Positions 1-64,000 of a stretch of 64,000 nucleotides of DNA are shown here, piece after piece. Below the pieces are notes generated by a model that was not told the DNA's origin, made no database searches, and worked only from the letters and a program-made list of their open reading frames with translations. The position numbers and the translations under genes are program-made. Location: the NCBI GenBank assembly GCA_963740355.1, contig CAVUDW010000003.1, forward strand, positions 2,016,001-2,080,000, read 5' to 3'. This DNA comes from an uncultured Gemmatimonadaceae bacterium (GTDB lineage Bacteria > Gemmatimonadota > Gemmatimonadetes > Gemmatimonadales > Gemmatimonadaceae). The first letter of the stretch is position 1. Every line of letters starts with the position of its first letter.

Positions 1-87
1 GTGGGCGGGAACCACCTCTCGATGCTCGAGCCTCCGCACGTCGACGAATTGGCTGGTGTGCTGAACGGATGCTTGGCACGGGCCTGA
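1..87 (+). CDS. 3' end of a probable thioesterase-domain protein (partial, enters window)
   Basis: Frame 1 reads VGGNHLSMLEPPHVDELAGVLNGCLARA*, resembling the GxH-xx-M-L-xxP-x-V C-terminus of NRPS/PKS thioesterase domains; only 28 aa visible. Confidence 0.55.
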   Translation: MGGNHLSMLEPPHVDELAGVLNGCLARA

Positions 88-282
88 TGGCTTCGATCAG
101 GCTCCCGCTCCGGCGTGCCTCCAAGCAAGCTCATCTATACACTGGCGCGATGGCGCACACTCCGTCATAATTGCTGAGCCCGGCGCCGCGAGCCGGGCAT
201 TTTCGATGGGCGGGTGTGTTGCCCCGACGGTAGCTTCGTCGGCGAGCGCGTCCCTCCCGGCTCCTGTCTGGAGCACTCGGCA

Positions 283-2001
283 ATGTTGTCCCGATCGCGA
301 TCAGTGCTGCTCCTGCTCGTCGCTGCTGCCTGCGGTGGACCGAGCAAGGATCTTCCCACGACGCCGGCCGCAATCGGTCAGGCCCTCGGCGATGGCGCAA
401 ACCTGCGCCTCACCAGCGTCCAGTTCACACAATCGATTCAGGACGCAGAGAACTCGCTGCCACTGGTGGCGGGCGCACCCATCGCGGTCAACGTGCTCGT
501 GCAACGCAGCACCGAGAGCTCCGACGAAGTGCCGGTCGTGCTGCGGTTGTATCGCAATGGCACAGTCATTCGGGAAGACACGGCGCACACCGGCGGCATT
601 CTCAGTCGCTCGATCAATGAGGCTGCGCCGAGCGCACAATTTCTGATCCCGGCTAGCGTCGTCGTCGGCGGCGTGTCCTGGCAGGTCGAACTGGATCCTG
701 CGCGCACCGTGCCGGATTCGACGCGCGCCGACAATGTGCTGCCAGCGTCCGCACCGGCGGCGCTGAACATCGTTGCACTACCGCCGCTGCATGTGCGCCT
801 GGTGTCGATCGTGCTGGGCAACGACGATGACGCCGAGGGGCACGTGTCGGAGGCGAATGCCGAGAAGTACCTGAAGGTGCTTCGCCAGACGATGCCGACC
901 GGAACGATCTCGTATGCAATCGCGCGGCCCATCACGACAATGGCAAGCTTTGGCACGGCACCAACCGGTGGGGCGCCAAATTTCTGGATGAGCGTCTTGC
1001 AGGAAGTGGATGTGGCGCGCATGGTCAGTTCACTGCCGTCGGCATACTGGTATGGTGCTGTGACGCCGCCAGAAGGGTTCACGAAGTACACGAATGGCGG
1101 ATACGGCTACATCCCGTCGAACCCGACCGATGTCGGTGCCAGCACGCGATCGGCGGTCGGCTTCGGCGTCAGTGAGGCCGCATCGGCGAGTTTCGTGAGC
1201 AAGACGCTGGCGCACGAACTGGGGCACACCTTTGGTCGCGCACATGCGCCGTCGTGCAGCGCCTCTTCGCCGCTCGACGCACGATTCCCGAGTTCGAATG
1301 GCGTCATCCTCCTGCCAGGCTTCGATGTCTGGAGCTGGGCCAATGGCGAGGCGCGCAGCGCACTCTCGGTCAGCCGCACCACCGGTGACGTGATGGGCTA
1401 CTGCACCTCGGTGTGGAGCAGTGCCTACACGTGGAACGCGGTACTGCGCTGGCGTTTGGCAAGCGCAGGCCTCACTGCGCAAGTGATGCGTGAACCGGCC
1501 ATCATCGTGGCCGGCAGCGTCTCGGCCGACGGCGAGGTGTCGCTGCGACCGGCGCTCGAGGCGACCGTTGCCATCCCTGCCGCCAACGCCAGCGGTGACA
1601 TGACGGTCGAGCTGCGTGATGACGACGGCAATGTCCTTGGGCGGCAGCAAGTGGTGAGCGCCAGCGTCGACCATGGTACCGGTGCCCGCCATTTCCTTGC
1701 CATTCTTCCCGCTAGCGCCGCCGCCGGAGCACGCGTCATCGCCGCCACATCCCGCACGGGTCGCTCGGCAGCGATCCGCAGCACCGATGGCACGCCAGCC
1801 CTACAGATCCGCGCCCTGCCAGGTGGTCGCACGGAAGTCACGGCGTCAGCCGGCCGCGCCGTGATGCTGCGCGACGCCAACAGCGGCGAATTGCTCGGCA
1901 TCGGCTGGAACGGCCGAGTGGTCGTCCGCCATCACGGCGCCGTCTCAGCGTCCGTCAGCAACGGCATCCGCAGCCGCACCAACCTCGTCGTCCTGAAATA
2001 A
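283..2001 (+). CDS. Lipoprotein zinc metallopeptidase (metzincin, M66-like)
   Basis: Lipobox-like VAAAC after ATG 283; HELGHTFGRAH zinc motif; Met-turn-like DVMGY. Confidence 0.8.
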   Translation: MLSRSRSVLLLLVAAACGGPSKDLPTTPAAIGQALGDGANLRLTSVQFTQSIQDAENSLPLVAGAPIAVNVLVQRSTESSDEVPVVLRLYRNGTVIREDTAHTGGILSRSINEAAPSAQFLIPASVVVGGVSWQVELDPARTVPDSTRADNVLPASAPAALNIVALPPLHVRLVSIVLGNDDDAEGHVSEANAEKYLKVLRQTMPTGTISYAIARPITTMASFGTAPTGGAPNFWMSVLQEVDVARMVSSLPSAYWYGAVTPPEGFTKYTNGGYGYIPSNPTDVGASTRSAVGFGVSEAASASFVSKTLAHELGHTFGRAHAPSCSASSPLDARFPSSNGVILLPGFDVWSWANGEARSALSVSRTTGDVMGYCTSVWSSAYTWNAVLRWRLASAGLTAQVMREPAIIVAGSVSADGEVSLRPALEATVAIPAANASGDMTVELRDDDGNVLGRQQVVSASVDHGTGARHFLAILPASAAAGARVIAATSRTGRSAAIRSTDGTPALQIRALPGGRTEVTASAGRAVMLRDANSGELLGIGWNGRVVVRHHGAVSASVSNGIRSRTNLVVLK

Positions 2002-2002
2002 C

Positions 2003-2159
2003 GAAATCCGGTGACAGTGCACTCATTCTGGGAAATCCGGTGACAGTGCACTCATTTCGGTCACGTGCGAACGTTCGGCGCAAACAAAACCGGTGACAGT
2101 GCACTCAAATCTGCGATTTGAGTGCACTGTCACCGGTTTTCGGTCTGTCCCCGGATTTC
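2003..2159. repeat. REP-like palindromic repeat cluster (ccggtgacagtgcactca x4)
   Basis: Direct copies gaaatccggtgacagtgcactcatt at 2003 and 2032; perfect 26-bp inverted pair 2086-2111/2115-2140; lies between convergent genes. Confidence 0.85.
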
Positions 2160-2193
2160 GGTCCGGACTAAGCGCGCTGACGCGACGCGTACA

Positions 2194-3612
2194 TCAAGGG
2201 CGGCGCAGACCCTCGTTACGGTTGCCGCCCTGCAGCAGGGTCATCTTGGTCGACTTGCCATCCACCACCGTGAAGCTGATGCGCACCGCCGGGTCGAAGC
2301 TGGCGGCGAAGGTGTGATTGCCCATCGGGATCATCTCGATCGGGCCCTGCCCTTCCAGCGTGCCGGTGATCTTGCCGTCCTTCTCGGCCACCGTGAACGC
2401 GCGTGTGGCGTCGAGGACGAGGTCGTACACGCCGGCGTAGACACGCAACTCGGCCGCCGTGATCGCCACCGCCTTCGGCGGCTGCTCGAGCGGAATGCCC
2501 AGCGCTGCACGCGCGAGCTGCAGCGCGACACGACCGGGATCGGTGGCGTCACCGTTCGTGAGTACCGTCACCGACAGCTGCGCATCGGGGATGTACATGT
2601 TGGCCGTCAGCGCGCCGTTGATGCCACCACTGTGCGACAACATCAAGTGCCCGCCCAGATCCCCTCGTCCCATACCGAACCCATAATGACGCGGCTCGGC
2701 CGATCCGACTGGTGTGATCATCGCGGTGTAGCTGGCCGGCTTGAGCACCTTGCCGCCGTGCAAGGCACGGTTCCATGTCAGCAGGTCGCCGATCGTCGAG
2801 CACATGGCACCGGCGGCGTGTGGTTGCGACATGGCGAGGAAGGCCGTGTTCTCCCACGTGTCGTTGGCCGCCTTCGAGTAGCCCGAGGCACGGTCCGGGA
2901 TCACCGCTGCCGTGGCACAGTACCGCGTGCGTGACAGTCCAAGCGGCTTGAAGAAGCGGGCCGTGAAGTCGTCACCCCAGCTGCGCCCGGCACGAGCCTC
3001 GACGAGCATGCCAAGCAACACATAGCCGGTGTTGTTGTACTTCCAGGACGTGCCAGCGGGATAGCTGAACGGCTTGTCCGCCGTCAGCGCCACCAGTTCG
3101 GCGCCGGTCATTTCTTCGCCCCACCGCTTCACCCATGTCGGACCGAGCTCGGTGTAGCTCGGAATGCCCGAGGTGTGATTCAGCAGTTGCTGCACCGTCA
3201 CGCCGCGCCAGGTCACTGGCAGATTCGGCACCCATTGGCCGATCGTATCGGTGAGCGCCAGCTTGCCCTCCTCGATCAGCTGCAGCACCGCCGAGCTGGT
3301 GAACTGCTTCGTCACCGAGCCGATACGGAACACGGTGTTCACCGTCGCGGGCGTGCCGAGTTCGAGGTTCGACTTGCCGTAGGCCCGGAAGAGCAACGTG
3401 TCGTTGCCGCGGACGACGGCAATCGCGGTGCCCGGCACAGTGTTCGCCACCGCAAAATCAGCGGCGAGGGAATCGAGCACGCGCCTGACCTGCGCAGGCT
3501 TCGGCAGCGTTGACGACTGAGCAACGCCCGACGACGGAAAGACAGCAACCAGCAGGGCGCTGGCGACGAACCGGGGACCAATCACTCGACCTCCTCGAGA
3601 CAGTGACACCAC
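2194..3612 (-). CDS. Exported serine hydrolase, beta-lactamase/class C-like
   Basis: SxxK (GSVTKQF), LLNHTSG, YNN, HSG motifs; signal peptide; exact start uncertain. Confidence 0.88.
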   Translation of the reverse strand: MVSLSRGGRVIGPRFVASALLVAVFPSSGVAQSSTLPKPAQVRRVLDSLAADFAVANTVPGTAIAVVRGNDTLLFRAYGKSNLELGTPATVNTVFRIGSVTKQFTSSAVLQLIEEGKLALTDTIGQWVPNLPVTWRGVTVQQLLNHTSGIPSYTELGPTWVKRWGEEMTGAELVALTADKPFSYPAGTSWKYNNTGYVLLGMLVEARAGRSWGDDFTARFFKPLGLSRTRYCATAAVIPDRASGYSKAANDTWENTAFLAMSQPHAAGAMCSTIGDLLTWNRALHGGKVLKPASYTAMITPVGSAEPRHYGFGMGRGDLGGHLMLSHSGGINGALTANMYIPDAQLSVTVLTNGDATDPGRVALQLARAALGIPLEQPPKAVAITAAELRVYAGVYDLVLDATRAFTVAEKDGKITGTLEGQGPIEMIPMGNHTFAASFDPAVRISFTVVDGKSTKMTLLQGGNRNEGLRRP

Positions 3613-3661
3613 ATGGCAGTTTCCGACATACGATGCGTTCAGGCGTCAGTTTCGACTGGCA

Positions 3662-4684
3662 CTAGTTGCCCTGCGGCAAACACGGCGACATCGCACTCCT
3701 GGCCGTCTTCGGGTCGCCGATGATGCGATAGAAATCCGCGAAATAGTCGAGCGTGACACGCTTGCGCCGAGCGTCCAAGGCGGGCAGTGAGGCGTAGATG
3801 GCCTCGATGCGCGGGCGGGCGGCGATGAATCGCGCAAAGATCGGCTGCCACTCCTCGATCGGCTTGCACGGTCCGCGGTAGAGGCGGTCGGTCGTGCTGC
3901 GGATGTTGAGGCGCGCATCGGGAAACGAGTAGCGGGCATTCACGGCGCCGCTCCAGTCGAAGTCGAAGGCGACAGTATGTATGCCGCCGACGGAATCCTG
4001 CATCAGCGACACGTTGTGCAAGCCGGAGATCGACCAGTCGGTATTCGCCACCATGAACTCGAAGAGCGATGTGATCGCGAGCTGTGTCGGTTCGAGGTCG
4101 CGGAACATCGCGCCATGACTTTCGAGGAGGTTGAGGCCGAACTTCTTCGCGACCTCCTTGTCATCCTCGATGAAGAATGCCCATGACACCACGTCGTCCA
4201 TGCCACGCGAGGTGTCGTGATACGTGATGCGCGCCAGTCGCGTCCGGAAGTAGTTCGGGCTCACCGCCTGGTATGCCCGATAAAGCGCGTACTCGGCGAG
4301 GATGTACTCCTCATACTCCGCCGTGCCGGGGCGACAGTTGGTGGTGATCTTGAGGTCGGAGTTGCCCTGGAACAGCGTCTCGCGTGCATCCTTGCGCTCG
4401 AACTCGAGCTTCAACGGCGGGAAGCCGCAGTTGCGCGCCTGGCGGCGAAAGTGGCCGCGCGCTCGCAGCGTGACCGGAAAGGTCTTCGTGGTTCCGTTGG
4501 CCTCGCGATACGTCAGCGTCGCCGGATGTGGCTGGAACTTCGTGCTGTCGCGATCGCGGATCACGGCCTTCAACTCGGTGTTGATCGTGACGTCGAGCAC
4601 CGTGGTGTCACGAAACAGTCCCTGCGCCTGGACTTCGAGCGCACCGAGCATCGACAGGCCGATCACGATTGCTTTTCCAATCAT
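3662..4684 (-). CDS. Exported protein, CotH-like atypical kinase fold (tentative)
   Basis: Signal peptide; RARGHFRR, FPPLKL, EYALYRAY, NTDW..HN, FDFDWSG motifs reminiscent of CotH kinases; overlaps upstream gene stop (ATGA). Confidence 0.55.
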   Translation of the reverse strand: MIGKAIVIGLSMLGALEVQAQGLFRDTTVLDVTINTELKAVIRDRDSTKFQPHPATLTYREANGTTKTFPVTLRARGHFRRQARNCGFPPLKLEFERKDARETLFQGNSDLKITTNCRPGTAEYEEYILAEYALYRAYQAVSPNYFRTRLARITYHDTSRGMDDVVSWAFFIEDDKEVAKKFGLNLLESHGAMFRDLEPTQLAITSLFEFMVANTDWSISGLHNVSLMQDSVGGIHTVAFDFDWSGAVNARYSFPDARLNIRSTTDRLYRGPCKPIEEWQPIFARFIAARPRIEAIYASLPALDARRKRVTLDYFADFYRIIGDPKTARSAMSPCLPQGN

Positions 4685-5700
4685 CGCTTCATCTCCACGT
4701 TGCGGACATCTCCACGCGGCAAGCTGCGCAACACCGCGTTGACGGTGCCTGGTGTCACGTTCTCCGCCATTGCAATGCCATACTCGAGGATCCGCAGCCC
4801 TTCTGGGCTCTTCGCCTTGCCCATGTATTTCCAGCGCACGAAAAGCTCGTTGAACTCTGCCTCGCAGGCCGTGCGCGTACCCTCGATGTCCGAGGTGTGA
4901 ATGCGCAGCATGTGCGTGTAGTCCGGGCGTTCGTCCTCGGCCGCATCCGGTGCATTGCGCTTGCGACGACGCCAGGCGCGATCAGCCAGGGCCTCGAGCT
5001 GCTCAGGCGCCAGGTCCTTCAGAACTTCGTCATCCAGCTTCGCGACGAACATGCCCGTGCGGTTCGCATCCTGCAGCACGCGCTCCAGACGCTGACCGGC
5101 CTGCCGCCCCTCGAGCGCTGGGGCACGGCCGAAATCGGAGTACCAGAGCCACAGAATGAGCACGTTGAACATGATCGAGATGGCGAATGCCACCTGTGGC
5201 TCGACGGCCGCAGCCAATCCGATGCCAGTCACCACGAACACGTTCACCGCGTCCTTGCTGTCATCGAGCGTAGTGCGGAATCGCACCGCAGCGACGATGC
5301 CGCCGAGCGAGAAGGCGAGCGGCAGCGAGTGCTTCACCAGCACGACGATGCTGGCGACGATGACCGGCAGGATGATGAAGGTCTGCACGACCGACTGCTG
5401 GTATCCCTTCTTGTGGCGCGTGAAGGTGTACATCCAGGCTACCGGCAAGGCGGTGGCGAAGGCGGCGGCCATGGCGATCACGGTCGGGATCAGCGCCGGT
5501 CCGGCTTCCTGCCCATTGGACAGGATTTGGCTCTTGCCGCCACCGCCAGTGAGTTCCGAGAGTGTTTCCTGACGCAGCACGCCCCATGTCGTCGGTGCGT
5601 ACTCCCGCACCAGCCACCAGGCGAGCGCCGTGGCGGCGTACCAGACGACGCTGCGCAGGACGACGCGTAGCAGGGGGCGTTGTGCGTCGCGCTCGATCAT
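4681..5700 (-). CDS. DUF4956-family membrane protein
   Basis: Multiple TM segments; LAFSLGGIVAAVRFRTTLDDSKD signature; start placed at MIERDAQ. Confidence 0.8.
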   Translation of the reverse strand: MIERDAQRPLLRVVLRSVVWYAATALAWWLVREYAPTTWGVLRQETLSELTGGGGKSQILSNGQEAGPALIPTVIAMAAAFATALPVAWMYTFTRHKKGYQQSVVQTFIILPVIVASIVVLVKHSLPLAFSLGGIVAAVRFRTTLDDSKDAVNVFVVTGIGLAAAVEPQVAFAISIMFNVLILWLWYSDFGRAPALEGRQAGQRLERVLQDANRTGMFVAKLDDEVLKDLAPEQLEALADRAWRRRKRNAPDAAEDERPDYTHMLRIHTSDIEGTRTACEAEFNELFVRWKYMGKAKSPEGLRILEYGIAMAENVTPGTVNAVLRSLPRGDVRNVEMKR

Positions 5701-5870
5701 CGAACTCACAGGGCAGGAGTGGATGGGACCGATCGAAGCTGCGGCCTCGACCGGCGGAGGGCAACCGCGCCACGTCGCCGTTCGGCCGAAAGCCTTCGGC
5801 ACATCTGGCACGATGCAGGCGGAGGCGCTCCGCCGCAGCATTCCTACGCCACGTGGCGTACAGTTGTGAC

Positions 5871-7496
5871 ATGACCCGCCGATTGATTGCGGCCGCCTTT
5901 GCGGTCCCCGTCCTGGCCGGCTTGACCGCCTGCGCCAGCGCCCCCTCGACCGGTGCGCCCGCGTCGACATCCGCGCGCCCCGTCGCCGCGAAACCCACGT
6001 TGGTCGTGTTCATCACGATCGACCAGCTCCGTGGCGACTATTTCGCCCGCTTCGGCAAGCAGTTCACTGGCGGTCTCCATCGTTTCGACGTCGCCGGTGC
6101 GCAGTTCACGCGGGCCTACCAGGACCACGCGAACACCGAGACTGCGCCGGGCCATGCGTCGACGATGTCCGGCCGATTCCCGGTCCACACGGGTATCGCC
6201 GCCAACTCGGCCGGCGTGGGTGATCCCAATAGCCCACTGATCGGGTCGGCCGATCCTGGCGCATCACCGTTTCGTTTTCGCGGCACCACCCTGCTCGATT
6301 GGATGAAGGCGAAGGATGGCTCGACCCGGTTCCTCTCGGTATCGCGCAAGGATCGCGCGGCCATCCTGCCGATCGGCAAGTCGAAGGGCAACGTCTACTG
6401 GTACGCCAGCAACGGCACGTTCACGCAGAGTGCGTACTACGGCAGCGAGTTGCCGAAGTGGGTGACGGAGTTCAACAAGAAGCAGCATCCGCTGGACTAC
6501 GCCGGCACCACCTGGACACCACTGCTCCCCGATGCGGCCTATCCAGAGGTGGATAGCGTGCCGGCCGAAGCGCAGGGCAAGAACTTCATGTTCCCGCACC
6601 CGATTCCAGAAGACCCGACGCAGGCGGCAGGGACGTTGGCGAACTACCCGATGATGGATGAGTTGACGCTCAAGTTCGCGCTTGCAGGGCTGCAGCAGCT
6701 GGAACTGGGAGCCAATCCGCGCCGCACCGACCTGCTCAACATCTCGCTTTCCAGCACCGACGCCATCGGACACCGCTATGGCCCGGACTCGAAGGAGCTG
6801 CACGATCAGCTGTTGCGCGTGGACCGATACCTGGGTGCGTTCATCGACTCACTGTTCGCGATTCGCGACTCGACGCACATCATCCTCACGTTGACGGGCG
6901 ACCACGGCATGTCGCCGTTCCCGAACATCCTCTCGACGGTGACGCCGAATCCGGGTGCCCGCTTCGTCGATCTGGAGCCAACGTTCAAGGCGACGCTGGT
7001 CAGCCTCGCGGCGGCGGGTGTGGACACGAACCAGGTGGCGCTCGACGACGGGGCATTCTACGTCGGCGACACGACGTCATTCGTGAAGGCGAGGCTCTCG
7101 GTCGACAGCGTGGCCCGTGCGTTCGCGGCCCAGTTGCGCGCGGTGCCGGGGGTCAACCGTGTCGACATGTTGTCCGACCTGGCCAAGGCCGACACGGTGT
7201 CTGACGTGATCGCGATGCGCTGGTTGCACATGTTCGCCCCCGGCGGCGTGGTGCGCTTCGTGACCACACTCGATCGCTACAACTACTCCGCCGGCGTGAC
7301 GTATGCCACCCACGGTTCACCGTGGGACCAGGACGCGTGGGTCCCGGTGATTTTCTGGGGCGCACCATTCGCGCCCGGCAAATACGACACCCGCGCCCGC
7401 GTCGTCGACATGGCCCCGACCCTCGCGGACGTCCTCGGCATCCCCCCGCTCGAAAAACTCGACGGCGTCGTGCTGCGGCAGGCGGAGCGGCGCTAG
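5871..7496 (+). CDS. Alkaline phosphatase superfamily lipoprotein (PafA-like)
   Basis: Lipobox LTAC; ITIDQLR, TETAPGH (Thr nucleophile), SRKDR, DAIGH, TGDHG, THGS motifs. Confidence 0.88.
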   Translation: MTRRLIAAAFAVPVLAGLTACASAPSTGAPASTSARPVAAKPTLVVFITIDQLRGDYFARFGKQFTGGLHRFDVAGAQFTRAYQDHANTETAPGHASTMSGRFPVHTGIAANSAGVGDPNSPLIGSADPGASPFRFRGTTLLDWMKAKDGSTRFLSVSRKDRAAILPIGKSKGNVYWYASNGTFTQSAYYGSELPKWVTEFNKKQHPLDYAGTTWTPLLPDAAYPEVDSVPAEAQGKNFMFPHPIPEDPTQAAGTLANYPMMDELTLKFALAGLQQLELGANPRRTDLLNISLSSTDAIGHRYGPDSKELHDQLLRVDRYLGAFIDSLFAIRDSTHIILTLTGDHGMSPFPNILSTVTPNPGARFVDLEPTFKATLVSLAAAGVDTNQVALDDGAFYVGDTTSFVKARLSVDSVARAFAAQLRAVPGVNRVDMLSDLAKADTVSDVIAMRWLHMFAPGGVVRFVTTLDRYNYSAGVTYATHGSPWDQDAWVPVIFWGAPFAPGKYDTRARVVDMAPTLADVLGIPPLEKLDGVVLRQAERR

Positions 7497-7509
7497 AGCA
7501 GTTCACAAA

Positions 7510-7800
7510 CCGGCAACTGCAAGGGCAACGGCCTCATCGCAAAACGGCAAGCGGATAGGGCAACAGCCGCAAAACTGCCACTGCAAATCGCAGAGTCGCC
7601 AAGGCGCAGATGGCGCAGAGAACTGCAACAGCAATGGTAAAGGGCCTTGGATGCGGGTGGTCGGTGGGCGAGGTGTTCCAAAAGAATATCGGCTGAGTCG
7701 CTGCGCGAACAAAAACATCGCGCTAGCAGTTTTGCGGCCGTCTGCAGTTTTGCGGCTGTCGTCGTACCCCTGTCAGCAGTTTTGCGACACGGCAGTTGCA
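7510..7800. repeat. Imperfect long inverted-repeat intergenic element (aactgc / gcagtt units)
   Basis: Perfect 16-bp inverted pair acagccgcaaaactgc 7563-7578 / gcagttttgcggctgt 7744-7759; several aactgc copies on the left and gcagtt copies on the right; between convergent genes. Confidence 0.65.
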
Positions 7801-7824
7801 CTTCTGGCATCACCCTGAGAGCGA

Positions 7825-9870
7825 TCACGGAACAGCACGAATGCGAATGGCTTGGCCGCCGCCTGCGGCGAGCGCGATGTGGAGGCGGGTGGTAGAGGTC
7901 ACGGGACGTGAGGAGATGGTGACGGGAAGCGGGTTCGAAAGCCAGTTCGCGCCAGGGCCATCGGCATACACCTCGGCGATGTAGCGCGTCCCCGGCGTCA
8001 GGAAATTGAGCGGGATATCGAACGAGCGCGGCCTTTCGTCACTGATTGCGCCGATATACCAGTTCTGGGCGCCGCGTTCCTTGCGGGCGACGATGACGAA
8101 ATCGCCTATCTGGCCATCGATCACACGCGTCGTGTCCCAGTCCACGGGCACGTCGCGGATGAACTGGAAGGCAGGCTGGTCGGCGTAGTTCTCGACCAGG
8201 TCGGCCGCCATCTGCACCGGTGAATAGAGCACCACGTACAGCGCGAGTTGCTTCGCGAGTGTGGTGCGAACACGCGGCTGGTCGGGGGTGCGCGGCACAC
8301 CGGTGGGGCGCTTGAGCAGGATGTCGAAGACGCCTGGGGTGTAGTCGAGTGGGCCAGCCAGCAATCGCGTGAAGAAGAGCACCGTTTCGTGCTCGGGGAT
8401 GTTCCCGCCATCCGGGCCGCCGGCATTGTACTCCATGCCACGGGCCCCTTCCCGACTGACGAAGTTCGGCCAGGTGCGACGCTCGCCAGTGTCCTTGATC
8501 GGCTCGTGAGCATTCACCGTGATGCCGTAGCGCGCGGCCGTTTCGACGACTTTCCGGAAGTGCCGCACCATGAACTGGCCGGAATGTGAGTGACCTGCCT
8601 TGGTGGTGTCGTTCACGTAGCCAGTCTTGATGTTCGTGACACCAAGCGAGCGATAGAGTGCGAAGGCGCTGTCGAGCTGGCGCTCGTAGTTCTCCGTCGC
8701 CATCGCGGTCTCGTTGTGCATGATCAACTCGACACCCTTCGACTTCGCGTATGCTGCCACCGCTGGCAGGTCGTAGTCGGGATAGGCCTGCGTGAAGGAA
8801 AACTTCTCGCCGTTGCCGATCCAGTCGCCGTCCCAGCCCACGTTCCACCCTTCGGCGAGGAAGCCACCAAGCTTATTGGCCGCCGCGAAGTCGATGTAGC
8901 GCTTCGCATTCTCGGTGGTGGCGCCATGCTTCGGGCCAGAGGGCCAGGTGTAGAGTCCCGCGTGCATGCCCCACCAGATGCCGACGTACTTCATCGGCTT
9001 GATCCAGCTCGTGTTCGCGATCGCGCTCGGCGGGTTGAGATTGAGCCCGATCACCGACGGCACCAGGTCAGCCGCGCGGTCCGCCAGCTGAATCGTGCGC
9101 CACGGTGTCAGAAACGGCGTCTGTCCGCGCACCTTCACTCCGTCAGCCCACGGCGCGAGCGACGGGCGCAACGTGCGCTCTCCCACGCGCGCGAGGTCCA
9201 TCGCTGCGTAGTCGGTCAGCGCCGCTTCGTGAATCACCACATGCACGCCATTGTTCATAACCATCGTCAACGGCGTGTGCACTGTGTCGATCATGCTCAG
9301 CGGCGCATTGCCGAACAGGAATTCGTAGCGATCCATCGCCGGCCGATTGGCCGGGATCGACCAGACGTGTGCGTTGTCGGCCAACGTGAATTCCGTCAAC
9401 TCGTCCATGATCTGGAAGTTGCGGAGTGGAGTCTGCTCGGTCAGTTCGTACCGGAAGCCGACGCCGTCGTTGAAGGCGCGGAAGATCACCAGGTATTGCC
9501 GCCCGGTGGCCGACGATTCCGTGACCAGTACGCTGAGCTGGCGATAGTGATCACGCACCCGCGTCACCTCGCCCCACGGTTGCGTCCAGGTGTTGTCGGC
9601 CGAATCACGACTCGACTGGGTGATCCGCACACTGTCGCGCAGGGCAGGACCGTCACGAAACTGAAAGCCGAGTCGCGAGGGGGTAATCACGGCCACGCCG
9701 TTGCGACTGATGGCATAGGTCAGCGCGCCGTTCTGCAGTGCTACCGTGACCACGTTCTGGCCATCCGGTGATCGAAGCTGCAAGGGCGCTTGTGACTGTG
9801 CGTGCGCCTTCGTAACGGGTGTCGCCAGCGCGAACGCGCCCAGCGCCATCGCTGCGCGGATCCGCAGCAT
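7825..9870 (-). CDS. Glycoside hydrolase family 97 (alpha-glucosidase-like)
   Basis: SWIKPMKYVGIWW, YIDFAA, MHNET, NAHE, SREGARGMEY, GPLDYTPG motifs; signal peptide. Confidence 0.92.
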   Translation of the reverse strand: MLRIRAAMALGAFALATPVTKAHAQSQAPLQLRSPDGQNVVTVALQNGALTYAISRNGVAVITPSRLGFQFRDGPALRDSVRITQSSRDSADNTWTQPWGEVTRVRDHYRQLSVLVTESSATGRQYLVIFRAFNDGVGFRYELTEQTPLRNFQIMDELTEFTLADNAHVWSIPANRPAMDRYEFLFGNAPLSMIDTVHTPLTMVMNNGVHVVIHEAALTDYAAMDLARVGERTLRPSLAPWADGVKVRGQTPFLTPWRTIQLADRAADLVPSVIGLNLNPPSAIANTSWIKPMKYVGIWWGMHAGLYTWPSGPKHGATTENAKRYIDFAAANKLGGFLAEGWNVGWDGDWIGNGEKFSFTQAYPDYDLPAVAAYAKSKGVELIMHNETAMATENYERQLDSAFALYRSLGVTNIKTGYVNDTTKAGHSHSGQFMVRHFRKVVETAARYGITVNAHEPIKDTGERRTWPNFVSREGARGMEYNAGGPDGGNIPEHETVLFFTRLLAGPLDYTPGVFDILLKRPTGVPRTPDQPRVRTTLAKQLALYVVLYSPVQMAADLVENYADQPAFQFIRDVPVDWDTTRVIDGQIGDFVIVARKERGAQNWYIGAISDERPRSFDIPLNFLTPGTRYIAEVYADGPGANWLSNPLPVTISSRPVTSTTRLHIALAAGGGQAIRIRAVP

Positions 9871-10106
9871 CACGCTCCGTCGCCGCCGACGGGGTCGCAG
9901 ACAAGCGTCCTGACACTGCGAAATTGTCTTGGGCACGGGTGTGTCACGCATTGGTCCTGTCGCTGCTGGGGTCCGAGGGTCACAATGGGTTCCGCGTGGT
10001 CCGCCACGCTGGACTCCCTGCGCCCGGCTGCTATTTCTCCACTGTCCTGCGGCCAAGCATATCGCCGCCCGCAGGTGCACTGAAGCCCACTCCGGCCCCA
10101 CCTGCC

Positions 10107-11960
10107 ATGCGCTCCAGCCACTGGTCCGCGTTCCTCTGCACGGTCGTCCTCACCGTCTCGGCCGCCGCCCAATCGACGCCCAAGGTCGAACTCGCCCAGT
10201 ATGCGAGGCGCGCCGCTGAGATCCCGATGCGCGATGGGGTCACGCTCCATACCGAGATCCTCATACCATCGGGCGTCGCGACACCGCTGCCCTTTCTCTT
10301 CCGACGCACCCCGTACGGCGCGCCCGACGTCACGCCGCAGGTGCTCTCGGGCGGGTACCGCGAGCTGGCCGAAGAGGGATACATCTTCGTGGTGCAGGAT
10401 ATCCGCGGGCGATACCGCTCCGGCGGCACTTTCGTGATGCAGCGCCCGCTCCGCCCGACCGACAGCCTCACCACCGGCATCGACGAAACCACCGACGCCT
10501 ACGACACCATCGAGTGGTTGCTGAAGAACATTCCCAACCACAACGGTCGCGTCGGCATGCTCGGCGTTTCGTACGATGGCTGGACCTCGGCGATGGCGAT
10601 GCTCGATCCGCACCCGGCGCTCAAGGCCGTCAGTGAGCAAGCATCGCCGGCCGACATGTTCATCGGCGACGACTTCCATCACAACGGCGCCTTTCGCTTG
10701 AGCTACGGTTTCGAGTACGCCTACATGACCGAAGCCACACACGAGAACAGCGAATACAAGTTCAACCCGACTGACACCTACGACTGGTACCTGCAGGTTG
10801 GCCCGCTGCGCAACATTCAAGCGCGTGTCATGCGCGACACGGTGTTGCCAAGCTGGCGTGATTTCTCGACGCACCCGAACTACGACACGTTCTGGCAGCG
10901 GCAGTCGATGCATCGCTCGCTGACGCGTGTCACCGTGCCGACGCTGAACGTGGCTGGCTGGTGGGATCAGGAAGACTTCTACGGCCCGGTGACGATCTAT
11001 CGCACGCTCGAGAAGCGCGATTCACTGAAGCGGAACACCCTCGTGATCGGTCCGTGGATTCACGGGTCGTGGGGCCGAGGCACCGGCGATTCACTCGATG
11101 CGATTTCATTCGGTTCGCCGACCGCCACCTACTATCGACAGAAGGTGCAGGCGCCGTTCTTCGCGTACTACCTGAAGGACACTGGCGCGCCGCCGATCAA
11201 GGAAGCGCTGGTCTTCGAATCGGGGAGCAATCAGTGGCGCGCCTTCGACACCTGGCCCGCGCCAGGCGCCGAAACCAAGTCACTATTTCTAAACGCGAAC
11301 GGCAAGCTGTCGTTCACCGCTCCAACTGCGTCGGGTGCCACGGCGGTCGATCGATTCGTGAGCAATCCGGCCAATCCAGTGCCGTATCGAAAACGGCCGA
11401 TCGAAGCGACCTATGCGTCGACGGGGTCGCGCTGGTACACCTGGCTGCTGCAGGACCAGCGGTTCCTCAATGACCGAAAGGATGTGTTGCGCTGGGTGAG
11501 CGAGCCGCTGACCGAGGATGTCGTGATCGCCGGCGACATCGCGGCCAAGTTGTTCGTCAGCACCACCGGTCAGGACGCTGACTGGGTCGTGAAGCTGATC
11601 GATGTCTACCCGAACACGGCCAGCGTGCCGGTCAAGAATCGCGGCTACCAGCTGATGGTGGCGAATGACGTCTTCCGCAGCCGCTTCCGCGAGTCGTTCG
11701 AAGTCCCGAAGCCACTCGAGCCGAACGCCGTCACCCCGATCACAATCGACCTGCACACGCAGAGTTATCGGTTCCTGAAGGGTCACCGGATCATGGTGCA
11801 TGTGCAGAGCACCTGGTTCCCCCTCATCGACCGGAATCCGCAGACCTGGGTGCCGAACATCTTCGATGCCACCGAGGCCGACTTCAAGGCGCAGACGCAT
11901 AGTGTCTGGCGGTCGGCTACGCAGGCGTCGCGGATCGAGATGCAGGTGGTGAAGCCGTAG
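10107..11960 (+). CDS. CocE/NonD family serine hydrolase (S15-like)
   Basis: RTPYG, QDIRGRYRSGG, GVSYDG nucleophile, GWWDQED, GPWIHG; signal peptide. Confidence 0.92.
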   Translation: MRSSHWSAFLCTVVLTVSAAAQSTPKVELAQYARRAAEIPMRDGVTLHTEILIPSGVATPLPFLFRRTPYGAPDVTPQVLSGGYRELAEEGYIFVVQDIRGRYRSGGTFVMQRPLRPTDSLTTGIDETTDAYDTIEWLLKNIPNHNGRVGMLGVSYDGWTSAMAMLDPHPALKAVSEQASPADMFIGDDFHHNGAFRLSYGFEYAYMTEATHENSEYKFNPTDTYDWYLQVGPLRNIQARVMRDTVLPSWRDFSTHPNYDTFWQRQSMHRSLTRVTVPTLNVAGWWDQEDFYGPVTIYRTLEKRDSLKRNTLVIGPWIHGSWGRGTGDSLDAISFGSPTATYYRQKVQAPFFAYYLKDTGAPPIKEALVFESGSNQWRAFDTWPAPGAETKSLFLNANGKLSFTAPTASGATAVDRFVSNPANPVPYRKRPIEATYASTGSRWYTWLLQDQRFLNDRKDVLRWVSEPLTEDVVIAGDIAAKLFVSTTGQDADWVVKLIDVYPNTASVPVKNRGYQLMVANDVFRSRFRESFEVPKPLEPNAVTPITIDLHTQSYRFLKGHRIMVHVQSTWFPLIDRNPQTWVPNIFDATEADFKAQTHSVWRSATQASRIEMQVVKP

Positions 11961-11964
11961 AGGC

Positions 11965-12307
11965 GGGGACACTGTATTCAGTGTCCCCGCCGTGCGTTCG
12001 CGCACAGCTGCCGGACAGCGGGGACACCGACAGATCGAGGTGGGGACACTGTATTCAGTGTCCCCGCCGTACGTTCGAGCACAGCTGCCGGACAACGGGG
12101 ACACCGACAGATCGAGGTGGGGACACTGTATTCAGTGTCCCCGCCGTGCGTTCGCGCACGGCTGCCGGACAGCGGGGACACCGAATACGGTGTCCCAACA
12201 GAACGCGTGCCATCGTCTGCCGGAGATTGGGGACACCGAATACGGTGTCCCCAATCGAAGCCGAATACGGTGTCCCCAATCGAAGCCGAACTCGGTGTCC
12301 CCAATCG
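11965..12307. repeat. Tandem array of palindromic REP-like units (ggggacac-N8-gtgtcccc)
   Basis: 77-bp units starting 11965, 12042, 12119, each with ggggacactgtattcagtgtcccc; then ggggacaccgaatacggtgtccc variants and ccgaatacggtgtccccaatcgaag repeats; fills gap between convergent genes. Confidence 0.9.
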
Positions 12308-12310
12308 CCA

Positions 12311-14872
12311 TCACCGATTCAGCCAGTACGCGAACTTCACCAGAAACGTGTTATCCGGGTGCAGACTGAACAGATCGCGATAATCCCGCGACCAGCTCTG
12401 GTTGAGATTTTCGCCCGATGACGCCTCGCGGCCATGTGCCCAGACGACGAACAGCGTCGAGCCGGGACGATACTCCCAGCGTGCCACGGCGTTGGTGCGC
12501 AACTGCACATAGCGGAAGGCTGTCGGTGAGCCGACCGGTGGCACGAACGGTGTGAAGCGATCGGCGAACGCCGCCGCGCGCGGGGTCGCGCTCAGCTCGC
12601 GCACATCGCTGTACGTGCCGGTGGTGACGAACGGCTGCCCGTAGAACTCGAACGTCAGGCTCGGGATCGCCGTGTAGTTGAAGCGAATGCTGGTCGAGAT
12701 GGTGCGTTGATCGAGGTGGGCAAAGGTGTAGTGCGTCACACCCTGCGCATCGGTGACGTTGTCGTACCACTGCGCATCGTCACTGTTGTCGCCGTAGTCG
12801 ACACCCACATTGAGTGCCATCCGCGTGGAGAGACGAAACACCACATACGGGCTGAAACTCGTGCCCGTCGTGCGGCCTTCATCGCGGCGCGAGAGGTTGA
12901 CGAAGAAGCCCGCCGAAATCGGCTTCCGGCTATCCGTGTTGATGCCGCCCCACGGGTAAAAGCCCCGAGATGCCCGAAGCACCGGCCCGCCGCGTGTGCA
13001 CCGATCACAATAGATCGCCGTCAAGCCGTCGATGGTCCCGCCGAGGTGTGCATCCCAGTTGTTGAGGAAGCCAAGATGCCCATTGAAGTTCACCGCGTTG
13101 CTCAGTCGCGTGCCGGCGGTGTTCCAGCGCTCCCAGTGATTGCCGTTCACCTGCGCCCAGCGGAAGTATTTGTTGGCATCGCGGAAGCTCAGTGCACCCC
13201 AAGTGCTCCAATCGGTCAGGTCCGCGCGTCGCAGGTATCCGAGGTCATTCACCTCGAAGCCCGATGACTGCCGCACGACGCTCGTCTCGAAGCGCGTGAT
13301 GCCGCCGCCGTATTTCCCAAACTTGAGTTGCCCTCCATAGCCTCCCAACGACGTGCGCGTGGTATCGAGCGCGGTGTTGCCATCGGGGCTCTGGAAATAG
13401 TGCACCGAGCTGCGCTGCACACGCGAGATCGCGTCGTCACTACCCGACACCTGTGATCCCGTGAACTGCGCAGCGAACTCATACTGCTTCTTGTGGAAGC
13501 GATTCCGGAACGTGAGGCCGCCGACATACGCCGACCGACTGAGGAAGGGAGTCGAAAGCGAATCGAGTGAGCGATTGACCGCTGTGCCGATCACGCTGAT
13601 GCTCGTCTCGCCGCCCCGTAGATCCTGTTGACCGCGCAAGACGGCATAGTTGCTGCCTGGCTCCACGGTGCGATCCTGCGGACCAGTCACACGTTGCGTG
13701 ACGGCGTCCAGGACACCGAACGAAAATCCAGACGAGGTGCGGCCAGTCAGCTTGGTCGCCAGCGCGATCGGCGTCGCGTTGGCTGTCCGTTCATCACCAT
13801 ACTGCCCGCGTAGCGACGGTGAACGCCCGATGCGCCGCGAGTAGAACAACCCTTCGTTGGTGCTGCAATCGACCACGATGTAGCAGTTGAGCTGGAACTG
13901 ATACAACCCGGTCCCTTCGACGAAGAACGGCCGCCGCTCGGCGAAAAAGTTCTCGAACGCCGAGAGGTTCAGCACTGCCGGATCCGCCTCGACCTGGCCG
14001 AAGTCGGGATTCACTGTGGCGTCGAGCGTGATGTTGGGCGTGATGCCGAGTTTGACGTCGGCGCCCAGCGTCAGCTTCTGGTTACGGCCGAATCCGTCGG
14101 GCTTGATGCGCTGCTCGTTCTTCGTCACGGCGTAAGGCGTGACCTCGATGTGTCGAGCACTGGTGATGCCATCCAGCCCAGCCAGCCGGCCAAGCTGCGA
14201 CGAGAGACCGTTGCGCACCGGGGAATACTCCGGCCACGCATCACGCTCATTCAGCCGCTCGATGTCGCGCCAGATGCCGAACCCAAAGGTGTGATTGCCA
14301 CTGCCGGCATACCGGAGCTGCGACAGCGGAACGCGAAACTCGGCCGTCCATCCTCGATCATCAACCTTGGTGGCCACATCCCAGATGCCATTCCACGAGT
14401 CGTCTTCATCCGAGTCGTTGCTGATCGAGTAGTCGCGCTTCACCCCATCCGGGTTGACGGCCATCTGGAAGCCCGACCGTTTGTCGTCATAGCTGTCGAT
14501 GATGATCTTGACCTGATCCGACGGCCCGCGCACATCGCGCCGCGACAACGCATGCATGATGCTGTCCGGATGCGGATCGTGCATGCGCGCGAAGACGTAG
14601 AGATTCTTCGCATCATAGGCGACGCGGAACTCGGTGCGGAAGGTCGCGTCGCCGTTGACCTTGGGCGAGAACTGCCGAAAGTCGGAGACGGTGCTGGCGG
14701 TGCGCCAGACCGCGTCGTCGTCCTTTCCGTCGATGGTCGGCGCCTGAGCAGCGTGCGCAGCGGCAACGGTGGCGGCAGCAGGTGCTGACGGACGCGGTGT
14801 GGGCTGCGTGCTATTTGCAGGTGCGCCCACTTCCTGGAAAGCGGCAAGCAGGGCAAGCATTGGGAACAACAC
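12311..14872 (-). CDS. DUF5916 outer-membrane protein with N-terminal CBM9-like domain
   Basis: APTIDG..W, VAYDAKNLYV, GWTAEFRVP, DATVNPDFGQVEAD, ERRPFFVEG, FYSRRIGR; GTG start with GAGGAG RBS. Confidence 0.88.
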   Translation of the reverse strand: MLFPMLALLAAFQEVGAPANSTQPTPRPSAPAAATVAAAHAAQAPTIDGKDDDAVWRTASTVSDFRQFSPKVNGDATFRTEFRVAYDAKNLYVFARMHDPHPDSIMHALSRRDVRGPSDQVKIIIDSYDDKRSGFQMAVNPDGVKRDYSISNDSDEDDSWNGIWDVATKVDDRGWTAEFRVPLSQLRYAGSGNHTFGFGIWRDIERLNERDAWPEYSPVRNGLSSQLGRLAGLDGITSARHIEVTPYAVTKNEQRIKPDGFGRNQKLTLGADVKLGITPNITLDATVNPDFGQVEADPAVLNLSAFENFFAERRPFFVEGTGLYQFQLNCYIVVDCSTNEGLFYSRRIGRSPSLRGQYGDERTANATPIALATKLTGRTSSGFSFGVLDAVTQRVTGPQDRTVEPGSNYAVLRGQQDLRGGETSISVIGTAVNRSLDSLSTPFLSRSAYVGGLTFRNRFHKKQYEFAAQFTGSQVSGSDDAISRVQRSSVHYFQSPDGNTALDTTRTSLGGYGGQLKFGKYGGGITRFETSVVRQSSGFEVNDLGYLRRADLTDWSTWGALSFRDANKYFRWAQVNGNHWERWNTAGTRLSNAVNFNGHLGFLNNWDAHLGGTIDGLTAIYCDRCTRGGPVLRASRGFYPWGGINTDSRKPISAGFFVNLSRRDEGRTTGTSFSPYVVFRLSTRMALNVGVDYGDNSDDAQWYDNVTDAQGVTHYTFAHLDQRTISTSIRFNYTAIPSLTFEFYGQPFVTTGTYSDVRELSATPRAAAFADRFTPFVPPVGSPTAFRYVQLRTNAVARWEYRPGSTLFVVWAHGREASSGENLNQSWSRDYRDLFSLHPDNTFLVKFAYWLNR

Positions 14873-15048
14873 GCGCGACTCCTCAGGCTGGGTGTACGCC
14901 TGAGACGTAAGTGCACGTGAAATGGTTGCAATCGAGATTCGCGCGTAACGGCCGAGCATTCTTCACGCGCCGCAGGTGTGTCAGAACGACGCGGCTCCGG
15001 AATGCTGGAGCGATCGGGCCGCGGCGCGCTACTCTACTTCACGCTGCT

Positions 15049-15570
15049 CTACTTCGCGCTGGCTGCGGGCCCGATCTCGAAGCCGCGTTCCGGCTTCGTG
15101 CGATCGTAGCGCAAACGCAGTGTCGTCTGCTCGGGCCGCATCACCATGTACTTGAGACTGATGGCCTCGTCGGTGATCTGCAGCGGCTCGAGGATCTCAC
15201 TGTCCGTCCAGCACGATGCCACCAGCTGCGACTGGCTCTGCTCGATCCGCCAATTGAAAAGCCGCAGCCAGACGATCCCGGTTTCCACGCCGGCGCCGCA
15301 CTGACCCGCACCAAGTCCGTTGCGTTTTGAGGGACCGCTCACGATCAACAGCAGGTAGGTCAGCGCCCCAATGTTCTGTGAATCGATGACCTCGACCGTG
15401 TCCATGTCCACCTTCACCGACGCCGGCAGCTGGATGCGATGCCGTACATGCTGATCGGTGATCGACAGGACCGCGCCCGCTCCGGAGACCCGCGCAGCGC
15501 GCTGGGCGCACGCGCCTGACGCGCTGAGCACCGTCACCAGCGCAACGGCCGCTCTCCGCAGGCGGCGCAT
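15049..15570 (-). CDS. Hypothetical exported protein
   Basis: Signal-like N-terminus; QCGAGVE and ASC cysteines; co-oriented with neighbours. Confidence 0.6.
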   Translation of the reverse strand: MRRLRRAAVALVTVLSASGACAQRAARVSGAGAVLSITDQHVRHRIQLPASVKVDMDTVEVIDSQNIGALTYLLLIVSGPSKRNGLGAGQCGAGVETGIVWLRLFNWRIEQSQSQLVASCWTDSEILEPLQITDEAISLKYMVMRPEQTTLRLRYDRTKPERGFEIGPAASAK

Positions 15571-15580
15571 GTCGAGTCGC

Positions 15581-16696
15581 TCAGGAACCACCGCCGACCT
15601 TTTCGCCGGCGAGGAAGCGACTGATCGCCTGATTGAGAAACGCCTTGTCCGCTGGATTTGCGCCGGCACCCGCCGGATGACCCCAGAGCGACGGAATCGG
15701 CAGCAACGTCACGTGCGGAATGAACTGCGCTTCGTATCGAGCATCGCCGACCGGGAAATAGAGATCGGTTTCCGACGGCATGTACAGCACCTGTGCAGTG
15801 ATCGACTTCAGTGCACGCTCGACATCGCCGTTGAACCCTGGCGTGGTGCCGACGTCATGCCGCTCCCACGTGTGGGCCTGCAGGATGTAGTTGTTGGCGT
15901 CAGCGCTGAAGCGCGTGCGGAAGCCGTTCATGTATTGCTCGAAGGTGGTGCCCGGCGCGCTGGCGGAGCGCCACAGTTCTCGGCGCCACCATTCCTGCGA
16001 ATACAACCAGGCCGCCCACACCATGCCGAACGCCGCCAATCCCTGCTTCGGCGGCGACGCGTAGTCGCCGCCGTGGAAGGTCGAATCGGCCGTCAGCGCC
16101 GCGATCTGTCCTTCGAGGCGTACGATACCGTGCCCGTAGGTCTTGGCCGTTCCGGACGTCGCCACGATGCGATCGGCGAACGACGGATAACTCACCGCCC
16201 ACTGGAACGCCTGCTGCGCCCCCATCGAGAAGCCGATCACGGCGCGCAGGTGGGTGACTTTCAGATCCTCCATTAGCAGTCGATGGACCGCCTCGACATT
16301 GTCGCGGATACTCGTCACGGGGAATCGTGGGCCGTGGAATGGCTCCGGCGTATTGCTCGGTGACGACGACGATCCGTTCCCGAACAGCTCAGTCGCCACC
16401 AGGAATAACTTCGTCGTGTCGAGCGCCAGACCGGGGCCGATCAGCCATTCGTAGCCGTGATGATTTGCCATGTAGTGCGACGGCAGCAGCACGACGTTGT
16501 CGCGGGCCGCATTCAGGTGGCCGTACGTGCCATACACCACGCGCGCCGACGGCAGCGTGACACCGCCCTCGGTGCGGAAGTTCGCGATCGTGAATTCACG
16601 GTGCTCGGCGCGATCCACGCGCGCGGGTGTGCCCTGGGCGCGTGCGGTGACAGCGCAGAGGAGCAGCAGTGCAGGCAGCAGACAGCGACGCGACAT
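15581..16696 (-). CDS. Alpha/beta hydrolase, homoserine O-acetyltransferase-like, with signal peptide
   Basis: YGTYGHLN, GNGSSSSPSN, GFSMGAQQ, TDLYF, WGH catalytic motifs. Confidence 0.85.
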   Translation of the reverse strand: MSRRCLLPALLLLCAVTARAQGTPARVDRAEHREFTIANFRTEGGVTLPSARVVYGTYGHLNAARDNVVLLPSHYMANHHGYEWLIGPGLALDTTKLFLVATELFGNGSSSSPSNTPEPFHGPRFPVTSIRDNVEAVHRLLMEDLKVTHLRAVIGFSMGAQQAFQWAVSYPSFADRIVATSGTAKTYGHGIVRLEGQIAALTADSTFHGGDYASPPKQGLAAFGMVWAAWLYSQEWWRRELWRSASAPGTTFEQYMNGFRTRFSADANNYILQAHTWERHDVGTTPGFNGDVERALKSITAQVLYMPSETDLYFPVGDARYEAQFIPHVTLLPIPSLWGHPAGAGANPADKAFLNQAISRFLAGEKVGGGS

Positions 16697-16962
16697 TCCG
16701 GACCGGGGCAATGGGGAGAGCTATGTGACTCGGCCACCGAGACACGTGGCTCAAGAATGCCGCTTGCCACATGCTGCTGCAACCGCGCTAATTATGTGAA
16801 ACGCGAGAGCCCTCACCCACGATCCCGGTCCACGATGCACGTGCTCCCCACGCTGGCTCTTGGGCTGGCCGCAACGTCGTCGCCTCACGTTGCCCGGACG
16901 GCGGCACGTCCACAACGCCCGCGACCGGCGTCGCTGGCGTTGATCGGGGAGCTTGACCGCGG

Positions 16963-18648
16963 ATGATTGCGGCCGATTCGTCACTCGACACACTACGCGA
17001 CGCCCTACGGGGCCGGTTCGCCATCGACAGGCTGCTGGGGCGTGGAGGCATGGGTGCGGTCTACCTCGCACGCGACATCGAGCTCGATCGTTCGGTGGCG
17101 ATCAAGGTGTTGCCGCAGGAGTTCGCGACAGTACCTGACTTGCGTGAACGCTTCCTGCGCGAGACGCGAACCGCCGCCAGTTTTTCGCACCCGAATATCG
17201 TGCCGGTCTTCGGCATCGAGGATCGCCCGGGACTTTTGGCGTTCGCGATGGGGTATGTCGAGGGTGAGAGCGTCGCGGATCGCGTGAAGCGCAGCGGCCC
17301 AATGAGCGTGAAGGAGATCGTGCGGCTGTTGCAGGATGTCGGCTACGCGCTGGCCTATGCTCACGGGCGCGGTGTCGTGCATCGCGACATCAAGCCCGAT
17401 AACATCATGCTCGAGCGCGCCACTGGCCGCGCGTTGCTGATGGACTTCGGTATCTCACGAACGATCACCACGCAGACTGTCGTGCAAGGATTGACGCGGG
17501 TCGGCGAGGTAGTTGGCACACCGGAGTTCATGAGCCCTGAACAGGCGGCGGGCGACGAACTGAGTGGACGCAGCGACCTGTACTCACTCGGGCTTGTGGC
17601 GTGGTTCGCGGCGACGGGCAAACTGGCCATCAGCGGCGAGAGCACACAGAAGATCATCGTTCGACAGATCACCGAGACGATTCCACCGATTGGCGAGCAG
17701 CGCGCCGACCTGCCAGCGCCCTTGGCCGCGGCAATCGACCGCTGCTTACGCAAGGATCCGGATGAGCGCTTCGCCAGCGCGGAAGCGCTGGTCGATACGC
17801 TCGACGCGGCGCAGGTCGTTGCGCCGGAGGTGCCACTGCCGATCCGGGTCTTCGGCGAGGAGGCAGCGACTGCAGGACTGGTGCTGTTGGGCGGCACGGT
17901 GATAGGCGTGCTTTTCTACTTTTTCCTGACCGCCAGGTTTCAGTGGGACCTGGAAGTCATCCTGCCGGTCGTGTTGTTCGGCGCCGTGGTCTGGGCGCGA
18001 CTGGCGCAGACGGTCCAGATGGCGCGGCGTCTCGCGCTGCGCGGATTCGGCGTGGCAGAGGTCCAGCGCGGGTTGGCCACGATACTCGACGACCACGATG
18101 CCGACCGGGCACAGTTGCGCGCGGATGCGACAATAGTTGCGCGTCGTCGCAAGCAGATCGGGATCCTGGCCGTGCTGCTTGCGAGCACGTGGATCATGGA
18201 GTGGTACGTGCGCAGTTTCCAGCGTACGCTGATCGAACCCGGGGTATTCCGGGTGTCGCGTCCCGGCGTGGTGATGCTCTACTCTGCCAATATCACGCGC
18301 GGGATGGCGATCGTCGGCTTGGTACGCAGCCCGCTGCGTCGGTCCATCGGCGAGCGGATCTTTCGTCTCTTCTGGCTTGGCTGGCCTGGTCGCCTGGTGC
18401 TGCAGTTGTCGCGGCGCGGCGTGCCTTCCGTGCGATCGGGCGGTGTCACGTTGCCGCGTGCGCTGACGCCGGCGCTCGCGAGTCCTGCCGTGATTGCGTC
18501 AAACAGTTTGATCAGACCGACTGGATCGGCCGAGCCCAACGCCGAAATTGCGCCGGTGCGAGAGGGAACGACGATCGAGTCGCGTATGACCGATCTCGAG
18601 ACGCGGGTTCATGTACTCGAGCAGCAGAATCGCGCCATCGAAGGTTGA
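16963..18648 (+). CDS. Hanks-type Ser/Thr kinase with C-terminal TM segments
   Basis: LGRGGMG, VAIK, HRDIKPDN, DFG, TPEFMSPEQ; hydrophobic C-terminal segments. Confidence 0.92.
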   Translation: MIAADSSLDTLRDALRGRFAIDRLLGRGGMGAVYLARDIELDRSVAIKVLPQEFATVPDLRERFLRETRTAASFSHPNIVPVFGIEDRPGLLAFAMGYVEGESVADRVKRSGPMSVKEIVRLLQDVGYALAYAHGRGVVHRDIKPDNIMLERATGRALLMDFGISRTITTQTVVQGLTRVGEVVGTPEFMSPEQAAGDELSGRSDLYSLGLVAWFAATGKLAISGESTQKIIVRQITETIPPIGEQRADLPAPLAAAIDRCLRKDPDERFASAEALVDTLDAAQVVAPEVPLPIRVFGEEAATAGLVLLGGTVIGVLFYFFLTARFQWDLEVILPVVLFGAVVWARLAQTVQMARRLALRGFGVAEVQRGLATILDDHDADRAQLRADATIVARRRKQIGILAVLLASTWIMEWYVRSFQRTLIEPGVFRVSRPGVVMLYSANITRGMAIVGLVRSPLRRSIGERIFRLFWLGWPGRLVLQLSRRGVPSVRSGGVTLPRALTPALASPAVIASNSLIRPTGSAEPNAEIAPVREGTTIESRMTDLETRVHVLEQQNRAIEG

Positions 18649-18787
18649 CCCGATGCGCCGGCGCGAGGGCTGCTGGTCAATGAGAGCCATCGCGTTGAGA
18701 CATGCGATCCGTTGCGTCGGTCGGCGTCCGCTCAGCTGAAGCGTCGACCCACAGGTGGCGTCTACCGTCTCGAGGATGGACGCCCCT

Positions 18788-19240
18788 TCACCGCCCAGCC
18801 GCCGGAAACTTCGTCTTGAACGTGAACGCCGCCGGCGACGGCCCCTCGGCTCTCAACAGCTCCAGCCGCTCCAACCCCTCCTCGATCGTCGGGATGTGAC
18901 CGAACGGGATCCACCACAACACCAGCGTCGCGTCGCCCATCCGCTCGAACCATTCGCGACGCCGTGACATCACCGCGGCGTGCGCGGTGCGGTATGTGAA
19001 GTCGTGTAACGCGGGAATATTCTCCCACACCGAAAAATTGACGATCACGCGATCGTCGTCGAATGGACGGAGCTCGGTGGCGTCACCCTCGTCGGTCTGC
19101 AGCCGCCAGACGAAGCCCGGCGCATCATCAGCCAGGGCATTGATCACGTCCAGCTGTGCGACGAAGTCCGCCACTTCAGGTGAGTCGAGCGGCGCCAGCA
19201 ACCGGCCAACGTTCAACTGCGCGATGTGGTGCGAAGGCAT
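18788..19240 (-). CDS. DUF3291 domain protein
   Basis: HIAQLNVG, APGFVWRL, NFSVWE, RRREWF, VLWW, GPSPAAFTF. Confidence 0.88.
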   Translation of the reverse strand: MPSHHIAQLNVGRLLAPLDSPEVADFVAQLDVINALADDAPGFVWRLQTDEGDATELRPFDDDRVIVNFSVWENIPALHDFTYRTAHAAVMSRRREWFERMGDATLVLWWIPFGHIPTIEEGLERLELLRAEGPSPAAFTFKTKFPAAGR

Positions 19241-19330
19241 GATCGAGGGATGCGGGACAGGAGCGTCGATCGCGTCTCAGCGCGGGCCCCGCGCGGAATC
19301 CCGCGCAGAGAGCTTCAACTGGTCACCGGA

Positions 19331-19945
19331 TCACGGCTTCGTCAACCTCGCGATCTGCCGATCCTGCCACCGCGCAAAGAGCACCATCGCCACCACGGCG
19401 CCCAGGAACGCCATGCCCATGTCGCTCTGGGTGTCCCACGGGTCGCCCTGTGTGCCAAGGAACGCGTCGGCTCCCTGCCCGAGCGCGACGGCTGCACCCC
19501 ACTCGATCAGCTCGTAGATCAGGCTCACCGATAGCGCGATGGCCACGGCCAGCACCGCTGGCCAACGCCCGGGCCGCACGATCCCCTGGCGGATGAAGAT
19601 CTCCCGCGCCACCAGCGCCGGCACGAACCCCTGTGCGAAGTGCCCCAGCTTGTCGTACGGATTGCGCGACAGGTGAAACGCGTCCTGCACCCAGAAACCG
19701 AGCGGCACACGGGCGTAGGTGTACGCGCCTCCGACCAGCAGGATCACGGCGTGGCAGGCGATCAGCACATAGAGGAGCGAAGTGAGCGGGAACGACTTCC
19801 GCGTCAGCCAGAGCACAGGCGCCGCGATGAAGATCGGCGCGACCTCCATGTACCAGGTCGAGCGTTCGTACGGTTGGAGGCCCGACACGACGAGCAATCC
19901 CAGCACCGCCAGGCCAAGCCAAAGCAGCCATTTCCGATCATTCAT
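19331..19945 (-). CDS. DUF2238 (YjdF-like) membrane protein
   Basis: TWYME, GGAYTYARVP, RNPYDKLGH, YELIEW, FLGTQGDPWDTQSDM. Confidence 0.9.
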   Translation of the reverse strand: MNDRKWLLWLGLAVLGLLVVSGLQPYERSTWYMEVAPIFIAAPVLWLTRKSFPLTSLLYVLIACHAVILLVGGAYTYARVPLGFWVQDAFHLSRNPYDKLGHFAQGFVPALVAREIFIRQGIVRPGRWPAVLAVAIALSVSLIYELIEWGAAVALGQGADAFLGTQGDPWDTQSDMGMAFLGAVVAMVLFARWQDRQIARLTKP

Positions 19946-20065
19946 GCGGTTTGGCACTTGGGTGTGAATCGTTCACGACGTGGTCTGCGCCTCGCACACC
20001 GGAACGACGGCGGAGGGACGCATCCGTCACGGCGTGTTGCTACAGGTCGATCGACGGACGGCGGC

Positions 20066-20629
20066 TTACTGGACCAGTGAGGTGGACGGCCAGAGGCGAT
20101 CTCGTCGCGCCAGCGCTTCGAGGATTCGCAGCGCCGTTCCCAGGTTCGGATTCCAGCTGGTCTCGAAGAATGTGCGCCAGTGCCACAGGCCAAACGCGAT
20201 CCCCTGTGTCTCGGCCGACGACAGCCCGGCGCGCAAATCCTGGTGGATTGCGGCCAACGCCTGAGCCAACGACACCGGAATCACCTCCGGCGTCGACTCC
20301 GTCAGCACCGCGATGTCGAATGACTCATCATCGCGACCGAGCTGTTTCGCCAGCGACCGGCGCAACGCCTCGCGCTGCTCCAGGGTGATCAACGGTCGAC
20401 GTCCGCTGCCGTCGGGAATCGGCACATTCTCTTCGACCTCGTCACCCTCCGCCGGCATCAAGGCATCCCGATCCGGCAGCTCCAGCACCGCGGCGTAGAG
20501 GCGCACCAGATGGCGATGCACGCGCACGATCAGCCCACGTGCACTGATCGCATCATGCGCATCGAGCAAATCGCAAAACTGCTCGGCCTCAGCCATGAAG
20601 GCGAGCAGGCGCGGATCGATGATGGGCAT
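20066..20629 (-). CDS. DUF5063-like protein
   Basis: SLAQALAAIHQDL, LWHWRTFFETSW pattern. Confidence 0.6.
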   Translation of the reverse strand: MPIIDPRLLAFMAEAEQFCDLLDAHDAISARGLIVRVHRHLVRLYAAVLELPDRDALMPAEGDEVEENVPIPDGSGRRPLITLEQREALRRSLAKQLGRDDESFDIAVLTESTPEVIPVSLAQALAAIHQDLRAGLSSAETQGIAFGLWHWRTFFETSWNPNLGTALRILEALARRDRLWPSTSLVQ

Positions 20630-20981
20630 CGCTGAATGGGGAGTGTGAGAAGTCGGCCAGTTCTATCGGAACAATACAGCTGCCAACCAAATGATATCGG
20701 CGCCAGAGTTCTTGACAGGCGAGGGTAACGCCACTGACGCCCACACCTTTCGGAACCGTGACGCAGGCGACGCGTTTTTGTTGAACTCAACGGTGCGACC
20801 TGAAAGAGGTCAAACACATTTCGAGTTGACAAGAGCCGAATACAGTTTAGCAATTCTATGTGTTTAAACGAGGTCTGAGAGACCGTCATTCGGCTTGAAG
20901 AATTTCGCCAATCTCGCCTCTGCCAGACATTTCGCCACGGCATCCAACCTATTACGTCTCCATTCGCCGCACCAAATCGTA

Positions 20982-21386
20982 ATGCCCAACGTGCTCCTGA
21001 ATCGGAATCGCTGGTTGGTCGGATTCGCTGTCCTGCTTGTTGCAGGACAGCAGGCGAAGGCGCAATCAATTGCGCAGGCTGGCGGAAGCGTCGTCAGACG
21101 GAGCGCTACGGAGCCGCCGCAGAGAGAGTTTCTGGAGCTTCGGGGAGCATCCAGAACCGTCGCGGCCGGCTCGCGGCCACCGACGTTCATCGTTGACACG
21201 GCAGTCGTTTCTAGCCGCGGAACCTACGCTGGCTTTGGTGCAATCGCGGGCGCACTGGCCGGAGGTATTCTCATGGCGACGAAATGCAGTCGAGACGATT
21301 GCTACGTGCCGTTGGTGCCCATCGCTGTCGGTGGAGCCGCCGGCGGCGCGCTCGGAGCGCTGATCGGACTGTTCATCGACAGGTAG
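20982..21386 (+). CDS. Small exported/membrane protein with glycine-zipper helices
   Basis: Signal peptide (AKAQ); GAIAGALAGG and GGAAGGALGALIG; CSRDDC loop. Confidence 0.7.
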   Translation: MPNVLLNRNRWLVGFAVLLVAGQQAKAQSIAQAGGSVVRRSATEPPQREFLELRGASRTVAAGSRPPTFIVDTAVVSSRGTYAGFGAIAGALAGGILMATKCSRDDCYVPLVPIAVGGAAGGALGALIGLFIDR

Positions 21387-21415
21387 GCGAAAACGACACG
21401 CAGACTGAAGTCCCT

Positions 21416-21448
21416 GGCGCCAAGGCAGACTGTCCCCGCCTTGGCGCC
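21416..21448. terminator. Hairpin between convergent genes (possible bidirectional terminator)
   Basis: 11-bp perfect stem ggcgccaaggc/gccttggcgcc, 11-nt loop; no U-tract. Confidence 0.4.
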
Positions 21449-21523
21449 CTTCGCGGCGGCGCCTACTTACACACGAAGTGGGCGCCACGGAGAGAGAGGG
21501 GGTAGATCAGGCGCAGGCGGCTC

Positions 21524-23341
21524 TCAGCCGTGAATCAACGCGTCCGGTTCCAACTGCTCGACTACGACAGGAGCCGCCGGCTCCACCACCACCGACACCT
21601 CCAGCGTCTCCGATCCACCACCGACATAGATCGTCCCCGACGTCGGCGTGGCATCGACATAGTTGCGACCCACAGCCACCCGAACATGATCGGTCTGCGT
21701 CAGGATGCCATTGGTGGGATCGAACCCCTTCCAGCCCACTTCAGGCAGGTACACCTGCACCCACGCGTGTGATGCTTCGGACTGCCGATGATTCTCGTGC
21801 TTCGGTCCCGTGTACACATAGCCGCACACATATCGCGCCGGCACACCGAGCAGCCGCGCAAGACAGATGAACAGGTTCGTGAAATCCTGGCACACACCAT
21901 ATCGATTGACGTAGACCTCGAACGGCGTCGTCGTCACCGTCGTCGTGCCCTGCCGATACGCGTACTCGCGGAAGATCGAGCTGTTGATGTCGAGCAGCGT
22001 CTCCAACAGGTCGGAGTCGTTGCGCTTCACGAAGCTCATGGCGTAGTCGAGTAACTCGTCGAGCTGGCTTTCCGGCAGCTCCGGCGGCAACAGGAACGGT
22101 TCGAGGATCTGCCTCTGCCACGGCATCCAGACCAGCGGAATCGACGACCGAACACGCAACGGCCGGAATGACAGCGGATCGGAATCGAGCAACTCGACCG
22201 TCGCCCGTGATTCGATCGCCAGTTCGGTGTAGGGCCGCTCGATCAGCAGCCGCTGCGCGCGATTCCCGAACACATCCTCGTACTCGCGACTTTGCACCGT
22301 GGTGAGCGGCTGTCCATCCACCGTGATCGTGACTTCGTGCTTCAGCACATGCTGCAAGTGATCATGCACCGGCACCAGTCGCAGGTTGTGTGTACTCCGC
22401 TCGACCGCGCGCTTGTAGCGATACACCGTGCGATGGCTGACCTCGAGCTGGCGCGACGGCGACGCGATCGGATGAGGAATGACGGTGGTGGCCACCATGC
22501 CGGTGATGACAGCATCGGGAGCCGTGACCGTGCCCGGGACTGCGGCAGGCGCCACTTCCACACGCACCGCACCCTGCCGGATGATCAGCAGGTGTCCCGG
22601 CGCGACCAGGCGCCACTTCGCATCGGGCATACCTTCCACATCGAGCGGGTCCGACGAGATCACGACGCCCTTCCGACTCTTCGCGCCACGCTGCGTCAGG
22701 TCAACCGTCAGGTCTTCGTCGCCGAACTTGAGCTTTGCGTACGGCGGCACGATCTCCCACACGAACACATTGCCGACACTGAGATTGTCGGCGTACACCA
22801 TCAGGTCGCGACCATCGCTGATGCAGGTGGTCATCGACCCTTGCCGATTCAGCTCCGCAAACCAACCGCGCAACACTTCGGGATCGGCGTCACCGAGGCT
22901 CTTCCAGCCGCGATCAGCGATGCGCTCCAGCAACTCGCAGAAAATCTGCTCGGTATCGGTCGAACCCACAGCTTCGAAGCGTGCGCCAGCGCGCGGTTCG
23001 AGTCGGCCAGTGAGGCTGCCACCATGCGCGATCAACCAGTCGCGTCCTCCCCAACTACGCGAGAAGGGCTGGGTGTTGGCATCGGTGACCGGTCCCCAGG
23101 TCGCGACGCGAATGTGCAGCACGAACAGCGACGACTCGAGATGCTCCCACGCCTTGATCAGCTCACTGCGAATGCTGCCATGCGGCGGCGTCGGCTCCTT
23201 CAGCACGGCCGCCGACGGCCCGCCGCCGGGGTAATAGCCAATGCCCCAGCCATCGGGGGGCCGACGACCGGGACGCAAGCAGTGCAAATCGAACGACGGT
23301 GCGAAGTCGCCTTCAAACGACATCGCGAGGTATTTCGGCAT
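21524..23341 (-). CDS. Class II glutamine amidotransferase-like (YafJ/EgtC) domain fused to transglutaminase
   Basis: DGWGI, HIRVAT, NTQPF, GSTDTE; C-half has HRTVYRY N-domain and GVCQDF/SHAW/FDPTN triad; ATG overlaps upstream TAA. Confidence 0.85.
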   Translation of the reverse strand: MPKYLAMSFEGDFAPSFDLHCLRPGRRPPDGWGIGYYPGGGPSAAVLKEPTPPHGSIRSELIKAWEHLESSLFVLHIRVATWGPVTDANTQPFSRSWGGRDWLIAHGGSLTGRLEPRAGARFEAVGSTDTEQIFCELLERIADRGWKSLGDADPEVLRGWFAELNRQGSMTTCISDGRDLMVYADNLSVGNVFVWEIVPPYAKLKFGDEDLTVDLTQRGAKSRKGVVISSDPLDVEGMPDAKWRLVAPGHLLIIRQGAVRVEVAPAAVPGTVTAPDAVITGMVATTVIPHPIASPSRQLEVSHRTVYRYKRAVERSTHNLRLVPVHDHLQHVLKHEVTITVDGQPLTTVQSREYEDVFGNRAQRLLIERPYTELAIESRATVELLDSDPLSFRPLRVRSSIPLVWMPWQRQILEPFLLPPELPESQLDELLDYAMSFVKRNDSDLLETLLDINSSIFREYAYRQGTTTVTTTPFEVYVNRYGVCQDFTNLFICLARLLGVPARYVCGYVYTGPKHENHRQSEASHAWVQVYLPEVGWKGFDPTNGILTQTDHVRVAVGRNYVDATPTSGTIYVGGGSETLEVSVVVEPAAPVVVEQLEPDALIHG

Positions 23342-24327
23342 TACTGCGCAGACTCCATCGCGGGGGCCGAGGTCTGGCCGAAGAGTTCTCGACTCAGCCC
23401 CGTGCAAATCGCCGCGATCTCGTCGACGACATGCGTGAGCAAGGCATGAATATCGCCACCCGTGCCCTCCGCCGCACGTTCCGTCACCCAACGGTCGAGT
23501 GCGTGCAGTCGCTCGTACGTCGATCCACCGGGCAGATCAGCCTGCTCCGGGGGACGGATCACCGAGAACCGACACCACGCCTCGTGCACGCTGTACGCAA
23601 TGGATTTCGGGAAGATCGGCTCGAACAGCAGAAACGCCGCCACCGCAACACCGGTGACGCGCCCACGATTCCGTTTCGAGAACGGCTCATACGCCGAACA
23701 GACCCGCAGCAGCGACAACCAGAGCGCCGTCTCGACGACCTGATGCGTCCGCTCCCGGAGCATCAGCGCGTGGTGATGTACATCCACCACCCGCGCGGTC
23801 TGTGACCCGCGCTCGAGCAGCATGCCGAGCCAGACGAAGTTGAGCGGCAACTCATGCAGCATCGTCGAGCGTAGCAGGCCCGAGATCAGCTGGCAGCCCT
23901 GACGCAAGCGCTTGTAGAACGAGTACCGCGCATTGTGGTACTCGGTGCGCGCGAGATCACTGCCAAGCCAGAGGTACATCTCGTTCACCGCTTCCCAGAC
24001 CTCGAGGCTGATCACCTCACGAATCGACCTGGCATTCTCTCGCGCGGCGGCCACCGAGCTCTGGATCGACGACAGGTTGTCGGTATCCCAGCTCATGTAG
24101 TCCTCGACGCGCTTGCCGATGATCTCGTTCGGCACATCCTCGCCGAACTTCTCGATGAATCGCGACTCCTCACCGCTCACGATCACCACCGGCAACCAGC
24201 ATTGGCGCGGCTCGAGCGCGCCGTCCAGCGAGAGGTTGCGTGTGATGTAGAGCAACCGAGCCGTGGCTTCGGTGCGCTCGAGATACCGTCCGAACCAGAA
24301 GCAGCAATCCGCGACACGTGAGATCAT
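23341..24327 (-). CDS. Alpha-E domain protein (DUF403)
   Basis: [32 protein letters not shown]. Confidence 0.92.
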
Positions 24328-25790
24328 GACACCACCTTCTGCACCCAGGTGTCCTTCGACCCGCCGCCCTGCGACGAGTTGACGACGTACGACCCCGGTA
24401 CCAACGCCACGCGCGTCAGTCCGCCAGGAAGCACCCACGGCCCTTCCTTGCTGGTCAGGATATACGGCCGCAGATCCACCCGCCTCGGTTCCATGCACCG
24501 GCGCTCGGCGTCCCACGTCGGGCAGGTGGAGAGCTCGATGCGTGGCTGCGCGATGTACTTCCTCGGATCAGCCTCGATGCGCTTCCGGAAGACTTCGAGC
24601 TCCGCCTTTGATGCCTGCGGTCCCATGAGCATGCCGTATCCTCCCGATTCGTCCACCGCCTTCACTACCAGCTCCGACAGATGCTCCACGACATACCGAC
24701 GATCGGCATCGCGAAGGCAGACGTAGGTCGGTACCTGATCCAGCAGCGGCGCCTCTGACAGGTAGTACTGGATCATGTCAGGCACGAAGGGATAGATCGC
24801 CTTGTCATCCGCCACGCCATTCCCGGGCGCGTTGGCCAGCGTCACGTTGCCGGCAGCCCAGGCACGCATCAAGCCGGGAACGCCGAGCAGTGAATCGGGG
24901 CGAAAGACCTCGGGATCGAGAAACAGTTCGTCCGTTCGTCGATAAATCACATCGACCGGCCTGGGCCCGCGCGTGGTTCGCATGAACACCCGGTCATTCT
25001 CGACGAACAGGTCCGGCGCCTCCACCAGTTCGATGCCCATCTGCCGCGCGAGGAAGCTGTGCTCGAAGTACGCGGAGTTGTACGAACCAGGTGTCAGCAC
25101 CACGACGCACGATTCATCGGGATCGCGCGGCGACACCGACCGCAGCGTTTCGCCGAGTCGCGATGCGTAGTGATCGACGCCGTGCACCGACGCTTGCTCG
25201 AACAGTCGCGGGAAGATGCGCTTGGTGGCCTGCCGATTCTCGACCACGTACGACACCCCCGACGGCGTTCGCACGTTGTCTTCCAGCACACGGAATGCCC
25301 CTTCGGGATCGCGAATGAGGTCGATGCCAGAGATGTGCACGCGCACACCGCCGGCCGGCTTCACTCCCTTGATCGCGGGCAGATACTGTTGCGCGCCGAG
25401 TACCAGCTCGGTGGGAATCACCCCATCGCGCAGGATCTTCTGCTCCCCGTACACGTCGTCGAGGAACGCGCTCAGCGCACGCACGCGTTGCGTCAGCCCG
25501 AGTTCGAGCTTCGTCCAGTCACGCGCGGCGACGATGCGTGGCACGAGGTCGAAGGGAAAGACCTTTTCCGTGCCACGATTGTCGGCGTACACGGAAAATG
25601 TCACGCCCTGATTCAGCAGCGCCATTTCGGCCAGTGCCTGCGACCGCGCAAATTCGTCCGGGGTGGACGCGCCGAGTGCGGTGAGCACGCGCTGAAACCC
25701 TTCGCGAGGCTGCCCCGATGCCTCGAACAACTCGTCGTACGTGCCCGCGTGTGTCTTGTACCGCTCGAACAGACTGGTCATCGGCATCAC
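24324..25790 (-). CDS. Circularly permuted type 2 ATP-grasp protein
   Basis: [67 protein letters not shown]. Confidence 0.93.
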
Positions 25791-25855
25791 ACTCTTGCGG
25801 GTAGGCGGGAGAGGAGCGGCAAACGTTTCGGTCGGTGCAGCGACTGCGATTGCCG

Positions 25856-28800
25856 CTACACCAGCGGCGCGTCAGGTGGTGGTGGCGGACGATCGATGTT
25901 GAAGCGTCGCAGGTCCAACGTGTACGGTGCGTCATCATGCGCACTGACCACGCGCGCATTCACCGGCGCACGCAGGGGCTCGGCGCGCGTGAACCGCTGC
26001 GCTCGACGAGCAGCGGCTTCCATGCGCGTCAGCGGCGCCAACTCGAACCCACGCCCTTCCGGATGCCAGACGTGATAGGCGCAGGCGCCGAGTGATCGCT
26101 TCGACCAGCTGTCGACGATGTCGATCCGGATCGGGTGATGAATGCCAAGATGCGCATGCAGGCTGTGGGGCGGCGCCCAGGCGCGGAAGCGCACACCACC
26201 GACGCGCTCCCCCGCCGTGCCAGAGGCGCGCATCGGCAGTTGATGGCCATTCACCAGCACCAGATGACGTTCCGGGACGGCGCCCGTCAGCCGCACCTCG
26301 ATCCGTTCCATCGACGAATCGACGTAGCGCGACGTGCCCGACGGCGTCGACTCTTCACCAAGCACCATCCACGGCTCGATGGCGTTGCGCACTTCGAGCG
26401 TGACTTCACCGGATTCCATCGTCCCCACCAACGGGCAGCGCAAATCGACGAAGGGCGTGTATGCCGCTGCAGGTAGCGGGAAACCCTTCGCGTCGAGGAA
26501 TTCCAGCACATCTTCGAAGTCGCGCCAGAGGTACGTCGGCAGCAGGAAACGGTCGTGCAGCGTCTGGCCCCACCGAACCAGCGGCGCCTTGTACTGTTCG
26601 TTCGAGAAACAGGCCAGCAGTGACCGCACCAGCAGCGCCTGCGCCGTGATCATGCGCGGGTGCGATGGCATCTCGAAGGCGCGCAGTTCGACGATGCCCT
26701 GTCGGCCGAACGGCGTCCCCGGATCGTACAACTTGTCGATCGAGACTTCCGCGCGGTGGGTGTTGCCTGCCACGTCCACCAGCAGGTGCCGGAACAACAG
26801 GTCGGTCAGCCACGGCGGCGACGGCTGTGTGCGATCGTGCGCACGCTCGAGAGCGATCTCCATTTCATACAGCGCATCGTGCCGCGCCTCATCGATGCGC
26901 GGCGCTTCCGATGTCGGGCCGACGAAGAGCCCCGAAAACATGTACGACAGCGACGGATGATGCTGCAGGAAGGTGAGCAGGCTCGCCAGCAGGTCGGGAC
27001 GCTGCAGGAATGGGCTCTGCAGCGGTTCAGGACCACCGAACGTGACGTGATTGCCACCGCCGCTGCCGGCCATGCGCCCATCGAGCAGGTACTTCTCGCT
27101 GTGCAAGCCGGCGTGCAGCGCAACGTCGAACACGGCGTCCACTAGCTCCGCATGCTGGCGCACTGTGGTCACCGGCGGCAACGCCACTTCCAGCACGCCA
27201 GGATCAGGCGTGACGCAGAACTTCTTCAGCTCCGGTGTCGAGACCGGCGGATACCCTTCCAGCGCCACCGACATCGAAAGCGTCTGCGCCGTCTCGTCGA
27301 CGATCGCCAGCAGCGCGAGAAAATCGTCCGCCGATTCGAGCGGCGGGAAGAACACACGCACCGCACCGTCGCGCTCTTCGACGCAGAGTGCCGTGCCAAT
27401 CGCGGCGCCGAGCACACTGGTCCCCTGCGCCTGCAGCAACGCCGCTGGTGTGGCGCTGCGCGACTGCACCAACCGCTGCAGCATCGCCGTCATCGTCTCG
27501 CGCTGCTTGGCCTCATGCGCGCGCAATGCTTCCGTGCGCGGATCGGGCGGAGTGACGACCGGCTCCACCGGCGACGCGACGTAGCCACCGCCAAGCGACT
27601 TGAGCGGAAGCCGCAAGCCCATCGGACCGTCACCCGGGATCAGGTACAACTCGCCACGTCGGAACGTCCACCGATCACTGAGCCACTGGCCATCGAATCG
27701 CGTCAGCGGCAACACGAAACCAGCTTCGGTACTCAAGCCGCGATCGAGCAGTCGCGCCAGGCGACGGCGTTCCTCTGGATCATCGAGCTTCGCCGTGCGT
27801 GGATCGATATCCACCGGCAGGCTGGCCTCGTCCTGCAAGGCCCGCCACGGATCTTCGAACGCCGGGATGACGTAGTCTGACAGATCGAGCTTTTTCGCGA
27901 GTGCAGCAGCGAATCGAGCCGCGTGGTGCGGCGTCGCGCCCTTCGTCTCGACCAATGTCTTGCCATGCCAGATCGGCTTGCCGTCGGTCCGGCCAATGAT
28001 GTCGAGCGCCCATCGCGGAAGGCTCTCACCGGGATAGTGCTTGCCGACGCGCTCCATCACGATGCCGCCAGGCGCCAGTCGATGCGCCAGGCCCGCTGCG
28101 AACCGTCGCCCGATGCGCGTCTTGTGCGGGCCAAGCGCGTCGCCGTTCCACTCCGGGGCGTCCGGATAGTCGCGACCGTTGAAGGTTGGCTCGCCGCCCA
28201 TCGTCATCGACAATCCAGCCTGCAGCAACGCGGCGTCGGCACGATCACCGGCGTCGAGCAGCGCTTCCCAGACCTCTTCCTCATACGGACGCGTCGGATG
28301 CGCTTCATGCTCCAGACGCTGGATCTTCATGCTGAACAACACACTCTCGGCGGTCGTGTCGCTGGTGCCTTCGACCGGCGCCGCCAACGGCGGAGATGCA
28401 GTGCAGGCGAGCGGGATATGGCCTTCACCGCACAACAATCCGCTCGTGGCATCGAGCCCGATCCAGCCGCCACCGGGCACATACACTTCGGCCCACGCAT
28501 GCAGGTCGACCACGTCGGTCGCCACACCTTTCTTCTCACCGGGGATCATTCCGTCATCGGTGAGTTGGATCAGGTAGCCGCTCACGAATCGCGCAGCCAA
28601 GCCGCGCGAACGCAGTGCCGCGATCAGCAGCACCGCCGAGTCACGACAGCTGCCACGACCAGCGGCAAGCGTCTGCTCAGGCGTCCAGATGCCCGCTTCC
28701 TCGCGAATCACGTACTTGGTGACCTTGTTCACCGCTTCGTTCAGCTTCACGATCAGCTGCACCGTGTCGCCATCGCGCGGCAAGGTGTCAAGAAACTCCT

Positions 28801-29191
28801 CGAGCCACATGCCACCCGCGACCGAGGCCTCGTTGCGATCGAGGAACGGCGCCAGATCCGGCAGCATCTCGGCTGGATAGGTGAACGGCGCGTCCTTGCA
28901 GCGATCGTCGACGAAGAAGTCGAACGGATTCACCGGCTTGATGTCGCAGGTGAATTCCACGCCCACCTGCAGCGACTCCACCGTGGTGCCGGCCGGATAG
29001 GTGAGACGCCCGACGAAGTTGCCGTACGGGTCCTGGAGCCAGCGGATGTCGCCTACCGGCGACACCGTCAGGCCGTAGGTCTCGATGTCGGCCTGGGTAT
29101 GGCTGGCCGGGCGGAGCCGGATCAGGTGCGGACCGAGGGCCGCCGGCGACGGATAGGCCCAGGTGCTCTGGTGCTGGACGAGGAGTCGCAT
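25856..29191 (-). CDS. Transglutaminase + DUF2126 putative amidoligase fusion
   Basis: GSCRDS/LHAW/GLDAT triad; [52 protein letters not shown]. Confidence 0.92.
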
Positions 29192-29374
29192 ACTGCACCG
29201 TAGTCCGGTCTGGAAGGGGGGTCAACCTTGGCTCGTGGCCGCCGCGCCCAGCCTGGGCGCGGGAGTTCCCCGACGGCGACAGCGGCGCCCCGCCCTATCA
29301 TGGAAGTCGGGGAGGGCGACGGCACCGGGTGCCTCAGTCGTCGACCTCTCGAACCGAGGTTTCGGAGGACTCGA

Positions 29375-30085
29375 ATGCATTTCGCTCGCGCCTCAGGATT
29401 ACTGGGCATCCTGGCCCTGGCTTCATGTCACCACACCACCGAACCCCTCGTGCTCAGCAACCGCGTGGTGCTGATCTCCGGGGAAAACCAGATGGTGTTG
29501 CAGCACCAACGCCCGCTGCAACCGCTCGTGGTGCGCGTTGAACGCGCGAACCGTCAACCAGTGCCTGGGGTGCAGGTCATCTTTGCGCGGACCGCTTCAC
29601 AGGCGGGCACGACACGTGGCGACACCGTCGTCACCGACAGCCTTGGGCTCGCGAGCTGGCAAGGATTTCTGCATGACGCCGGCGCGCAGGCCGTGGCGGC
29701 AACGGCCTTCGGATATGGACGAATGTCGTTCACAGTCGTCGTGCAGGCGAATGGGCACCAATTCGATGGCCTCTATCGCTTCGATTCCGTATCCGCCGTG
29801 GCGCTCGGCCTCTCTGCCATCGACTTTCTCGTGGCAGACACCACCATCACCGGCTCGAGCGGCGTGATTCACTTCGTCCGCTCCGGATCTGTCGACCAGG
29901 TCACGGGCGAGATGTCATTCGTCGAACGCGAGTCACCGAATCTCGACCGCAGCTTCACCGGACGAATCACGAGTGATGCGTCAGGTCGCGTGACGGCAAC
30001 CCTGTTGATGCAGATGCTCGATCGCCGCCCGCCGCCTCAACAACCGCCACAAGACCTGGGCACCGTGCGCGCGATTCGTCTCTGA
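29375..30085 (+). CDS. Lipoprotein with Ig-like (Big_1-like) domain
   Basis: GGAGG RBS; lipobox LASC; SGENQ..PLVVRV..PVPGVQV..TDSLGLA. Confidence 0.7.
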   Translation: MHFARASGLLGILALASCHHTTEPLVLSNRVVLISGENQMVLQHQRPLQPLVVRVERANRQPVPGVQVIFARTASQAGTTRGDTVVTDSLGLASWQGFLHDAGAQAVAATAFGYGRMSFTVVVQANGHQFDGLYRFDSVSAVALGLSAIDFLVADTTITGSSGVIHFVRSGSVDQVTGEMSFVERESPNLDRSFTGRITSDASGRVTATLLMQMLDRRPPPQQPPQDLGTVRAIRL

Positions 30086-30110
30086 GCGGCCAGACGAGTC
30101 GCGCACGCCG

Positions 30111-31817
30111 TCACGGCACCGGCGCATTCCGATCGATCTGCTTTTTCATGATCTGCAGCAGTTCCTGATTGCTCCACGGCTGCCACCCATGCGGCTTGAG
30201 TGGGCGACCGTATTCGATGGTGCCAGCGTAGTACGGTCCCTTTCCTGGCTCCTTCGTGCTCTCGAGAAAGGTCTCGAATCGGTACACACCGAGGTTGAGG
30301 AAATAGTTGTCCATGTCCCCGACGGCCACGTGCAGCTTGCCGACCAGCTTCGGGCCGATCGTGCGCCAGTTTCGCTCGACGTAGTCGCGCAGGTCGTAGC
30401 CACGCGCGCGCATCGAGTCAGCCACTGCGCGATCGATCACGCCGCTGCGCTTGTCCCACGGCGAGAGCGGATATCCATCGGCGCCGACCGGTGCCCACGC
30501 CGCGGCCCATCCATCCCACTGCCCGCCGGAACGACCGTGCGACGCAATCACCAACTCGGCGGCGTTCTCTTCACGCACTGTCAGCTCGGTGAGCCCTTCC
30601 ACGCTGCGGCTGGACGGCACTTCACGCGGCAGCCACGAACCATCGTTCATCACGAAGGCATTCGAGTCGGCGTAGATGTTGCCGAACTGGTAGTTGCGGA
30701 AATCCAGCTGGTCAGGATACAACGACCACGCACCGCCGAAGACGTCGGGATAGTGAATCTGCAGCGCCAGCACATCCCAGCCGCCGGTCGATCCGCCCGT
30801 CAGCATACGTGCATATGGCGCCGCCACCGTGCGGAATCGGCGATCGATTTCCGGGATCAGCTCCTGCGTGATCGCATCGCCATATGGGCCGTTGTTCGGC
30901 GAGTTGAGCACGTAGCTGTCGTCGTAGAATGGCGTCGTGTGCTGGATGAACACTGCGATCACTTCCGGCACCGAGCCTGATGTCCACGCCTTCTGAAATT
31001 CACAGCCCGGTTCGCGTGCACTGCGTGCGAGACGTGCCGTACGCGCCGCCGCCGTTTCTGGCGTGTCGCACCCCTCGAAGGTGAAGCCGAACGGGGCCCG
31101 TTCGCTGAAATGCCCGATCGTGTACACCACCGGATACCGGCGCGTCGGATTCTGGTCGTAGCCCTTCGGCAGCAGCACGACCGCGCCCATCGGCATCGGA
31201 TGATTCCAGAACGCGCTGGCGAGCTTCGAGGTGATGCGTACGCGCTTGACCCACTCCGTCTCCGCCTGCCCCGGCACGGCGGGCAACACCTTGGTCAGCG
31301 TCAGCGAAAGCGTCGTCTTGCGTGCGGGATCGATGCGGACCTTCTGCACCTCGCTCACCAATGAGCCAGGTGCCGCGTTGAACCGCTGTCCTTCACCCGC
31401 ATCCATGTGGGCCCAGATCGTGTGACCGTCGGCGCGCGCGAACTTCGTGTATGGCACGATCATCCCCTGCACGAAGTAGTCGCCCGCAGGCAGCCGATCG
31501 AGCGACGCCACCGGGAAACCCGGCACCGTCGGGTCGAAGGTGACGGCCTCCCCCGGCTTGAGCGCCGAGACATCGACGCCGAAAAACGGCTCACTGCTGC
31601 GTGAGGAGCCGGATTGACGGCGTGGTTCGGCCTTGTCGTTGCGGGCCACGAACAGAAACGCGCGGCCAGTGATCGGACCGGCGTTGACGCTGGCCGGAAA
31701 AGAGAGGCGGACCGTCTGCGCGCCAGCCAACACCGGTGCCAGCAGGCAGGCGAGCAGCGCGGCCATCCGTGGCGCACGCAAGGAAGAACGCGAAATCAGC
31801 AGGGGAGAATTCATCAT
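30111..31817 (-). CDS. Exported putative esterase (alpha/beta hydrolase)
   Basis: VLLPKGY, YPVVY, ELIPEID, GGSTGG nucleophile elbow, GDMD, PHGW. Confidence 0.85.
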   Translation of the reverse strand: MMNSPLLISRSSLRAPRMAALLACLLAPVLAGAQTVRLSFPASVNAGPITGRAFLFVARNDKAEPRRQSGSSRSSEPFFGVDVSALKPGEAVTFDPTVPGFPVASLDRLPAGDYFVQGMIVPYTKFARADGHTIWAHMDAGEGQRFNAAPGSLVSEVQKVRIDPARKTTLSLTLTKVLPAVPGQAETEWVKRVRITSKLASAFWNHPMPMGAVVLLPKGYDQNPTRRYPVVYTIGHFSERAPFGFTFEGCDTPETAAARTARLARSAREPGCEFQKAWTSGSVPEVIAVFIQHTTPFYDDSYVLNSPNNGPYGDAITQELIPEIDRRFRTVAAPYARMLTGGSTGGWDVLALQIHYPDVFGGAWSLYPDQLDFRNYQFGNIYADSNAFVMNDGSWLPREVPSSRSVEGLTELTVREENAAELVIASHGRSGGQWDGWAAAWAPVGADGYPLSPWDKRSGVIDRAVADSMRARGYDLRDYVERNWRTIGPKLVGKLHVAVGDMDNYFLNLGVYRFETFLESTKEPGKGPYYAGTIEYGRPLKPHGWQPWSNQELLQIMKKQIDRNAPVP

Positions 31818-31932
31818 GACCGAAATCAGCGAGGCGACCGTGCCGGAAACAATGCCCGCTGTGTAAGCGATGCTCTCACAACGATATTGACGTGCCCCCT
31901 TTGACTACCGTCTCCCGCGCCCCGTCGCGTCG

Positions 31933-34900
31933 ATGACATTGCCGCCCCCATTCGCCCACTCGATTGCCATCGTCATCGGCATCGATCGCTACGCGAACGG
32001 AATTCCGGAGCTGCGCACCGCAGCCAACGACGCGCAACGGCTGGCCACCTTGCTGGCCGAGCAACACAGCTACGATGTCACCACGCTGATCGACGCCGAT
32101 GCCTCACGGGCACGCCTGACGGAATTGCTGACGAAGGAGCTGCCCGCGCGCGTCGGTGTCGACGACCGCGTGCTCTTCTACTTCGCCGGCCATGGTGTGG
32201 CGCGCGACAGTGACGAAGGCCCGAACGGCTACCTGCTTCCAGCGGACGCGCGACGCGGTGACGAGTCCACGTACCTCAACATGCCGCTGGTGCACGACGC
32301 GCTGCTTGGACTCAGCTGCCGCCACATGCTGGTCGTGCTCGACTCCTGCTTTTCCGGCGCATTCCGGTGGTCGGGCACACGCGACGCCGAGGAAGTGGTG
32401 GAGGTGGTGCATCAGGAGAAGTATGACCGGTTCGTGAAGGACCCCGCCTGGCAGGTGATCACCTCCGCCTCGCAAGACCAAAAGGCCATCGACCAACTCT
32501 CGGCAGGCGCACTCGGGAGCCGTGATGGCGATGGCGCACATTCCCCATTCGCGCTCGCCCTGTTCGATGGATTGAGCGGCAAGGGCGATGTCATTCCGCG
32601 CGAGGGTGGCGACGGGTTGGTGACGGCCACCGAGCTCTATCTCTATCTCGACGAGACACTGCAGAGCGCGGCACTGGCCGCAGGCAAGACGCAGACGCCA
32701 CGACTGTGGCCGCTGAAGAAGCACGACAAGGGCGAGTTCGTCTTCTTCGTTCCAGGCCGCGATCTCTCGCTGCCCCCGGCGCCACCGCTCACCTTCGACA
32801 ACAATCCGTGGCGCGGCCTCGCATCGCACGACGCCACCAATGCGACGCTGTTCTTTGGGCGTGATGCAGAAACGGAAGCGCTGCGAAAGAAGGTCGAAGC
32901 CAATCCACTGACCGTGGTGCTGGGTGCATCCGGCACAGGAAAGTCTTCGCTGGTGAAGGCCGGCGTCGTCCCTCGCCTCACGGCCGGCGGCTGGCTGGTG
33001 TTGCCGATTGTGCGCCCGGGGTCAACACCGCTGATCGCGCTTGCACAGGCACTGTCGGTTGACGGTCAGGGCTCGGCCGGCGCCGCCACTCCGGAGAGCG
33101 TCACTGCCGTGATGCAGCGACTCCTCGATGCACAGGGCGACAAGAAAGTCGTGCTGGTGATCGATCAGTTCGAGGAACTGATCACCCTCGTGCCCTCCGG
33201 CGCCGAGCGCGATCGCACGCTGGCGCTGCTCGCCAGTCTCGCCGATGCGCACGCCGATCGCTTGCGCATCGTCGTCACGATCCGCACCGACTTCGAGCCC
33301 AATTTCGACCGCTCCGCCTTCGGCGATCGGTGGCGAGAGGGCCGCTACAACGTGCCACCGATGTCGCGGCAGAATCTCCGCGACGTGATCGAGAAGCCGG
33401 CCGCCGCGCGAGTGTTGTACTTCGACCCATCCAGCCTCGTGGACACGCTGCTGGACGAGGTGGTGACGACGCCGGGCGCGTTGCCACTGCTCTCCTTTGC
33501 GTTGAGCGAGATGTACATCGCCTACGTAAAGCGCCAGAGCAGCGATCGTGCCATCACACGCGCCGACTACGATGGCCTTGGTGGAGTCGCTGGCGCACTT
33601 CGCTCGCGCGCCGAATCCGAGTACGCCGCGCTCGACGCGGCACATCGCGCCACGCTGCGTCGCGTCATGCTGCGCCTGGTGACCGGTGAAGGTGGTGGCC
33701 TCGCACGGCGGCGAGTGATGGATGCCGAACTCGATTTTGCCGACATGGACGAACATGCCCGCGCCGCCAACGTGGTGCAGCGCCTCACCGCCGCACGACT
33801 GCTCGTCGAAGGGAAGGAACCGGATGGCGAGGCATTCGTCGAACCGGCGCACGATGCACTGGTCCGTGGCTGGGGACGCCTGATGGAATGGGTGCGCGAA
33901 GAGAACGAAGCGAAATTCGCGCTCTCGCAGCAGCAACGGCTCACGCGATCGGCCACCGAATGGGAGCGAGCCGACGCCACCTCGAAATCCGGCCTGTTGT
34001 GGAGCGACTCGTCGCGCAGCGCCCAGCTGGCGCCGCTGGTTCGGAAGAAGGCCCCGTGGCTCAATCGTCGAGAGCTGGCTTTCGCGCAGCGCAGCATCCG
34101 GGGGCGGCGGATCACGATGGCAACCGTCGCCGGCGCGCTGCTCACCATCACCGCGGCCGGAATCGTCGCCATCGTGGGCGGCCTGCGAGCCAGTGCACGA
34201 GCCGAGCAGGTTCGCATCGGGGCAATCGTCCGCACGGCCACCTCGATGGTGACCGAGGATCCGATGATCGCCGGCCTGCTGCTCGGCAGCATCGACAGCG
34301 CCGCCGTCGAGAAGGCTGATGCCGCCACCCGTCTCGCGATGCTCGGCGCCGCACTCGAGCTGCGTCGCGGGCCTCGCGTCCTGGCCACCTTCAACGCCGA
34401 CGATGAAGTCGTCGCGGCGCGGATCAGCCCCGATGGCCGATCGGTGGCGACCGCCGTGATCGACAATGAAGTGCGGATCTGGCGCGCCGATGGCACCGGG
34501 TCACCGCTGGTGCTGCGGCAGCCGAACATGCCGGTGACGGCGATCGAGTTTTCGCCGAGCAGTGATCGTCTGGCCGTCGGCGATGCAAACGGCGCGATCC
34601 GCATCTGGCCACGAACCGGCCCCGGCGCTCCAGTCACGCTGCCGGGCGATGCGACGCCCGTCTTGCGGATGCAGTTCAGCCGAGACGGCAGACGCCTGCT
34701 GGTGACGTACGATGTCGGTGCGGCGAAGATCTGGACGACCGACGGCTCGGGCTCGCCAACCGAGATCCAGTCGAAGAAGATCAAGTACCTCGTCGCCGGC
34801 GTGTCGCCTGAGACCGGCAAGGACATGCTCACCCCAGCGTTCGTGGGCGTGGACGAGGCGCTGTTCGCCGATGGCGATCGACAGGTCGTGACGATCATGC

Positions 34901-36684
34901 GCGACAGCAGCGTGCAATTCTGGCCCAGCGTCGGTGTGGCCGAGCCGACGCGCACGGTACGACTGCCGCGACGCGAGGAACCGACGCGGATCGCGGTCAG
35001 CCCGGACGGCAAACGCGTCGCCGTCGGCGGTCGGAACGCGCAACTCTTCGTGCTCGATCTGGGCGTCAAGTCGCGCAGCCTGCGGCTCTCCGGCGCCACC
35101 GGCGACATCGCGGCGCTCGGCTGGAGCCCCGACGGCGCGATGTTGGTGAGTACTGCCACCGACACCGGCATGCTGGTGTGGAATACGACCTCGGGCGAAC
35201 GCATCCGCCGATTCCGGCACAACGGCGAGGCGATGCAATCGGCCGATTTCAGCCCGGACGGTCGCTCGATCATCACGACCTCGCCGTATTCGTTTCAGGC
35301 TACCATCTGGTCGCTCGACAGCGCGGTCGTCGCGCTCCCAGGCCAGACGAACGAGCTGGTGGCGGCAGACTTCGCCCCTGATTCGCGTCGCGTCCTCACG
35401 GCCGCGAAAGACGGCAGCGTGCGGCTCTGGTCGCTACCAGACCCACCCATCTACTCCGAACGCGGTGGCATCGAAAGCGAACATCCCGAAGGAGGCAACA
35501 TCGCGGCGGTGGCATTCTCGCCGGACGAAAGAACGATCGCGATGAGTACGCTGGACGGTCTTATGTATCAAAAGCGGCTTGATAGTGTCTCGATGAAGCG
35601 TATGATCGACTCTGCGCCAGGGACGCTGCGGACGCTGGCATTTTCGCCTGATGGACGCCGCCTGCGCGGTCTCCTGTACGACGGAACGCGGCGACTCTGG
35701 ACGCTCGGCACAATCCCGTCCCGTGCGGACGTCCCGACGAGCTCGACCGCATTTGCGATCACCACGGAGTTCGCCGCCGACGGTCGGCACGCACTCTCCA
35801 TCACCGATCAGGGCAGCGCGCTGGTGTGGGATGTCGACACGAAATCACCGCCGATGACGCTGCAGCTTCTCCCCGCCGATTCCATCTGCGCCGGTCAGGA
35901 CGGCGACGACGATTGCGCCGATCCGTTGGATAGCTGCGCCGCGCTGTCGCGCGATGGTCAGTTCGCGGCGGCATGCCTGCGCGCGGGTCCGGCCGCGATC
36001 TACCGCGTGCCGACGACGACGCCATTCCGCACGATCACGACACCCCGATCGAGCCGGTCCACAGCCGTGGCATTCAATTCCGACGCCAGCCGGATCGCGG
36101 TCGGCTACGGCAACGGCAGCATTCGGCTCTTCACGGTCGCCGGCGCAGATACCGGCCGCCTGATCGCAGGACATCGGCAGGCGGTAAAGCTGCTCGACTT
36201 CTCCCCCGATGGTCAGCGACTGCTCTCGGCCGCCAAGGACGGCACGGTCCGCGTCTGGGACACCGCGACGGGCACCTCGCTCGTCACCATCCGACCCAAA
36301 GGCCTGGTGATTCAGGTCGCGAAGTTCACGCGCGACGGGACACGCATCGTCACGCTCGGCGCCGGCGAAGTGGATGGTCGGCTGTGGAACGCTGATGGGT
36401 CGGGCGGCTTCGTCTCGATGCCGGCCGGGCGAGGCGAAGTCCGCGAGCTGTATCCCAGCGCCAGTGGCAGATGGCTGCTGGCCACCAGTGCCGAGCAGAC
36501 CGCCCAGCTCTATCCACTCGATCCGAATGATGCGATCGCCGCATTTCGAAATGCCCGCACCTGCATGACAGTGGCCGAACGCCAGCGGTACCTCACCGAG
36601 TCCGCGCCAGACGCGACAACCCGATATCGAGCGTGCGAGACAAGTCGACGTGGTACTGATACGACGACAACGCCTGCGCGATGA
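31933..36684 (+). CDS. Caspase (C14)-nSTAND1 NTPase-TM-WD40 protein (NLR-like)
   Basis: FYFAGHG / LDSCFSG dyad; NPWRGL, Walker A GASGTGKS, Walker B VIDQFEE, GALPLL, HDALVRGW; TM 34111-34185; many FSPDG..TA..DG.VR.W repeats. Confidence 0.92.
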   Translation: MTLPPPFAHSIAIVIGIDRYANGIPELRTAANDAQRLATLLAEQHSYDVTTLIDADASRARLTELLTKELPARVGVDDRVLFYFAGHGVARDSDEGPNGYLLPADARRGDESTYLNMPLVHDALLGLSCRHMLVVLDSCFSGAFRWSGTRDAEEVVEVVHQEKYDRFVKDPAWQVITSASQDQKAIDQLSAGALGSRDGDGAHSPFALALFDGLSGKGDVIPREGGDGLVTATELYLYLDETLQSAALAAGKTQTPRLWPLKKHDKGEFVFFVPGRDLSLPPAPPLTFDNNPWRGLASHDATNATLFFGRDAETEALRKKVEANPLTVVLGASGTGKSSLVKAGVVPRLTAGGWLVLPIVRPGSTPLIALAQALSVDGQGSAGAATPESVTAVMQRLLDAQGDKKVVLVIDQFEELITLVPSGAERDRTLALLASLADAHADRLRIVVTIRTDFEPNFDRSAFGDRWREGRYNVPPMSRQNLRDVIEKPAAARVLYFDPSSLVDTLLDEVVTTPGALPLLSFALSEMYIAYVKRQSSDRAITRADYDGLGGVAGALRSRAESEYAALDAAHRATLRRVMLRLVTGEGGGLARRRVMDAELDFADMDEHARAANVVQRLTAARLLVEGKEPDGEAFVEPAHDALVRGWGRLMEWVREENEAKFALSQQQRLTRSATEWERADATSKSGLLWSDSSRSAQLAPLVRKKAPWLNRRELAFAQRSIRGRRITMATVAGALLTITAAGIVAIVGGLRASARAEQVRIGAIVRTATSMVTEDPMIAGLLLGSIDSAAVEKADAATRLAMLGAALELRRGPRVLATFNADDEVVAARISPDGRSVATAVIDNEVRIWRADGTGSPLVLRQPNMPVTAIEFSPSSDRLAVGDANGAIRIWPRTGPGAPVTLPGDATPVLRMQFSRDGRRLLVTYDVGAAKIWTTDGSGSPTEIQSKKIKYLVAGVSPETGKDMLTPAFVGVDEALFADGDRQVVTIMRDSSVQFWPSVGVAEPTRTVRLPRREEPTRIAVSPDGKRVAVGGRNAQLFVLDLGVKSRSLRLSGATGDIAALGWSPDGAMLVSTATDTGMLVWNTTSGERIRRFRHNGEAMQSADFSPDGRSIITTSPYSFQATIWSLDSAVVALPGQTNELVAADFAPDSRRVLTAAKDGSVRLWSLPDPPIYSERGGIESEHPEGGNIAAVAFSPDERTIAMSTLDGLMYQKRLDSVSMKRMIDSAPGTLRTLAFSPDGRRLRGLLYDGTRRLWTLGTIPSRADVPTSSTAFAITTEFAADGRHALSITDQGSALVWDVDTKSPPMTLQLLPADSICAGQDGDDDCADPLDSCAALSRDGQFAAACLRAGPAAIYRVPTTTPFRTITTPRSSRSTAVAFNSDASRIAVGYGNGSIRLFTVAGADTGRLIAGHRQAVKLLDFSPDGQRLLSAAKDGTVRVWDTATGTSLVTIRPKGLVIQVAKFTRDGTRIVTLGAGEVDGRLWNADGSGGFVSMPAGRGEVRELYPSASGRWLLATSAEQTAQLYPLDPNDAIAAFRNARTCMTVAERQRYLTESAPDATTRYRACETSRRGTDTTTTPAR

Positions 36685-36747
36685 GCCGGTCGAAGCAAAT
36701 GCCTGCTGCTCTGGTTCGCGCTACATCCGCGCCGTATCCTTGAGCCT

Positions 36748-39669
36748 GTGACCACGCCCAACCTCCCTGGTGATCCGAAGCCGGTGAACGGGCCGCCTCT
36801 CTCCGGCGTGATCGCCAACCGCTACCGGATCGAACGGCAGATCGGCGAGGGCGGGATGGCGACGGTCTACCTCGCCCACGACCTCACACGCGGGGTATCG
36901 GTCGCACTGAAGGCGCCCAAGGCCGAGTTGGTGATGCAGCTCGGCGCGGCACGCTTTGCGCGCGAAATCCAGATCTCGACCAAGCTGCAGCACCCGCACA
37001 TCGTCCCCGTGCTGGACGCTGGTTTCGCCTCGGAGTCGGTGCCGTTCTACGTCATGCCGTTCATCGACGGCGAGACGCTCGAGCAGAAGCTGGAGCGAAC
37101 CGGCGCCCTCCCCATCGACGAAGCGATCACCATCGCCACCGAAGTGCTGGACGGGCTGATCTACGCGCACAAGCAAGGCTTCGTGCACCGCGACGTAAAG
37201 CCATCGAATGTTCTGATCGCAAACGGGCATGCGATGTTGGCTGACTTCGGCATCGCGCGCGCCGTCGAGACGACCGACAACCGCAAGCTGACCGAGTCGG
37301 GCTTTGCGCTCGGCACCGCCGAGTACATGAGTCCCGAGCAGGCGGCCGGCGATGCGCAGCTCGACGGTCGCAGCGATCAGTACAGCCTCGGTTGCGTGCT
37401 CTATGAAATGCTGGTCGGCGGACCACCGTTCAGCGCGCCGACGGCACGCGCCGTGATGGCTCGGCACTTCGTGGATCCCGTGCCGAGCATTCGCACGGTG
37501 CGCGACACCGTGCCGGAGAAGCTCGAGCAGGCGGTGATGACTGCCCTGTCGAAGATTCCGGTCGATCGATTCGCGGACGCCGCAGCCTTCAAGGCAGCGC
37601 TGAAGGACCCGACGCTGCGCGACGCGACGGCGGCGAGACCGACCACCGCGGCACTGGCAAGGCGCAAGCGAACACGCGTCGTGGGTGGCGTACTCGCGGC
37701 GGTAGCCGTGATCGCGGCACTCACTCTCTGGCGTATGGGTGGAAGTGCCAGTGCGGTGCTCGATCCGAATCGGGTCATGGTCTACCCGTTCGTGACGCCT
37801 GCCGGCTACAGCGGTGCACAAGCGGTGGGCGAAGACGTTGCCACCATCATCGGCAACGCACTCGATGCGGCCGAGCCATTGCGTTGGGTGGACGGGTGGT
37901 CGATGCTCGCCGCGAAGGATCGCGAGAATATCCGGCTGCTCGAAGCGGATGACGCGCGCCGGCTGGCACGTGAGAAACGCTGCGCCACGTTCATCACCGG
38001 GAGGCTCGTGCCGAGCGGTGATTCCGTGAAGGTGTACCTCACGCTGAATGATGTCAGCGGTGACTCGGTACTGGCGCAGGGCGAAGCCACCGGCAGCGCA
38101 AAGGACCCATGGCGCCAGGGCCTTCGCGCCATGAGCGGCATCCTGCCGAAGCTGATCCCGGGCGGCACCAGAGACGTTTCGGCGGACTGGAAGGATCGCA
38201 GCCCTGGTGCGGTCGCCAGCTTCCTCCTTGGCGAAGCAGCATTCCGTCGCGTGCAGATGACGGATGCGCTGACGCGCTTCCGCAAGGCAATCGAGCTCGA
38301 TTCGACCTTTGCGCTGGCGGCGTTGCGTGGCGCACAGGCGGCATCCTGGAATCACCGGAGCGCTGAAGCTGCGTCGATGGTGTCTGTTGCACTCACGCAG
38401 CCGTTACCACCACGCTATCACCAGCTTGCGGTCGGAATCGCGGCGTATCTCGCCGGGCACGCCGATTCTGCGATCGTTCACCTGCATGCAGCGACAGCGG
38501 CCGATCCGGATATGACCGTCGCCTGGATGCAGCTGGGTGAGGTGTACACACACCTGCTGCCGTTGGCTGGCAATACCGACTCACTGGCAGACCTCGCATT
38601 TTCGCGGGCACGGATGCTCGACACCAATGCGGCGAGCGCACTGCTGCATCCGATCGAGATACGCCTTCGTCGCGCCGACACGGTCGCGGCGCAGGCGCTT
38701 CTGGCACGCTTCCGCGCCGCAAACCCTGATGCGCCCCTTCTTGCGCCGCTCACGATCGCCGAGACCTGCGTGACCAAGGGCGCGACGGCGGTAGACTGGA
38801 ACGGCGAGGCCGCGCGGCAACCGCTCTACCTTCTCGCAGCATCGAAGACACTCGCCGGTGGTGGCGCGCAGCTCGAGTGCGCGGTCGCAGGCTTCCGCGC
38901 GATTCTGGCCATCGATACGGCGGCGACGGATGAAGCCGATGCCCGGCGATTCGCCGCCATGCTCGGCCTGCAGGCAATTCACCTCGCCCGTGGTCAGCCG
39001 GCGTTGGCATCTGCCACCATCGATGCATTCGTCGCCCGCTGGGGTGCAGGGTCATCGCTGTTCCTGCTCGATGGAGCATTCGAGCCCGCGCTGCTCGCTC
39101 GGGCTAGCGCGGTCGCCGCATCGGATGCCGCGACGTACGGTGTGAACTACACCAACTTGCCGTACGCGCGGCGACTCTGGGAGTTGGGGATACTCGAGAT
39201 GCGGACGGGCAGCGTGGACGTGGCCGCAGCGGCCGCCGCAGAACTTCGCCGCCGCGGTGCCGACCCCGACTCCAGCTATGCGCTCGCACGCGCAATGTCG
39301 CTCGAGGCGTTCGTCCAGCTCGCGCGCAGCACCACGAGAGCCGATTCAGCGAATGCCGAGCAGCGTTTCGTCGCGCTGCTCGAGCGCGGCCCGGACGGGG
39401 AGTCCTATCAGTGGGATGAGGCCGCACCGATGGCGGCAGAACGACTCACGCTGGCACGGTTGCTCCAGGCCCGAGGTGCGTACGAGCAGGCAATCGGTGT
39501 CGCCGAAGTGTTCGACTCGCGTTGGCCGCTGGTCTACGTGCAATTCCTGCCAGCCAGTCTCGAACTGCGGGCGGCGGCAGCGAAGTCGCTTGGCAATTCC
39601 GCGCGCGAGTCGCATTATCTAACTCGCCTCGCTGCACTGCGAAGTCAGGTGAAGGCTACCGGAGGCTGA
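36748..39669 (+). CDS. Membrane Ser/Thr kinase with TolB-N-like and TPR-like C-terminal region
   Basis: IGEGGMA, VALK, HRDVKPSN, DFG, MSPEQ; TM VVGGVLAAVAVIAALTLW; helical repeats such as FRKAIELDSTFALA. Confidence 0.92.
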   Translation: MTTPNLPGDPKPVNGPPLSGVIANRYRIERQIGEGGMATVYLAHDLTRGVSVALKAPKAELVMQLGAARFAREIQISTKLQHPHIVPVLDAGFASESVPFYVMPFIDGETLEQKLERTGALPIDEAITIATEVLDGLIYAHKQGFVHRDVKPSNVLIANGHAMLADFGIARAVETTDNRKLTESGFALGTAEYMSPEQAAGDAQLDGRSDQYSLGCVLYEMLVGGPPFSAPTARAVMARHFVDPVPSIRTVRDTVPEKLEQAVMTALSKIPVDRFADAAAFKAALKDPTLRDATAARPTTAALARRKRTRVVGGVLAAVAVIAALTLWRMGGSASAVLDPNRVMVYPFVTPAGYSGAQAVGEDVATIIGNALDAAEPLRWVDGWSMLAAKDRENIRLLEADDARRLAREKRCATFITGRLVPSGDSVKVYLTLNDVSGDSVLAQGEATGSAKDPWRQGLRAMSGILPKLIPGGTRDVSADWKDRSPGAVASFLLGEAAFRRVQMTDALTRFRKAIELDSTFALAALRGAQAASWNHRSAEAASMVSVALTQPLPPRYHQLAVGIAAYLAGHADSAIVHLHAATAADPDMTVAWMQLGEVYTHLLPLAGNTDSLADLAFSRARMLDTNAASALLHPIEIRLRRADTVAAQALLARFRAANPDAPLLAPLTIAETCVTKGATAVDWNGEAARQPLYLLAASKTLAGGGAQLECAVAGFRAILAIDTAATDEADARRFAAMLGLQAIHLARGQPALASATIDAFVARWGAGSSLFLLDGAFEPALLARASAVAASDAATYGVNYTNLPYARRLWELGILEMRTGSVDVAAAAAAELRRRGADPDSSYALARAMSLEAFVQLARSTTRADSANAEQRFVALLERGPDGESYQWDEAAPMAAERLTLARLLQARGAYEQAIGVAEVFDSRWPLVYVQFLPASLELRAAAAKSLGNSARESHYLTRLAALRSQVKATGG

Positions 39670-39697
39670 GCCTCCATTCCCGTCCGAGGGTAGTTCG

Positions 39698-40027
39698 ATG
39701 ACCAAAGGTCGCGAAGGTGATGTCGTTGCGCCGACATCGAGTAAGGGTCGTGATGGCGACATCGTGGCGCCGGTCTCAGGCAAGGGACGCGAGGGAGACA
39801 TCGTCGCGCCGGTCTCAGGCAAGGGTCGCGAGGGAGACATCGTCGCGCCGGTGTCAGGCAAGGGTCGCGAAGGAGACATTGTCGCACCGGTCTCGGGCAA
39901 GGGTCGCGAAGGGGACATCGTCGCGCCGGTCTCAGGCAAGGGACGCGAAGGCGACATCGTCGCACCGGTCTCGGGCAAGGGTCGCTCCGGTGGGGAACCG
40001 GTGAAGAAGGACCCGCGCGACCGATAG
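39698..40027 (+). CDS. Small tandem-repeat protein, 7 x 13 aa (KGREGDIVAPVSG); candidate multi-copy peptide precursor
   Basis: GAGGG RBS 7 nt before ATG; fills gap between co-oriented genes; differences among units 3-7 are all synonymous in this frame. Confidence 0.8.
   Translation: MTKGREGDVVAPTSSKGRDGDIVAPVSGKGREGDIVAPVSGKGREGDIVAPVSGKGREGDIVAPVSGKGREGDIVAPVSGKGREGDIVAPVSGKGRSGGEPVKKDPRDR
39704..39985 (+). repeat. 39-bp coding tandem repeat, about 7.2 units
   Basis: aagggNcgcgaRggNgacatYgtcgcNccggtNtcNggc repeated head to tail with no spacers. Confidence 0.95.
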
Positions 40028-40058
40028 GTCCCCCACGATTTCACAACACAGCACAACC

Positions 40059-41636
40059 ATGACGATGCCCGAGTCTTCTGTCGACGGCGTCCGCCGCGCC
40101 GTGGTCATTGGCGTCGACAACTACACCAAGAAGCCGCTCGACGGGTGCGTTGCCGACGCGACGATGATGGCCGAGGTACTGCAGCAGCGGTTCGCGTTCG
40201 ACAAGGCGAATATCTCGCTCCTGCTGAACGATGCCGCGCGCCGCGATGCCGTGCTTGCGGAGCTCGACCAGCTCGTCGATCTCACCACGGCGAACGATGT
40301 CGCGTTCATCTTTTACGCCGGCCATGGTTCACAGTCGGTGAATAGCGACAACACCGAATCGAGTGGCTACGACAGCACCTTCAACGTCTGCGACAATCCG
40401 CGCGAGGACATTCTCGACGACGAGATCGCGGCGCGCCTCGCTGCCCTCGGCGAGAAGTCGCCCTGGACGGTGATGATCGTTGACGCCTGCAATTCAGGCA
40501 CGCTCACCCGCAGCGCAGACGCCGGGCCGAAAGAACGCTGGACGCCGCCGGTCGACCGCACAGCCCTGCCGGCCGCTGCGCAGCAGGCGCTCACGACGCG
40601 AAGTCCCGTCGCTGCAACACCGGAGTCGTACGTTCTCCTGACGGCCTGCCGTGATGGCGAGATCGCGCAGGAGACGGTCATCCCCGGCGACCAGACCATC
40701 CACCACGGGGCGTTCACGTTTGCACTCGTTCACGAGTTGCAGCGCGCAATCGGTGGCGACACCTGGCGCGACGTATTCGATCGGGTGTCACGGGCGGTCA
40801 GCACAGTGCACAAGGAGCAGCACCCGCAGATCGATGGCAATCTCGATCGCGAAATCTTCGGCCTCCGGCAACTGCCACCGATGCCGTTCGTGGCCATCAC
40901 TGATCGCGCCAGTACCTCCGCCGTGCTCGCCGCCGGCTCGCTGCACGGTGTCAGCATCGGCAGCGTGTACACGATCTACGCCGATGGGACCAAGGATGTC
41001 ACCGGCGCAGCGTCGCTTGGCACGGTCGAAGTGACACTGGTGAAGGGCACCACGTCTCGTGCACGCGTCGTCTCTGAGACGGCACCTGGTGCGATCGTGA
41101 TCGGCTCACGCGCTGTACAATCACAACGCCGAACAGTCGACGATGCGCTTGCGCTCACCAATACCGATCCGAAGAGCCGCATGCAGGGTGCCGTCACCCT
41201 CGAGATCCTTCGTCGTGACGTCGACGGTGCGTGGGCCGTCGCCATGGACGACGTGTCGTTCGGCATGCCCGTCTTCGACTCCGGCGATCGCATCGCATTT
41301 CGCATGACGAACACACTCGATGAGCCAGTGTTCGTGAACCTCTTTGACTTCGACCCGACGGGTACGGTGTCAGTCAAGACGAAAGGCTGGGCGAATCAGC
41401 TGAAGGCAAAGGGGGTGTTCGAGATCGGTACGGACACCCGCAAGATCTCGATGCGCTGGGATGCGGATGACGCGGTGGAGTCGTTCAAGCTGTTTGCATC
41501 CGTCGCGCAGGTGGACCTCTCCTGGCTCCTGCAGCTCGACCAGCCGGGGCGCGGCACTGAGGAGGTGTCATCGCTTGCGGTCGACGACTGGTGCTCGCAC
41601 GTGAAGTCAATCCGCATCCGTCGGAAACTCGCATGA
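40059..41636 (+). CDS. Metacaspase-like C14 protease with C-terminal DUF4384-like domain
   Basis: RAVVIGVDNY..LDGCVADA, FYAGHGS, IVDACNSG, GAFT, QHPQ; C-terminal GDRIAFRMTN..FVNL..ESFKLFAS. Confidence 0.9.
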   Translation: MTMPESSVDGVRRAVVIGVDNYTKKPLDGCVADATMMAEVLQQRFAFDKANISLLLNDAARRDAVLAELDQLVDLTTANDVAFIFYAGHGSQSVNSDNTESSGYDSTFNVCDNPREDILDDEIAARLAALGEKSPWTVMIVDACNSGTLTRSADAGPKERWTPPVDRTALPAAAQQALTTRSPVAATPESYVLLTACRDGEIAQETVIPGDQTIHHGAFTFALVHELQRAIGGDTWRDVFDRVSRAVSTVHKEQHPQIDGNLDREIFGLRQLPPMPFVAITDRASTSAVLAAGSLHGVSIGSVYTIYADGTKDVTGAASLGTVEVTLVKGTTSRARVVSETAPGAIVIGSRAVQSQRRTVDDALALTNTDPKSRMQGAVTLEILRRDVDGAWAVAMDDVSFGMPVFDSGDRIAFRMTNTLDEPVFVNLFDFDPTGTVSVKTKGWANQLKAKGVFEIGTDTRKISMRWDADDAVESFKLFASVAQVDLSWLLQLDQPGRGTEEVSSLAVDDWCSHVKSIRIRRKLA

Positions 41637-43555
41637 CACCCCGGGTCTACGCCCTCCTGGTGGGCATCAACGACTACGTCGCCGTGCCCAAGCTGCATGG
41701 CTGCGTCGCGGACATCTCGGCCGTGGAAGCACTGCTGTCCTCACGCATCCCGAAGGACGCGCTCGACATGCAGGTCTTGCATGACGACAATGCGACCCGC
41801 GCCGGCATCATCGACGGATTCCGGACTCACCTGCGAAAGGCCGCGGCGGACGACATCGCGGTGTTCTACTTCTGTGGCCACGGATCGCAGGAGAATTGCC
41901 CGCCGGAGTGGCTCCCGCTCGAGCCAACGAGCAAGAACCAGACGATCGTGCCGGTGGACGCCCGAACCGGCGACGTGTTCGACATCGCGGACAAGGAGTT
42001 GAGTGCGCTGATCCACGAAGTGGCAGCAGGTGGTGCACAGGTGGTGACGATCTTCGACTCGTGTCACTCCGGTGGCGTGACACGTGATATCGACGACACG
42101 ACGCTCGGGCATGAGAGCCCCGTGCGCATGACTGCCGCCAGCACCGGGCGGACGCGAACACTCGCCGACTATCTCGATCTCGCACGCACCCTGTACGACC
42201 CGACGCGCATCGCCGCCGAGGGGCCACCCGATCCCAGTCATATCGCGATCTCGGCCTGTCAGTACGACCAGACGGCGAAGGAATTCCCGATACAGCCACC
42301 GCGCCGCGGTGCGTTCACGCAGGCGTTCGAAGAGGCAGCGAGTTCGCTCGGCCCGTCTGCGAGCTACATCGATCTCGTCACAGCGGTCCGCACGAGAGTG
42401 CGTGATCGCGCCACGGACCAGATGCCGAGCCTCTCAGTGATTGGCAAGGCCGACGGTGCCTCGATCTTCATGGCAGGGCATGTCGGGCGGCGGGACCTCA
42501 CCTTGGACATCGATTCGACCGGAGCATGGTGGTTGTCGTCGGGATCGATCACCGGTATTCCGCCAACTGAAAGCGGCAACGTCACCTCCGTCGCCATTTT
42601 CCCGCGAGGCGCCTTCGACTCGCCTGCCGCGACACCTGCGCCGATTGCGACAGCGACCATCGATCTCGTCACCGCCGATCGTGCACGTTTGAAGTTGGGC
42701 AGCAATTCAGCACCGCTTGATGCCGCACAGCAGTACCTCGGTACAATTTCTGGTATGGGTACGCCGCCCCTCAATGTCGTCGTTACTGGGGCGGTGGCCG
42801 AGCAGACTGCGGCAGTCACGACGGTCCTGGCCGGGCGCAGTGGGCTGTTCGCCGTGAATGCGACGGCGACATCGAGCTTGCCGACGGTCACCGTTCGTGT
42901 CGATGCGACAACAGCCACGATCCACGACGCCGATGGCGCGCCATTGCCGAACCAGCAGTTCACGCTCGAAGCCGCGGGGCTGCAGTCGCTCGCCAACGCC
43001 TGTGATCATCTCGCGAAGTGGTACGGCACGCGCGATCGCACGCCGATCGCATCGACGCTCAACGGCAGGGTGACGATCGACGTCGTGCCCGTCGCGCCCG
43101 GTGAGACGACGGTTCCTCCTGATCGCGCTGCTGTCGCTCCCACCAATGGCACGGTCGTGCTGCGCTACACGGGTGACCAGCCGCCGGTGGTGCAGTTCCG
43201 GCTCAAGAACACGTCGGGAGTGCGGTTGTATGTCGCACTCCTCGACCTCACCGATTCGTATGGATGCTCGGTGAAGTTCAGCGATTGGATTCCCGCCGGC
43301 GGCACGGCGCTCGCCGGTGGCGGCAAGACGTACAAGATGAGCTTTGCCGCGTGGCGGGATCCGTCGTTCACGGTCACGACCGACATCATGAAGCTCTTCG
43401 CCGCCACCAGTGATTTCAGCACGACGCAGCTCGTGCTCGAATCGCTGTTGAAGCCGAAGGTGGTGGGCGGGACGCGGGAAGCGGTGGAGGAGGAAGAGGA
43501 GCCGGACACGTCCTTTTGGGGGACGACGGCGGTTGTCGTGGAGACGCGGCGGTAG
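41633..43555 (+). CDS. Metacaspase-like C14 protease with C-terminal DUF4384-like domain (paralogue)
   Basis: YALLVGINDY..LHGCVADI, FYFCGHGS, IFDSCHSG, ISAC, GAFT, QMP; ATGA overlap with upstream stop. Confidence 0.9.
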   Translation: MTPRVYALLVGINDYVAVPKLHGCVADISAVEALLSSRIPKDALDMQVLHDDNATRAGIIDGFRTHLRKAAADDIAVFYFCGHGSQENCPPEWLPLEPTSKNQTIVPVDARTGDVFDIADKELSALIHEVAAGGAQVVTIFDSCHSGGVTRDIDDTTLGHESPVRMTAASTGRTRTLADYLDLARTLYDPTRIAAEGPPDPSHIAISACQYDQTAKEFPIQPPRRGAFTQAFEEAASSLGPSASYIDLVTAVRTRVRDRATDQMPSLSVIGKADGASIFMAGHVGRRDLTLDIDSTGAWWLSSGSITGIPPTESGNVTSVAIFPRGAFDSPAATPAPIATATIDLVTADRARLKLGSNSAPLDAAQQYLGTISGMGTPPLNVVVTGAVAEQTAAVTTVLAGRSGLFAVNATATSSLPTVTVRVDATTATIHDADGAPLPNQQFTLEAAGLQSLANACDHLAKWYGTRDRTPIASTLNGRVTIDVVPVAPGETTVPPDRAAVAPTNGTVVLRYTGDQPPVVQFRLKNTSGVRLYVALLDLTDSYGCSVKFSDWIPAGGTALAGGGKTYKMSFAAWRDPSFTVTTDIMKLFAATSDFSTTQLVLESLLKPKVVGGTREAVEEEEEPDTSFWGTTAVVVETRR

Positions 43556-43568
43556 GGCGGGCGCAGAA

Positions 43569-45587
43569 TCAGCGTGGTCTTTCGACTAACTGTGGTTGCG
43601 CGCGACCTGCTGCCTGCAGACCGTTGCCGAGTGCGCCGAAGACGTTGGAGCCCCAGCACCAGGCCTTGCCGCTCGCGCTGAAGGCGCAGGCGTGGCGAAA
43701 GCCGACGCTGATCGACGTAAAGTTACCTGCTGGTTGATTTGGGATCAGCTTCGGTGCGAACTCGACTCCGAGCGCGTCGCTTCCGCTCTGCCGCCATTGG
43801 TTGCTGCCCCAGCAGTACGCCGCACCCGAGGATTCCAGTGCGCATGTGTGTGAGGAGACGGCGTCTCCGCCTGCTACCACGTACGCGAGTGGCGACGAGG
43901 AAGCAACAGTAGTTGGCGTCGTGACGAATCCGACGTTCGAGTTGATGCCAAGCTGGCCACTTGAATTGTCGCCCCAGCACTGCGCCACACCGTTCGCTCG
44001 AAGTCCACATGTATGCTTATAGCCTGCACTGACCGACACATACGGGCCGCCCAAAACTGTGTCCGTCAATGCGTCAGTGCTCTGCAACGTACCGAGTCCG
44101 AGTTGCCCACGGTCATTGGCGCCCCAACAGAAAGTCCGTCCCGCTACCGTGACGGCACATGTGTGAAATCCGCCGGCGGCGATCGATCGAAATGTTGTAT
44201 CCGGATAGATCGGAATGGGAGTCGTCGAGTTCACACGGCGCGCGTCGCCGAGCTGCCCTGTCGAGTCACGCCCCCAACAGAACGCCTTGCCTGCCGCCGT
44301 CAACGCGCACGCATGGTTGGCACCCGCAGAGATCGAGTCGAAACGTTCGCTGCGCACGGTCACGAGGCGCGGCGTAGTGCCGCCACCCGGCGACGAACCG
44401 TTGCCGATCTGGCCGTACGTGTCCGATCCCCAGCAATAGGTCGAACGATCGGTCGTGATTCCGCACGCGAAGTTGCCGCCGAGCGAAATTGTCTTGAAAG
44501 AGAGTGTATTCGTCGAGTCGTGCTTCGGTGAAAGTGAGCAGGCGAAGCGAACGGGTGAGGGGGCTTCGAAGGAATCGAAACAGAGGCTATCCCCAGCAGT
44601 CGCAAGCTGCCCGAGATCTCCCTTGCCCCAGCAATAGAGACGTCCGGTGACCGTCGTTCCGCAGGAGAAGTCGCCCCCTGCTCGGACCGTGACCAGGTCG
44701 CGTTCGAGCACCGTGAGCGTGATCGAGGCGGTCCGGAATCCAGAGGCCGCCGAGATCGTAACAGCGCCCGCACTCCGGGTAATCACGCGTCCCGATGTAT
44801 CGACAGTCGCAACCGTGTTGTCCGAGGTCGTCCAGACGAACTTCCGCCCCGCGACTGCACGATCGTCGTACCCGCGTGCCGTCGCCTTGACGATCACCGT
44901 ATCCGAGGCGAGGACCTGCGTCACGGGCGTGGTCAAGGCGATGTCCTTGATCACCGGAAGGACGGTGACAGTCCCGGAGCCGGCCGCGGAAATTGCCGAC
45001 GCGGTCAGGCCCGCAACGCCTGGCGCCACCGCGTGGACAGTGCCGGTCGAATCGACGGTCGCCACGGTTGGGGCGAGCGAGGTCCAGACGAAGCGTGTCC
45101 CGGCAACTGCCTTCGCACTGTCGTCGAAAGCCGTCGCCACGAATCGAAGGGAGTCCGCACGGACGATCGGGTCATCCACGATGATCGTGTCGCTCCGCGG
45201 CGTGACGGTGACCCGTTGTGCGGCGCGAGCGATCACAATCGTGGCGTATCCCTTCACGCGCGCACTGGCCGCAATGCGCACCGTGCCGAGATTGACCGGC
45301 CGGACCACACCCGCCTCGTTGACCACCGCGACCGAGGAGTCCTCGGTGAGCCAGATCACCCGCCCGCCGGTGATCGTCTGGAAGTCGGTGCCGACGATGC
45401 GTGCTGACAGCTGCCGCTGGTCGGTCGGGCGCAATGTGTCCGCCACGAAGATCGTATCCACTTCCGGCGTCACGTCGACGCGCAGAACGCTGGAGCCGGT
45501 CAGGCCTGGATCAATCGGGCCAGTATCCGCATCACAACCTGCAAGTGTCAGCGCGAGGCCGAGGGAGAGGAGAGCGCCGCGAGTCAT
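43569..45587 (-). CDS. Lipoprotein with Ig-like (Big_2) repeats and RCC1 beta-propeller
   Basis: Lipobox LAGC; three W.S....VATVD..G.V repeats; seven AG..H.C....G...CWG repeats. Confidence 0.9.
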   Translation of the reverse strand: MTRGALLSLGLALTLAGCDADTGPIDPGLTGSSVLRVDVTPEVDTIFVADTLRPTDQRQLSARIVGTDFQTITGGRVIWLTEDSSVAVVNEAGVVRPVNLGTVRIAASARVKGYATIVIARAAQRVTVTPRSDTIIVDDPIVRADSLRFVATAFDDSAKAVAGTRFVWTSLAPTVATVDSTGTVHAVAPGVAGLTASAISAAGSGTVTVLPVIKDIALTTPVTQVLASDTVIVKATARGYDDRAVAGRKFVWTTSDNTVATVDTSGRVITRSAGAVTISAASGFRTASITLTVLERDLVTVRAGGDFSCGTTVTGRLYCWGKGDLGQLATAGDSLCFDSFEAPSPVRFACSLSPKHDSTNTLSFKTISLGGNFACGITTDRSTYCWGSDTYGQIGNGSSPGGGTTPRLVTVRSERFDSISAGANHACALTAAGKAFCWGRDSTGQLGDARRVNSTTPIPIYPDTTFRSIAAGGFHTCAVTVAGRTFCWGANDRGQLGLGTLQSTDALTDTVLGGPYVSVSAGYKHTCGLRANGVAQCWGDNSSGQLGINSNVGFVTTPTTVASSSPLAYVVAGGDAVSSHTCALESSGAAYCWGSNQWRQSGSDALGVEFAPKLIPNQPAGNFTSISVGFRHACAFSASGKAWCWGSNVFGALGNGLQAAGRAQPQLVERPR

Positions 45588-45889
45588 CGATTTTCCGAGG
45601 GGAGAGTCCGTTCCGATCAGCTGAGCTGAGCCGACGCAAAGGTTCGATACGAGTCGAAGCCTTTGCACGGATCAGACCGGAACGCCGATCGGCGCGGCAC
45701 GTCCACCCCCTCCTCTACAGCGACGCTGCTTTGAGCGCCACACTGTCCGCGGCTCGTCTCGGATTGTGGCAGCTTCGCTACGAAAGTGCAGCGCACTCAA
45801 AGGATGGCTGCATCCCTACTAGGAATATTCTGCTAATATATCAAAACATCGTGCGTGACATATCACGCCGGAATCCTCTGCGAGGCCCG

Positions 45890-46252
45890 CTACGCTGGCG
45901 ATATCTCCCCCATCGAGAAATACACCGCCTTCCCATTGCTCCGCGCCAACTCCACCATCTCGTCCGCCCCCGCACTCGCCCCACCAATCCGCAGGCACCC
46001 GTCACACTTCGCCACCAGCCGACGCGAAATGGGGTGAAAGATCTCGTTGAACACGGGATCCCCGATCCCGGTCGAGCCACCATGCTCGATCAGCGGCAAT
46101 GCAAACCACTCGCCCATCACCGGGAGATGGCCGGCTCGAAAGAGCTGCAGCGACGCCTCGGTCATCGCCTCGACGTTCTTCGCGATCAGGGTCGGATCGT
46201 CATTCGTGCCCGAGCGATAGGGGCCGGCGACGAGGATCATCTGGACAGGCAT
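45890..46252 (-). CDS. DUF4406-like small protein (nucleoside deoxyribosyltransferase-like fold)
   Basis: ILVAGPYRSG, GEWFALP, CDGCLRIGGASAGADEM. Confidence 0.7.
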   Translation of the reverse strand: MPVQMILVAGPYRSGTNDDPTLIAKNVEAMTEASLQLFRAGHLPVMGEWFALPLIEHGGSTGIGDPVFNEIFHPISRRLVAKCDGCLRIGGASAGADEMVELARSNGKAVYFSMGEISPA

Positions 46253-46378
46253 GCGTGCTCGGTTGAAGGAGTGAAGCGGCCGCACCGCGCGTGGCTCTAA
46301 GGGAGCGCGAGGCAGAAGGCGTCAGGACGCACACTGGACGTGCTCGTGCCCGACGCACCGTACTACGGCACCAGTCAG

Positions 46379-46768
46379 TCACACCGTCAGCTCGATCCGG
46401 TTGCCGTCAGGATCGAGCGCGACACTCTCGTAATAGCCGTCGCCGGTGCGCCGCGGCCCGTCGAGAATCGGATAGCCGTCCGCGCGCAACCGCGTCGTCA
46501 TCGCATCGACCGCCGATTCGGCCCCAAGCGCGATCGCGAAATGGGCGAGACCATGGCGCTGCGCCCCCGGCTCGGCGGACACCAGCGACAGGGTGCTGGT
46601 CGTCATCACCTCGAGCCGCGCCCCATCGCCGAACGACAGGAACCGCGACTCGAAGCCCTTCTTCTCGTTGCAGTACAACTCGCCGACCACCGCGCCGAAA
46701 TACTTCGCGTAGAACGCCGTGCACCGATCGAGGTCGGTCGTCCAGACAGCCAGATGATCGATGCGCAT
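46379..46768 (-). CDS. VOC/glyoxalase family protein
   Basis: IDHLAVW, RLEVM, GLAHFA, PRRTGDGYYES, DPDGNRIE. Confidence 0.9.
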   Translation of the reverse strand: MRIDHLAVWTTDLDRCTAFYAKYFGAVVGELYCNEKKGFESRFLSFGDGARLEVMTTSTLSLVSAEPGAQRHGLAHFAIALGAESAVDAMTTRLRADGYPILDGPRRTGDGYYESVALDPDGNRIELTV

Positions 46769-46800
46769 CGCAGGCGGCTCCGTGCAAGGGTCGTGGTGCG

Positions 46801-49800
46801 TCAAATCTCGAGGTGGTCACCCTCGCGCGCCACCATCTCATACAACACTGGCATCAGGAAGACGCTGATCAGCAACCGCGAGAACAGGCCGCCGATGATC
46901 ACCAGCGCAAAGGGCCGCTGCGAATCGGTGCCGACACCGGTGGCCAGTGCCGCCGGCAACAGGCCGAACGCCGCCACCAGCGCAGTCATCATGATCGGGC
47001 GCAGGCGCAGCAGCGCCGCCTCGCGCGTGGCTTGCACAATCCCCGTCCCAGCCAGGCGGAGCTCGTTGGCGCACGAGATGTAGACCACGGCCGTCTGCAC
47101 CGAGACACCGAACAGGGCCAGGAATCCAATGCCCGACGACACCGAGAAGGGTGTGCCGGTCACGATCAGTGCCACCATCCCGCCGATCGGCCCCGACAGG
47201 ATCACGCCCAGCAGCGTGATGACCGGGAACTTCACGTTGTGATAAAGCCCGAACAGCAACAGGAAGATCAGCGCGATCGTGATCGGCAGCACTACCTGCA
47301 ACTGGCTCCGCGACGCCTCGTACTCTTCGTATTCCCCGCCCCACGCCGCGCGATACCCGATCGGGAAACTCACCACCTTGTTCACCTCACGCTGCGCCTG
47401 TTGCACGGCACCAGCCAGGTCACGCCCCTCCACCGAATACTGGATGCCGATGTAGCGACTGCTGTTCTGCCGATAAATGAACGAGGCGCCGTTGCTGATC
47501 TGCAGTGTTGCCACCTCGCGCAGCGGCACCTGGCTCCCCGACGGCGTCGCCACCAGGATGTTGCCGATCGCTTCCGGCGACTGCCTGAACTGCGGCTGCA
47601 AGCGCACCACCAGATCGAAGGTCTGCTCGCCCTGCACCACCTGCGTCGCCGCCGCACCTCCCACCGCAGCCTCGATCAAGCCGTTCACCGTCGCTGCGCT
47701 GAGCCCGAATCGGGCCATCTTCTCGCGGTCGAGCTGGATGGTGAGTGCCGGCTGCCCGAACTCCTGCACCAACGTCACGTGCGTGATGCCCGGCACCTTC
47801 TCCAGCACATGCTTGACCTCCATCCCCTTCGCCTCGAGTGTGCCGAGGTCGGTGCCGAAAACCTTCACGTCCAGCGCGCTCTTGAGGCCTGTCTCCGCTT
47901 CGTCGACCGCGTCTTCGGCGGGCTGCGTGAAGTTGAACTGGATGCCGGGGAAGACCTGCAGCTTCTCGTTCACCCGCGCAATCAGCGCCGCCTTCGTCCG
48001 ATACGCGCCGGTCCACTCCGAGTACGGCTTCAGCCCGACATAAAACTCGGCATTGAAAAATCCCGTCGGATCGGTGCCGGCGTCGTCACGACCATGCTCC
48101 GATGCGACAGTCGTCACTTCGGGGAACGTCGCCAGGATTCGCCGCACCTCGGGCACGATCTTCGCGCTCTCCTCGAACGAGATGGTGTACGGCATGGTCG
48201 CGCGCACCCACATCGCCCCTTCATCGAGCTTCGGCATGAACTCGCCGCCTACGCGAAACGTCAGCGCCGCGGCAATCACGAACAGCGCCGTGCTCACGCC
48301 AACCACCGTGCGGCGATGCGCCAGGCTCCAGTCGAGCAGCGTCTCGTAGCGATCGCGAAGCCAGTCGAAGGCCAGGTTGCGCCGCTCCTTCACGCCACCG
48401 CGCAGCAGCCAGGTGCACAACACCGGCACCACGGTCAGGGTCAGCAGCAACGCACCAAGCAGCGCGAAGATCGTGGTATCCGCCATCGGCGCGAACAACT
48501 TGCCCGATGGACCGTTCAGCACATAGATCGGCAGGAACCCGGCCACGATCACCGCCACCGCATACACGATCGGCCGATCGACCTCCGACGCGGCCCCGAT
48601 GATCACCTCCTTCAACGAATACTGCGTGCCCTGTCGCCGCGCGATCTGTCGGTGGATGTTTTCCACCATCACCACCGCGCCGTCCACGAGGATGCCGAAG
48701 TCGATCGCGCCAATCGACAGCAGGTTGGCCGGGATGTGCCGCAGGTCGAGGCAGATGAACGCGAAGCAGAGCGACAGCGGAATCGTCAGCGCCACGATCA
48801 AGCCAGCCCGCACGTCCATCAGGAAGAACACCAGCACCACGATCACCAGCACGATGCCGCGGACCAGGTTGTCCTCGACAGTCTTGGTCGTGAGGGCGAT
48901 CAGGTCTCGACGATCATAGTATGTCCGGATCTTGACATCCTTCGGCAGCACATGGTCGTTGAGGTCACGCGTCGTGGCCTCGACATGCTCCAGCACCACC
49001 TGCGCCTGCTCACCCACCCGCAGCAGGATGATCCCTTCCACGGCATCGTTGCGGGTGTTAAAGCCGAACTGGCCGAGTCGCGGCGCCTGCCCGATCTCCA
49101 CGCGTCCTACGTCCTTCACCAGAATCGGAATGCCGTTCTTGGTCGTGATCACGACGTTGCCGATATCCGCCAGCGTCGCGACACGCCCCAGACCGCGCAC
49201 GTAGAAGAACTGCCCGCCCTGCGTGTAGAACCCACCACCCGCGTTGTCATTGTTGTCGCCGAGTGCCGACGTCACGTCGGACACCGACAATCCGGCGCCG
49301 GCCAGCTTCGATGGATCGATCAGGACCTGATACTCCATCGTCTCGCCGCCCAACCCACCCAGGTCAGCGACACCGGGTACCGCCTTGTAAGCCTTCGACA
49401 GGATCCAGTCGTTGATGACCTTCAGTTCCATCGCCGATCGATCCGGACTTTCGAGCACGTAGCGGTAGACGAGACCCGAGGGCGAGAACAACGGCTCGAC
49501 GCCCGCCGACACACCGTCTGGCAGCGCCACATCGGGGATGTGCTCGAAGGCCCGCTGTCGTGCGAAGTACGGGTCGGTGCCATCCTGGAACGTCAGCACC
49601 ACATGCGACAGGCCGTAGAGCGATACCGAGCGCACGACCTTCACCCGTTCGATCCCATTCGTCTCGCGCTCGATCGGCAGCGTCACCAGTCGTTCGACTT
49701 CCTCCGCCGCATGTCCGGGCCACGCGGTCGTGATCGACACCAATGGCGGCGAGAGGTCTGGATACGCATCCACCGGCAACCGACGGAACGACCAGATGCC

Positions 49801-49977
49801 AACGGCCAGCAACGTGAGGGTAAAGATCGCCGTCAGGAATCGCTGGTTGAGCGCGGCCCGCACGATCTTGTTGGCGAACGAGGGCGGTCCGACATGTGTG
49901 TTCTCGCGCGACGCCTCAGCGGCATCGAGTTCGGCGTGCCCAGATGGGCCAGCTGACGAATCGTCGGCGGCACTCAT
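46801..49977 (-). CDS. czcA: Heavy-metal efflux RND permease (CzcA/CusA family, CzcA-type TM4)
   Basis: LPVDAYPD, AIDFGILVDGAVVMVEN, GKLFAPMA, EFMPKLDEG, RLRPIMMT. Confidence 0.9.
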   Translation of the reverse strand: MSAADDSSAGPSGHAELDAAEASRENTHVGPPSFANKIVRAALNQRFLTAIFTLTLLAVGIWSFRRLPVDAYPDLSPPLVSITTAWPGHAAEEVERLVTLPIERETNGIERVKVVRSVSLYGLSHVVLTFQDGTDPYFARQRAFEHIPDVALPDGVSAGVEPLFSPSGLVYRYVLESPDRSAMELKVINDWILSKAYKAVPGVADLGGLGGETMEYQVLIDPSKLAGAGLSVSDVTSALGDNNDNAGGGFYTQGGQFFYVRGLGRVATLADIGNVVITTKNGIPILVKDVGRVEIGQAPRLGQFGFNTRNDAVEGIILLRVGEQAQVVLEHVEATTRDLNDHVLPKDVKIRTYYDRRDLIALTTKTVEDNLVRGIVLVIVVLVFFLMDVRAGLIVALTIPLSLCFAFICLDLRHIPANLLSIGAIDFGILVDGAVVMVENIHRQIARRQGTQYSLKEVIIGAASEVDRPIVYAVAVIVAGFLPIYVLNGPSGKLFAPMADTTIFALLGALLLTLTVVPVLCTWLLRGGVKERRNLAFDWLRDRYETLLDWSLAHRRTVVGVSTALFVIAAALTFRVGGEFMPKLDEGAMWVRATMPYTISFEESAKIVPEVRRILATFPEVTTVASEHGRDDAGTDPTGFFNAEFYVGLKPYSEWTGAYRTKAALIARVNEKLQVFPGIQFNFTQPAEDAVDEAETGLKSALDVKVFGTDLGTLEAKGMEVKHVLEKVPGITHVTLVQEFGQPALTIQLDREKMARFGLSAATVNGLIEAAVGGAAATQVVQGEQTFDLVVRLQPQFRQSPEAIGNILVATPSGSQVPLREVATLQISNGASFIYRQNSSRYIGIQYSVEGRDLAGAVQQAQREVNKVVSFPIGYRAAWGGEYEEYEASRSQLQVVLPITIALIFLLLFGLYHNVKFPVITLLGVILSGPIGGMVALIVTGTPFSVSSGIGFLALFGVSVQTAVVYISCANELRLAGTGIVQATREAALLRLRPIMMTALVAAFGLLPAALATGVGTDSQRPFALVIIGGLFSRLLISVFLMPVLYEMVAREGDHLEI

Positions 49978-51152
49978 TGATGCTCCGCGAACTGCACGAA
50001 CAGCGCGCCGTCGGCCAGCACGCGCTCGCCGGCCTTCACGCCACTCGCGACCTCGACACCACCGTCGACGCTGGCACCGATCGTGATGCGCCGGCGCGAG
50101 AAGCTCGAGTCACTGTTGGCGATGAACACGAACGGCAGGTTGTCGTCGTCGCGCAGGATCGCCGACGCCGGCAAGACCAGTCCCGTACGCGATCGCGCGC
50201 CATGCAAACGCACCCGCACGAACATGTCGCGCTTCAGCAACTGCCCCGGATTGGCGGCGAGGATGCGCACCGTGGTGGCACGCGTTCCCGGATCGACGAT
50301 CGGTGCCACGAAGTCCACATGTCCCTTGACCGGCGTGGCAGAGACGTCCGTCAACACGTCCACCGCCACACCATTGCGCACAGCCCCGATATCGTCGCCG
50401 TAGACACTCGCCAGCACCCACATCGACGACAGATCGGCAATCGTGAAGGCCGGCGTCGTACCAGCCTGCAACAGCTGGCCCGGGGTGATCAGCTTCTCCA
50501 CCACCTGGCCGCTGATCGGCGCCCGAATCGACCCTTCGATCAGCGGCACGGTCTTGCCTTCGTGAATCGCGGTGATCGTCGACTGCTCGATGCCCAGCGA
50601 ACGCAGTTGCTGCGCAGCGGCGTCACGGTCGGCATTGGCAGCGGCCGCATCGGTGCGCGATTGATCGAGGTCGCTACGCGCCAGGGCGTCATTCGCAAAC
50701 AGCTGCTCGTTGCGATCGAGGATGCGCGTGGCATTGCGCAGCATCGCTTCTGCCTTGCGATAGTCGGCCACAGCGGTCGCGAAGTCCGGCGATGACACGG
50801 TCGCCAACACCTGTCCGGCACCCACCCGCGTGCCGAGTTGCGCCACCAATCGCACCACCGGCCCGGAGATCGGCGAAATGACCTGCGTGCTGCGGTCACC
50901 GTTGAAGGCGACGGTTCCGGTGGCCTCGACCATCGGCGTGAAGGTGGTGTCGGCCACCGTGATCACCTGTAGCCGCGCGCGCTGCGCCGCCGTCACGCGG
51001 AAGGTCGAAGGATGCACCGCGGTGTCGCTGGCGTTGGCGGCCACGGTCGTCGCAGGCGAGGACTCGTCACCACCCTTGCACGCCACCACCATCGTGCCCA
51101 GGCCTGCCAGCGTCACGAGGCGACGCATCGTGAGCAATCCGAGATCAGTCAT
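49974..51152 (-). CDS. czcB: RND periplasmic adaptor (MFP)
   Basis: IRAPISG, IADLSSMWV, VDPGTR; lipobox-like VVAC; coupled to RND gene. Confidence 0.88.
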   Translation of the reverse strand: MTDLGLLTMRRLVTLAGLGTMVVACKGGDESSPATTVAANASDTAVHPSTFRVTAAQRARLQVITVADTTFTPMVEATGTVAFNGDRSTQVISPISGPVVRLVAQLGTRVGAGQVLATVSSPDFATAVADYRKAEAMLRNATRILDRNEQLFANDALARSDLDQSRTDAAAANADRDAAAQQLRSLGIEQSTITAIHEGKTVPLIEGSIRAPISGQVVEKLITPGQLLQAGTTPAFTIADLSSMWVLASVYGDDIGAVRNGVAVDVLTDVSATPVKGHVDFVAPIVDPGTRATTVRILAANPGQLLKRDMFVRVRLHGARSRTGLVLPASAILRDDDNLPFVFIANSDSSFSRRRITIGASVDGGVEVASGVKAGERVLADGALFVQFAEHQ

Positions 51153-52479
51153 GTGGCACTCCGGCCGTCAATGAAGAGAGAGTCGTGCCGGCAGCGCGTT
51201 CGAGATCGGTGCGGGACGAATTGGCAGCGGCCAGCGCATCGGCGAACTGGCTCTGCGCGCTGAGCAGTGTGCGGCGCGCATCGAGGACCTCGAGGGCCGA
51301 CAGGCCGCCCAGCGCATAACTCACGGTCGAGATGCGATACGCCTCACGCGCCGATGGCAGCAGGCGATCACGCAGGAACACCACCTGTCGCTGCGCCGCC
51401 TCGGCAGTGGCATAGGCGACGCGCACATCCTGCGCGACAGCCGCGCGCGCATCGCGATAGGTCGCCGCCAGTTCCAGCTCGCGATGGTGCGTCTCGGCGA
51501 AGTCACCCTTGGTGTGATTCCAGAACAGCAATGGAATCGGCACCGAGAATCCGACCGAATAGCTGATCCCTTCGCCGGCCGCCGCATCCTTGCCGGCACC
51601 GAGTGTCAGGTCAGGCAGGAAGGCGTTCTCGCGAACCAGCGAGCTGCTCGCCTTTGCACCGCGCTGCTGCGCCTCGATCGCTCGCAACTCAGGTCGTGAC
51701 CTGAGTGCTGCGTCTTCCACTGCGTCGAGCGGCGGCAGGCCTGCGGGTTCGGCAAGTGTGTCGGCGGTGACCAGCGCGCCACCCAGTGTACGGCCGATGA
51801 TCCGGTTGAGCGCGGCGTCGGCATTGGCGATGTCACGACGGCTGGCAATGAGGTCGTTCTCGGCCTGTGCCAGATCCACCTGCGCCTTGATCACATCCAG
51901 TCGCGGCACAGTGCCGGCGTCGAAGCGTGCCTGCGTGCGCTTGAGGAATTCCGTCGCCAGCTCGCGTGACTGATTCAGGTCGCGCTGGTGTCGATGCACC
52001 ACCAGCACCGAGTCATACAGCCTACCTGCTGCGGACGCGAGTTGTTGAATCGTGAGCGCATACGACTCCTGCGAGACTGCGACGTTGGCCGAGCCGATGC
52101 GTCCGGCGAGCCGGATCTTGTCGGGGAACGGAATGCCGCCGCTGAGCAGCAGTGGGCGAGCAGGTGCACCGCCGAGGTGGCGAAGACTCGTCACCGAGTC
52201 ATACGAGCCGGTGAAGACCGGGTCCGGAATCGCCATGCCAGAGACGCGTTGCGCACGCGCCTGTGCCAGTTGCTCGCGGGCAATCTCGATCTGTGGATTG
52301 GCGCGAATCGCCAGTGCGATCGCCTGCTGTCGCGAAATCACGAGCGTATCGACTACGCGTGAATCGCTGACTGGTGCAAGGCCGGAGCGCGGTGGCGCCG
52401 GCGGTGTCTGTGCGGACGACGCGCCGGACGGGAGCCAAAGCCCCAGCGCCAGCGCGAGCATCCCGACGGATGTTCGCAT
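51145..52479 (-). CDS. czcC: TolC-family outer membrane efflux protein
   Basis: Two OEP repeats (RFDAGTVPRLDV; SYALGGLSALEVLDARR); signal peptide. Confidence 0.88.
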   Translation of the reverse strand: MRTSVGMLALALGLWLPSGASSAQTPPAPPRSGLAPVSDSRVVDTLVISRQQAIALAIRANPQIEIAREQLAQARAQRVSGMAIPDPVFTGSYDSVTSLRHLGGAPARPLLLSGGIPFPDKIRLAGRIGSANVAVSQESYALTIQQLASAAGRLYDSVLVVHRHQRDLNQSRELATEFLKRTQARFDAGTVPRLDVIKAQVDLAQAENDLIASRRDIANADAALNRIIGRTLGGALVTADTLAEPAGLPPLDAVEDAALRSRPELRAIEAQQRGAKASSSLVRENAFLPDLTLGAGKDAAAGEGISYSVGFSVPIPLLFWNHTKGDFAETHHRELELAATYRDARAAVAQDVRVAYATAEAAQRQVVFLRDRLLPSAREAYRISTVSYALGGLSALEVLDARRTLLSAQSQFADALAAANSSRTDLERAAGTTLSSLTAGVPHD

Positions 52480-52563
52480 GACCTGTCTCTCTGATGTCTG
52501 ATGCCAGCGACGCGTACACGCGTGCGGCGAGGCGACGATCTCCGGTGTGGAGATTGCGCGTGA

Positions 52564-52914
52564 TCAGCTCAGGACAGGCGGCGCTCGACTGCTGTTGGAG
52601 GCGGGTGGCCCGCGGGTCGAGACCATGCCGACGTATTCCACCGCTGGTGATCGCGGTGCAGCGTGGGCGGGAGGATCGACGTCACGCTCGACCACCGTGG
52701 CCTGCAATGCACGCACGCCGCAGACGACGCAGGTGCGTTCGTTGTGGGCGGCCGAATGGCGATTGCCGCGACGTTCGGTGTGGGCAGCAGGTCGGCGACC
52801 GTCATGATCGAGCGCTGGCGCCACTGCGACTCCCACCTGCAACACGAGCACCAGCACCGCCAGACATCGGCGCTGCCATTGGGCTGCTCTGTTGAGGAAG
52901 TCGCGGAGGGTCAT
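52564..52914 (-). CDS. DUF2946-like leader protein with His/CxxC and C-terminal RGPP/RAPP motifs
   Basis: N-terminal hydrophobic segment, H-rich stretch, CVVC, ends STRGPPASNSSRAPPVLS; directly upstream of efflux operon. Confidence 0.75.
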   Translation of the reverse strand: MTLRDFLNRAAQWQRRCLAVLVLVLQVGVAVAPALDHDGRRPAAHTERRGNRHSAAHNERTCVVCGVRALQATVVERDVDPPAHAAPRSPAVEYVGMVSTRGPPASNSSRAPPVLS

Positions 52915-53019
52915 CTGTGGTGATAGTACGCGCGCTGTACCGGGATCGCTTGTGATCGGTACCCGAAGATCGGGTCGATGATCGGAAACCCCGACGCAGA
53001 CGTGATATTGTAGAGCCTG

Positions 53020-53535
53020 CTACTTCAACATTCGCAGCAGCGAGGTGCCCTGCCGGTCGCGAATGTCTGCAATTCGCCAGCTTCCCCGCTCCCGGCGCAG
53101 CACATACGTCACGGTGTATCGGCGGATCCCGTCGAAGAAACGCACCGGCACCAGCATCCGCGCGCCTGACGGCTGACCCGCGCCGACGGTGAACCGAGTC
53201 GGATAATCCTGGCTGTCGGTGAACGGATCGCCGTCGAGGTCGGGGACTTCGTCGGGATCGACCGGCTTGGCGAAGTAGTGGGCGAAGCTCGCCGCCAGCG
53301 ATGCAGTCAGCCAGCGGCGCTTCTTGTTCACCGACGTGCTGTCGAAACCCGCCTGCGACGCCAGGTGCTCCGTCACCAGTTGGCGCACGACGCCGGATGG
53401 CGTGACGGAGTCCGCAAGCTGCGGCGCAACGACCGGTGCCGGCGCGTCGCGCGATGCATCAGCCACGGACGCGCCGACGTCGACAGCCCACAACAGCATG
53501 CCGAGGAGCAGCCATGCGGCGCGCCGCCGCGACAC
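53020..53535 (-). CDS. DUF3828/YbjP-like exported protein
   Basis: LDGDPFTDSQD, WRIADI; start uncertain (53535 or 53592). Confidence 0.65.
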   Translation of the reverse strand: MSRRRAAWLLLGMLLWAVDVGASVADASRDAPAPVVAPQLADSVTPSGVVRQLVTEHLASQAGFDSTSVNKKRRWLTASLAASFAHYFAKPVDPDEVPDLDGDPFTDSQDYPTRFTVGAGQPSGARMLVPVRFFDGIRRYTVTYVLRRERGSWRIADIRDRQGTSLLRMLK

Positions 53536-53638
53536 ACCGCGCGAAACCAGGCCGTCGTGAATCCGTCCTGTCGCCTCGTACCTGTCGTTCATGCCCGGCC
53601 TCTGGATTCGATGTCCACCCGAAGTGAGAATACGCACC

Positions 53639-54313
53639 ATGCCAGACGCAGATCCGATGAGCGAGTTTCGCGACCGAGCGGTTGCCGCCATGCGCGCCGC
53701 GATGGGGCTGGGTTCTGCACCGCTGGGCATCTTCCGCAAAAGTATGGAGATGAACTACGAGAAGTGGCATGACGGCGTCGGCTACGACCTCGATGCCCTG
53801 CGGCAGGTGCCAGTTGAAGATCATGCGGCGCTCTATTCCTGCCTCGTGCCGCCACAAGGCTGGCGCGACGTGGAGGCGTTGGCCGCGATGCACACCACGC
53901 ATGCCGATGACGCGTTGCGCACCGCGGCCACCGAGTCACCGATCAATGAAGTGAGGTTGTGGGTCGCGAACGTCGCGCCACATCTCGTCGACGGCTCGAC
54001 ACGCCTCGCACTGCTTCGCCGTGCGATCGAAACCGCCACCTTCGCCGACGGCATGGTGAGTGCGCTCGATCAGATCGAGCCTGCCGATCGCGATGCGTTG
54101 GGTGCGGATCTCCTGCGCGGCCTGCTCACGCGCGACGGGACACTGGCCTATCACTTCGCCGCGACGCTGGCGTTCATGCACGGCATCATCCCGTCGCGCG
54201 ACGACACGTCGCTTCGGCCCCTGTTCCTGCAGTTCAACACACCGGATGTCGAGGCGCGCCGCGGTGCGTATCGTGAACTGTGCGAAAGGATCGGCGTGGA
54301 GTACGATCAGTGA
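53639..54313 (+). CDS. Hypothetical helical protein
   Basis: Coding-like composition (FRKSMEMNYEKWHDGVGYDLDAL, WRDVEAL); no recognised family. Confidence 0.7.
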   Translation: MPDADPMSEFRDRAVAAMRAAMGLGSAPLGIFRKSMEMNYEKWHDGVGYDLDALRQVPVEDHAALYSCLVPPQGWRDVEALAAMHTTHADDALRTAATESPINEVRLWVANVAPHLVDGSTRLALLRRAIETATFADGMVSALDQIEPADRDALGADLLRGLLTRDGTLAYHFAATLAFMHGIIPSRDDTSLRPLFLQFNTPDVEARRGAYRELCERIGVEYDQ

Positions 54314-54351
54314 TCGTCTCGCTCAGCGTGCGGGCAGCGAACTCGACGCGC

Positions 54352-54864
54352 TCAATCGCCGCGCTGCACCCACCGATACCGGCCCGCGCGAAACGAAATC
54401 GCTCCACCACCGGATTCCGATCGTGTGATCACCACCACATCGGGGCGCCCGCGCTGTGACTCGACTCGCCACTGATCGGCCCAGTCGAAGCTGTCGCCGC
54501 CATTGCCGAAGTCCCTTCCGGCGCCCACCAGAAACTCGGCACCGGCTCGGCGATGGATGAAGAGAATGCCTTCCTTCCCGCCTGCCGTGCGTTTCACGAA
54601 TACGGCTACGTCGCTGCGTCCATCACCGTCAAAGTCGCCGGTATGCAGGCTGGGTGTGAGCCGGTCGCTCATCGCCACTTCACGCGTGCGTACCGCCGCG
54701 GCCCACCGCGCTGTCGCCCACGTCGGCAGTGTGTCACCCGACACACTGACAATTGGTGCCGCAAACACTACCGGCTCGACTTCCAGTACAACGGAAGTCG
54801 AGCCGACGAGTGATAGCGCGAACAACGCCACGGTCACGACAGGTGTCATGACCAGTGCCATCAT
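54352..54864 (-). CDS. Hypothetical exported protein with FG-GAP-like motif
   Basis: Hydrophobic N-terminus; GDFDGDGRSD; overlaps upstream stop. Confidence 0.65.
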   Translation of the reverse strand: MMALVMTPVVTVALFALSLVGSTSVVLEVEPVVFAAPIVSVSGDTLPTWATARWAAAVRTREVAMSDRLTPSLHTGDFDGDGRSDVAVFVKRTAGGKEGILFIHRRAGAEFLVGAGRDFGNGGDSFDWADQWRVESQRGRPDVVVITRSESGGGAISFRAGRYRWVQRGD

Positions 54865-57137
54865 GGCACCGGCTTGGCGCCGGTGGCCTGCTCCAGCAAC
54901 TGCGCCGCGCGCGCGATCAAGTCGCTTTCGCGCAGCAGTGCCGCGGCAAGCTTGTTGACCTGCTCATCGGCCAGCTTCCAGTCGCGCTGCTCGATCGCTT
55001 CGCGAACGCCGGGCATCGTCTTCACGCCGTAGCCCGTGTAGTAACCTGGCGCATACAGCGAGTGTTGGTACCACGGCCGCTTCGGCAGGCCTTCCGGAAT
55101 CAACATCACCTGGTCACTCTGGCGCAGCAGTGCGTTCACCTGTGCCAACGCCGCCGCGCTGGCTGCACTCCCCTGCAGGCCACCATACGCCTTCTCGTAA
55201 CGCTCAGCGACACGTGCGAGTGAATCAGTCGCGTTCTGGATCGGCGCGAAGTTGAGATATGGCACCGGCGCCTTGGCCGTCGGTGCCTGCAACGGATTGC
55301 GCGGATCGTTGGTGATCGTGTAGGCGCCTTCCGCCACGCGACGATTCAGTTCCTCGATCTCCTTCGCTGTGGTCTCGCGCAGCTTCGTCACTTCGCCGAG
55401 GTAGCGCGTGGCGGTTGCGGAGAGACTGCCGAATTCTGCCGGCAGCAGGTCCGCGTTGGCGACGCGCATCACCATCATGCCAGCCACCTGCGCCAGTGCC
55501 TTGCCGTAGACGAATGAGGTGTCGCTGAAGCGCGTGTACCAGCTGAAGCTGTCGTAGATCGAGTGGTAGATGCCACCACCATCTTCGCCACCGAAGCCGA
55601 TGTTGAGCGTCGGGACACCGGCGTGCTGCAGGAAGGGGGTGAAGTCCGAGCCAGAGCCAAGGGCCTCGATGCGGAGATCACGCTGCGAACGGGCGTCGGC
55701 GTTGCCATTCAGTACTTCAGCCATGCGCTGGCGCTGCAGCACGGTCACGTTCGATTCCGGATCGGTCACTTCACCAGCAACCTCCGTCACGAAGCGTTCC
55801 ATGGCGTGTGAACCCGCAGCGCCGAGTGTGCCACGACCGTTGCCATCGGTGTTGAGATAGAACACACCCTTCGCGCGCATGTCGGCCATGTGTTCTTCCA
55901 CCCACTCGGTCGATCCGAGCAGCGATGGCTCTTCGCCGTCCCAGGCCATGTAGATGATCGTGCGCTTCGGCTTCCAGCCCTGCTTCACCAACTCGCCCAG
56001 CGCACGGGCTTCCTCGAGTTCGGCCACCAAGCCCGAGATCGGGTCTTCGGCGCCATTCACCCAGCCGTCGTGGTGATTGCCGCGCATCACCCATTCGTCG
56101 GGGAACGTCGAGCCCTTGAGCGTCGCGATCACGTTGTAGAGCGGCGTCTGCTTCCAGTCGAACTCGAGATGCAGGTGGACACGCGCCGAACCAGGTCCGA
56201 GGCGATAGGTGATCGGCAAGCCACCACGCCACGACGGCGGTGCAACCGGGCCGGTGAGCGCGGCCAGCAGCGGCTGCGCATCGGCGTACGAAATCGGCAT
56301 CACCGGGATCTTCATGATCGTGATCGCGTCCTTGCGATCGAGACGCTTGGCACCCGGCGACGCACCGACGCCTGGCGTGAGCGGATCGCCCGGATAGGTC
56401 GGCATGTCGAGCACACTGCCACGCTGCACGCCATCCTTCGGGCGATACGGACCGTTCGGATACGTCTCACCTTCGGCATAGCCGTCATCACGCGGATCGG
56501 AGTAGATCAACGCACCGACCGCACCATGTTCGTAGGCCACCTTCGGCTTGATGCCGCGCCATGATCCGCCGTAACGCGCGATCACGATCGCACCCTTGAC
56601 CGAGATACCGCGGCGTTCGAGTTCGTCGTAGTCGGCGGGCACGCCGTAGTTCACGTAGACGAGCGGCGCCGTGACATCGCCCTCGCCTGAATAGGCGTTG
56701 TACGTCGGCAGCTGTTCAGCGCGCTGGTTGGTGGTCGGATCCTCCTTCAGGATCGGCTCTTCCAGCTTGGCCGTGAATCGCGTTGGCCCGACCATCTCCA
56801 GCACGCGAATGCGCGGCGTCGGGAAGAGCACATCGAAACGTTCGATGCGCGCGTCCCAGCCGTACGACTGGAATTGCGCGCGCAACCATTCGGCGTTGTC
56901 CTTGCCGTACGGCGAGCCGAGGTGATGCGGGCGGGCCGCGAGGCGGCGCATCGCTTCACGCATGCGCGACGGCTCGGGAAGCGCGCGGAACTTGGCTTCC
57001 CATTCACGCTGGGTCTTGGCCGTGGCGGCCGTGAAGCCGCGGATGGGCGGATCGTCGAGGCGTGGCGCAGCGGCCAGCGAAAGCGCGAAGAGCGCGGCCG
57101 GAAGGGCGAGCGAGGAAACACGACCAGGAAGCGGCAT
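54861..57137 (-). CDS. M28 peptidase, glutamate carboxypeptidase II-like (PA + TfR dimerisation domains)
   Basis: PHHLGS, YVNYG, GNHHDGW, GAEDP, WDGEE, GSGSDF, YHSIYD. Confidence 0.92.
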   Translation of the reverse strand: MPLPGRVSSLALPAALFALSLAAAPRLDDPPIRGFTAATAKTQREWEAKFRALPEPSRMREAMRRLAARPHHLGSPYGKDNAEWLRAQFQSYGWDARIERFDVLFPTPRIRVLEMVGPTRFTAKLEEPILKEDPTTNQRAEQLPTYNAYSGEGDVTAPLVYVNYGVPADYDELERRGISVKGAIVIARYGGSWRGIKPKVAYEHGAVGALIYSDPRDDGYAEGETYPNGPYRPKDGVQRGSVLDMPTYPGDPLTPGVGASPGAKRLDRKDAITIMKIPVMPISYADAQPLLAALTGPVAPPSWRGGLPITYRLGPGSARVHLHLEFDWKQTPLYNVIATLKGSTFPDEWVMRGNHHDGWVNGAEDPISGLVAELEEARALGELVKQGWKPKRTIIYMAWDGEEPSLLGSTEWVEEHMADMRAKGVFYLNTDGNGRGTLGAAGSHAMERFVTEVAGEVTDPESNVTVLQRQRMAEVLNGNADARSQRDLRIEALGSGSDFTPFLQHAGVPTLNIGFGGEDGGGIYHSIYDSFSWYTRFSDTSFVYGKALAQVAGMMVMRVANADLLPAEFGSLSATATRYLGEVTKLRETTAKEIEELNRRVAEGAYTITNDPRNPLQAPTAKAPVPYLNFAPIQNATDSLARVAERYEKAYGGLQGSAASAAALAQVNALLRQSDQVMLIPEGLPKRPWYQHSLYAPGYYTGYGVKTMPGVREAIEQRDWKLADEQVNKLAAALLRESDLIARAAQLLEQATGAKPVP

Positions 57138-57266
57138 GTCGGTGCGAGGGCGGCGGGAGTTCGGGAGGGCCTGCGGCAGCGTGTTGGCTGCTCGCTCTCC
57201 AATGGTGGCGCTCCGGCAGCCGATCGACAACGGAGGGTCTCGTGGGGCGCGCTTGGCGATCCGCCA

Positions 57267-57423
57267 CCGATCAAGGGGTCAGAGATCTTGATCGTTCGCC
57301 GATCAAGATCTCTGACCCCTTGATCGGCGGCTAAGTGCATGTCCGCCAACAGCTTGCGGCGAAACAACCCCGATCAAGATCTCTGACCCCTTGATCGATC
57401 AAGATCTCCGACCCCTTGATCGG
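57267..57423. repeat. REP-like repeat cluster (cgatcaagatctctgaccccttgatcg x4)
   Basis: Perfect 28-bp inverted pair 57267-57294/57300-57327; further copies at 57371 and 57396. Confidence 0.9.
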
Positions 57424-57514
57424 TGGCTAAACCCTTGCCCAGCAATGGCTTATCGCAAGAATTCGCTGTACAGCCACGCGCTGGGTCAGACACCGCCCTA
57501 CCCGTGCGCCGCGC

Positions 57515-58723
57515 TCAGAAACTGTACGCCGCGCCCAGCCCAAGCGTCACGTGCGAGCGCTTCGCGTTGAACACATCGCGATTCGATCTGTCGAGTCGCA
57601 CTTCCGGACGGAGCAGCACATTCGGCACGCTCTTGATGTTCAGCGTCGCGGTGGCGCTGGACAGCTGATGCCGCCCGCCGCCGACCAGCCCGTACGCACT
57701 CCCCGTCCGGAACCCGTTGGCATCGTTGAAGTAGTCGCCGCGCAACGCGACGCCCATCGTCCGCGTCGCATCGATCACAAGCCACGCGCCGGCCGCAGTC
57801 CAGGTGGCGGCCTGACTGGCATCAGGCAACGCACCGTTACGCGCCTCGCGCCCGATGTCGCCCTGGAGATACGCGGTCACCTTGCCGAGCTTCTGGCTCG
57901 CCAGCACCTCGAGGCCGCTGCGCTTGGCGCGTGTGTCGTCCGGCTCTTCCGCGCCGGTGAACCCTGCGAACGCAATCGACGTCGATGACGTCGGCGCAAT
58001 GCCGAGCCGCGCCATGTACGACAAGGCACCGTTGACGTCCGTCACCTGGTCCCAGCCGTTCAGGACACGCACCTGCGCATCGATGTAGCGATTGAATCGA
58101 TGCTCCACGCTGAGACCAGTCTGCGTGAAGTTCTCCGCATAGATGAACTGATTCGCGATCGAGAGGTTCGGGTTGAGCGGCGTCTCGATCAGTTCCAGGC
58201 CGAGGAACGTCGCCATCCGACCGAACTTGAATTGCACCCCTTCGCCGTTTGACGTCGGCACATTCAACGTGCCGAACAGTTGGTAGACATCGCCGTTCGG
58301 CCCCAGGCTGAAGCCGCTCGATTGCAGCACCGAGGCGTTCTGCCCGAAGATCACGTCCGCGTGGAAACCCGCATCGAGCCTGGCTGCATCGAACGGCCGA
58401 TCGAGCGAAAGCTTCAGCGCATTGAGCGCGAACTGGTTGTTGGTCCGCTCGTAGAGGCGGCCCGCGATCGCGCGACCATTCGGGTTGCTGGAATGATTGA
58501 ACGCCGATTCGACATACCCGGAGAGCTTGAGGCCGAAGGGCACCGTGGGCGCAGCCGCGTCGGCTGGCACCGGCGCCACCGGCCTGACCACAGCGCCGCG
58601 GCTGCTGTCGCCACGCACCACACTGTCGACCGGACCCTTCATCGCCAGCAGGGTCTGGCACTCGGCAACCTGGCTCGCCACGGCGAGTGACACGAACGGA
58701 ACCAGCAGGTGAAGAGCCTTCAT
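57515..58723 (-). CDS. Outer-membrane beta-barrel porin (BBP2/OmpL-like)
   Basis: Signal peptide; LSGYVE, KFGRMATFLGLE..NPN, NGWD, LRPEVRLD; terminal YSF. Confidence 0.82.
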   Translation of the reverse strand: MKALHLLVPFVSLAVASQVAECQTLLAMKGPVDSVVRGDSSRGAVVRPVAPVPADAAAPTVPFGLKLSGYVESAFNHSSNPNGRAIAGRLYERTNNQFALNALKLSLDRPFDAARLDAGFHADVIFGQNASVLQSSGFSLGPNGDVYQLFGTLNVPTSNGEGVQFKFGRMATFLGLELIETPLNPNLSIANQFIYAENFTQTGLSVEHRFNRYIDAQVRVLNGWDQVTDVNGALSYMARLGIAPTSSTSIAFAGFTGAEEPDDTRAKRSGLEVLASQKLGKVTAYLQGDIGREARNGALPDASQAATWTAAGAWLVIDATRTMGVALRGDYFNDANGFRTGSAYGLVGGGRHQLSSATATLNIKSVPNVLLRPEVRLDRSNRDVFNAKRSHVTLGLGAAYSF

Positions 58724-59174
58724 GGTCAACACGCACTCCGGTACAGTGGTCGGAAAGCGCGACGACTCACTCCGGTGCGCTGCTGGCGCGGGCGCGACCT
58801 GACCTGACCTGCATGGTCGCCGCATTACGCCGTACCGGGATCCCGCATCGTCGCGGAGACTTCGCATCCGCCACGATCGCCCCTACGAGCTCGACCATAG
58901 CGTTACCGGGCAGTCTCGGCACGGCCGGGCTCGTTGTTGATATATCTGACGAAACTCGTCCCGCGAACAGGGACGTCATCGTGCGAAGCGCGATGCATCG
59001 ACCCGCGCTCAAAAAATCCGGCCAACGAAAGACCCGTGCACTTTCAGCACAGTTTTACGCACAAAGTGCCGCTTGACTTCTTGGAATGGCTTCAACGCTT
59101 GCCGATTCGTGCAGAAATTGCAGAATTCAGGGCGCACGCAAACGCGGGCACACTCCATCAGCCTGGACGGCGCC

Positions 59175-59567
59175 ATGAAGCTCATCACCACGATCATCCG
59201 ACCGGAACGACTCAGTGATGTGAAAGAGGCCCTCTTCCGCGTCGGCGTCACGGGCATCACCCTCAGCCGCGTCAGCGGACATGGCGGCGAAGCCGAAATC
59301 GTCGAGAACTTCCGCGGCTCCTCCGTCGTGATGGAATTCCACGACAAGGTGAAGATCGAAATGGCCGTCTCCGAACCATTCGTCGAGGTCACCTGCGCCG
59401 CCATCGTCTCGGCCGCCCGCACCGGCGAAGTCGGCGACGGGAAGATCTTCATCCAGGCGCTCGAGCGCGTCATCCGGATCCGAACCGGCGAGGAGAACGT
59501 GGCCGCCCTCACCCCGATCACCGCCGAAGACGTCCAGCTACTCGCCCAGGTCTCCGTCTTCGCCTGA
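59175..59567 (+). CDS. glnB: P-II nitrogen regulatory protein (atypical T-loop, C-terminal extension)
   Basis: MKLITTIIRP, ARTGEVGDGKIF, RIRTGE; glnB versus glnK cannot be distinguished. Confidence 0.9.
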   Translation: MKLITTIIRPERLSDVKEALFRVGVTGITLSRVSGHGGEAEIVENFRGSSVVMEFHDKVKIEMAVSEPFVEVTCAAIVSAARTGEVGDGKIFIQALERVIRIRTGEENVAALTPITAEDVQLLAQVSVFA

Positions 59568-59741
59568 CGAATCGCCGGGGAAGGTCGAGACACACCGGAA
59601 ACGGGGAGCCGCCCCGAGCCGCGGTGACCCCGCCGGGGTACAAAGTCACCGTATCGTGATACAGCACCCGATCGTCGTGACGATACCTATATATTCGTAG
59701 GCCCCTCGTCGCGCGGCACGCCGTCCTTTTCCCCGCTCTGC

Positions 59742-60515
59742 ATGGCCCGATATCGCCCCCTGATCGCCGTCACCACCCAGACGCTGCAGTCGATCGACGG
59801 GATTCCCGCCGGCCTGCCCCAGTCGGTGGTGATGAACCAGCGCTACTACGTGGCGGTCTCCCTGGTCGGAGCCGTGCCCTGCCTGGTTCCGCTGCTCGAT
59901 GACGACGAAGACACGCTCCGTGAGCTCTACGAGCGCGTGGACGGAATCCTCGTCCCCGGCGGCGTCGACATGGACCCGAGCACCTACGGCGAAGCTCCGC
60001 ACCCCCGGCTCGGCAATGTCGATCCGTCACGCGACCGCACGGAATTGCTGATGGCCAAGTGGGCCGTCGAAGACAAGAAGCCCTACCTGGGCCTCTGCCG
60101 TGGCGCACAGGTGCTGAACGTGGCGCAAGGCGGCTCGCTCTGGCAGGATCTGGACGCCGAATACGACGGCGCCATCAAGCACGACTACTTCCCCAACAGC
60201 GGCTTCGAACGCGATCACCTCGCCCACGAGGTAACCATCGCGCCAGGATCGCGCCTTCGTCATGCCATTGAGATCGAAAAGTTCTCGGTCAACTCAATGC
60301 ATCATCAAGGCGTGAAGACGCTCGGTCGCGGACTCGCGGCCACCGCCATCGCCCCCGACGGCCTGATCGAGGCCGTCGAACTCGACGACGACAACGCCTT
60401 CATCGTCGGCGTGCAGTGGCACCCGGAAGTCTTCGAATTGACGGATCCGCATACGCGACACCTCTTCAAGGAGTTCGTGGACGCGTCCGCCGACTGGCGC
60501 CGCGCGAAGGGCTGA
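59742..60515 (+). CDS. Peptidase C26 / gamma-glutamyl-gamma-aminobutyrate hydrolase-like
   Basis: PGGVD, GLCRGAQ, VNSMHHQ, GVQWHPE. Confidence 0.92.
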   Translation: MARYRPLIAVTTQTLQSIDGIPAGLPQSVVMNQRYYVAVSLVGAVPCLVPLLDDDEDTLRELYERVDGILVPGGVDMDPSTYGEAPHPRLGNVDPSRDRTELLMAKWAVEDKKPYLGLCRGAQVLNVAQGGSLWQDLDAEYDGAIKHDYFPNSGFERDHLAHEVTIAPGSRLRHAIEIEKFSVNSMHHQGVKTLGRGLAATAIAPDGLIEAVELDDDNAFIVGVQWHPEVFELTDPHTRHLFKEFVDASADWRRAKG

Positions 60516-60572
60516 GCGCCGGGCGAGGATCGTGACCCTGGCCCGCCCACCTGTCTGGGCCAGGGAACTGCG

Positions 60573-62051
60573 ATGTCGATTGCCATCACCCGTGACACAT
60601 TCACCGACGCCGACTACGCCCGCTTCGGTGATCGGCTCGCCACACAAGTGGCGCATCTCACGCGCATCTGCGACCAGCCAGGCTTCGGCGACGGGCCAGT
60701 CAGCATTGGCGCAGAGCTGGAGCTTCCGCTCGTCGGTGCCGACTGGCGGCCGAACCCGTGCAATCGCGCCATCCTGGCGGAGTTGAACGATCCGCGTGCC
60801 ACGGTCGAGATCGCGCAGTACAACCTCGAGTTGAACCTCACGCCGGTCGCGGCCGCTGGTCGGCCCTTCGCCGCGCTCGGCGAGGAGATCGCGGCCCTGC
60901 TCCGCACGCTGGGCCCGATCGCAGCTCGACACGGCGCGCGTGTCGTGCCGGTGGGCATCCTGCCCTCGGTGCTGCCGGAGAATGTGACGCACGCGGCCAT
61001 GACCGACCTGCCGCGATACCGGGCGCTCGAGCGCGCTGTCACGCGGCTCCGGTGCGGGCCTGCTCACATTCGCATTCAGGGCGACGAGCCGCTCTCGATC
61101 GAGGATGACGGCGTGATGATGGAAGGCGCCAACACCTCCTTGCAGGTGCACCTGCGGGTGCCAGCCAGCCAATTCGCGGATACCTACAACGCGGCACAGC
61201 TGGCGACGCTCGTGACTGTCGCCATCTCAGGCAATTCCCCGGTGTTCCTCGACCACCTGCTCTGGGATGAGACACGCATCGCCGTCTTCAAGCAGAGCGT
61301 CGACGCCCGCAACGCGGACGAGCTGACGTGGCACCGACCGGCGCGCGTCGCGTTCGGTCACGGCTGGGTGCGCAAGGGAGCGCCCGAACTCTTCGCGGAT
61401 GCCGTGCGACTGCACCAACCGCTTTTCCCGGTGTGTGACGAGGATCACGTCGATGATCCCGATGAGACGTCGCCACGCCTCGCGGAGCTTCGACTGCACC
61501 AAGGGACCGTGTGGCGCTGGAATCGAGCGATCTACGATCCCAGTGGCGGCACACACCTGCGCATCGAGTTTCGCGCCCTGCCGAGTGGTCCGACTATCCC
61601 CGACATGATGGCGAATGCGGCCTTCCTGCTCGGGCTCACCGTTGGTCTTCGCGACGACGTGGAGGCCTACATTCACGGCATACCCTTCACGCACGCGGAA
61701 ACGAGCTTCTATCGCGCAGCGCGAGATGGCATGAATGCGACACTGCTCTGGCCGGCGCTTCGCGGTGTGTCGCCGCAGGAGCGGTCAGTCTGCGAGCTCG
61801 CTGCATCACTGCTTCCGGTCGCCGAACGGGGCCTCGTCGCGCTGGGAGTCGATGCGTCGGAGCGCACGGCCTGCCTCGGTGTCATCGCCGATCGACTCAC
61901 GACCGCGCAAACCGGGGCGCGATGGCAACGCACCGCGTTGCAGCGCCTGCGCCGTTCCGCCTCGCGACGGGACGCGCTGTCACTGCTCGTCTCGGAATAC
62001 GCGTACCGCGCCGATACGCAGGCCGCCGTGCATACCTGGCCTGCCATCTGA
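60573..62051 (+). CDS. Glutamate--cysteine ligase family 2 (GCS2-like) carboxylate-amine ligase
   Basis: IGAELEL, YNLELN, TSLQVHL, GNSP, ETRI, HQGTVWRWNR, RIEFRALPSGPT. Confidence 0.85.
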   Translation: MSIAITRDTFTDADYARFGDRLATQVAHLTRICDQPGFGDGPVSIGAELELPLVGADWRPNPCNRAILAELNDPRATVEIAQYNLELNLTPVAAAGRPFAALGEEIAALLRTLGPIAARHGARVVPVGILPSVLPENVTHAAMTDLPRYRALERAVTRLRCGPAHIRIQGDEPLSIEDDGVMMEGANTSLQVHLRVPASQFADTYNAAQLATLVTVAISGNSPVFLDHLLWDETRIAVFKQSVDARNADELTWHRPARVAFGHGWVRKGAPELFADAVRLHQPLFPVCDEDHVDDPDETSPRLAELRLHQGTVWRWNRAIYDPSGGTHLRIEFRALPSGPTIPDMMANAAFLLGLTVGLRDDVEAYIHGIPFTHAETSFYRAARDGMNATLLWPALRGVSPQERSVCELAASLLPVAERGLVALGVDASERTACLGVIADRLTTAQTGARWQRTALQRLRRSASRRDALSLLVSEYAYRADTQAAVHTWPAI

Positions 62052-62117
62052 CCGCATGATCCGCGCGCCAGCCACGCGCGCACACGAACCGCTCCTTCGC
62101 CAACGGCGCGCTGGCAC

Positions 62118-63032
62118 TCAGCGCACCGACGCCATCGCTCCTCGCAACACGGCCGCACTCTTCTCCAGCGCATCACGCTCCTCGGGTGCCAGCGATGGTG
62201 GCACGACATCCACGGCCCCACCGGCATCGAGCACCGTCGGCAGCGAGAACGCCACGTCGGTATAGCCGAGTGCTCCCACCTGAACACGCGACACCGTTTC
62301 GACGCGCCGTTCGCCGCGCAGCAGGGTGCGCAGCAACGCAGCCGTCACCAGTCCGATCGCGTGATTCGTCGCCCCCTTTCGCTTCAGGATCTCGAAGCCG
62401 GCGCGTTTTACCGTCTCCGCAATCTGTGCCTCGCGCTCCGGCTTCCATCCCGGCCACTCCCGCAGCGGAATGCCGCCGACATGTGCTGACGACCAGAGCA
62501 CCACCTCCGAGTCGCCATGCTCTCCGATCACCTGCGCGTGTACGGACCGCGCATCGACATCGATCTCGGCACCGATCGTCTGTCGCAGCCGCGCCGTATC
62601 GAGCATCGTCCCGGTTCCGATCACCCGTTCCGGTGGCAGGCCCGAACTTTCGGCCACGACCTGCGTCAGGACGTCCACCGGATTGGTGACCACGATCACG
62701 ATGCCGCGATAGTCGCGCAGCGCCGCCCCGATGTCGCGCAGGATCGAGACATTGCCCTTCAACAGCTCCAAGCGAGAACCGGTCGGCATCGCACTGTGCC
62801 CGGCGGCGATCACCAGGGCATCGGTGTCGAGCAGCCCTTCGCGCGGCACGGCGCGGACAGTCGCCGAGGGATAGAACGGCGCACCGTGAGCCAGGTCCAT
62901 GGCCTCGCCCTCGGCCAGCTCCGCGCGTTGGTCGGACAACAGCAACTCGTTGGCAAATCCCGCCTGCAGCACCGAGATCGCAACGCTCGACCCGACCCAT
63001 CCCGTACCAAGAATTCCGACGGAGCTTGGCAT
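62118..63032 (-). CDS. ldh: L-lactate/malate dehydrogenase family protein
   Basis: GTGWVG, GEAMDL, VTNPVD, GTMLDTAR, GEHGDS, KGAT. Confidence 0.85.
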   Translation of the reverse strand: MPSSVGILGTGWVGSSVAISVLQAGFANELLLSDQRAELAEGEAMDLAHGAPFYPSATVRAVPREGLLDTDALVIAAGHSAMPTGSRLELLKGNVSILRDIGAALRDYRGIVIVVTNPVDVLTQVVAESSGLPPERVIGTGTMLDTARLRQTIGAEIDVDARSVHAQVIGEHGDSEVVLWSSAHVGGIPLREWPGWKPEREAQIAETVKRAGFEILKRKGATNHAIGLVTAALLRTLLRGERRVETVSRVQVGALGYTDVAFSLPTVLDAGGAVDVVPPSLAPEERDALEKSAAVLRGAMASVR

Positions 63033-63179
63033 GTCAGCGCCACGCCTGAACGCACACCGCTCGCACCGCCCACTGCGGCAGTCGCAACTCGTCGCGACCC
63101 ACAGCACGTGTCGCGTTCGTCATCACCTGTCTCGACATGCATTACACTCCGCTGTATCCGTCCACATGAGACTTCGCCG

Positions 63180-64000
63180 ATGATTCCGATGTTCGCTGTT
63201 CTCTTCGCCACCGCGATGCACCTCGCGCCGCCGACACCGTCACGCGCGCTGCTGGTGCTCGAGAAGGCGCAGAACACGCTCGTGATACTCGATCCGGTCA
63301 CGCTGACGATCGTGGCGCGCATTCCCGCCGGCAATGATCCGCACGAGGTCGCCGTGTCGAGTGACGGACGCGTCGCGTATGTCTCAAACTACCATGCAGC
63401 GAACGGCGAGGGTGGCTCACAGATCACCGTGATCGATCTCGTTGCACAAAAGCCACTCACACCAATCGATCTCGGTGGTTTGCGCGCACCACATGGCCTC
63501 GATTTCGCGGCCGGCAAGCTCTGGTTCAGCGTGGAGGATTCGAAGGCCGTTGGTCGGTACGATCCCGTCGCGCGTCGCGTCGATTGGGTCACCGGCACGG
63601 GGCAGGAGCGCACGCACATGGTCGTCGTGTCCCGCGACGGGAAGCGTGTCTTCAGCACCAACGTCAATTCACCGAGCGTCAGCATCATCGAGCCGCCACT
63701 CGCTCGTCCCACCGGCGTGCGTCCGCCACCAGGCGGCGTTGGTGCGCGCCCGCCGGCGCCGGCTGGTCCGCCATCGGCTGGTCTACCGCCGGCAGGTCCA
63801 CCCGCCGGTGGTAATCGCCCGACAGCGGAATGGCAGCTGACGAACATCGCGGTGGGTCGCGGCGCCGAAGGGTTGGACCTCACCCCGGATGGTCGCGAGC
63901 TGTGGGTTGCGAACGCGCAGGATCACACGATCTCCGTGATCGACGTCGCCACCAAGGCGGTCGTCGCCACGCTGGCATCCACCACATCAGCCAACCGGCT
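63180..64000 (+). CDS. YVTN/YncE-type beta-propeller exported protein (partial, runs off window; absent from ORF track)
   Basis: MIPMFAVL... open to window end; PHEVAVSSDGRVAYVSN, PHGL, THMVVVSRDG, AEGLDLTPDGRELWVAN repeats; Pro/Gly-rich insert. Confidence 0.85.
   Translation, partial: MIPMFAVLFATAMHLAPPTPSRALLVLEKAQNTLVILDPVTLTIVARIPAGNDPHEVAVSSDGRVAYVSNYHAANGEGGSQITVIDLVAQKPLTPIDLGGLRAPHGLDFAAGKLWFSVEDSKAVGRYDPVARRVDWVTGTGQERTHMVVVSRDGKRVFSTNVNSPSVSIIEPPLARPTGVRPPPGGVGARPPAPAGPPSAGLPPAGPPAGGNRPTAEWQLTNIAVGRGAEGLDLTPDGRELWVANAQDHTISVIDVATKAVVATLASTTSANR

Follow-up and report, generated by a model that had tools for sequence, protein, structure and literature searches.

A tandem-repeat gene between a receptor kinase and a metacaspase-like protease suggests a protease-processed peptide module in soil Gemmatimonadota

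Death effectors that are switched on by proteases have recently emerged as a widespread principle of bacterial immunity; their gating, and any communication between cells that they may take part in, are still little understood in the field. A locus within a stretch of 64,000 nucleotides from an uncultured Gemmatimonadaceae bacterium (hereafter the window) raises the question of what a tiny gene for tandemly repeated peptides is doing between a receptor kinase and a caspase-fold protease. Our analysis suggests that this gene represents a previously undescribed, protease-processed peptide module on a known type of cell-death system in soil bacteria. The cassette adds two fixed partners that went unmentioned in the literature searched, namely a predicted outward-facing receptor kinase and a putative polyprotein of identical short peptides, every unit of which carries the residue preferred by this type of protease, arginine. 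A published description of a kinase/repeat-ORF/caspase cassette was not found in that literature.

Gene order and predicted proteins

The five genes of the locus, denoted g1 to g5, span positions 31933-43555 of the window, all on the + strand, with gaps of 63, 28 and 31 bp and then an ATGA overlap between g4 and g5. These ORF coordinates reproduced the layout described in the initial annotation. Its three C14 proteases with intact His-Cys dyads were likewise recovered, as Pfam detected Peptidase_C14 in g1, g4 and g5, and the motifs FAGHG/DSCFSG, YAGHG/DACNSG and FCGHG/DSCHSG could be read in the translations. Hydropathy analysis placed a single hydrophobic segment in g1 (residues ~730-750) and a single one in g2 (~311-328), in line with the proposal of two single-pass membrane proteins with WD40 and TPR-like repeats, and none in g3, g4 or g5.

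The first gene, g1 (31933..36684, 1583 aa), encodes a C14 caspase domain (Pfam, residues 10-218), an nSTAND1 NTPase (PF20703, residues 292-682, E 7.4e-100) with the Walker A motif GASGTGKS at residue 331, one predicted transmembrane segment and WD40 propellers (~820-1530). Judged from these features, the protein fits an NLR-like STAND NTPase of the nSTAND1 type, with its effector domain (C14) at the N-terminus and a WD40 sensor at the C-terminus. The order C14, STAND NTPase, WD40 is also that of the cyanobacterial-type single-chain caspase-STAND-WD40 proteins, from which g1 differs by the predicted transmembrane segment between its NTPase and WD40 parts and by adjoining, in a few loci only, the kinase-repeat-caspase cassette.

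The product of g2 (36748..39669) was assigned by Pfam, motifs and structure modelling as a receptor Ser/Thr kinase with one transmembrane segment. Its Pkinase domain (residues 26-243, E 5.2e-46) carries HRD147, DFG166 and SPE195, and the kinase motifs are nearly invariant in 11 orthologues. In the model of the ~640-aa ectodomain (pLDDT 87.8), an alpha/beta domain leads into a solenoid of ~28 helices, with structural matches to TPR superhelices, the periplasmic domain of CadC and TolB-N; the structure model thus supports TPR repeats, for which Pfam gave a sub-threshold match only. With the catalytic Lys, HRD, DFG and SPE elements, one transmembrane segment and a modelled extracytoplasmic sensor, g2 has the features of a Hanks-type Ser/Thr receptor kinase, its kinase domain predicted to be cytoplasmic and its TPR ectodomain to face the periplasm. 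For both the WD40 domain of g1 and the TPR domain of g2, a location outside the membrane is predicted; the repeat protein lacks an export signal.

The remaining proteases are g4 (40059..41636, 525 aa), a metacaspase-like C14 protease with a six-stranded beta-barrel and an Ig-like DUF4384 domain, and g5 (41633..43555, 640 aa), whose catalytic domain is 27% identical to that of g4 and whose C-terminal half resembles DUF4384 clusters by language-model features (score 0.95). For g4, the Pfam match to DUF4384 (E 0.0017) stayed below the cut-off. Using phmmer, g4 matched the plant metacaspase AtMC4 (E 1.2e-10) and yeast Mca1, sharing the GCxxD, xxGHG and DxCxSG motifs; its GCVAD, YAGHG, GYDS and DACNSG aligned to GCVND, YSGHG, GFDE and DSCHSG. 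The AtMC4 structures 6w8r and 6w8s were its best matches in structure as well as in sequence, residues 10-274 of the model superimposing on AtMC4 with Z 25.5 and an rmsd of 3.2 over 226 residues. Residues 275-356 matched ATPase-N-terminal/HerA-type barrels (Z 8-10.8), and residues 377-521 matched Ig-like sandwiches (~Z 8). All 9 g4 orthologues compared retain H89, C144, D33 and D142, and the acidic residues of the S1 pocket are presumably those that we assigned after the MCA2 and Yca1 literature. By modelled fold and by motifs, including these acidic S1 residues, g4 is of the metacaspase/orthocaspase type (C14B), with a predicted specificity for Arg/Lys.

Coding selection on the repeat gene and conservation of the cassette

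Between g2 and g4 lies g3 (39698..40027, + strand), the translation of which is an intrinsically disordered protein of 109 aa with seven 13-aa units (GKGREGDIVAPVS) and a basic tail. TRF found the underlying array at 39703..39985, with a 39-bp period, 7.3 copies, 85% matches and no indels; five units are identical copies of GKGREGDIVAPVS and the others are variants, which bears out the repeat protein of the initial annotation. Could this array be non-coding DNA, for example a regulatory spacer between two genes, in which an ORF is incidental? High-GC tandem repeats do create open frames, each of the six reading frames of the array stays open for at least 60 aa, and no homologue of g3 was found in the protein database. 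Against this stands the distribution of variable sites between units, which numbered 22, 16 and 110 at codon positions 1, 2 and 3. With pS at ~0.5 and pN at 0.065 in the motif and 0.104 in the spacer, pN/pS amounted to 0.12-0.21 (0.21 for the spacer). The third-position bias and these ratios indicate that the repeat ORF is translated and that each unit is constrained. Furthermore, one peptide motif is kept across arrays with DNA periods ranging from 24 to 87 bp, no frame break occurred in the small ORF of any locus, and a GAGGG Shine-Dalgarno-like box precedes the ATG of g3, similar boxes being present ahead of the start codons of the small ORFs in relatives. The incidental ORF is therefore highly improbable, and the pattern of substitutions marks the repeat ORF as a real, selected coding gene.

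Across species, the small ORFs contain 2-14 units of 8-29 aa sharing the motif G-R-[E/D/G]-x4-P. Across 33 ORFs, position +6 relative to the Arg is Pro in 85%, against 8-26% for Pro at the other positions; position -1 is Gly in 62%, and position +1 is E, G or D. The products are rich in G, A, P, R and K and almost devoid of aromatic, Cys, His and Leu residues. Several units lack Ser, Thr and Tyr altogether (for example KREGAAAP and DRDPQPKPIEAI), which makes the repeat itself an improbable target of the kinase. Searches of Pfam, NCBIfam and PADLOC returned no family above the cut-off for g3, nor did Pfam for 8 orthologous ORFs. Two assignments were considered and rejected. A small protease-associated effector of the EACC1 or Pepco/Trypco kind did not fit, as g3 matched no family in those searches and has no hydrophobic segment from which a pore could be built (maximum 19-residue hydropathy 0.42). 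A multi-core RiPP precursor did not fit either: the conserved neighbours are a kinase and proteases only, modifying enzymes and an exporter being absent, and the units lack Cys and in some cases Ser or Thr.

The genomic neighbourhood was conserved as well. Between kinase and caspase, the window and 17 other genome loci have a small ORF rich in Arg, Gly and Pro, which in most cases is a tandem repeat. The 17 comprise 10/10 same-genus loci with upstream DNA, both of two further orthologous loci from genome contigs, and five of six loci belonging to other families within the phylum, with one ambiguous case. In L172, a 62-aa ORF without repeats takes this position, and three loci have degenerate repeats only. 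An independent metagenome search, which started from the kinase ectodomain, yielded 35 assessable contigs. The ORF was present in 20 of them, namely in all 14 with a downstream caspase and in 6 where the contig then ends; the other 15 carry paralogous kinases with neither ORF nor caspase. In every locus with upstream DNA, the repeat ORF is immediately preceded by the kinase gene; the one exception is G352 (L132), with a kinase gene in divergent orientation.

The conserved core thus consists, in fixed order, of the kinase, the repeat ORF and the caspase-barrel-DUF4384 protein. Of the single five-gene system that had been proposed, the unit linking repeat ORF, caspase and receptor kinase stood, but g1 and g5 are not fixed members. 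The initial annotation had named a consistent lack of repeat ORFs at homologous loci as grounds for rejection, and the loci examined here clearly contradict such a lack. Full-length g1 orthologues upstream of the kinase were present only in L041 (69% identity) and G015 (52%); g1 was not found in G006, G012, G009 or the distant loci and is missing from many loci with at least 4 kb of upstream DNA. It is an accessory, occasional neighbour outside the conserved core. Downstream of the core, a further protease of the caspase fold is frequent; orthologues of g5 are confined to the near clade, and a CHAT protein follows instead in 3/6 distant loci.

Predicted arginine-directed cleavage and the DUF7379 hydrolase

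Caspase-hydrolase pairing has been described in prokaryotic conflict systems (Kaur et al. 2020, PMC7159879), and according to the accessible part of a recent preprint, the protease LcCaspase activates the alpha/beta-hydrolase zymogen LcHydrolase by cleaving it twice, at the conserved R|G sites Arg73 and Arg117 (Evans et al. 2025, PMC12642450). Most loci orthologous to ours likewise pair or fuse a caspase-fold Cys protease with a latent alpha/beta-hydrolase (DUF7379), a likeness in architecture; varying sensor domains are a further common trait, and conserved Arg residues in the N-terminal part of the hydrolase may be another. Long g4 orthologues carry DUF7379 with E-values of 1e-50 to 1e-57 (G012, G162, G140, G202, G352), and in G211 the hydrolase is split off. 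In contrast, the window's own g4 stops after 525 aa, overlapping g5, and the window cassette has neither an adjacent nor a fused DUF7379. The earlier statement that no obvious effector is present thus applies to the window cassette, but not to most of its relatives. Since the orthologues do carry DUF7379, the window appears to be a derived, hydrolase-less member of the caspase/alpha-beta-hydrolase lineage, in which the effector step cannot operate in cis. In the accessible text of the two publications, neither a tandem-repeat small ORF nor a receptor kinase is a fixed partner, the term 'tandem repeat' being absent from PMC7159879 and 'kinase' from PMC12642450.

From this pattern we infer the following sequence of events. 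The receptor kinase would sense an envelope or extracellular cue and gate the protease, a role for the kinase that is a guess. The third gene of the core would supply a cytoplasmic metacaspase-like protease, usually fused to the latent DUF7379 hydrolase. Once activated, this Arg-specific protease would cleave the repeat protein in each unit, on the C-terminal side of the invariant Arg, and so yield many copies of one oligopeptide, EGDIVAPVSGKGR in the case of the window. In long-form loci, it would also cut similar Arg sites at its own hydrolase N-terminus, thereby arming the hydrolase. The released peptides may signal or act as decoys, or the repeat protein may serve as a scaffold. Arg-directed cleavage is plausible because of the metacaspase-type fold and motifs of g4, the invariant Arg of each unit and the R|G cuts of the published pair. 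Counting against it, the best-conserved unit positions (+1 and +6) are on the prime side; caspase-fold enzymes mostly read P4-P1.

In the protein alignment A2, Arg residues of the hydrolase N-terminal region are conserved at columns 817 (R-S/G), 869 (R-D/G) and 899 (R-G). A matrix built from the repeat units was used to score 13 proteins with 31-102 Arg positions each, all of them homologues and hence not independent tests; it ranked the conserved Arg among the top 4 in 7/13 proteins for column 817 and in 9/13 for columns 869/870, with low scores, mostly of 2-7 bits. Taken as a whole, we give an even chance to the reading of the locus as a Gemmatimonadota-specific elaboration of the known caspase/alpha-beta-hydrolase cell-death or defence module, with a repeat protein that is cut after Arg. 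Should excision of the peptides be borne out, the protease would be the first bacterial member of the caspase family with a multi-copy substrate that is both dedicated to it and genetically linked, and bacterial use of caspase-released peptides as danger signals, as in plants, would become directly testable. The system is compact (3-4 genes) and has natural variants with and without the hydrolase as well as natural copy-number variants, which suits reconstitution. A separate CHAT plus DUF7362-DUF7379 pair is also encoded in the same genome.

Possible roles of the peptides and related systems

What, then, would the repeat protein contribute? It is possible, and we propose it tentatively as an idea close to that of the initial annotation, that the cleaved oligopeptides are themselves the output, an alarm or quorum signal that leaves the cell upon lysis or leakage, binds the TPR ectodomain of sister cells and primes their proteases. 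Consistent with this idea, the purifying selection covers the whole unit, including the spacer; the units are alike within a genome and different between species, as with pherotypes; and the cassette genes have diverged much faster than their flanks (53-70% versus 84-90% identity). The repeat ORF is also kept under selection in the loci that lost the hydrolase, which are L041, G006 and G013 besides the window. The modelled TPR superhelix of g2 would suit a receptor, TPR being a classic peptide-binding fold that is used by RRNPP peptide receptors. On the other hand, a signal peptide on the repeat protein and an exporter gene are absent from every locus, the peptides are hydrophilic, and release would need lysis, yet the window version lacks the presumed lytic effector. 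The full damage circuit, in which the metacaspase frees copies of a species-specific oligopeptide and the TPR receptor kinase of kin cells perceives them and pre-arms the protease(-hydrolase) module, is rather unlikely; if true, plant Pep/PEPR phytocytokine signalling would have an equivalent in prokaryotes, encoded by one cassette.

Alternatively, the repeats could be a sacrificial decoy, the sites of which compete with the hydrolase zymogen and with autoprocessing sites, such that the effector fires only after sustained protease activity. This would explain the similarity of the unit motifs to Arg sites that are conserved in the N-terminal part of the hydrolase, and also why copy number is free to vary (5 versus 11 units in contigs that are 98-99% identical), and it would follow the logic, found in the accessible part of PMC12642450, that protease-activated effectors need guarding against leaky activation. 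However, a decoy would account neither for the selection acting on the spacer, nor for the strict kinase linkage, nor for the ORF being kept in hydrolase-less loci, and we consider it rather unlikely. Less probable is an uncleaved multivalent adaptor, with polyproline-like R-x5-P epitopes that cluster the proteases through their barrel and Ig-like domains or through a tether to the kinase, and thus activate them by proximity. The constraint on every unit, the conserved R-x5-P spacing and the g4 barrel, of a kind mediating ring assembly in ATPases, together with its Ig-like domain, would fit such an adaptor, as would the activation of caspase-fold enzymes by oligomerisation that is generally known. 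Yet no domain binding R-x5-P motifs was identified in the cassette, the barrel matches reach only Z 8-10.8, and the invariant residue of the unit is exactly the P1 residue preferred by metacaspases.

The signalling interpretation has its closest parallel in plants, where PROPEP1, metacaspase 4 and the PEPR receptor kinases together mediate damage signalling. The cassette likewise combines a metacaspase fold of predicted Arg-directed specificity, a putative precursor that is cytosolic and lacks a signal peptide and, nearby, a single-pass receptor kinase with a repeat ectodomain. In the bacterial case, however, the putative precursor strings identical units together into a polyprotein, TPR takes the place of LRR in the modelled ectodomain, and all parts are encoded in one cassette. 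The likeness is one of functional analogy, not of membership. Multi-copy precursors that are cut at basic sites are known from yeast prepro-alpha-factor with Kex2 and from neuropeptide polyproteins; g3-type ORFs share with them the tandem identical peptides, the basic sites in between, the variable copy number and the synonymous differences between units, but they lack a signal sequence and secretory pathway, are set in the bacterial cytoplasm and have a candidate protease that is caspase-fold, not subtilisin-like. RRNPP receptors of Firmicutes are cytoplasmic regulators that respond to exported and re-imported peptides. Like them, g2 combines a modelled TPR superhelix, a candidate oligopeptide-binding module, with a linked short-peptide gene; in contrast to them, its TPR domain is predicted to be extracytoplasmic and is fused to a Hanks-type kinase, and its linked peptide gene consists of a tandem array.

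Architecture of the five-gene locus

The five ORFs that the initial annotation had placed at 31933-43555 were confirmed by their coordinates to be co-oriented on the forward strand, with gaps of 63, 28 and 31 bp and one ATGA overlap. The first gene (g1; 31933-36684) encodes a 1583-aa protein in which Pfam recognised Peptidase_C14, nSTAND1 (E 7.4e-100) and WD40 repeats in two blocks, and which carries a Walker A motif and, as judged by hydropathy, only one hydrophobic segment, around residues 730-750. This caspase-STAND-WD40 architecture is of a known type. The second gene (g2; 36748-39669) specifies a 973-aa receptor Ser/Thr kinase, with an intact Hanks kinase domain (HRD147, DFG166, SPE195) followed by one transmembrane segment according to Pfam, motif and hydropathy analyses. 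Its C-terminal 639 residues were modelled confidently (pLDDT 87.8; pTM 0.86). The ectodomain model consists of an alpha/beta domain and then a solenoid of ~28 helices, and it matched TPR superhelices, the CadC periplasmic domain and the TolB N-terminal domain. The kinase is predicted to be active and to bear a TPR sensor facing outward, and two Cys residues that are invariant among the ectodomains of 12 orthologues are consistent with an extracytoplasmic location.

Translation of the third gene (g3; 39698-40027) yields 109 residues, in which a 13-aa unit (GKGREGDIVAPVS) occurs seven times, five of the copies being identical, before a basic tail. This, together with the 7.3 copies of 39 bp at 85% DNA identity reported by TRF, bears out the 7x13-aa repeat protein described initially. 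The two remaining genes encode C14 proteases of 525 aa (g4; 40059-41636) and 640 aa (g5; 41633-43555), both lacking a hydrophobic segment (Pfam, hydropathy). Three parts can be distinguished in the g4 model (pLDDT 74.2): a metacaspase domain (AtMC4, Z 25.5; AtMC9, Z 24.1; MALT1, Z 19.8), a six-stranded barrel of the ATPase-N-terminal/HerA type at residues 275-356 (Z 8-10.8) and, over residues 377-521, an Ig-like sandwich (about Z 8) in the DUF4384 region. Sequence comparison likewise assigned the catalytic domain to the metacaspase type, with conserved dyad and acidic pocket motifs. The g4 model speaks neither for nor against the idea of an SH3 ligand (RxxPxxP): its middle domain resembles the ATPase-N-terminal/HerA-type barrels, with no SH3 domain among the matches listed. 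The g5 and g4 proteins are paralogues whose catalytic domains share 27% identity, and the C-terminal half of g5 is DUF4384-like by language-model features.

Recurrence of the repeat ORF and extent of the core

A gene-neighbourhood check set beforehand asked for the repeat ORF at homologous loci, and the ORF recurred in the same slot in both genomes and metagenomes. A g4 search of 61 related genomes recovered orthologues matching over their full length, at 42-67% identity, from 10 further members of the genus, together with one gene truncated by the contig start. A tandem-repeat ORF lay immediately 5′ of the caspase gene in 10 of 10 same-genus loci with upstream DNA. The units vary from genome to genome: 12-aa units (GKGREDSVAPVT, SKGRSDGVAPVT, VKGRGGDAAPQA), a 14-aa unit (NKGRGRDTTAAPAP), a 27-aa unit in one genome, and 8-aa units reading KREG[S/V/A]AAP or TREGSAAP in four genomes were found. 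Two further orthologous loci from the genome contig collection also have the ORF. A sample of 401 genomes across the phylum added seven genomes from other families. Among the six of these seven loci that were inspected, four displayed a clear kinase-array-caspase order (units GGREGATAPPPA, GKGREGATAPPPP, GRGEGTPPPGGG and GGDRDPGAKPTS), one had a degenerate array and one was ambiguous. In the ambiguous locus (L132 of genome G352, 10450-10860) the kinase is divergent from the caspase-hydrolase gene and the intervening array, which reads as EGGGGGRGVD units on the kinase strand, is partly masked (N); because of the masked bases and the kinase orientation, its strand and frame are ambiguous.

A metagenome scan with the kinase ectodomain, scored partly by eye, returned 46 contigs, 35 assessable and 11 not. 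All 14 contigs with a downstream caspase had a small ORF (10 clear arrays, three degenerate, and one 62-aa non-repeat ORF), and in six more an array was followed by the contig end. The other 15 of the 35, mostly kinases at only 30-39% ectodomain identity, had neither ORF nor caspase and serve as a negative control. Not all of these loci are independent, as certain metagenome contigs repeat a locus already seen in a genome: L139 and L141 match the G003 locus at 98% identity, and the L142 peptide equals that of G211. The 62-aa ORF (L172, about 4140-4330, + strand) has no tandem units but one SGRD, a helical-looking middle and a Pro7 run, and could represent a partner that has diverged or been replaced.

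About 75 genome-contig loci, from Chitinophagaceae, cyanobacteria and others, matched g4 in the caspase domain only (25-38% identity), and none had a tandem-repeat small ORF beside the caspase. Being different caspase families, they limit the range of the cassette and do not probe the linkage itself. All cassettes detected by these searches sit in Gemmatimonadota-like sequences.

The conserved core is smaller than the five-gene system initially proposed: the order of kinase, repeat ORF and caspase held, whereas locus comparison placed g1 and g5 outside it. The kinase is directly upstream and co-oriented in every locus with upstream DNA except the divergent one of G352. By contrast, g5 is restricted to the near clade, and a CHAT protein takes its place downstream in three of six distant loci. 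Full-length matches to g1 occurred only in L041 (69%) and G015 (52%); g1 was missing from G006 and G012, in which the upstream esterase gene immediately precedes the kinase, as well as from many further loci that have at least 4 kb of upstream sequence. A promoter and terminator scan and Rfam revealed nothing informative within the cassette. As a fixed set, receptor kinase, tandem-unit ORF and caspase(-hydrolase) were not found in the literature searched, including passages of PMC7159879 and PMC12642450. The cassette combines a compact layout with a wide distribution in its clade and can be tested directly.

The flanking genes in the window, a DUF2126/transglutaminase protein (25856-29191, - strand), an RCC1-repeat/Big_2 protein (43569-45668, -) and an AcrB-family transporter (46801-49977, -), are ordinary-looking and not conserved with the cassette. 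Close relatives (L037, L038, L041) were compared over the cassette (31933-43555) and over flanks at 30111-31817 and 54864-57128. Cassette proteins were 53-70% identical, as opposed to 84-89% for the esterase flank and 90% for the M28 peptidase flank; either evolution of the entire cassette is unusually rapid, or the cassette is swapped as divergent alleles. The PA/M28/TFR_dimer gene (glutamate-carboxypeptidase-II-like) recurs downstream of the cassette in the genus (window 54864-57128; L031 16731-18833; L041 12842-15178; all on the - strand), although in the window about 11 kb with the RCC1/Big_2 protein, the AcrB-type pump and others lies between, and this neighbourhood is probably plain synteny. 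L041, the contig with the closest orthologue of the five genes, bears an Acidimicrobiia label; since its peptidase gene is 90% identical to that of the source genome, it is most likely a mis-binned Gemmatimonadaceae sequence rather than an inter-phylum transfer.

Coding status and constraint of the repeat units

Between units of 13 arrays, read in the proposed frame, 22 variable sites were first, 16 second and 110 third codon positions, and GAGGG-like boxes precede the start codons. Nei-Gojobori comparison between units gave pS 0.52, pN 0.065 and pN/pS 0.12 for the five residues around the Arg, and 0.50, 0.104 and 0.21, respectively, for the spacer. The high pS and low pN indicate that the units are old as DNA while the peptides are kept identical, spacer included. 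These substitution patterns argue that the ORF is translated and that each unit is constrained, and an array of non-coding origin is practically excluded. Copy number is fluid: between L139 (7842-8552) and L141 (6544-7038) the flanks are 98-99% identical and one array exceeds the other by exactly 216 bp, or 6 units, an in-frame polymorphism of 11 versus 5 copies of KGRGGDAAP[K/Q]AV.

Across 33 ORFs, the consensus unit has an Arg with Gly at -1 in 62% and E, G or D at +1, and Pro at +6 from the Arg in 85%, as against 8-26% at other offsets. The composition is rich in G/A/P/R/K with almost no aromatic residues, Cys, His or Leu. The g3 product is a disordered polyprotein, each unit of which carries an invariant Arg. 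The repeat ORF matched no Pfam, NCBIfam or PADLOC family, and a protein-database search with g3 found no homologue at E <= 1e-3, which composition filters or unannotated ORFs may explain and which carries no weight for or against the ORF. Marginal g3 matches (E 0.002-0.005) fell within open frames of 321-434 aa in G031, G003 (contig C150) and G026 and were treated as low-complexity noise.

The hydrolase and possible roles of the repeat protein

No obvious effector had been recognised at first, and this holds for the window, where g4 is without a hydrolase, but not for most g4 orthologues, whose 1007-1231 aa include a DUF7379 alpha/beta-hydrolase at the C-terminus (E 1e-50 to 1e-57). One locus encodes the hydrolase as a gene of its own, and short forms ending just before it occur in the window, L041, G006 and G013, representing at least three lineages. 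The effector logic is already known: the article text of Kaur et al. 2020 (PMC7159879) describes the caspase-hydrolase pairing, and that of Evans et al. 2025 (PMC12642450) shows that a caspase-like protease arms such a hydrolase by cutting it twice, each time at a conserved R|G site. Aligning 13 hydrolase-bearing sequences revealed conserved Arg residues in the pre-catalytic region at columns 817 (e.g. EGTRSADGAPT), 869 (PATRDGSVP) and 899 (ERG). With a repeat-unit matrix, column 817 was among the four best Arg positions (of 31-102 per protein) in 7 of 13 proteins, and column 869/870 in 9 of 13. The likeness of the units to these sites is suggestive only, since matrix scores are low and the 13 proteins are related.

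The initial annotation had the proteases cutting the repeat protein at KGR to release peptides. We regard cleavage by the protease(s) as an even bet. The cut would fall after the invariant Arg of the unit. The kinase would gate the protease, and in long-form loci the same protease activity would arm the hydrolase. Three readings of the repeat protein were weighed. The cleaved units could act as signals to kin cells, perceived through the TPR ectodomain, in keeping with selection across the whole unit, with units that are species-specific, with an ORF kept in hydrolase-less loci and with the fast divergence of the entire cassette. That the units resemble the Arg sites in the hydrolase speaks for a sacrificial decoy, which would set a threshold. 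Finally, the protein could be a multivalent adaptor that is not cleaved. A further candidate, the repeat unit as a general kinase substrate, was rejected because several unit types are without Ser, Thr or Tyr.

Elsewhere in the source genome (G000 contig C3, about 227.4-231.3 kb; L135 5471-9292), 1.8 Mb from the window, lies an unrelated pair of CHAT(TCAD7) and DUF7362-DUF7379 genes; with neither a repeat ORF nor a kinase match nearby, it is a stand-alone protease-hydrolase module.

Follow-up and report, generated by a model that had tools for sequence, protein, structure and literature searches.

A tandem-motif mini-protein, predicted to be disordered, encoded between a Ser/Thr kinase and caspase-like proteases in Gemmatimonadaceae

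The window, by which we mean the entire 64,000-nucleotide stretch of an uncultured Gemmatimonadaceae genome that was analyzed (genome G000; all other G and L labels refer to other genomes and loci), carries a run of same-strand genes coding for a caspase-nSTAND1-WD40 protein, a Ser/Thr kinase, a 109-residue repeat protein, and two caspases (Table 1). The analysis concerns the repeat ORF, hereafter the mini-ORF, and its product, the mini-protein.

Table 1. Genes and sequence features of the cassette, in window coordinates.
Feature	Coordinates	Strand	Remarks
Caspase-nSTAND1-WD40 protein (NLR-like)	31933..36684	+	Opens the same-strand run; seen in 2 of the 5 same-genus cassettes whose upstream context suffices
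Ser/Thr protein kinase	36748..39669	+	HRD and DFG; TPR-like C-terminal region of ~640 aa, residues ~330-973; stop 28 nt before the mini-ORF
Shine-Dalgarno-like GAGGG	39686..39690	+	7 nt 5' of the ATG
Mini-ORF, 109-aa repeat mini-protein	39698..40027	+	Stop included; MT, seven 13-aa units, 16-aa tail; from translation and orthologues
Seven 39-nt units	39704..39976	+	KGR[E/D]GD[I/V]VAP[V/T]S[G/S]; R-x5-A-P in each
Basic C-terminal tail KGRSGGEPVKKDPRDR	39977..40024	+	Lys/Arg-rich tail common to all same-genus orthologues
Caspase 1	40059..41636	+	C14 metacaspase-like protease with beta-sandwich domains; H89, C144, D33, D142; start 31 nt after the mini-ORF stop
Caspase 2	41591..43555	+	Second C14 protease; overlaps the end of caspase 1

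Translation of the mini-ORF exactly reproduces the protein described in the original prediction, with its eight occurrences of KGR. A single TRF array was found at 39703-39985 (period 39, 7.3 copies, 85% matches, score 377), which is single-copy in its genome and ranks first by score among the 10 tandem arrays of the 5.45-Mb genome that stay in frame, have a period of 18-60, and reach four or more copies. Units 3-7 encode the same peptide, and all seven of their variable DNA columns fall at codon position 3, with the same codon pairs that had been listed as synonymous at the outset. Similarly, all nine variable columns of units 2-7 are at codon position 3, for which the chance, for one named position, is (1/3)^9 = 5e-5. 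Upstream of the start codon, CGAGGGT is retained in five of eight aligned regions, and CGAGGAT is present in a sixth. Among short contigs from four DNA runs, one of 165 nt (X1) is identical to 39745-39909 and one of 181 nt (X2) to 39588-39768; an array-spanning contig was not found among them. A candidate internal promoter, TTGGCA-17-CATTAT at 39590-39618, was set aside, as it lies inside the conserved kinase coding sequence, where conservation is uninformative.

We compared the array with 17 arrays from other genomes, in which units of 8-14 residues occur in 3-14 copies and 135 of the 164 variable columns are at codon position 3. In the 10 same-genus arrays, variable columns are distributed 15/7/72 over the three codon positions, with 86 synonymous codon types versus 18 amino-acid types; in the seven arrays from other genera, the corresponding figures are 3/4/63 and 76 versus 5. 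The orthologues show neither frameshifts nor non-synonymous drift: their frames are intact and their copy number varies. Unit length and copy number change across the family while every unit stays under strong purifying selection, and the position-3 bias over orthologous arrays bears out the earlier suggestion that selection acts on the peptide. Judged from these comparisons, the mini-ORF is a real, conserved protein-coding gene. Its relatives come from Gemmatimonadota soil bacteria and span two or more families within the order of this genome (records labelled Gemmatimonadales/Gemmatimonadaceae).

Every unit, in all arrays, contains a conserved Arg and keeps the succession of Gly/Lys-Arg and a Pro at +6/+7; the pattern R-x4-A-P (x5 in G000 and L030) covers 80 of the 121 Arg residues in 12 proteins. 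Spacing around the Arg is constant on the primed side, from Arg to Pro, and variable on the non-primed side. The first unit begins at residue 3 in G000, G012, G004, G002, and L030, and other arrays have leaders of at most ~24 residues that are unit-like or low-complexity. Inspection of the 16 complete orthologues revealed no hydrophobic N-terminal stretch, and none is seen in the window protein, for which the original prediction had likewise noted no signal peptide. Hydrophobic residues make up 1-20% of the mini-protein sequences without forming a hydrophobic stretch, and Cys is absent from the peptides. The AF2 model of the 109-residue protein has a pLDDT of 45.5 and a pTM of 0.13, with 91 of 109 residues below 50; DSSP found no secondary structure in this model, which is weak negative evidence given the shallow alignment of eight sequences. 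On the basis of the model, the mini-protein is predicted to be intrinsically disordered.

The family was not found in the protein collections and literature searched. A word-indexed protein search with the 109-residue protein scored 8000 candidates and returned none at E <= 0.01. The family profile, run with HMMER in a full scan against 1.84 billion representatives, gave 77 matches, and those inspected (13 sequences, with Pfam run on the top 25 of the 77) were unrelated repeat proteins without a caspase domain. Six exact mini-protein sequences had no counterpart in a collection of 15 billion proteins. ESM Atlas look-alikes of the peptide reached a best score of 0.81 and were uninformative. The mini-protein matched no NCBIfam or PADLOC family and no Pfam family above cut-off, and Rfam gave no match on the window.

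The most constant partner gene of the array is the kinase. The array is always preceded by a Ser/Thr kinase with a TPR region of ~640 residues, whose stop lies 28-51 nt before the mini-ORF start in the six loci measured. When the kinase TPR region was compared with a sample of 401 genomes of the phylum, nine of its 10 best homologues had an array directly downstream; the array-bearing loci include G180, where the kinase is 45% identical over 955 residues. Twenty weaker kinase homologues were fetched and 19 examined, 14 of which have a non-repeat small ORF in place of the array; the C-terminal tail of this ORF, GG-T-PPPPP-[F/W], looks like one unit. The C-terminal region of the kinase resembles TPR, as suggested by weak Pfam hits and by a language-model look-alike search (score 0.97 against TPR clusters, with the ten best named hits all TPR families). 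Matches of the kinase to lanthionine synthetases come solely from its kinase domain. All repeat-bearing cassettes belong to one kinase subclade, and their co-occurrences represent roughly one evolutionary event, not independent counts.

On the other side of the mini-ORF, every caspase-1 orthologue with visible upstream DNA has an array upstream (11 of 11 in the genus, and L030, L110-L113, G202, G140, G162, G211, G410, and G352), with 31-54 nt from the mini-ORF end to the caspase start in the six loci measured. Among 160 loci fetched by caspase-1 patterns (80 from a genome collection and 80 from metagenomes), coding arrays were absent outside the caspase-1 orthologous group, and G000 has no repeat ORF at its second caspase pair (C3:1192-1197 kb). 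Two Phycisphaera caspases are preceded by 21-nt repeats, which were rejected as coding arrays, with variation by codon position of 4/4/4 and 3/3/4 and a palindrome inside. The gene after the array usually encodes a caspase; three genomes have an array without an adjacent caspase, under equally strong selection, namely G180, where a TPR protein and a TIR protein are present, G195, and G228. The only cassette domains identified by Pfam/NCBIfam are kinase, caspases, STAND/WD40, DUF7379, CHAT, and TIR; the DUF7379 alpha/beta-hydrolase is fused or adjacent to the caspases in most orthologous cassettes, and a CHAT protease occurs in those of G003, G008, and G202.

Caspase 1 adopts a caspase/hemoglobinase fold in its AF2 model (pLDDT 76.2), whose top Foldseek matches are GSU0716 (3bij), AtMC4, AtMC9, MALT1 caspase-Ig3, Yca1, and TbMCA2, at E values between 4e-12 and 9e-8. 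H89 and C144 do not vary among 10 caspase-1 orthologues, and the dyad is also present in caspase 2 and the STAND-fused caspase; G000 has DACNSG where other caspases have DxCHSG. D33 (GCxxD) and D142 (DxC), also invariant and likewise kept in caspase 2 and the STAND-fused caspase, align to the corresponding motifs of AtMC4 and Yca1 (GCxxD and DxCHSG), and by motif we take them to be the equivalents of Asp95 and Asp211 of TbMCA2. Asp95 and Asp211 are the acidic S1 residues of TbMCA2 that give Arg/Lys specificity, according to PMC4357240 and PMC6426788. Since both acidic S1 aspartates are intact, the neighbouring caspases are predicted to be of the Arg/Lys type.

What we observed directly is the gene with its selection pattern, the motif, the synteny, and, in the caspases, the catalytic and S1 residues; the model we propose builds on these. 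The best explanation, which we favor tentatively and at somewhat less than an even chance, is that a disordered, multivalent motif array docks on the kinase TPR and, in caspase cassettes including that of the window, is cut after each Arg. The mini-protein would serve a programmed-death or defence-type cassette as the small partner dedicated to its Ser/Thr-kinase-TPR sensor, and each unit would be a short linear motif consisting of Gly/Lys-(Gly)-Arg, an acidic residue or Gly, and a Pro 6-7 residues past the Arg. The Pro-containing half of the unit would dock on the kinase TPR superhelix, and one mini-protein molecule could gather several kinase or effector molecules. In caspase-bearing cassettes, the Arg of each unit may be a cleavage site for the adjacent Arg/Lys-type caspases, whose activity would cut the hub into single units, creating a threshold or feedback element between the sensor kinase and the death protease. 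We infer the binding, the cleavage, and the regulatory role. Cleavage after Arg, as proposed originally, is made plausible by the adjacent C14 caspases with their His/Cys dyad and S1 aspartates, but it cannot be the universal function of the family, unless a caspase acts from elsewhere, because three arrays have no adjacent caspase. Also against the model, metacaspase specificity is usually set by the non-primed side, yet the spacing of the array is constant on the primed side.

A simpler reading, which we regard as unlikely, is that the array is purely a caspase substrate, i.e., a sponge or inhibitor that, as a stoichiometric multi-site competitive substrate, would buffer leaky caspase in a PCi-like manner without binding the kinase. 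The Arg in every unit next to caspases of predicted Arg/Lys type is consistent with this, as is the array upstream of all caspase orthologues with visible context; along the same lines, Haliangium ochraceum PCi is described in 10.1101/2023.06.23.546230 as both cleaved by PCaspase and inhibiting it. However, a sponge accounts neither for the three arrays kept under purifying selection without an adjacent caspase nor for the invariant kinase neighbour, and the conservation of whole units with a constant Arg-to-Pro spacing exceeds the needs of a simple cleavage site. The mini-protein, predicted to be disordered and without a Pfam match above cut-off, also has no similarity to the CI-2-like fold of PCi.

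The constancy of the kinase, which keeps HRD and DFG, lends itself to another explanation, in which the array is a multi-site phosphorylation substrate of the upstream kinase, with Ser/Thr 2-4 residues past the Arg, that switches a downstream event. Such residues occur at +2 to +4 after the Arg, just before the Pro, in 11 of 19 unit types; in three unit types (G000, the G003 type, and G195), an Asp, a possible phosphomimetic, is found there, and the tails of the non-repeat partners often read G-T-P-P-P. However, Gly, Ala, or Val takes that position in five unit types, and Ser/Thr is missing altogether from three (the G003/L113 type, G015, and G013). A phosphorylation array with one Ser per unit was among the original suggestions; the kinase has proved the most constant neighbour and Ser/Thr near the Arg is frequent, but the one Ser per unit is not conserved. 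In the window protein, this Ser lies 10 residues past the Arg, and the position homologous to the Ser/Thr of other unit types is an Asp. FHA or another phosphopeptide-binding domain was not found in the cassette. Taken together, we consider phosphorylation as the function of the array distinctly unlikely.

That TPR domains are classical oligopeptide receptors speaks for readings in which short peptides released from the array act as a signal. It is a long shot that the mini-protein is a caspase-cut polyprotein that, when the cascade fires, would yield 5-12 copies of one short peptide to be read by the cognate kinase TPR within the cell itself or, once it has lysed, in its kin. If true, this would be a bacterial prohormone and receptor-kinase alarm loop within a programmed-death cassette, with a species-specific peptide code. 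A polyprotein precursor of short signal or alarm peptides, like fungal KEX2-processed repeats or animal multi-copy neuropeptide precursors, is in our view very unlikely. Five of the seven would-be products in the window are identical and bracketed by basic, processing-type sites (the KGR copies), and, by analogy, the family profile picks up animal-type multi-copy PRxGRS precursors; KEX2-processed repeat proteins (KEPs) are themselves defined by multiple cores flanked by KEX2 sites (PMC9769878). Against a precursor of this type, the cassette has no signal peptide, and a transporter was not found in it; as hydrophilic peptides of 8-13 residues, the products would have no evident way out of the cell, and they are heterogeneous in other arrays (e.g., six distinct peptides among nine units in G002).

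The readings above place the function in the sense protein. The synonymous argument by itself excludes only four of six frames, a caveat that the original prediction did not raise: on the opposite strand, the frame whose wobble positions coincide with those of the sense frame varies in the same way (86 synonymous codon types versus 19 amino-acid types over 10 arrays, compared with 86 versus 18 for the sense frame). This frame is open over most arrays, and the lack of exact sense sequences in the 15-billion-protein collection would also fit an antisense gene, or a repeat that acts as a DNA- or RNA-level element. We find this scarcely credible. The sense frame was chosen because an ATG and a GGAG/GAGG-like Shine-Dalgarno stretch are present in 16 of 16 complete orthologues, including 9 of 9 complete same-genus ones, whereas the antisense frame is interrupted by a stop in G003, lacks a start ahead of the array in G015, and starts inconsistently elsewhere. 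The ends of the sense ORF are conserved in the same 16 orthologues, and the neighbouring genes, separated by gaps of 28-54 nt, all share its orientation. The position-3 bias over the 17 arrays argues for coding constraint, in contrast with the even 4/4/4 distribution upstream of a Phycisphaera caspase.

Other candidates fared worse: the multi-core RiPP-like precursor of the original prediction was rejected, with no leader, modifying enzyme, exporter, or Cys; the beta-solenoid or amyloid scaffold, also from that source, finds no support in an AF2 model predicted with low pLDDT and devoid of secondary structure; a pore-forming toxin is at odds with the low hydrophobic content, the lack of a hydrophobic stretch, and the lack of a family match; and the array does not appear to be a decoy of the cassette's own cleavage site, as the unit-like [K/G]G?R[EDSG][GD] was not found in the STAND, caspase, and kinase proteins, except for a generic kinase DGRSD loop and four single scattered caspase matches.

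Cassettes of caspases, STAND proteins, and kinases are now recognized as bacterial immunity or programmed-death systems. The mini-proteins described here would be a third, previously unannotated cassette component, made of predicted disordered tandem motifs and encoded downstream of a TPR sensor kinase, with Arg-type caspases or a TIR protein on the other side. If the mini-protein is indeed a docking and cleavage hub, it would offer a simple model, open to testing, of how a death pathway in prokaryotes sets its threshold or uses induced proximity. The missing exact sequences show that gene callers overlook such components.

Several known systems share features with this cassette. The yeast alpha-factor precursor and polyubiquitin are multi-copy precursors, although ubiquitin units are folded, unlike those of the window. 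Fungal KEPs (PMC9769878) similarly consist of head-to-tail identical units between basic sites, with mainly synonymous differences, but they have a signal peptide and use the secretory pathway, neither of which applies to the window protein. In PPEP-1/CD2831 and PPEP-2/VMSP (PMC8610288), a protease gene adjoins that of its substrate, which contains consecutive copies of the cleavage motif. PPEPs, however, are metalloproteases that are secreted and act on the Pro-Pro bonds of large cell-wall-anchored adhesins, whereas the window system would comprise cytoplasmic proteins, a Cys protease, and a candidate substrate that is nothing but repeats.

The overall logic of the cassette resembles that of protease-effector conflict modules (caspase with alpha/beta-hydrolase, Pepco/Trypco, and EACC1; Kaur et al. 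2020, PMC7159879; Evans et al. 2025, PMC12642450), with caspases accompanied here by the DUF7379 alpha/beta-hydrolase in most orthologous cassettes and by STAND/WD40-type sensors. For instance, where a defence caspase is paired with such a hydrolase, it cleaves its partner at R|G, following the Arg (PMC12642450). The small proteins of these modules are latent pore-formers or enzymes, unlike the hydrophilic, repetitive, and predicted disordered window protein, and the terms 'tandem repeat' and 'low complexity' do not occur in PMC7159879. In the type III-B CRISPR operon of H. ochraceum, PCi and the Ser/Thr kinase PCk are encoded between a CHAT protease and PCaspase (Steens et al., 10.1101/2023.06.23.546230). 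The PCi/PCk/PCaspase system differs from the window cassette, in which a CRISPR or SAVED context is absent, and PCi is a predicted folded, CI-2-like inhibitor, in contrast to a tandem repeat of predicted disorder with no family match. Both have a small protein and a Ser/Thr kinase beside a caspase-like protease in a protease-cascade operon, and CHAT has its counterpart in the cassettes of G003, G008, and G202. PCi is at once a substrate and a regulator of its caspase, a role for which the window protein is a candidate.

The mini-ORF between the kinase and caspase 1 encodes MT, seven 13-residue units and KGRSGGEPVKKDPRDR, in exact agreement with the protein layout of the original prediction. 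Tandem Repeats Finder reports one array there (39703-39985; period 39, 7.3 copies, 85% matches, score 377). Units 3-7 specify one peptide and differ at seven DNA columns, 7/7 at codon position 3, which match the codon pairs listed originally; across units 2-7, 9/9 variable columns fall on this position (chance for one named codon position, 5e-5). The array is single-copy in the 5.45-Mb genome holding the window (G000), has the top score among 10 in-frame arrays of that genome (period 18-60, at least 4 copies), and is matched in part, with exact identity, by short contigs from two DNA runs, none of which covers it whole. Array proteins contain no Cys and 1-20% hydrophobic residues, and the AF2 model of the window mini-protein (pLDDT 45.5, pTM 0.13) has no secondary structure. 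None of 6 exact array-protein sequences was found in a 15-billion-protein collection, and no family member came from a word-indexed protein search or a full scan of 1.84 billion representatives; NCBIfam and PADLOC gave the window peptide no match, and Pfam none above cut-off. The array sequences appear never to have been called as proteins.

Two other repeats were seen in this genome. A 24-nt array (G000:C2:765807-766020, 8.9 copies) reads AKKAAKKG in one frame, a histone-H1-like basic repeat in appearance. An intergenic hairpin-repeat cluster in the window (11960-12310), for which Rfam gave no match, holds a 77-nt unit (2.9 copies, stems GGGGACAC...GTGTCCCC) and a 25-nt unit (2.9 copies, GGGGACACCGAATACGGTGTCCCC).

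Window cassette, repeat units of related arrays, and example non-repeat partner ORFs
Locus	Feature	Coordinates	Strand	Unit	Copies
Window (G000)	Caspase-nSTAND1-WD40 protein	31933-36684	+		
Window (G000)	Ser/Thr kinase, long C-terminal region with weak TPR matches	36748-39669	+		
Window (G000)	Array mini-ORF, also kinase-linked set	39698-40027	+	KGREGDIVAPVSG	7
Window (G000)	C14 caspase (caspase 1), weak DUF4384 match	40059-41636	+		
Window (G000)	Second C14 caspase (caspase 2)	41591-43555	+		
G012	Array, genus and clade			KGREDSVAPVTG	10
G004, G002	Array, genus and clade			KGRSDGVAPVTS	8-9
G003	Array, genus and clade			KGRGGDAAPQAV	
G009	Array, genus and clade			KGRGRDTTAAPAPN	7
G015, G013, G010, G008	Array, genus and clade			KREG[V/A/S]AAP or TREGSAAP	4-5
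G006	Array, genus and clade			compound	
L030	Array, MAG labelled Acidimicrobiia			KGREGGAVAPAPS	
L110-L113	Arrays, metagenome contigs				up to 13.9
G140	Mini-ORF downstream of kinase			GGGREGATAPPPP	
G202	Mini-ORF downstream of kinase			REGATAPPPAGG	
G162	Mini-ORF downstream of kinase			GGGGRGEGTPPP	
G195	Mini-ORF downstream of kinase			GGGRGDDPPPPPP	
G228	Mini-ORF downstream of kinase			RGGPSGPPPVGGG	
G410	Mini-ORF downstream of kinase			GGDRDPGAKPTS	
G211	Mini-ORF downstream of kinase			irregular	
G180	Mini-ORF downstream of kinase			REGGTAPPDKG	6
L211	Non-repeat partner ORF	3427-3624	+		
L206	Non-repeat partner ORF	3454-3639	+		
L207	Non-repeat partner ORF	1203-1457	-		

A six-frame search of 60 relatives gave clear matches to the array in four congeners. 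Orthologues of caspase 1 (525 aa) at E <= 3e-121 occur in 11/20 genomes of the genus, G000 included, and a short repeat ORF lies directly 5' of the gene in all 11, two being truncated by contig ends; among 41 other genomes outside the genus, the sole notable match is partial (G036, 1.5e-44). Units differ from species to species within the genus, and the copy-number variation looked for in relatives is present, from 4-5 copies in the G015 group to 13.9 in the metagenome contigs. Common to all units is Gly/Lys-(Gly)-Arg, followed by an acidic residue or Gly and by Pro at +6 (+7 instead in the G000 and L030 units). R-x4-AP or R-x5-AP accounts for 80/121 Arg residues in 12 same-clade proteins, and the spacing from Pro to the next Arg, read by eye, varies from 1 to 6 residues.

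Variable columns in ten same-genus arrays fall on codon positions 1/2/3 as 15/7/72; the binomial probability of at least 72/94 columns at position 3, 1e-17, overstates the significance, given the relatedness of units and of species. Where units encode one identical peptide, they differ at up to 9/36 nt, and the orthologous repeats show neither the frameshifts nor the non-synonymous drift that had been named beforehand as evidence against the protein. The negative control, a 21-nt tandem repeat with a palindromic CAGCGCTG core directly 5' of caspase genes in two Phycisphaera-type MAGs (L082:1476-1654, L086:2250-2336), gave codon-position counts of 4/4/4 and 3/3/4; being without codon-position bias, these repeats are probably DNA- or RNA-level elements, not peptides.

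The choice of strand has to come from elsewhere. In six-frame translation of the ten arrays, synonymous codon types vs amino-acid types number 86 vs 18 for the sense frame and 86 vs 19 for the antisense frame with coinciding wobble positions; the remaining four frames give 4-9 vs 93-102. As read from sequence, the synonymous variation that the original prediction took as a sign of selection is thus proof of coding constraint but not of strand, since the antisense frame is equally "synonymous". The sense strand is established by an ATG start 5-10 nt 3' of a ribosome-site-like stretch (GAGG/GGAG-type) in 9/9 complete same-genus orthologues; by a stop 31-54 nt 5' of the caspase start codon in six loci measured; by an antisense frame that in G015 has no start codon preceding the array, in G003 is broken by a stop, and elsewhere starts inconsistently (TTG, GTG or ATG); and by flanking genes all on the sense strand (gaps 28-54 nt). 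That the mini-protein is not the product at all is very improbable.

Beyond the genus, a family profile run against 400 other genomes across the phylum found one more array (G180, from another family). Here MTDQT(REGGTAPPDKG)x6 lies directly 3' of a kinase that shares 45% identity with the window kinase across 955 aa, a stretch that takes in the TPR part. Genes for a TPR protein and a TIR-domain protein come next, in place of caspases (L193:6267-9611:-), which looks like effector swapping inside one cassette frame. A search with the kinase C-terminal region returned 92/401 genomes at E <= 1e-20 (this tally and the 60-relative search take in unpublished genomes G026 and G102, on which no conclusion depends), and in nine of the ten top-ranked loci (E <= 1e-177) a repeat mini-ORF comes immediately 3' of the kinase. 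The seven wider arrays analysed, which take in G180, G195 and G228, have variable columns of 3/4/63 on codon positions 1/2/3, 76 synonymous codon types vs 5 amino-acid types, and an ATG with a Shine-Dalgarno-like stretch in 7/7.

A caspase gene comes directly 3' of the array in 6/9 kinase-linked loci (G000, G211, G162, G140, G202, G410), with a DUF7379 hydrolase fused to or after it in four of the six and a CHAT protease following in G202. Orthologues of the G202 caspase-hydrolase (E <= 1e-150) occur in seven genomes of the phylum sample, and an array is 5' of 6/6 with visible upstream DNA. One of these six, a class-level relative (G352, L236:5478-5595), has a 33-nt array, seen in part and reading TPRPPPPPSSS in one frame, ~330 nt 5' of its caspase-hydrolase, with the TPR homologue ~1.7 kb away on the opposite strand. 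With neighbours counted from both the kinase and the caspase-hydrolase searches, the caspase-bearing loci are thus nested within the array-bearing loci, and these within the kinase clade. All repeat-bearing loci fall in one kinase subclade, so the array-caspase co-occurrence is essentially one evolutionary event.

A 62-100-aa ORF lies 10-52 nt 3' of the kinase in 14/19 weaker kinase homologues examined (20 fetched). These ORFs (L205-L223) are non-repetitive; their N-terminus is basic, their central segment contains Trp, and their C-terminal tail, of GG-T-PPPPP-[F/W] pattern (e.g., GGGGTPPPPPKWP), resembles one array unit. They matched no Pfam family, and no caspase was found in the 5 next ORFs scanned (~1.1 kb downstream visible). 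Such an ORF may be ancestral, with arrays arising by amplification of its tail.

The four neighbours of the window array share the + strand and are tightly spaced. H89, C144, D33 and D142 are kept in 10/10 aligned caspase-1 sequences, and the same four positions (H, C, two D) in caspase 2 and the STAND-fused caspase; alignment to AtMC4 and Yca1 matches them to the GCxxD and DxCHSG motifs of those proteins, in which we take the S1 residues of TbMCA2 to lie. The available text of PMC4357240 and PMC6426788 gives this pocket as Cys92, Asp95, Ser156 and Asp211, the two Asp accommodating basic residues. The caspase-1 AF2 model (pLDDT 76.2) matches GSU0716, plant and yeast metacaspases, TbMCA2 and MALT1 caspase-Ig3. 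Given the conserved dyad, the S1-motif residues and the metacaspase-like fold, the window caspases are predicted, very probably, to be Arg/Lys-specific proteases. The caspase 1 of six congeners measures ~1010 aa and has a C-terminal DUF7379 alpha/beta-hydrolase, the fusion seen in most relatives; G000 encodes this hydrolase separately, in an open frame of 521 aa that lies 1.8 Mb from the cassette (G000:C3:229759-231273, L190/L240). Two same-genus cassettes add a CHAT protease, and 2/5 with enough upstream DNA have a STAND gene. A gene for a 698-aa Big_2 and RCC1-repeat protein (43569-45668, -) converges on the end of this caspase operon.

TPR superhelices bind extended peptides. The kinase keeps HRD and DFG and so looks active, and its C-terminal 644 aa resembles TPR proteins (score 0.97), with TPR families making up all ten best named matches. 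Because this active-looking, TPR-bearing neighbour is universal, the most economical common function is a putative multivalent docking array for the kinase TPR. In caspase-bearing cassettes such as the window's, predicted cleavage after each Arg is the likely added property, since an array is 5' of every caspase orthologue with visible upstream DNA, and amplified arrays that carry Arg are found together with Arg-type caspases. In the joint reading, the array would dock several-fold on the TPR superhelix and, where caspases are encoded, would be cut after each Arg; sequence evidence makes this combination a tentative preference, plausible rather than probable. The same co-occurrence could describe a pure caspase sponge, which we consider unlikely; three arrays (G180, G195, G228) are without a neighbouring caspase and are counted against over-reading of cleavage. 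Somewhat more doubtful is a phospho-array for the kinase: by hand count, residue 2-4 after Arg is Ser/Thr in 11/19 unit types, Asp in 3/19 (G000, G003 type, G195) and Gly, Ala or Val in 5/19. A role as a source of released signal peptides is improbable.

The array is a new component of a cassette type already known. Among the titles and abstracts listed on orthocaspase substrates, nSTAND1/caspase/DUF4384 and conflict systems, none mentions a repeat mini-protein from cassettes of this type, and supplements could hold neighbourhood tables; in the available text of PMC7159879, 'tandem repeat' and 'low complexity' have 0 occurrences, and in that of PMC12642450 'repeat' occurs once, for beta-transducin repeats. 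The latter text describes a defence caspase that cuts its partner alpha/beta-hydrolase at R|G. A second parallel is an operon of H. ochraceum (10.1101/2023.06.23.546230) in which the small protein PCi is encoded along with PCaspase and a Ser/Thr kinase, PCi being both cleaved by and an inhibitor of PCaspase; as in the window cassette, a small protein and a Ser/Thr kinase stand beside a caspase.
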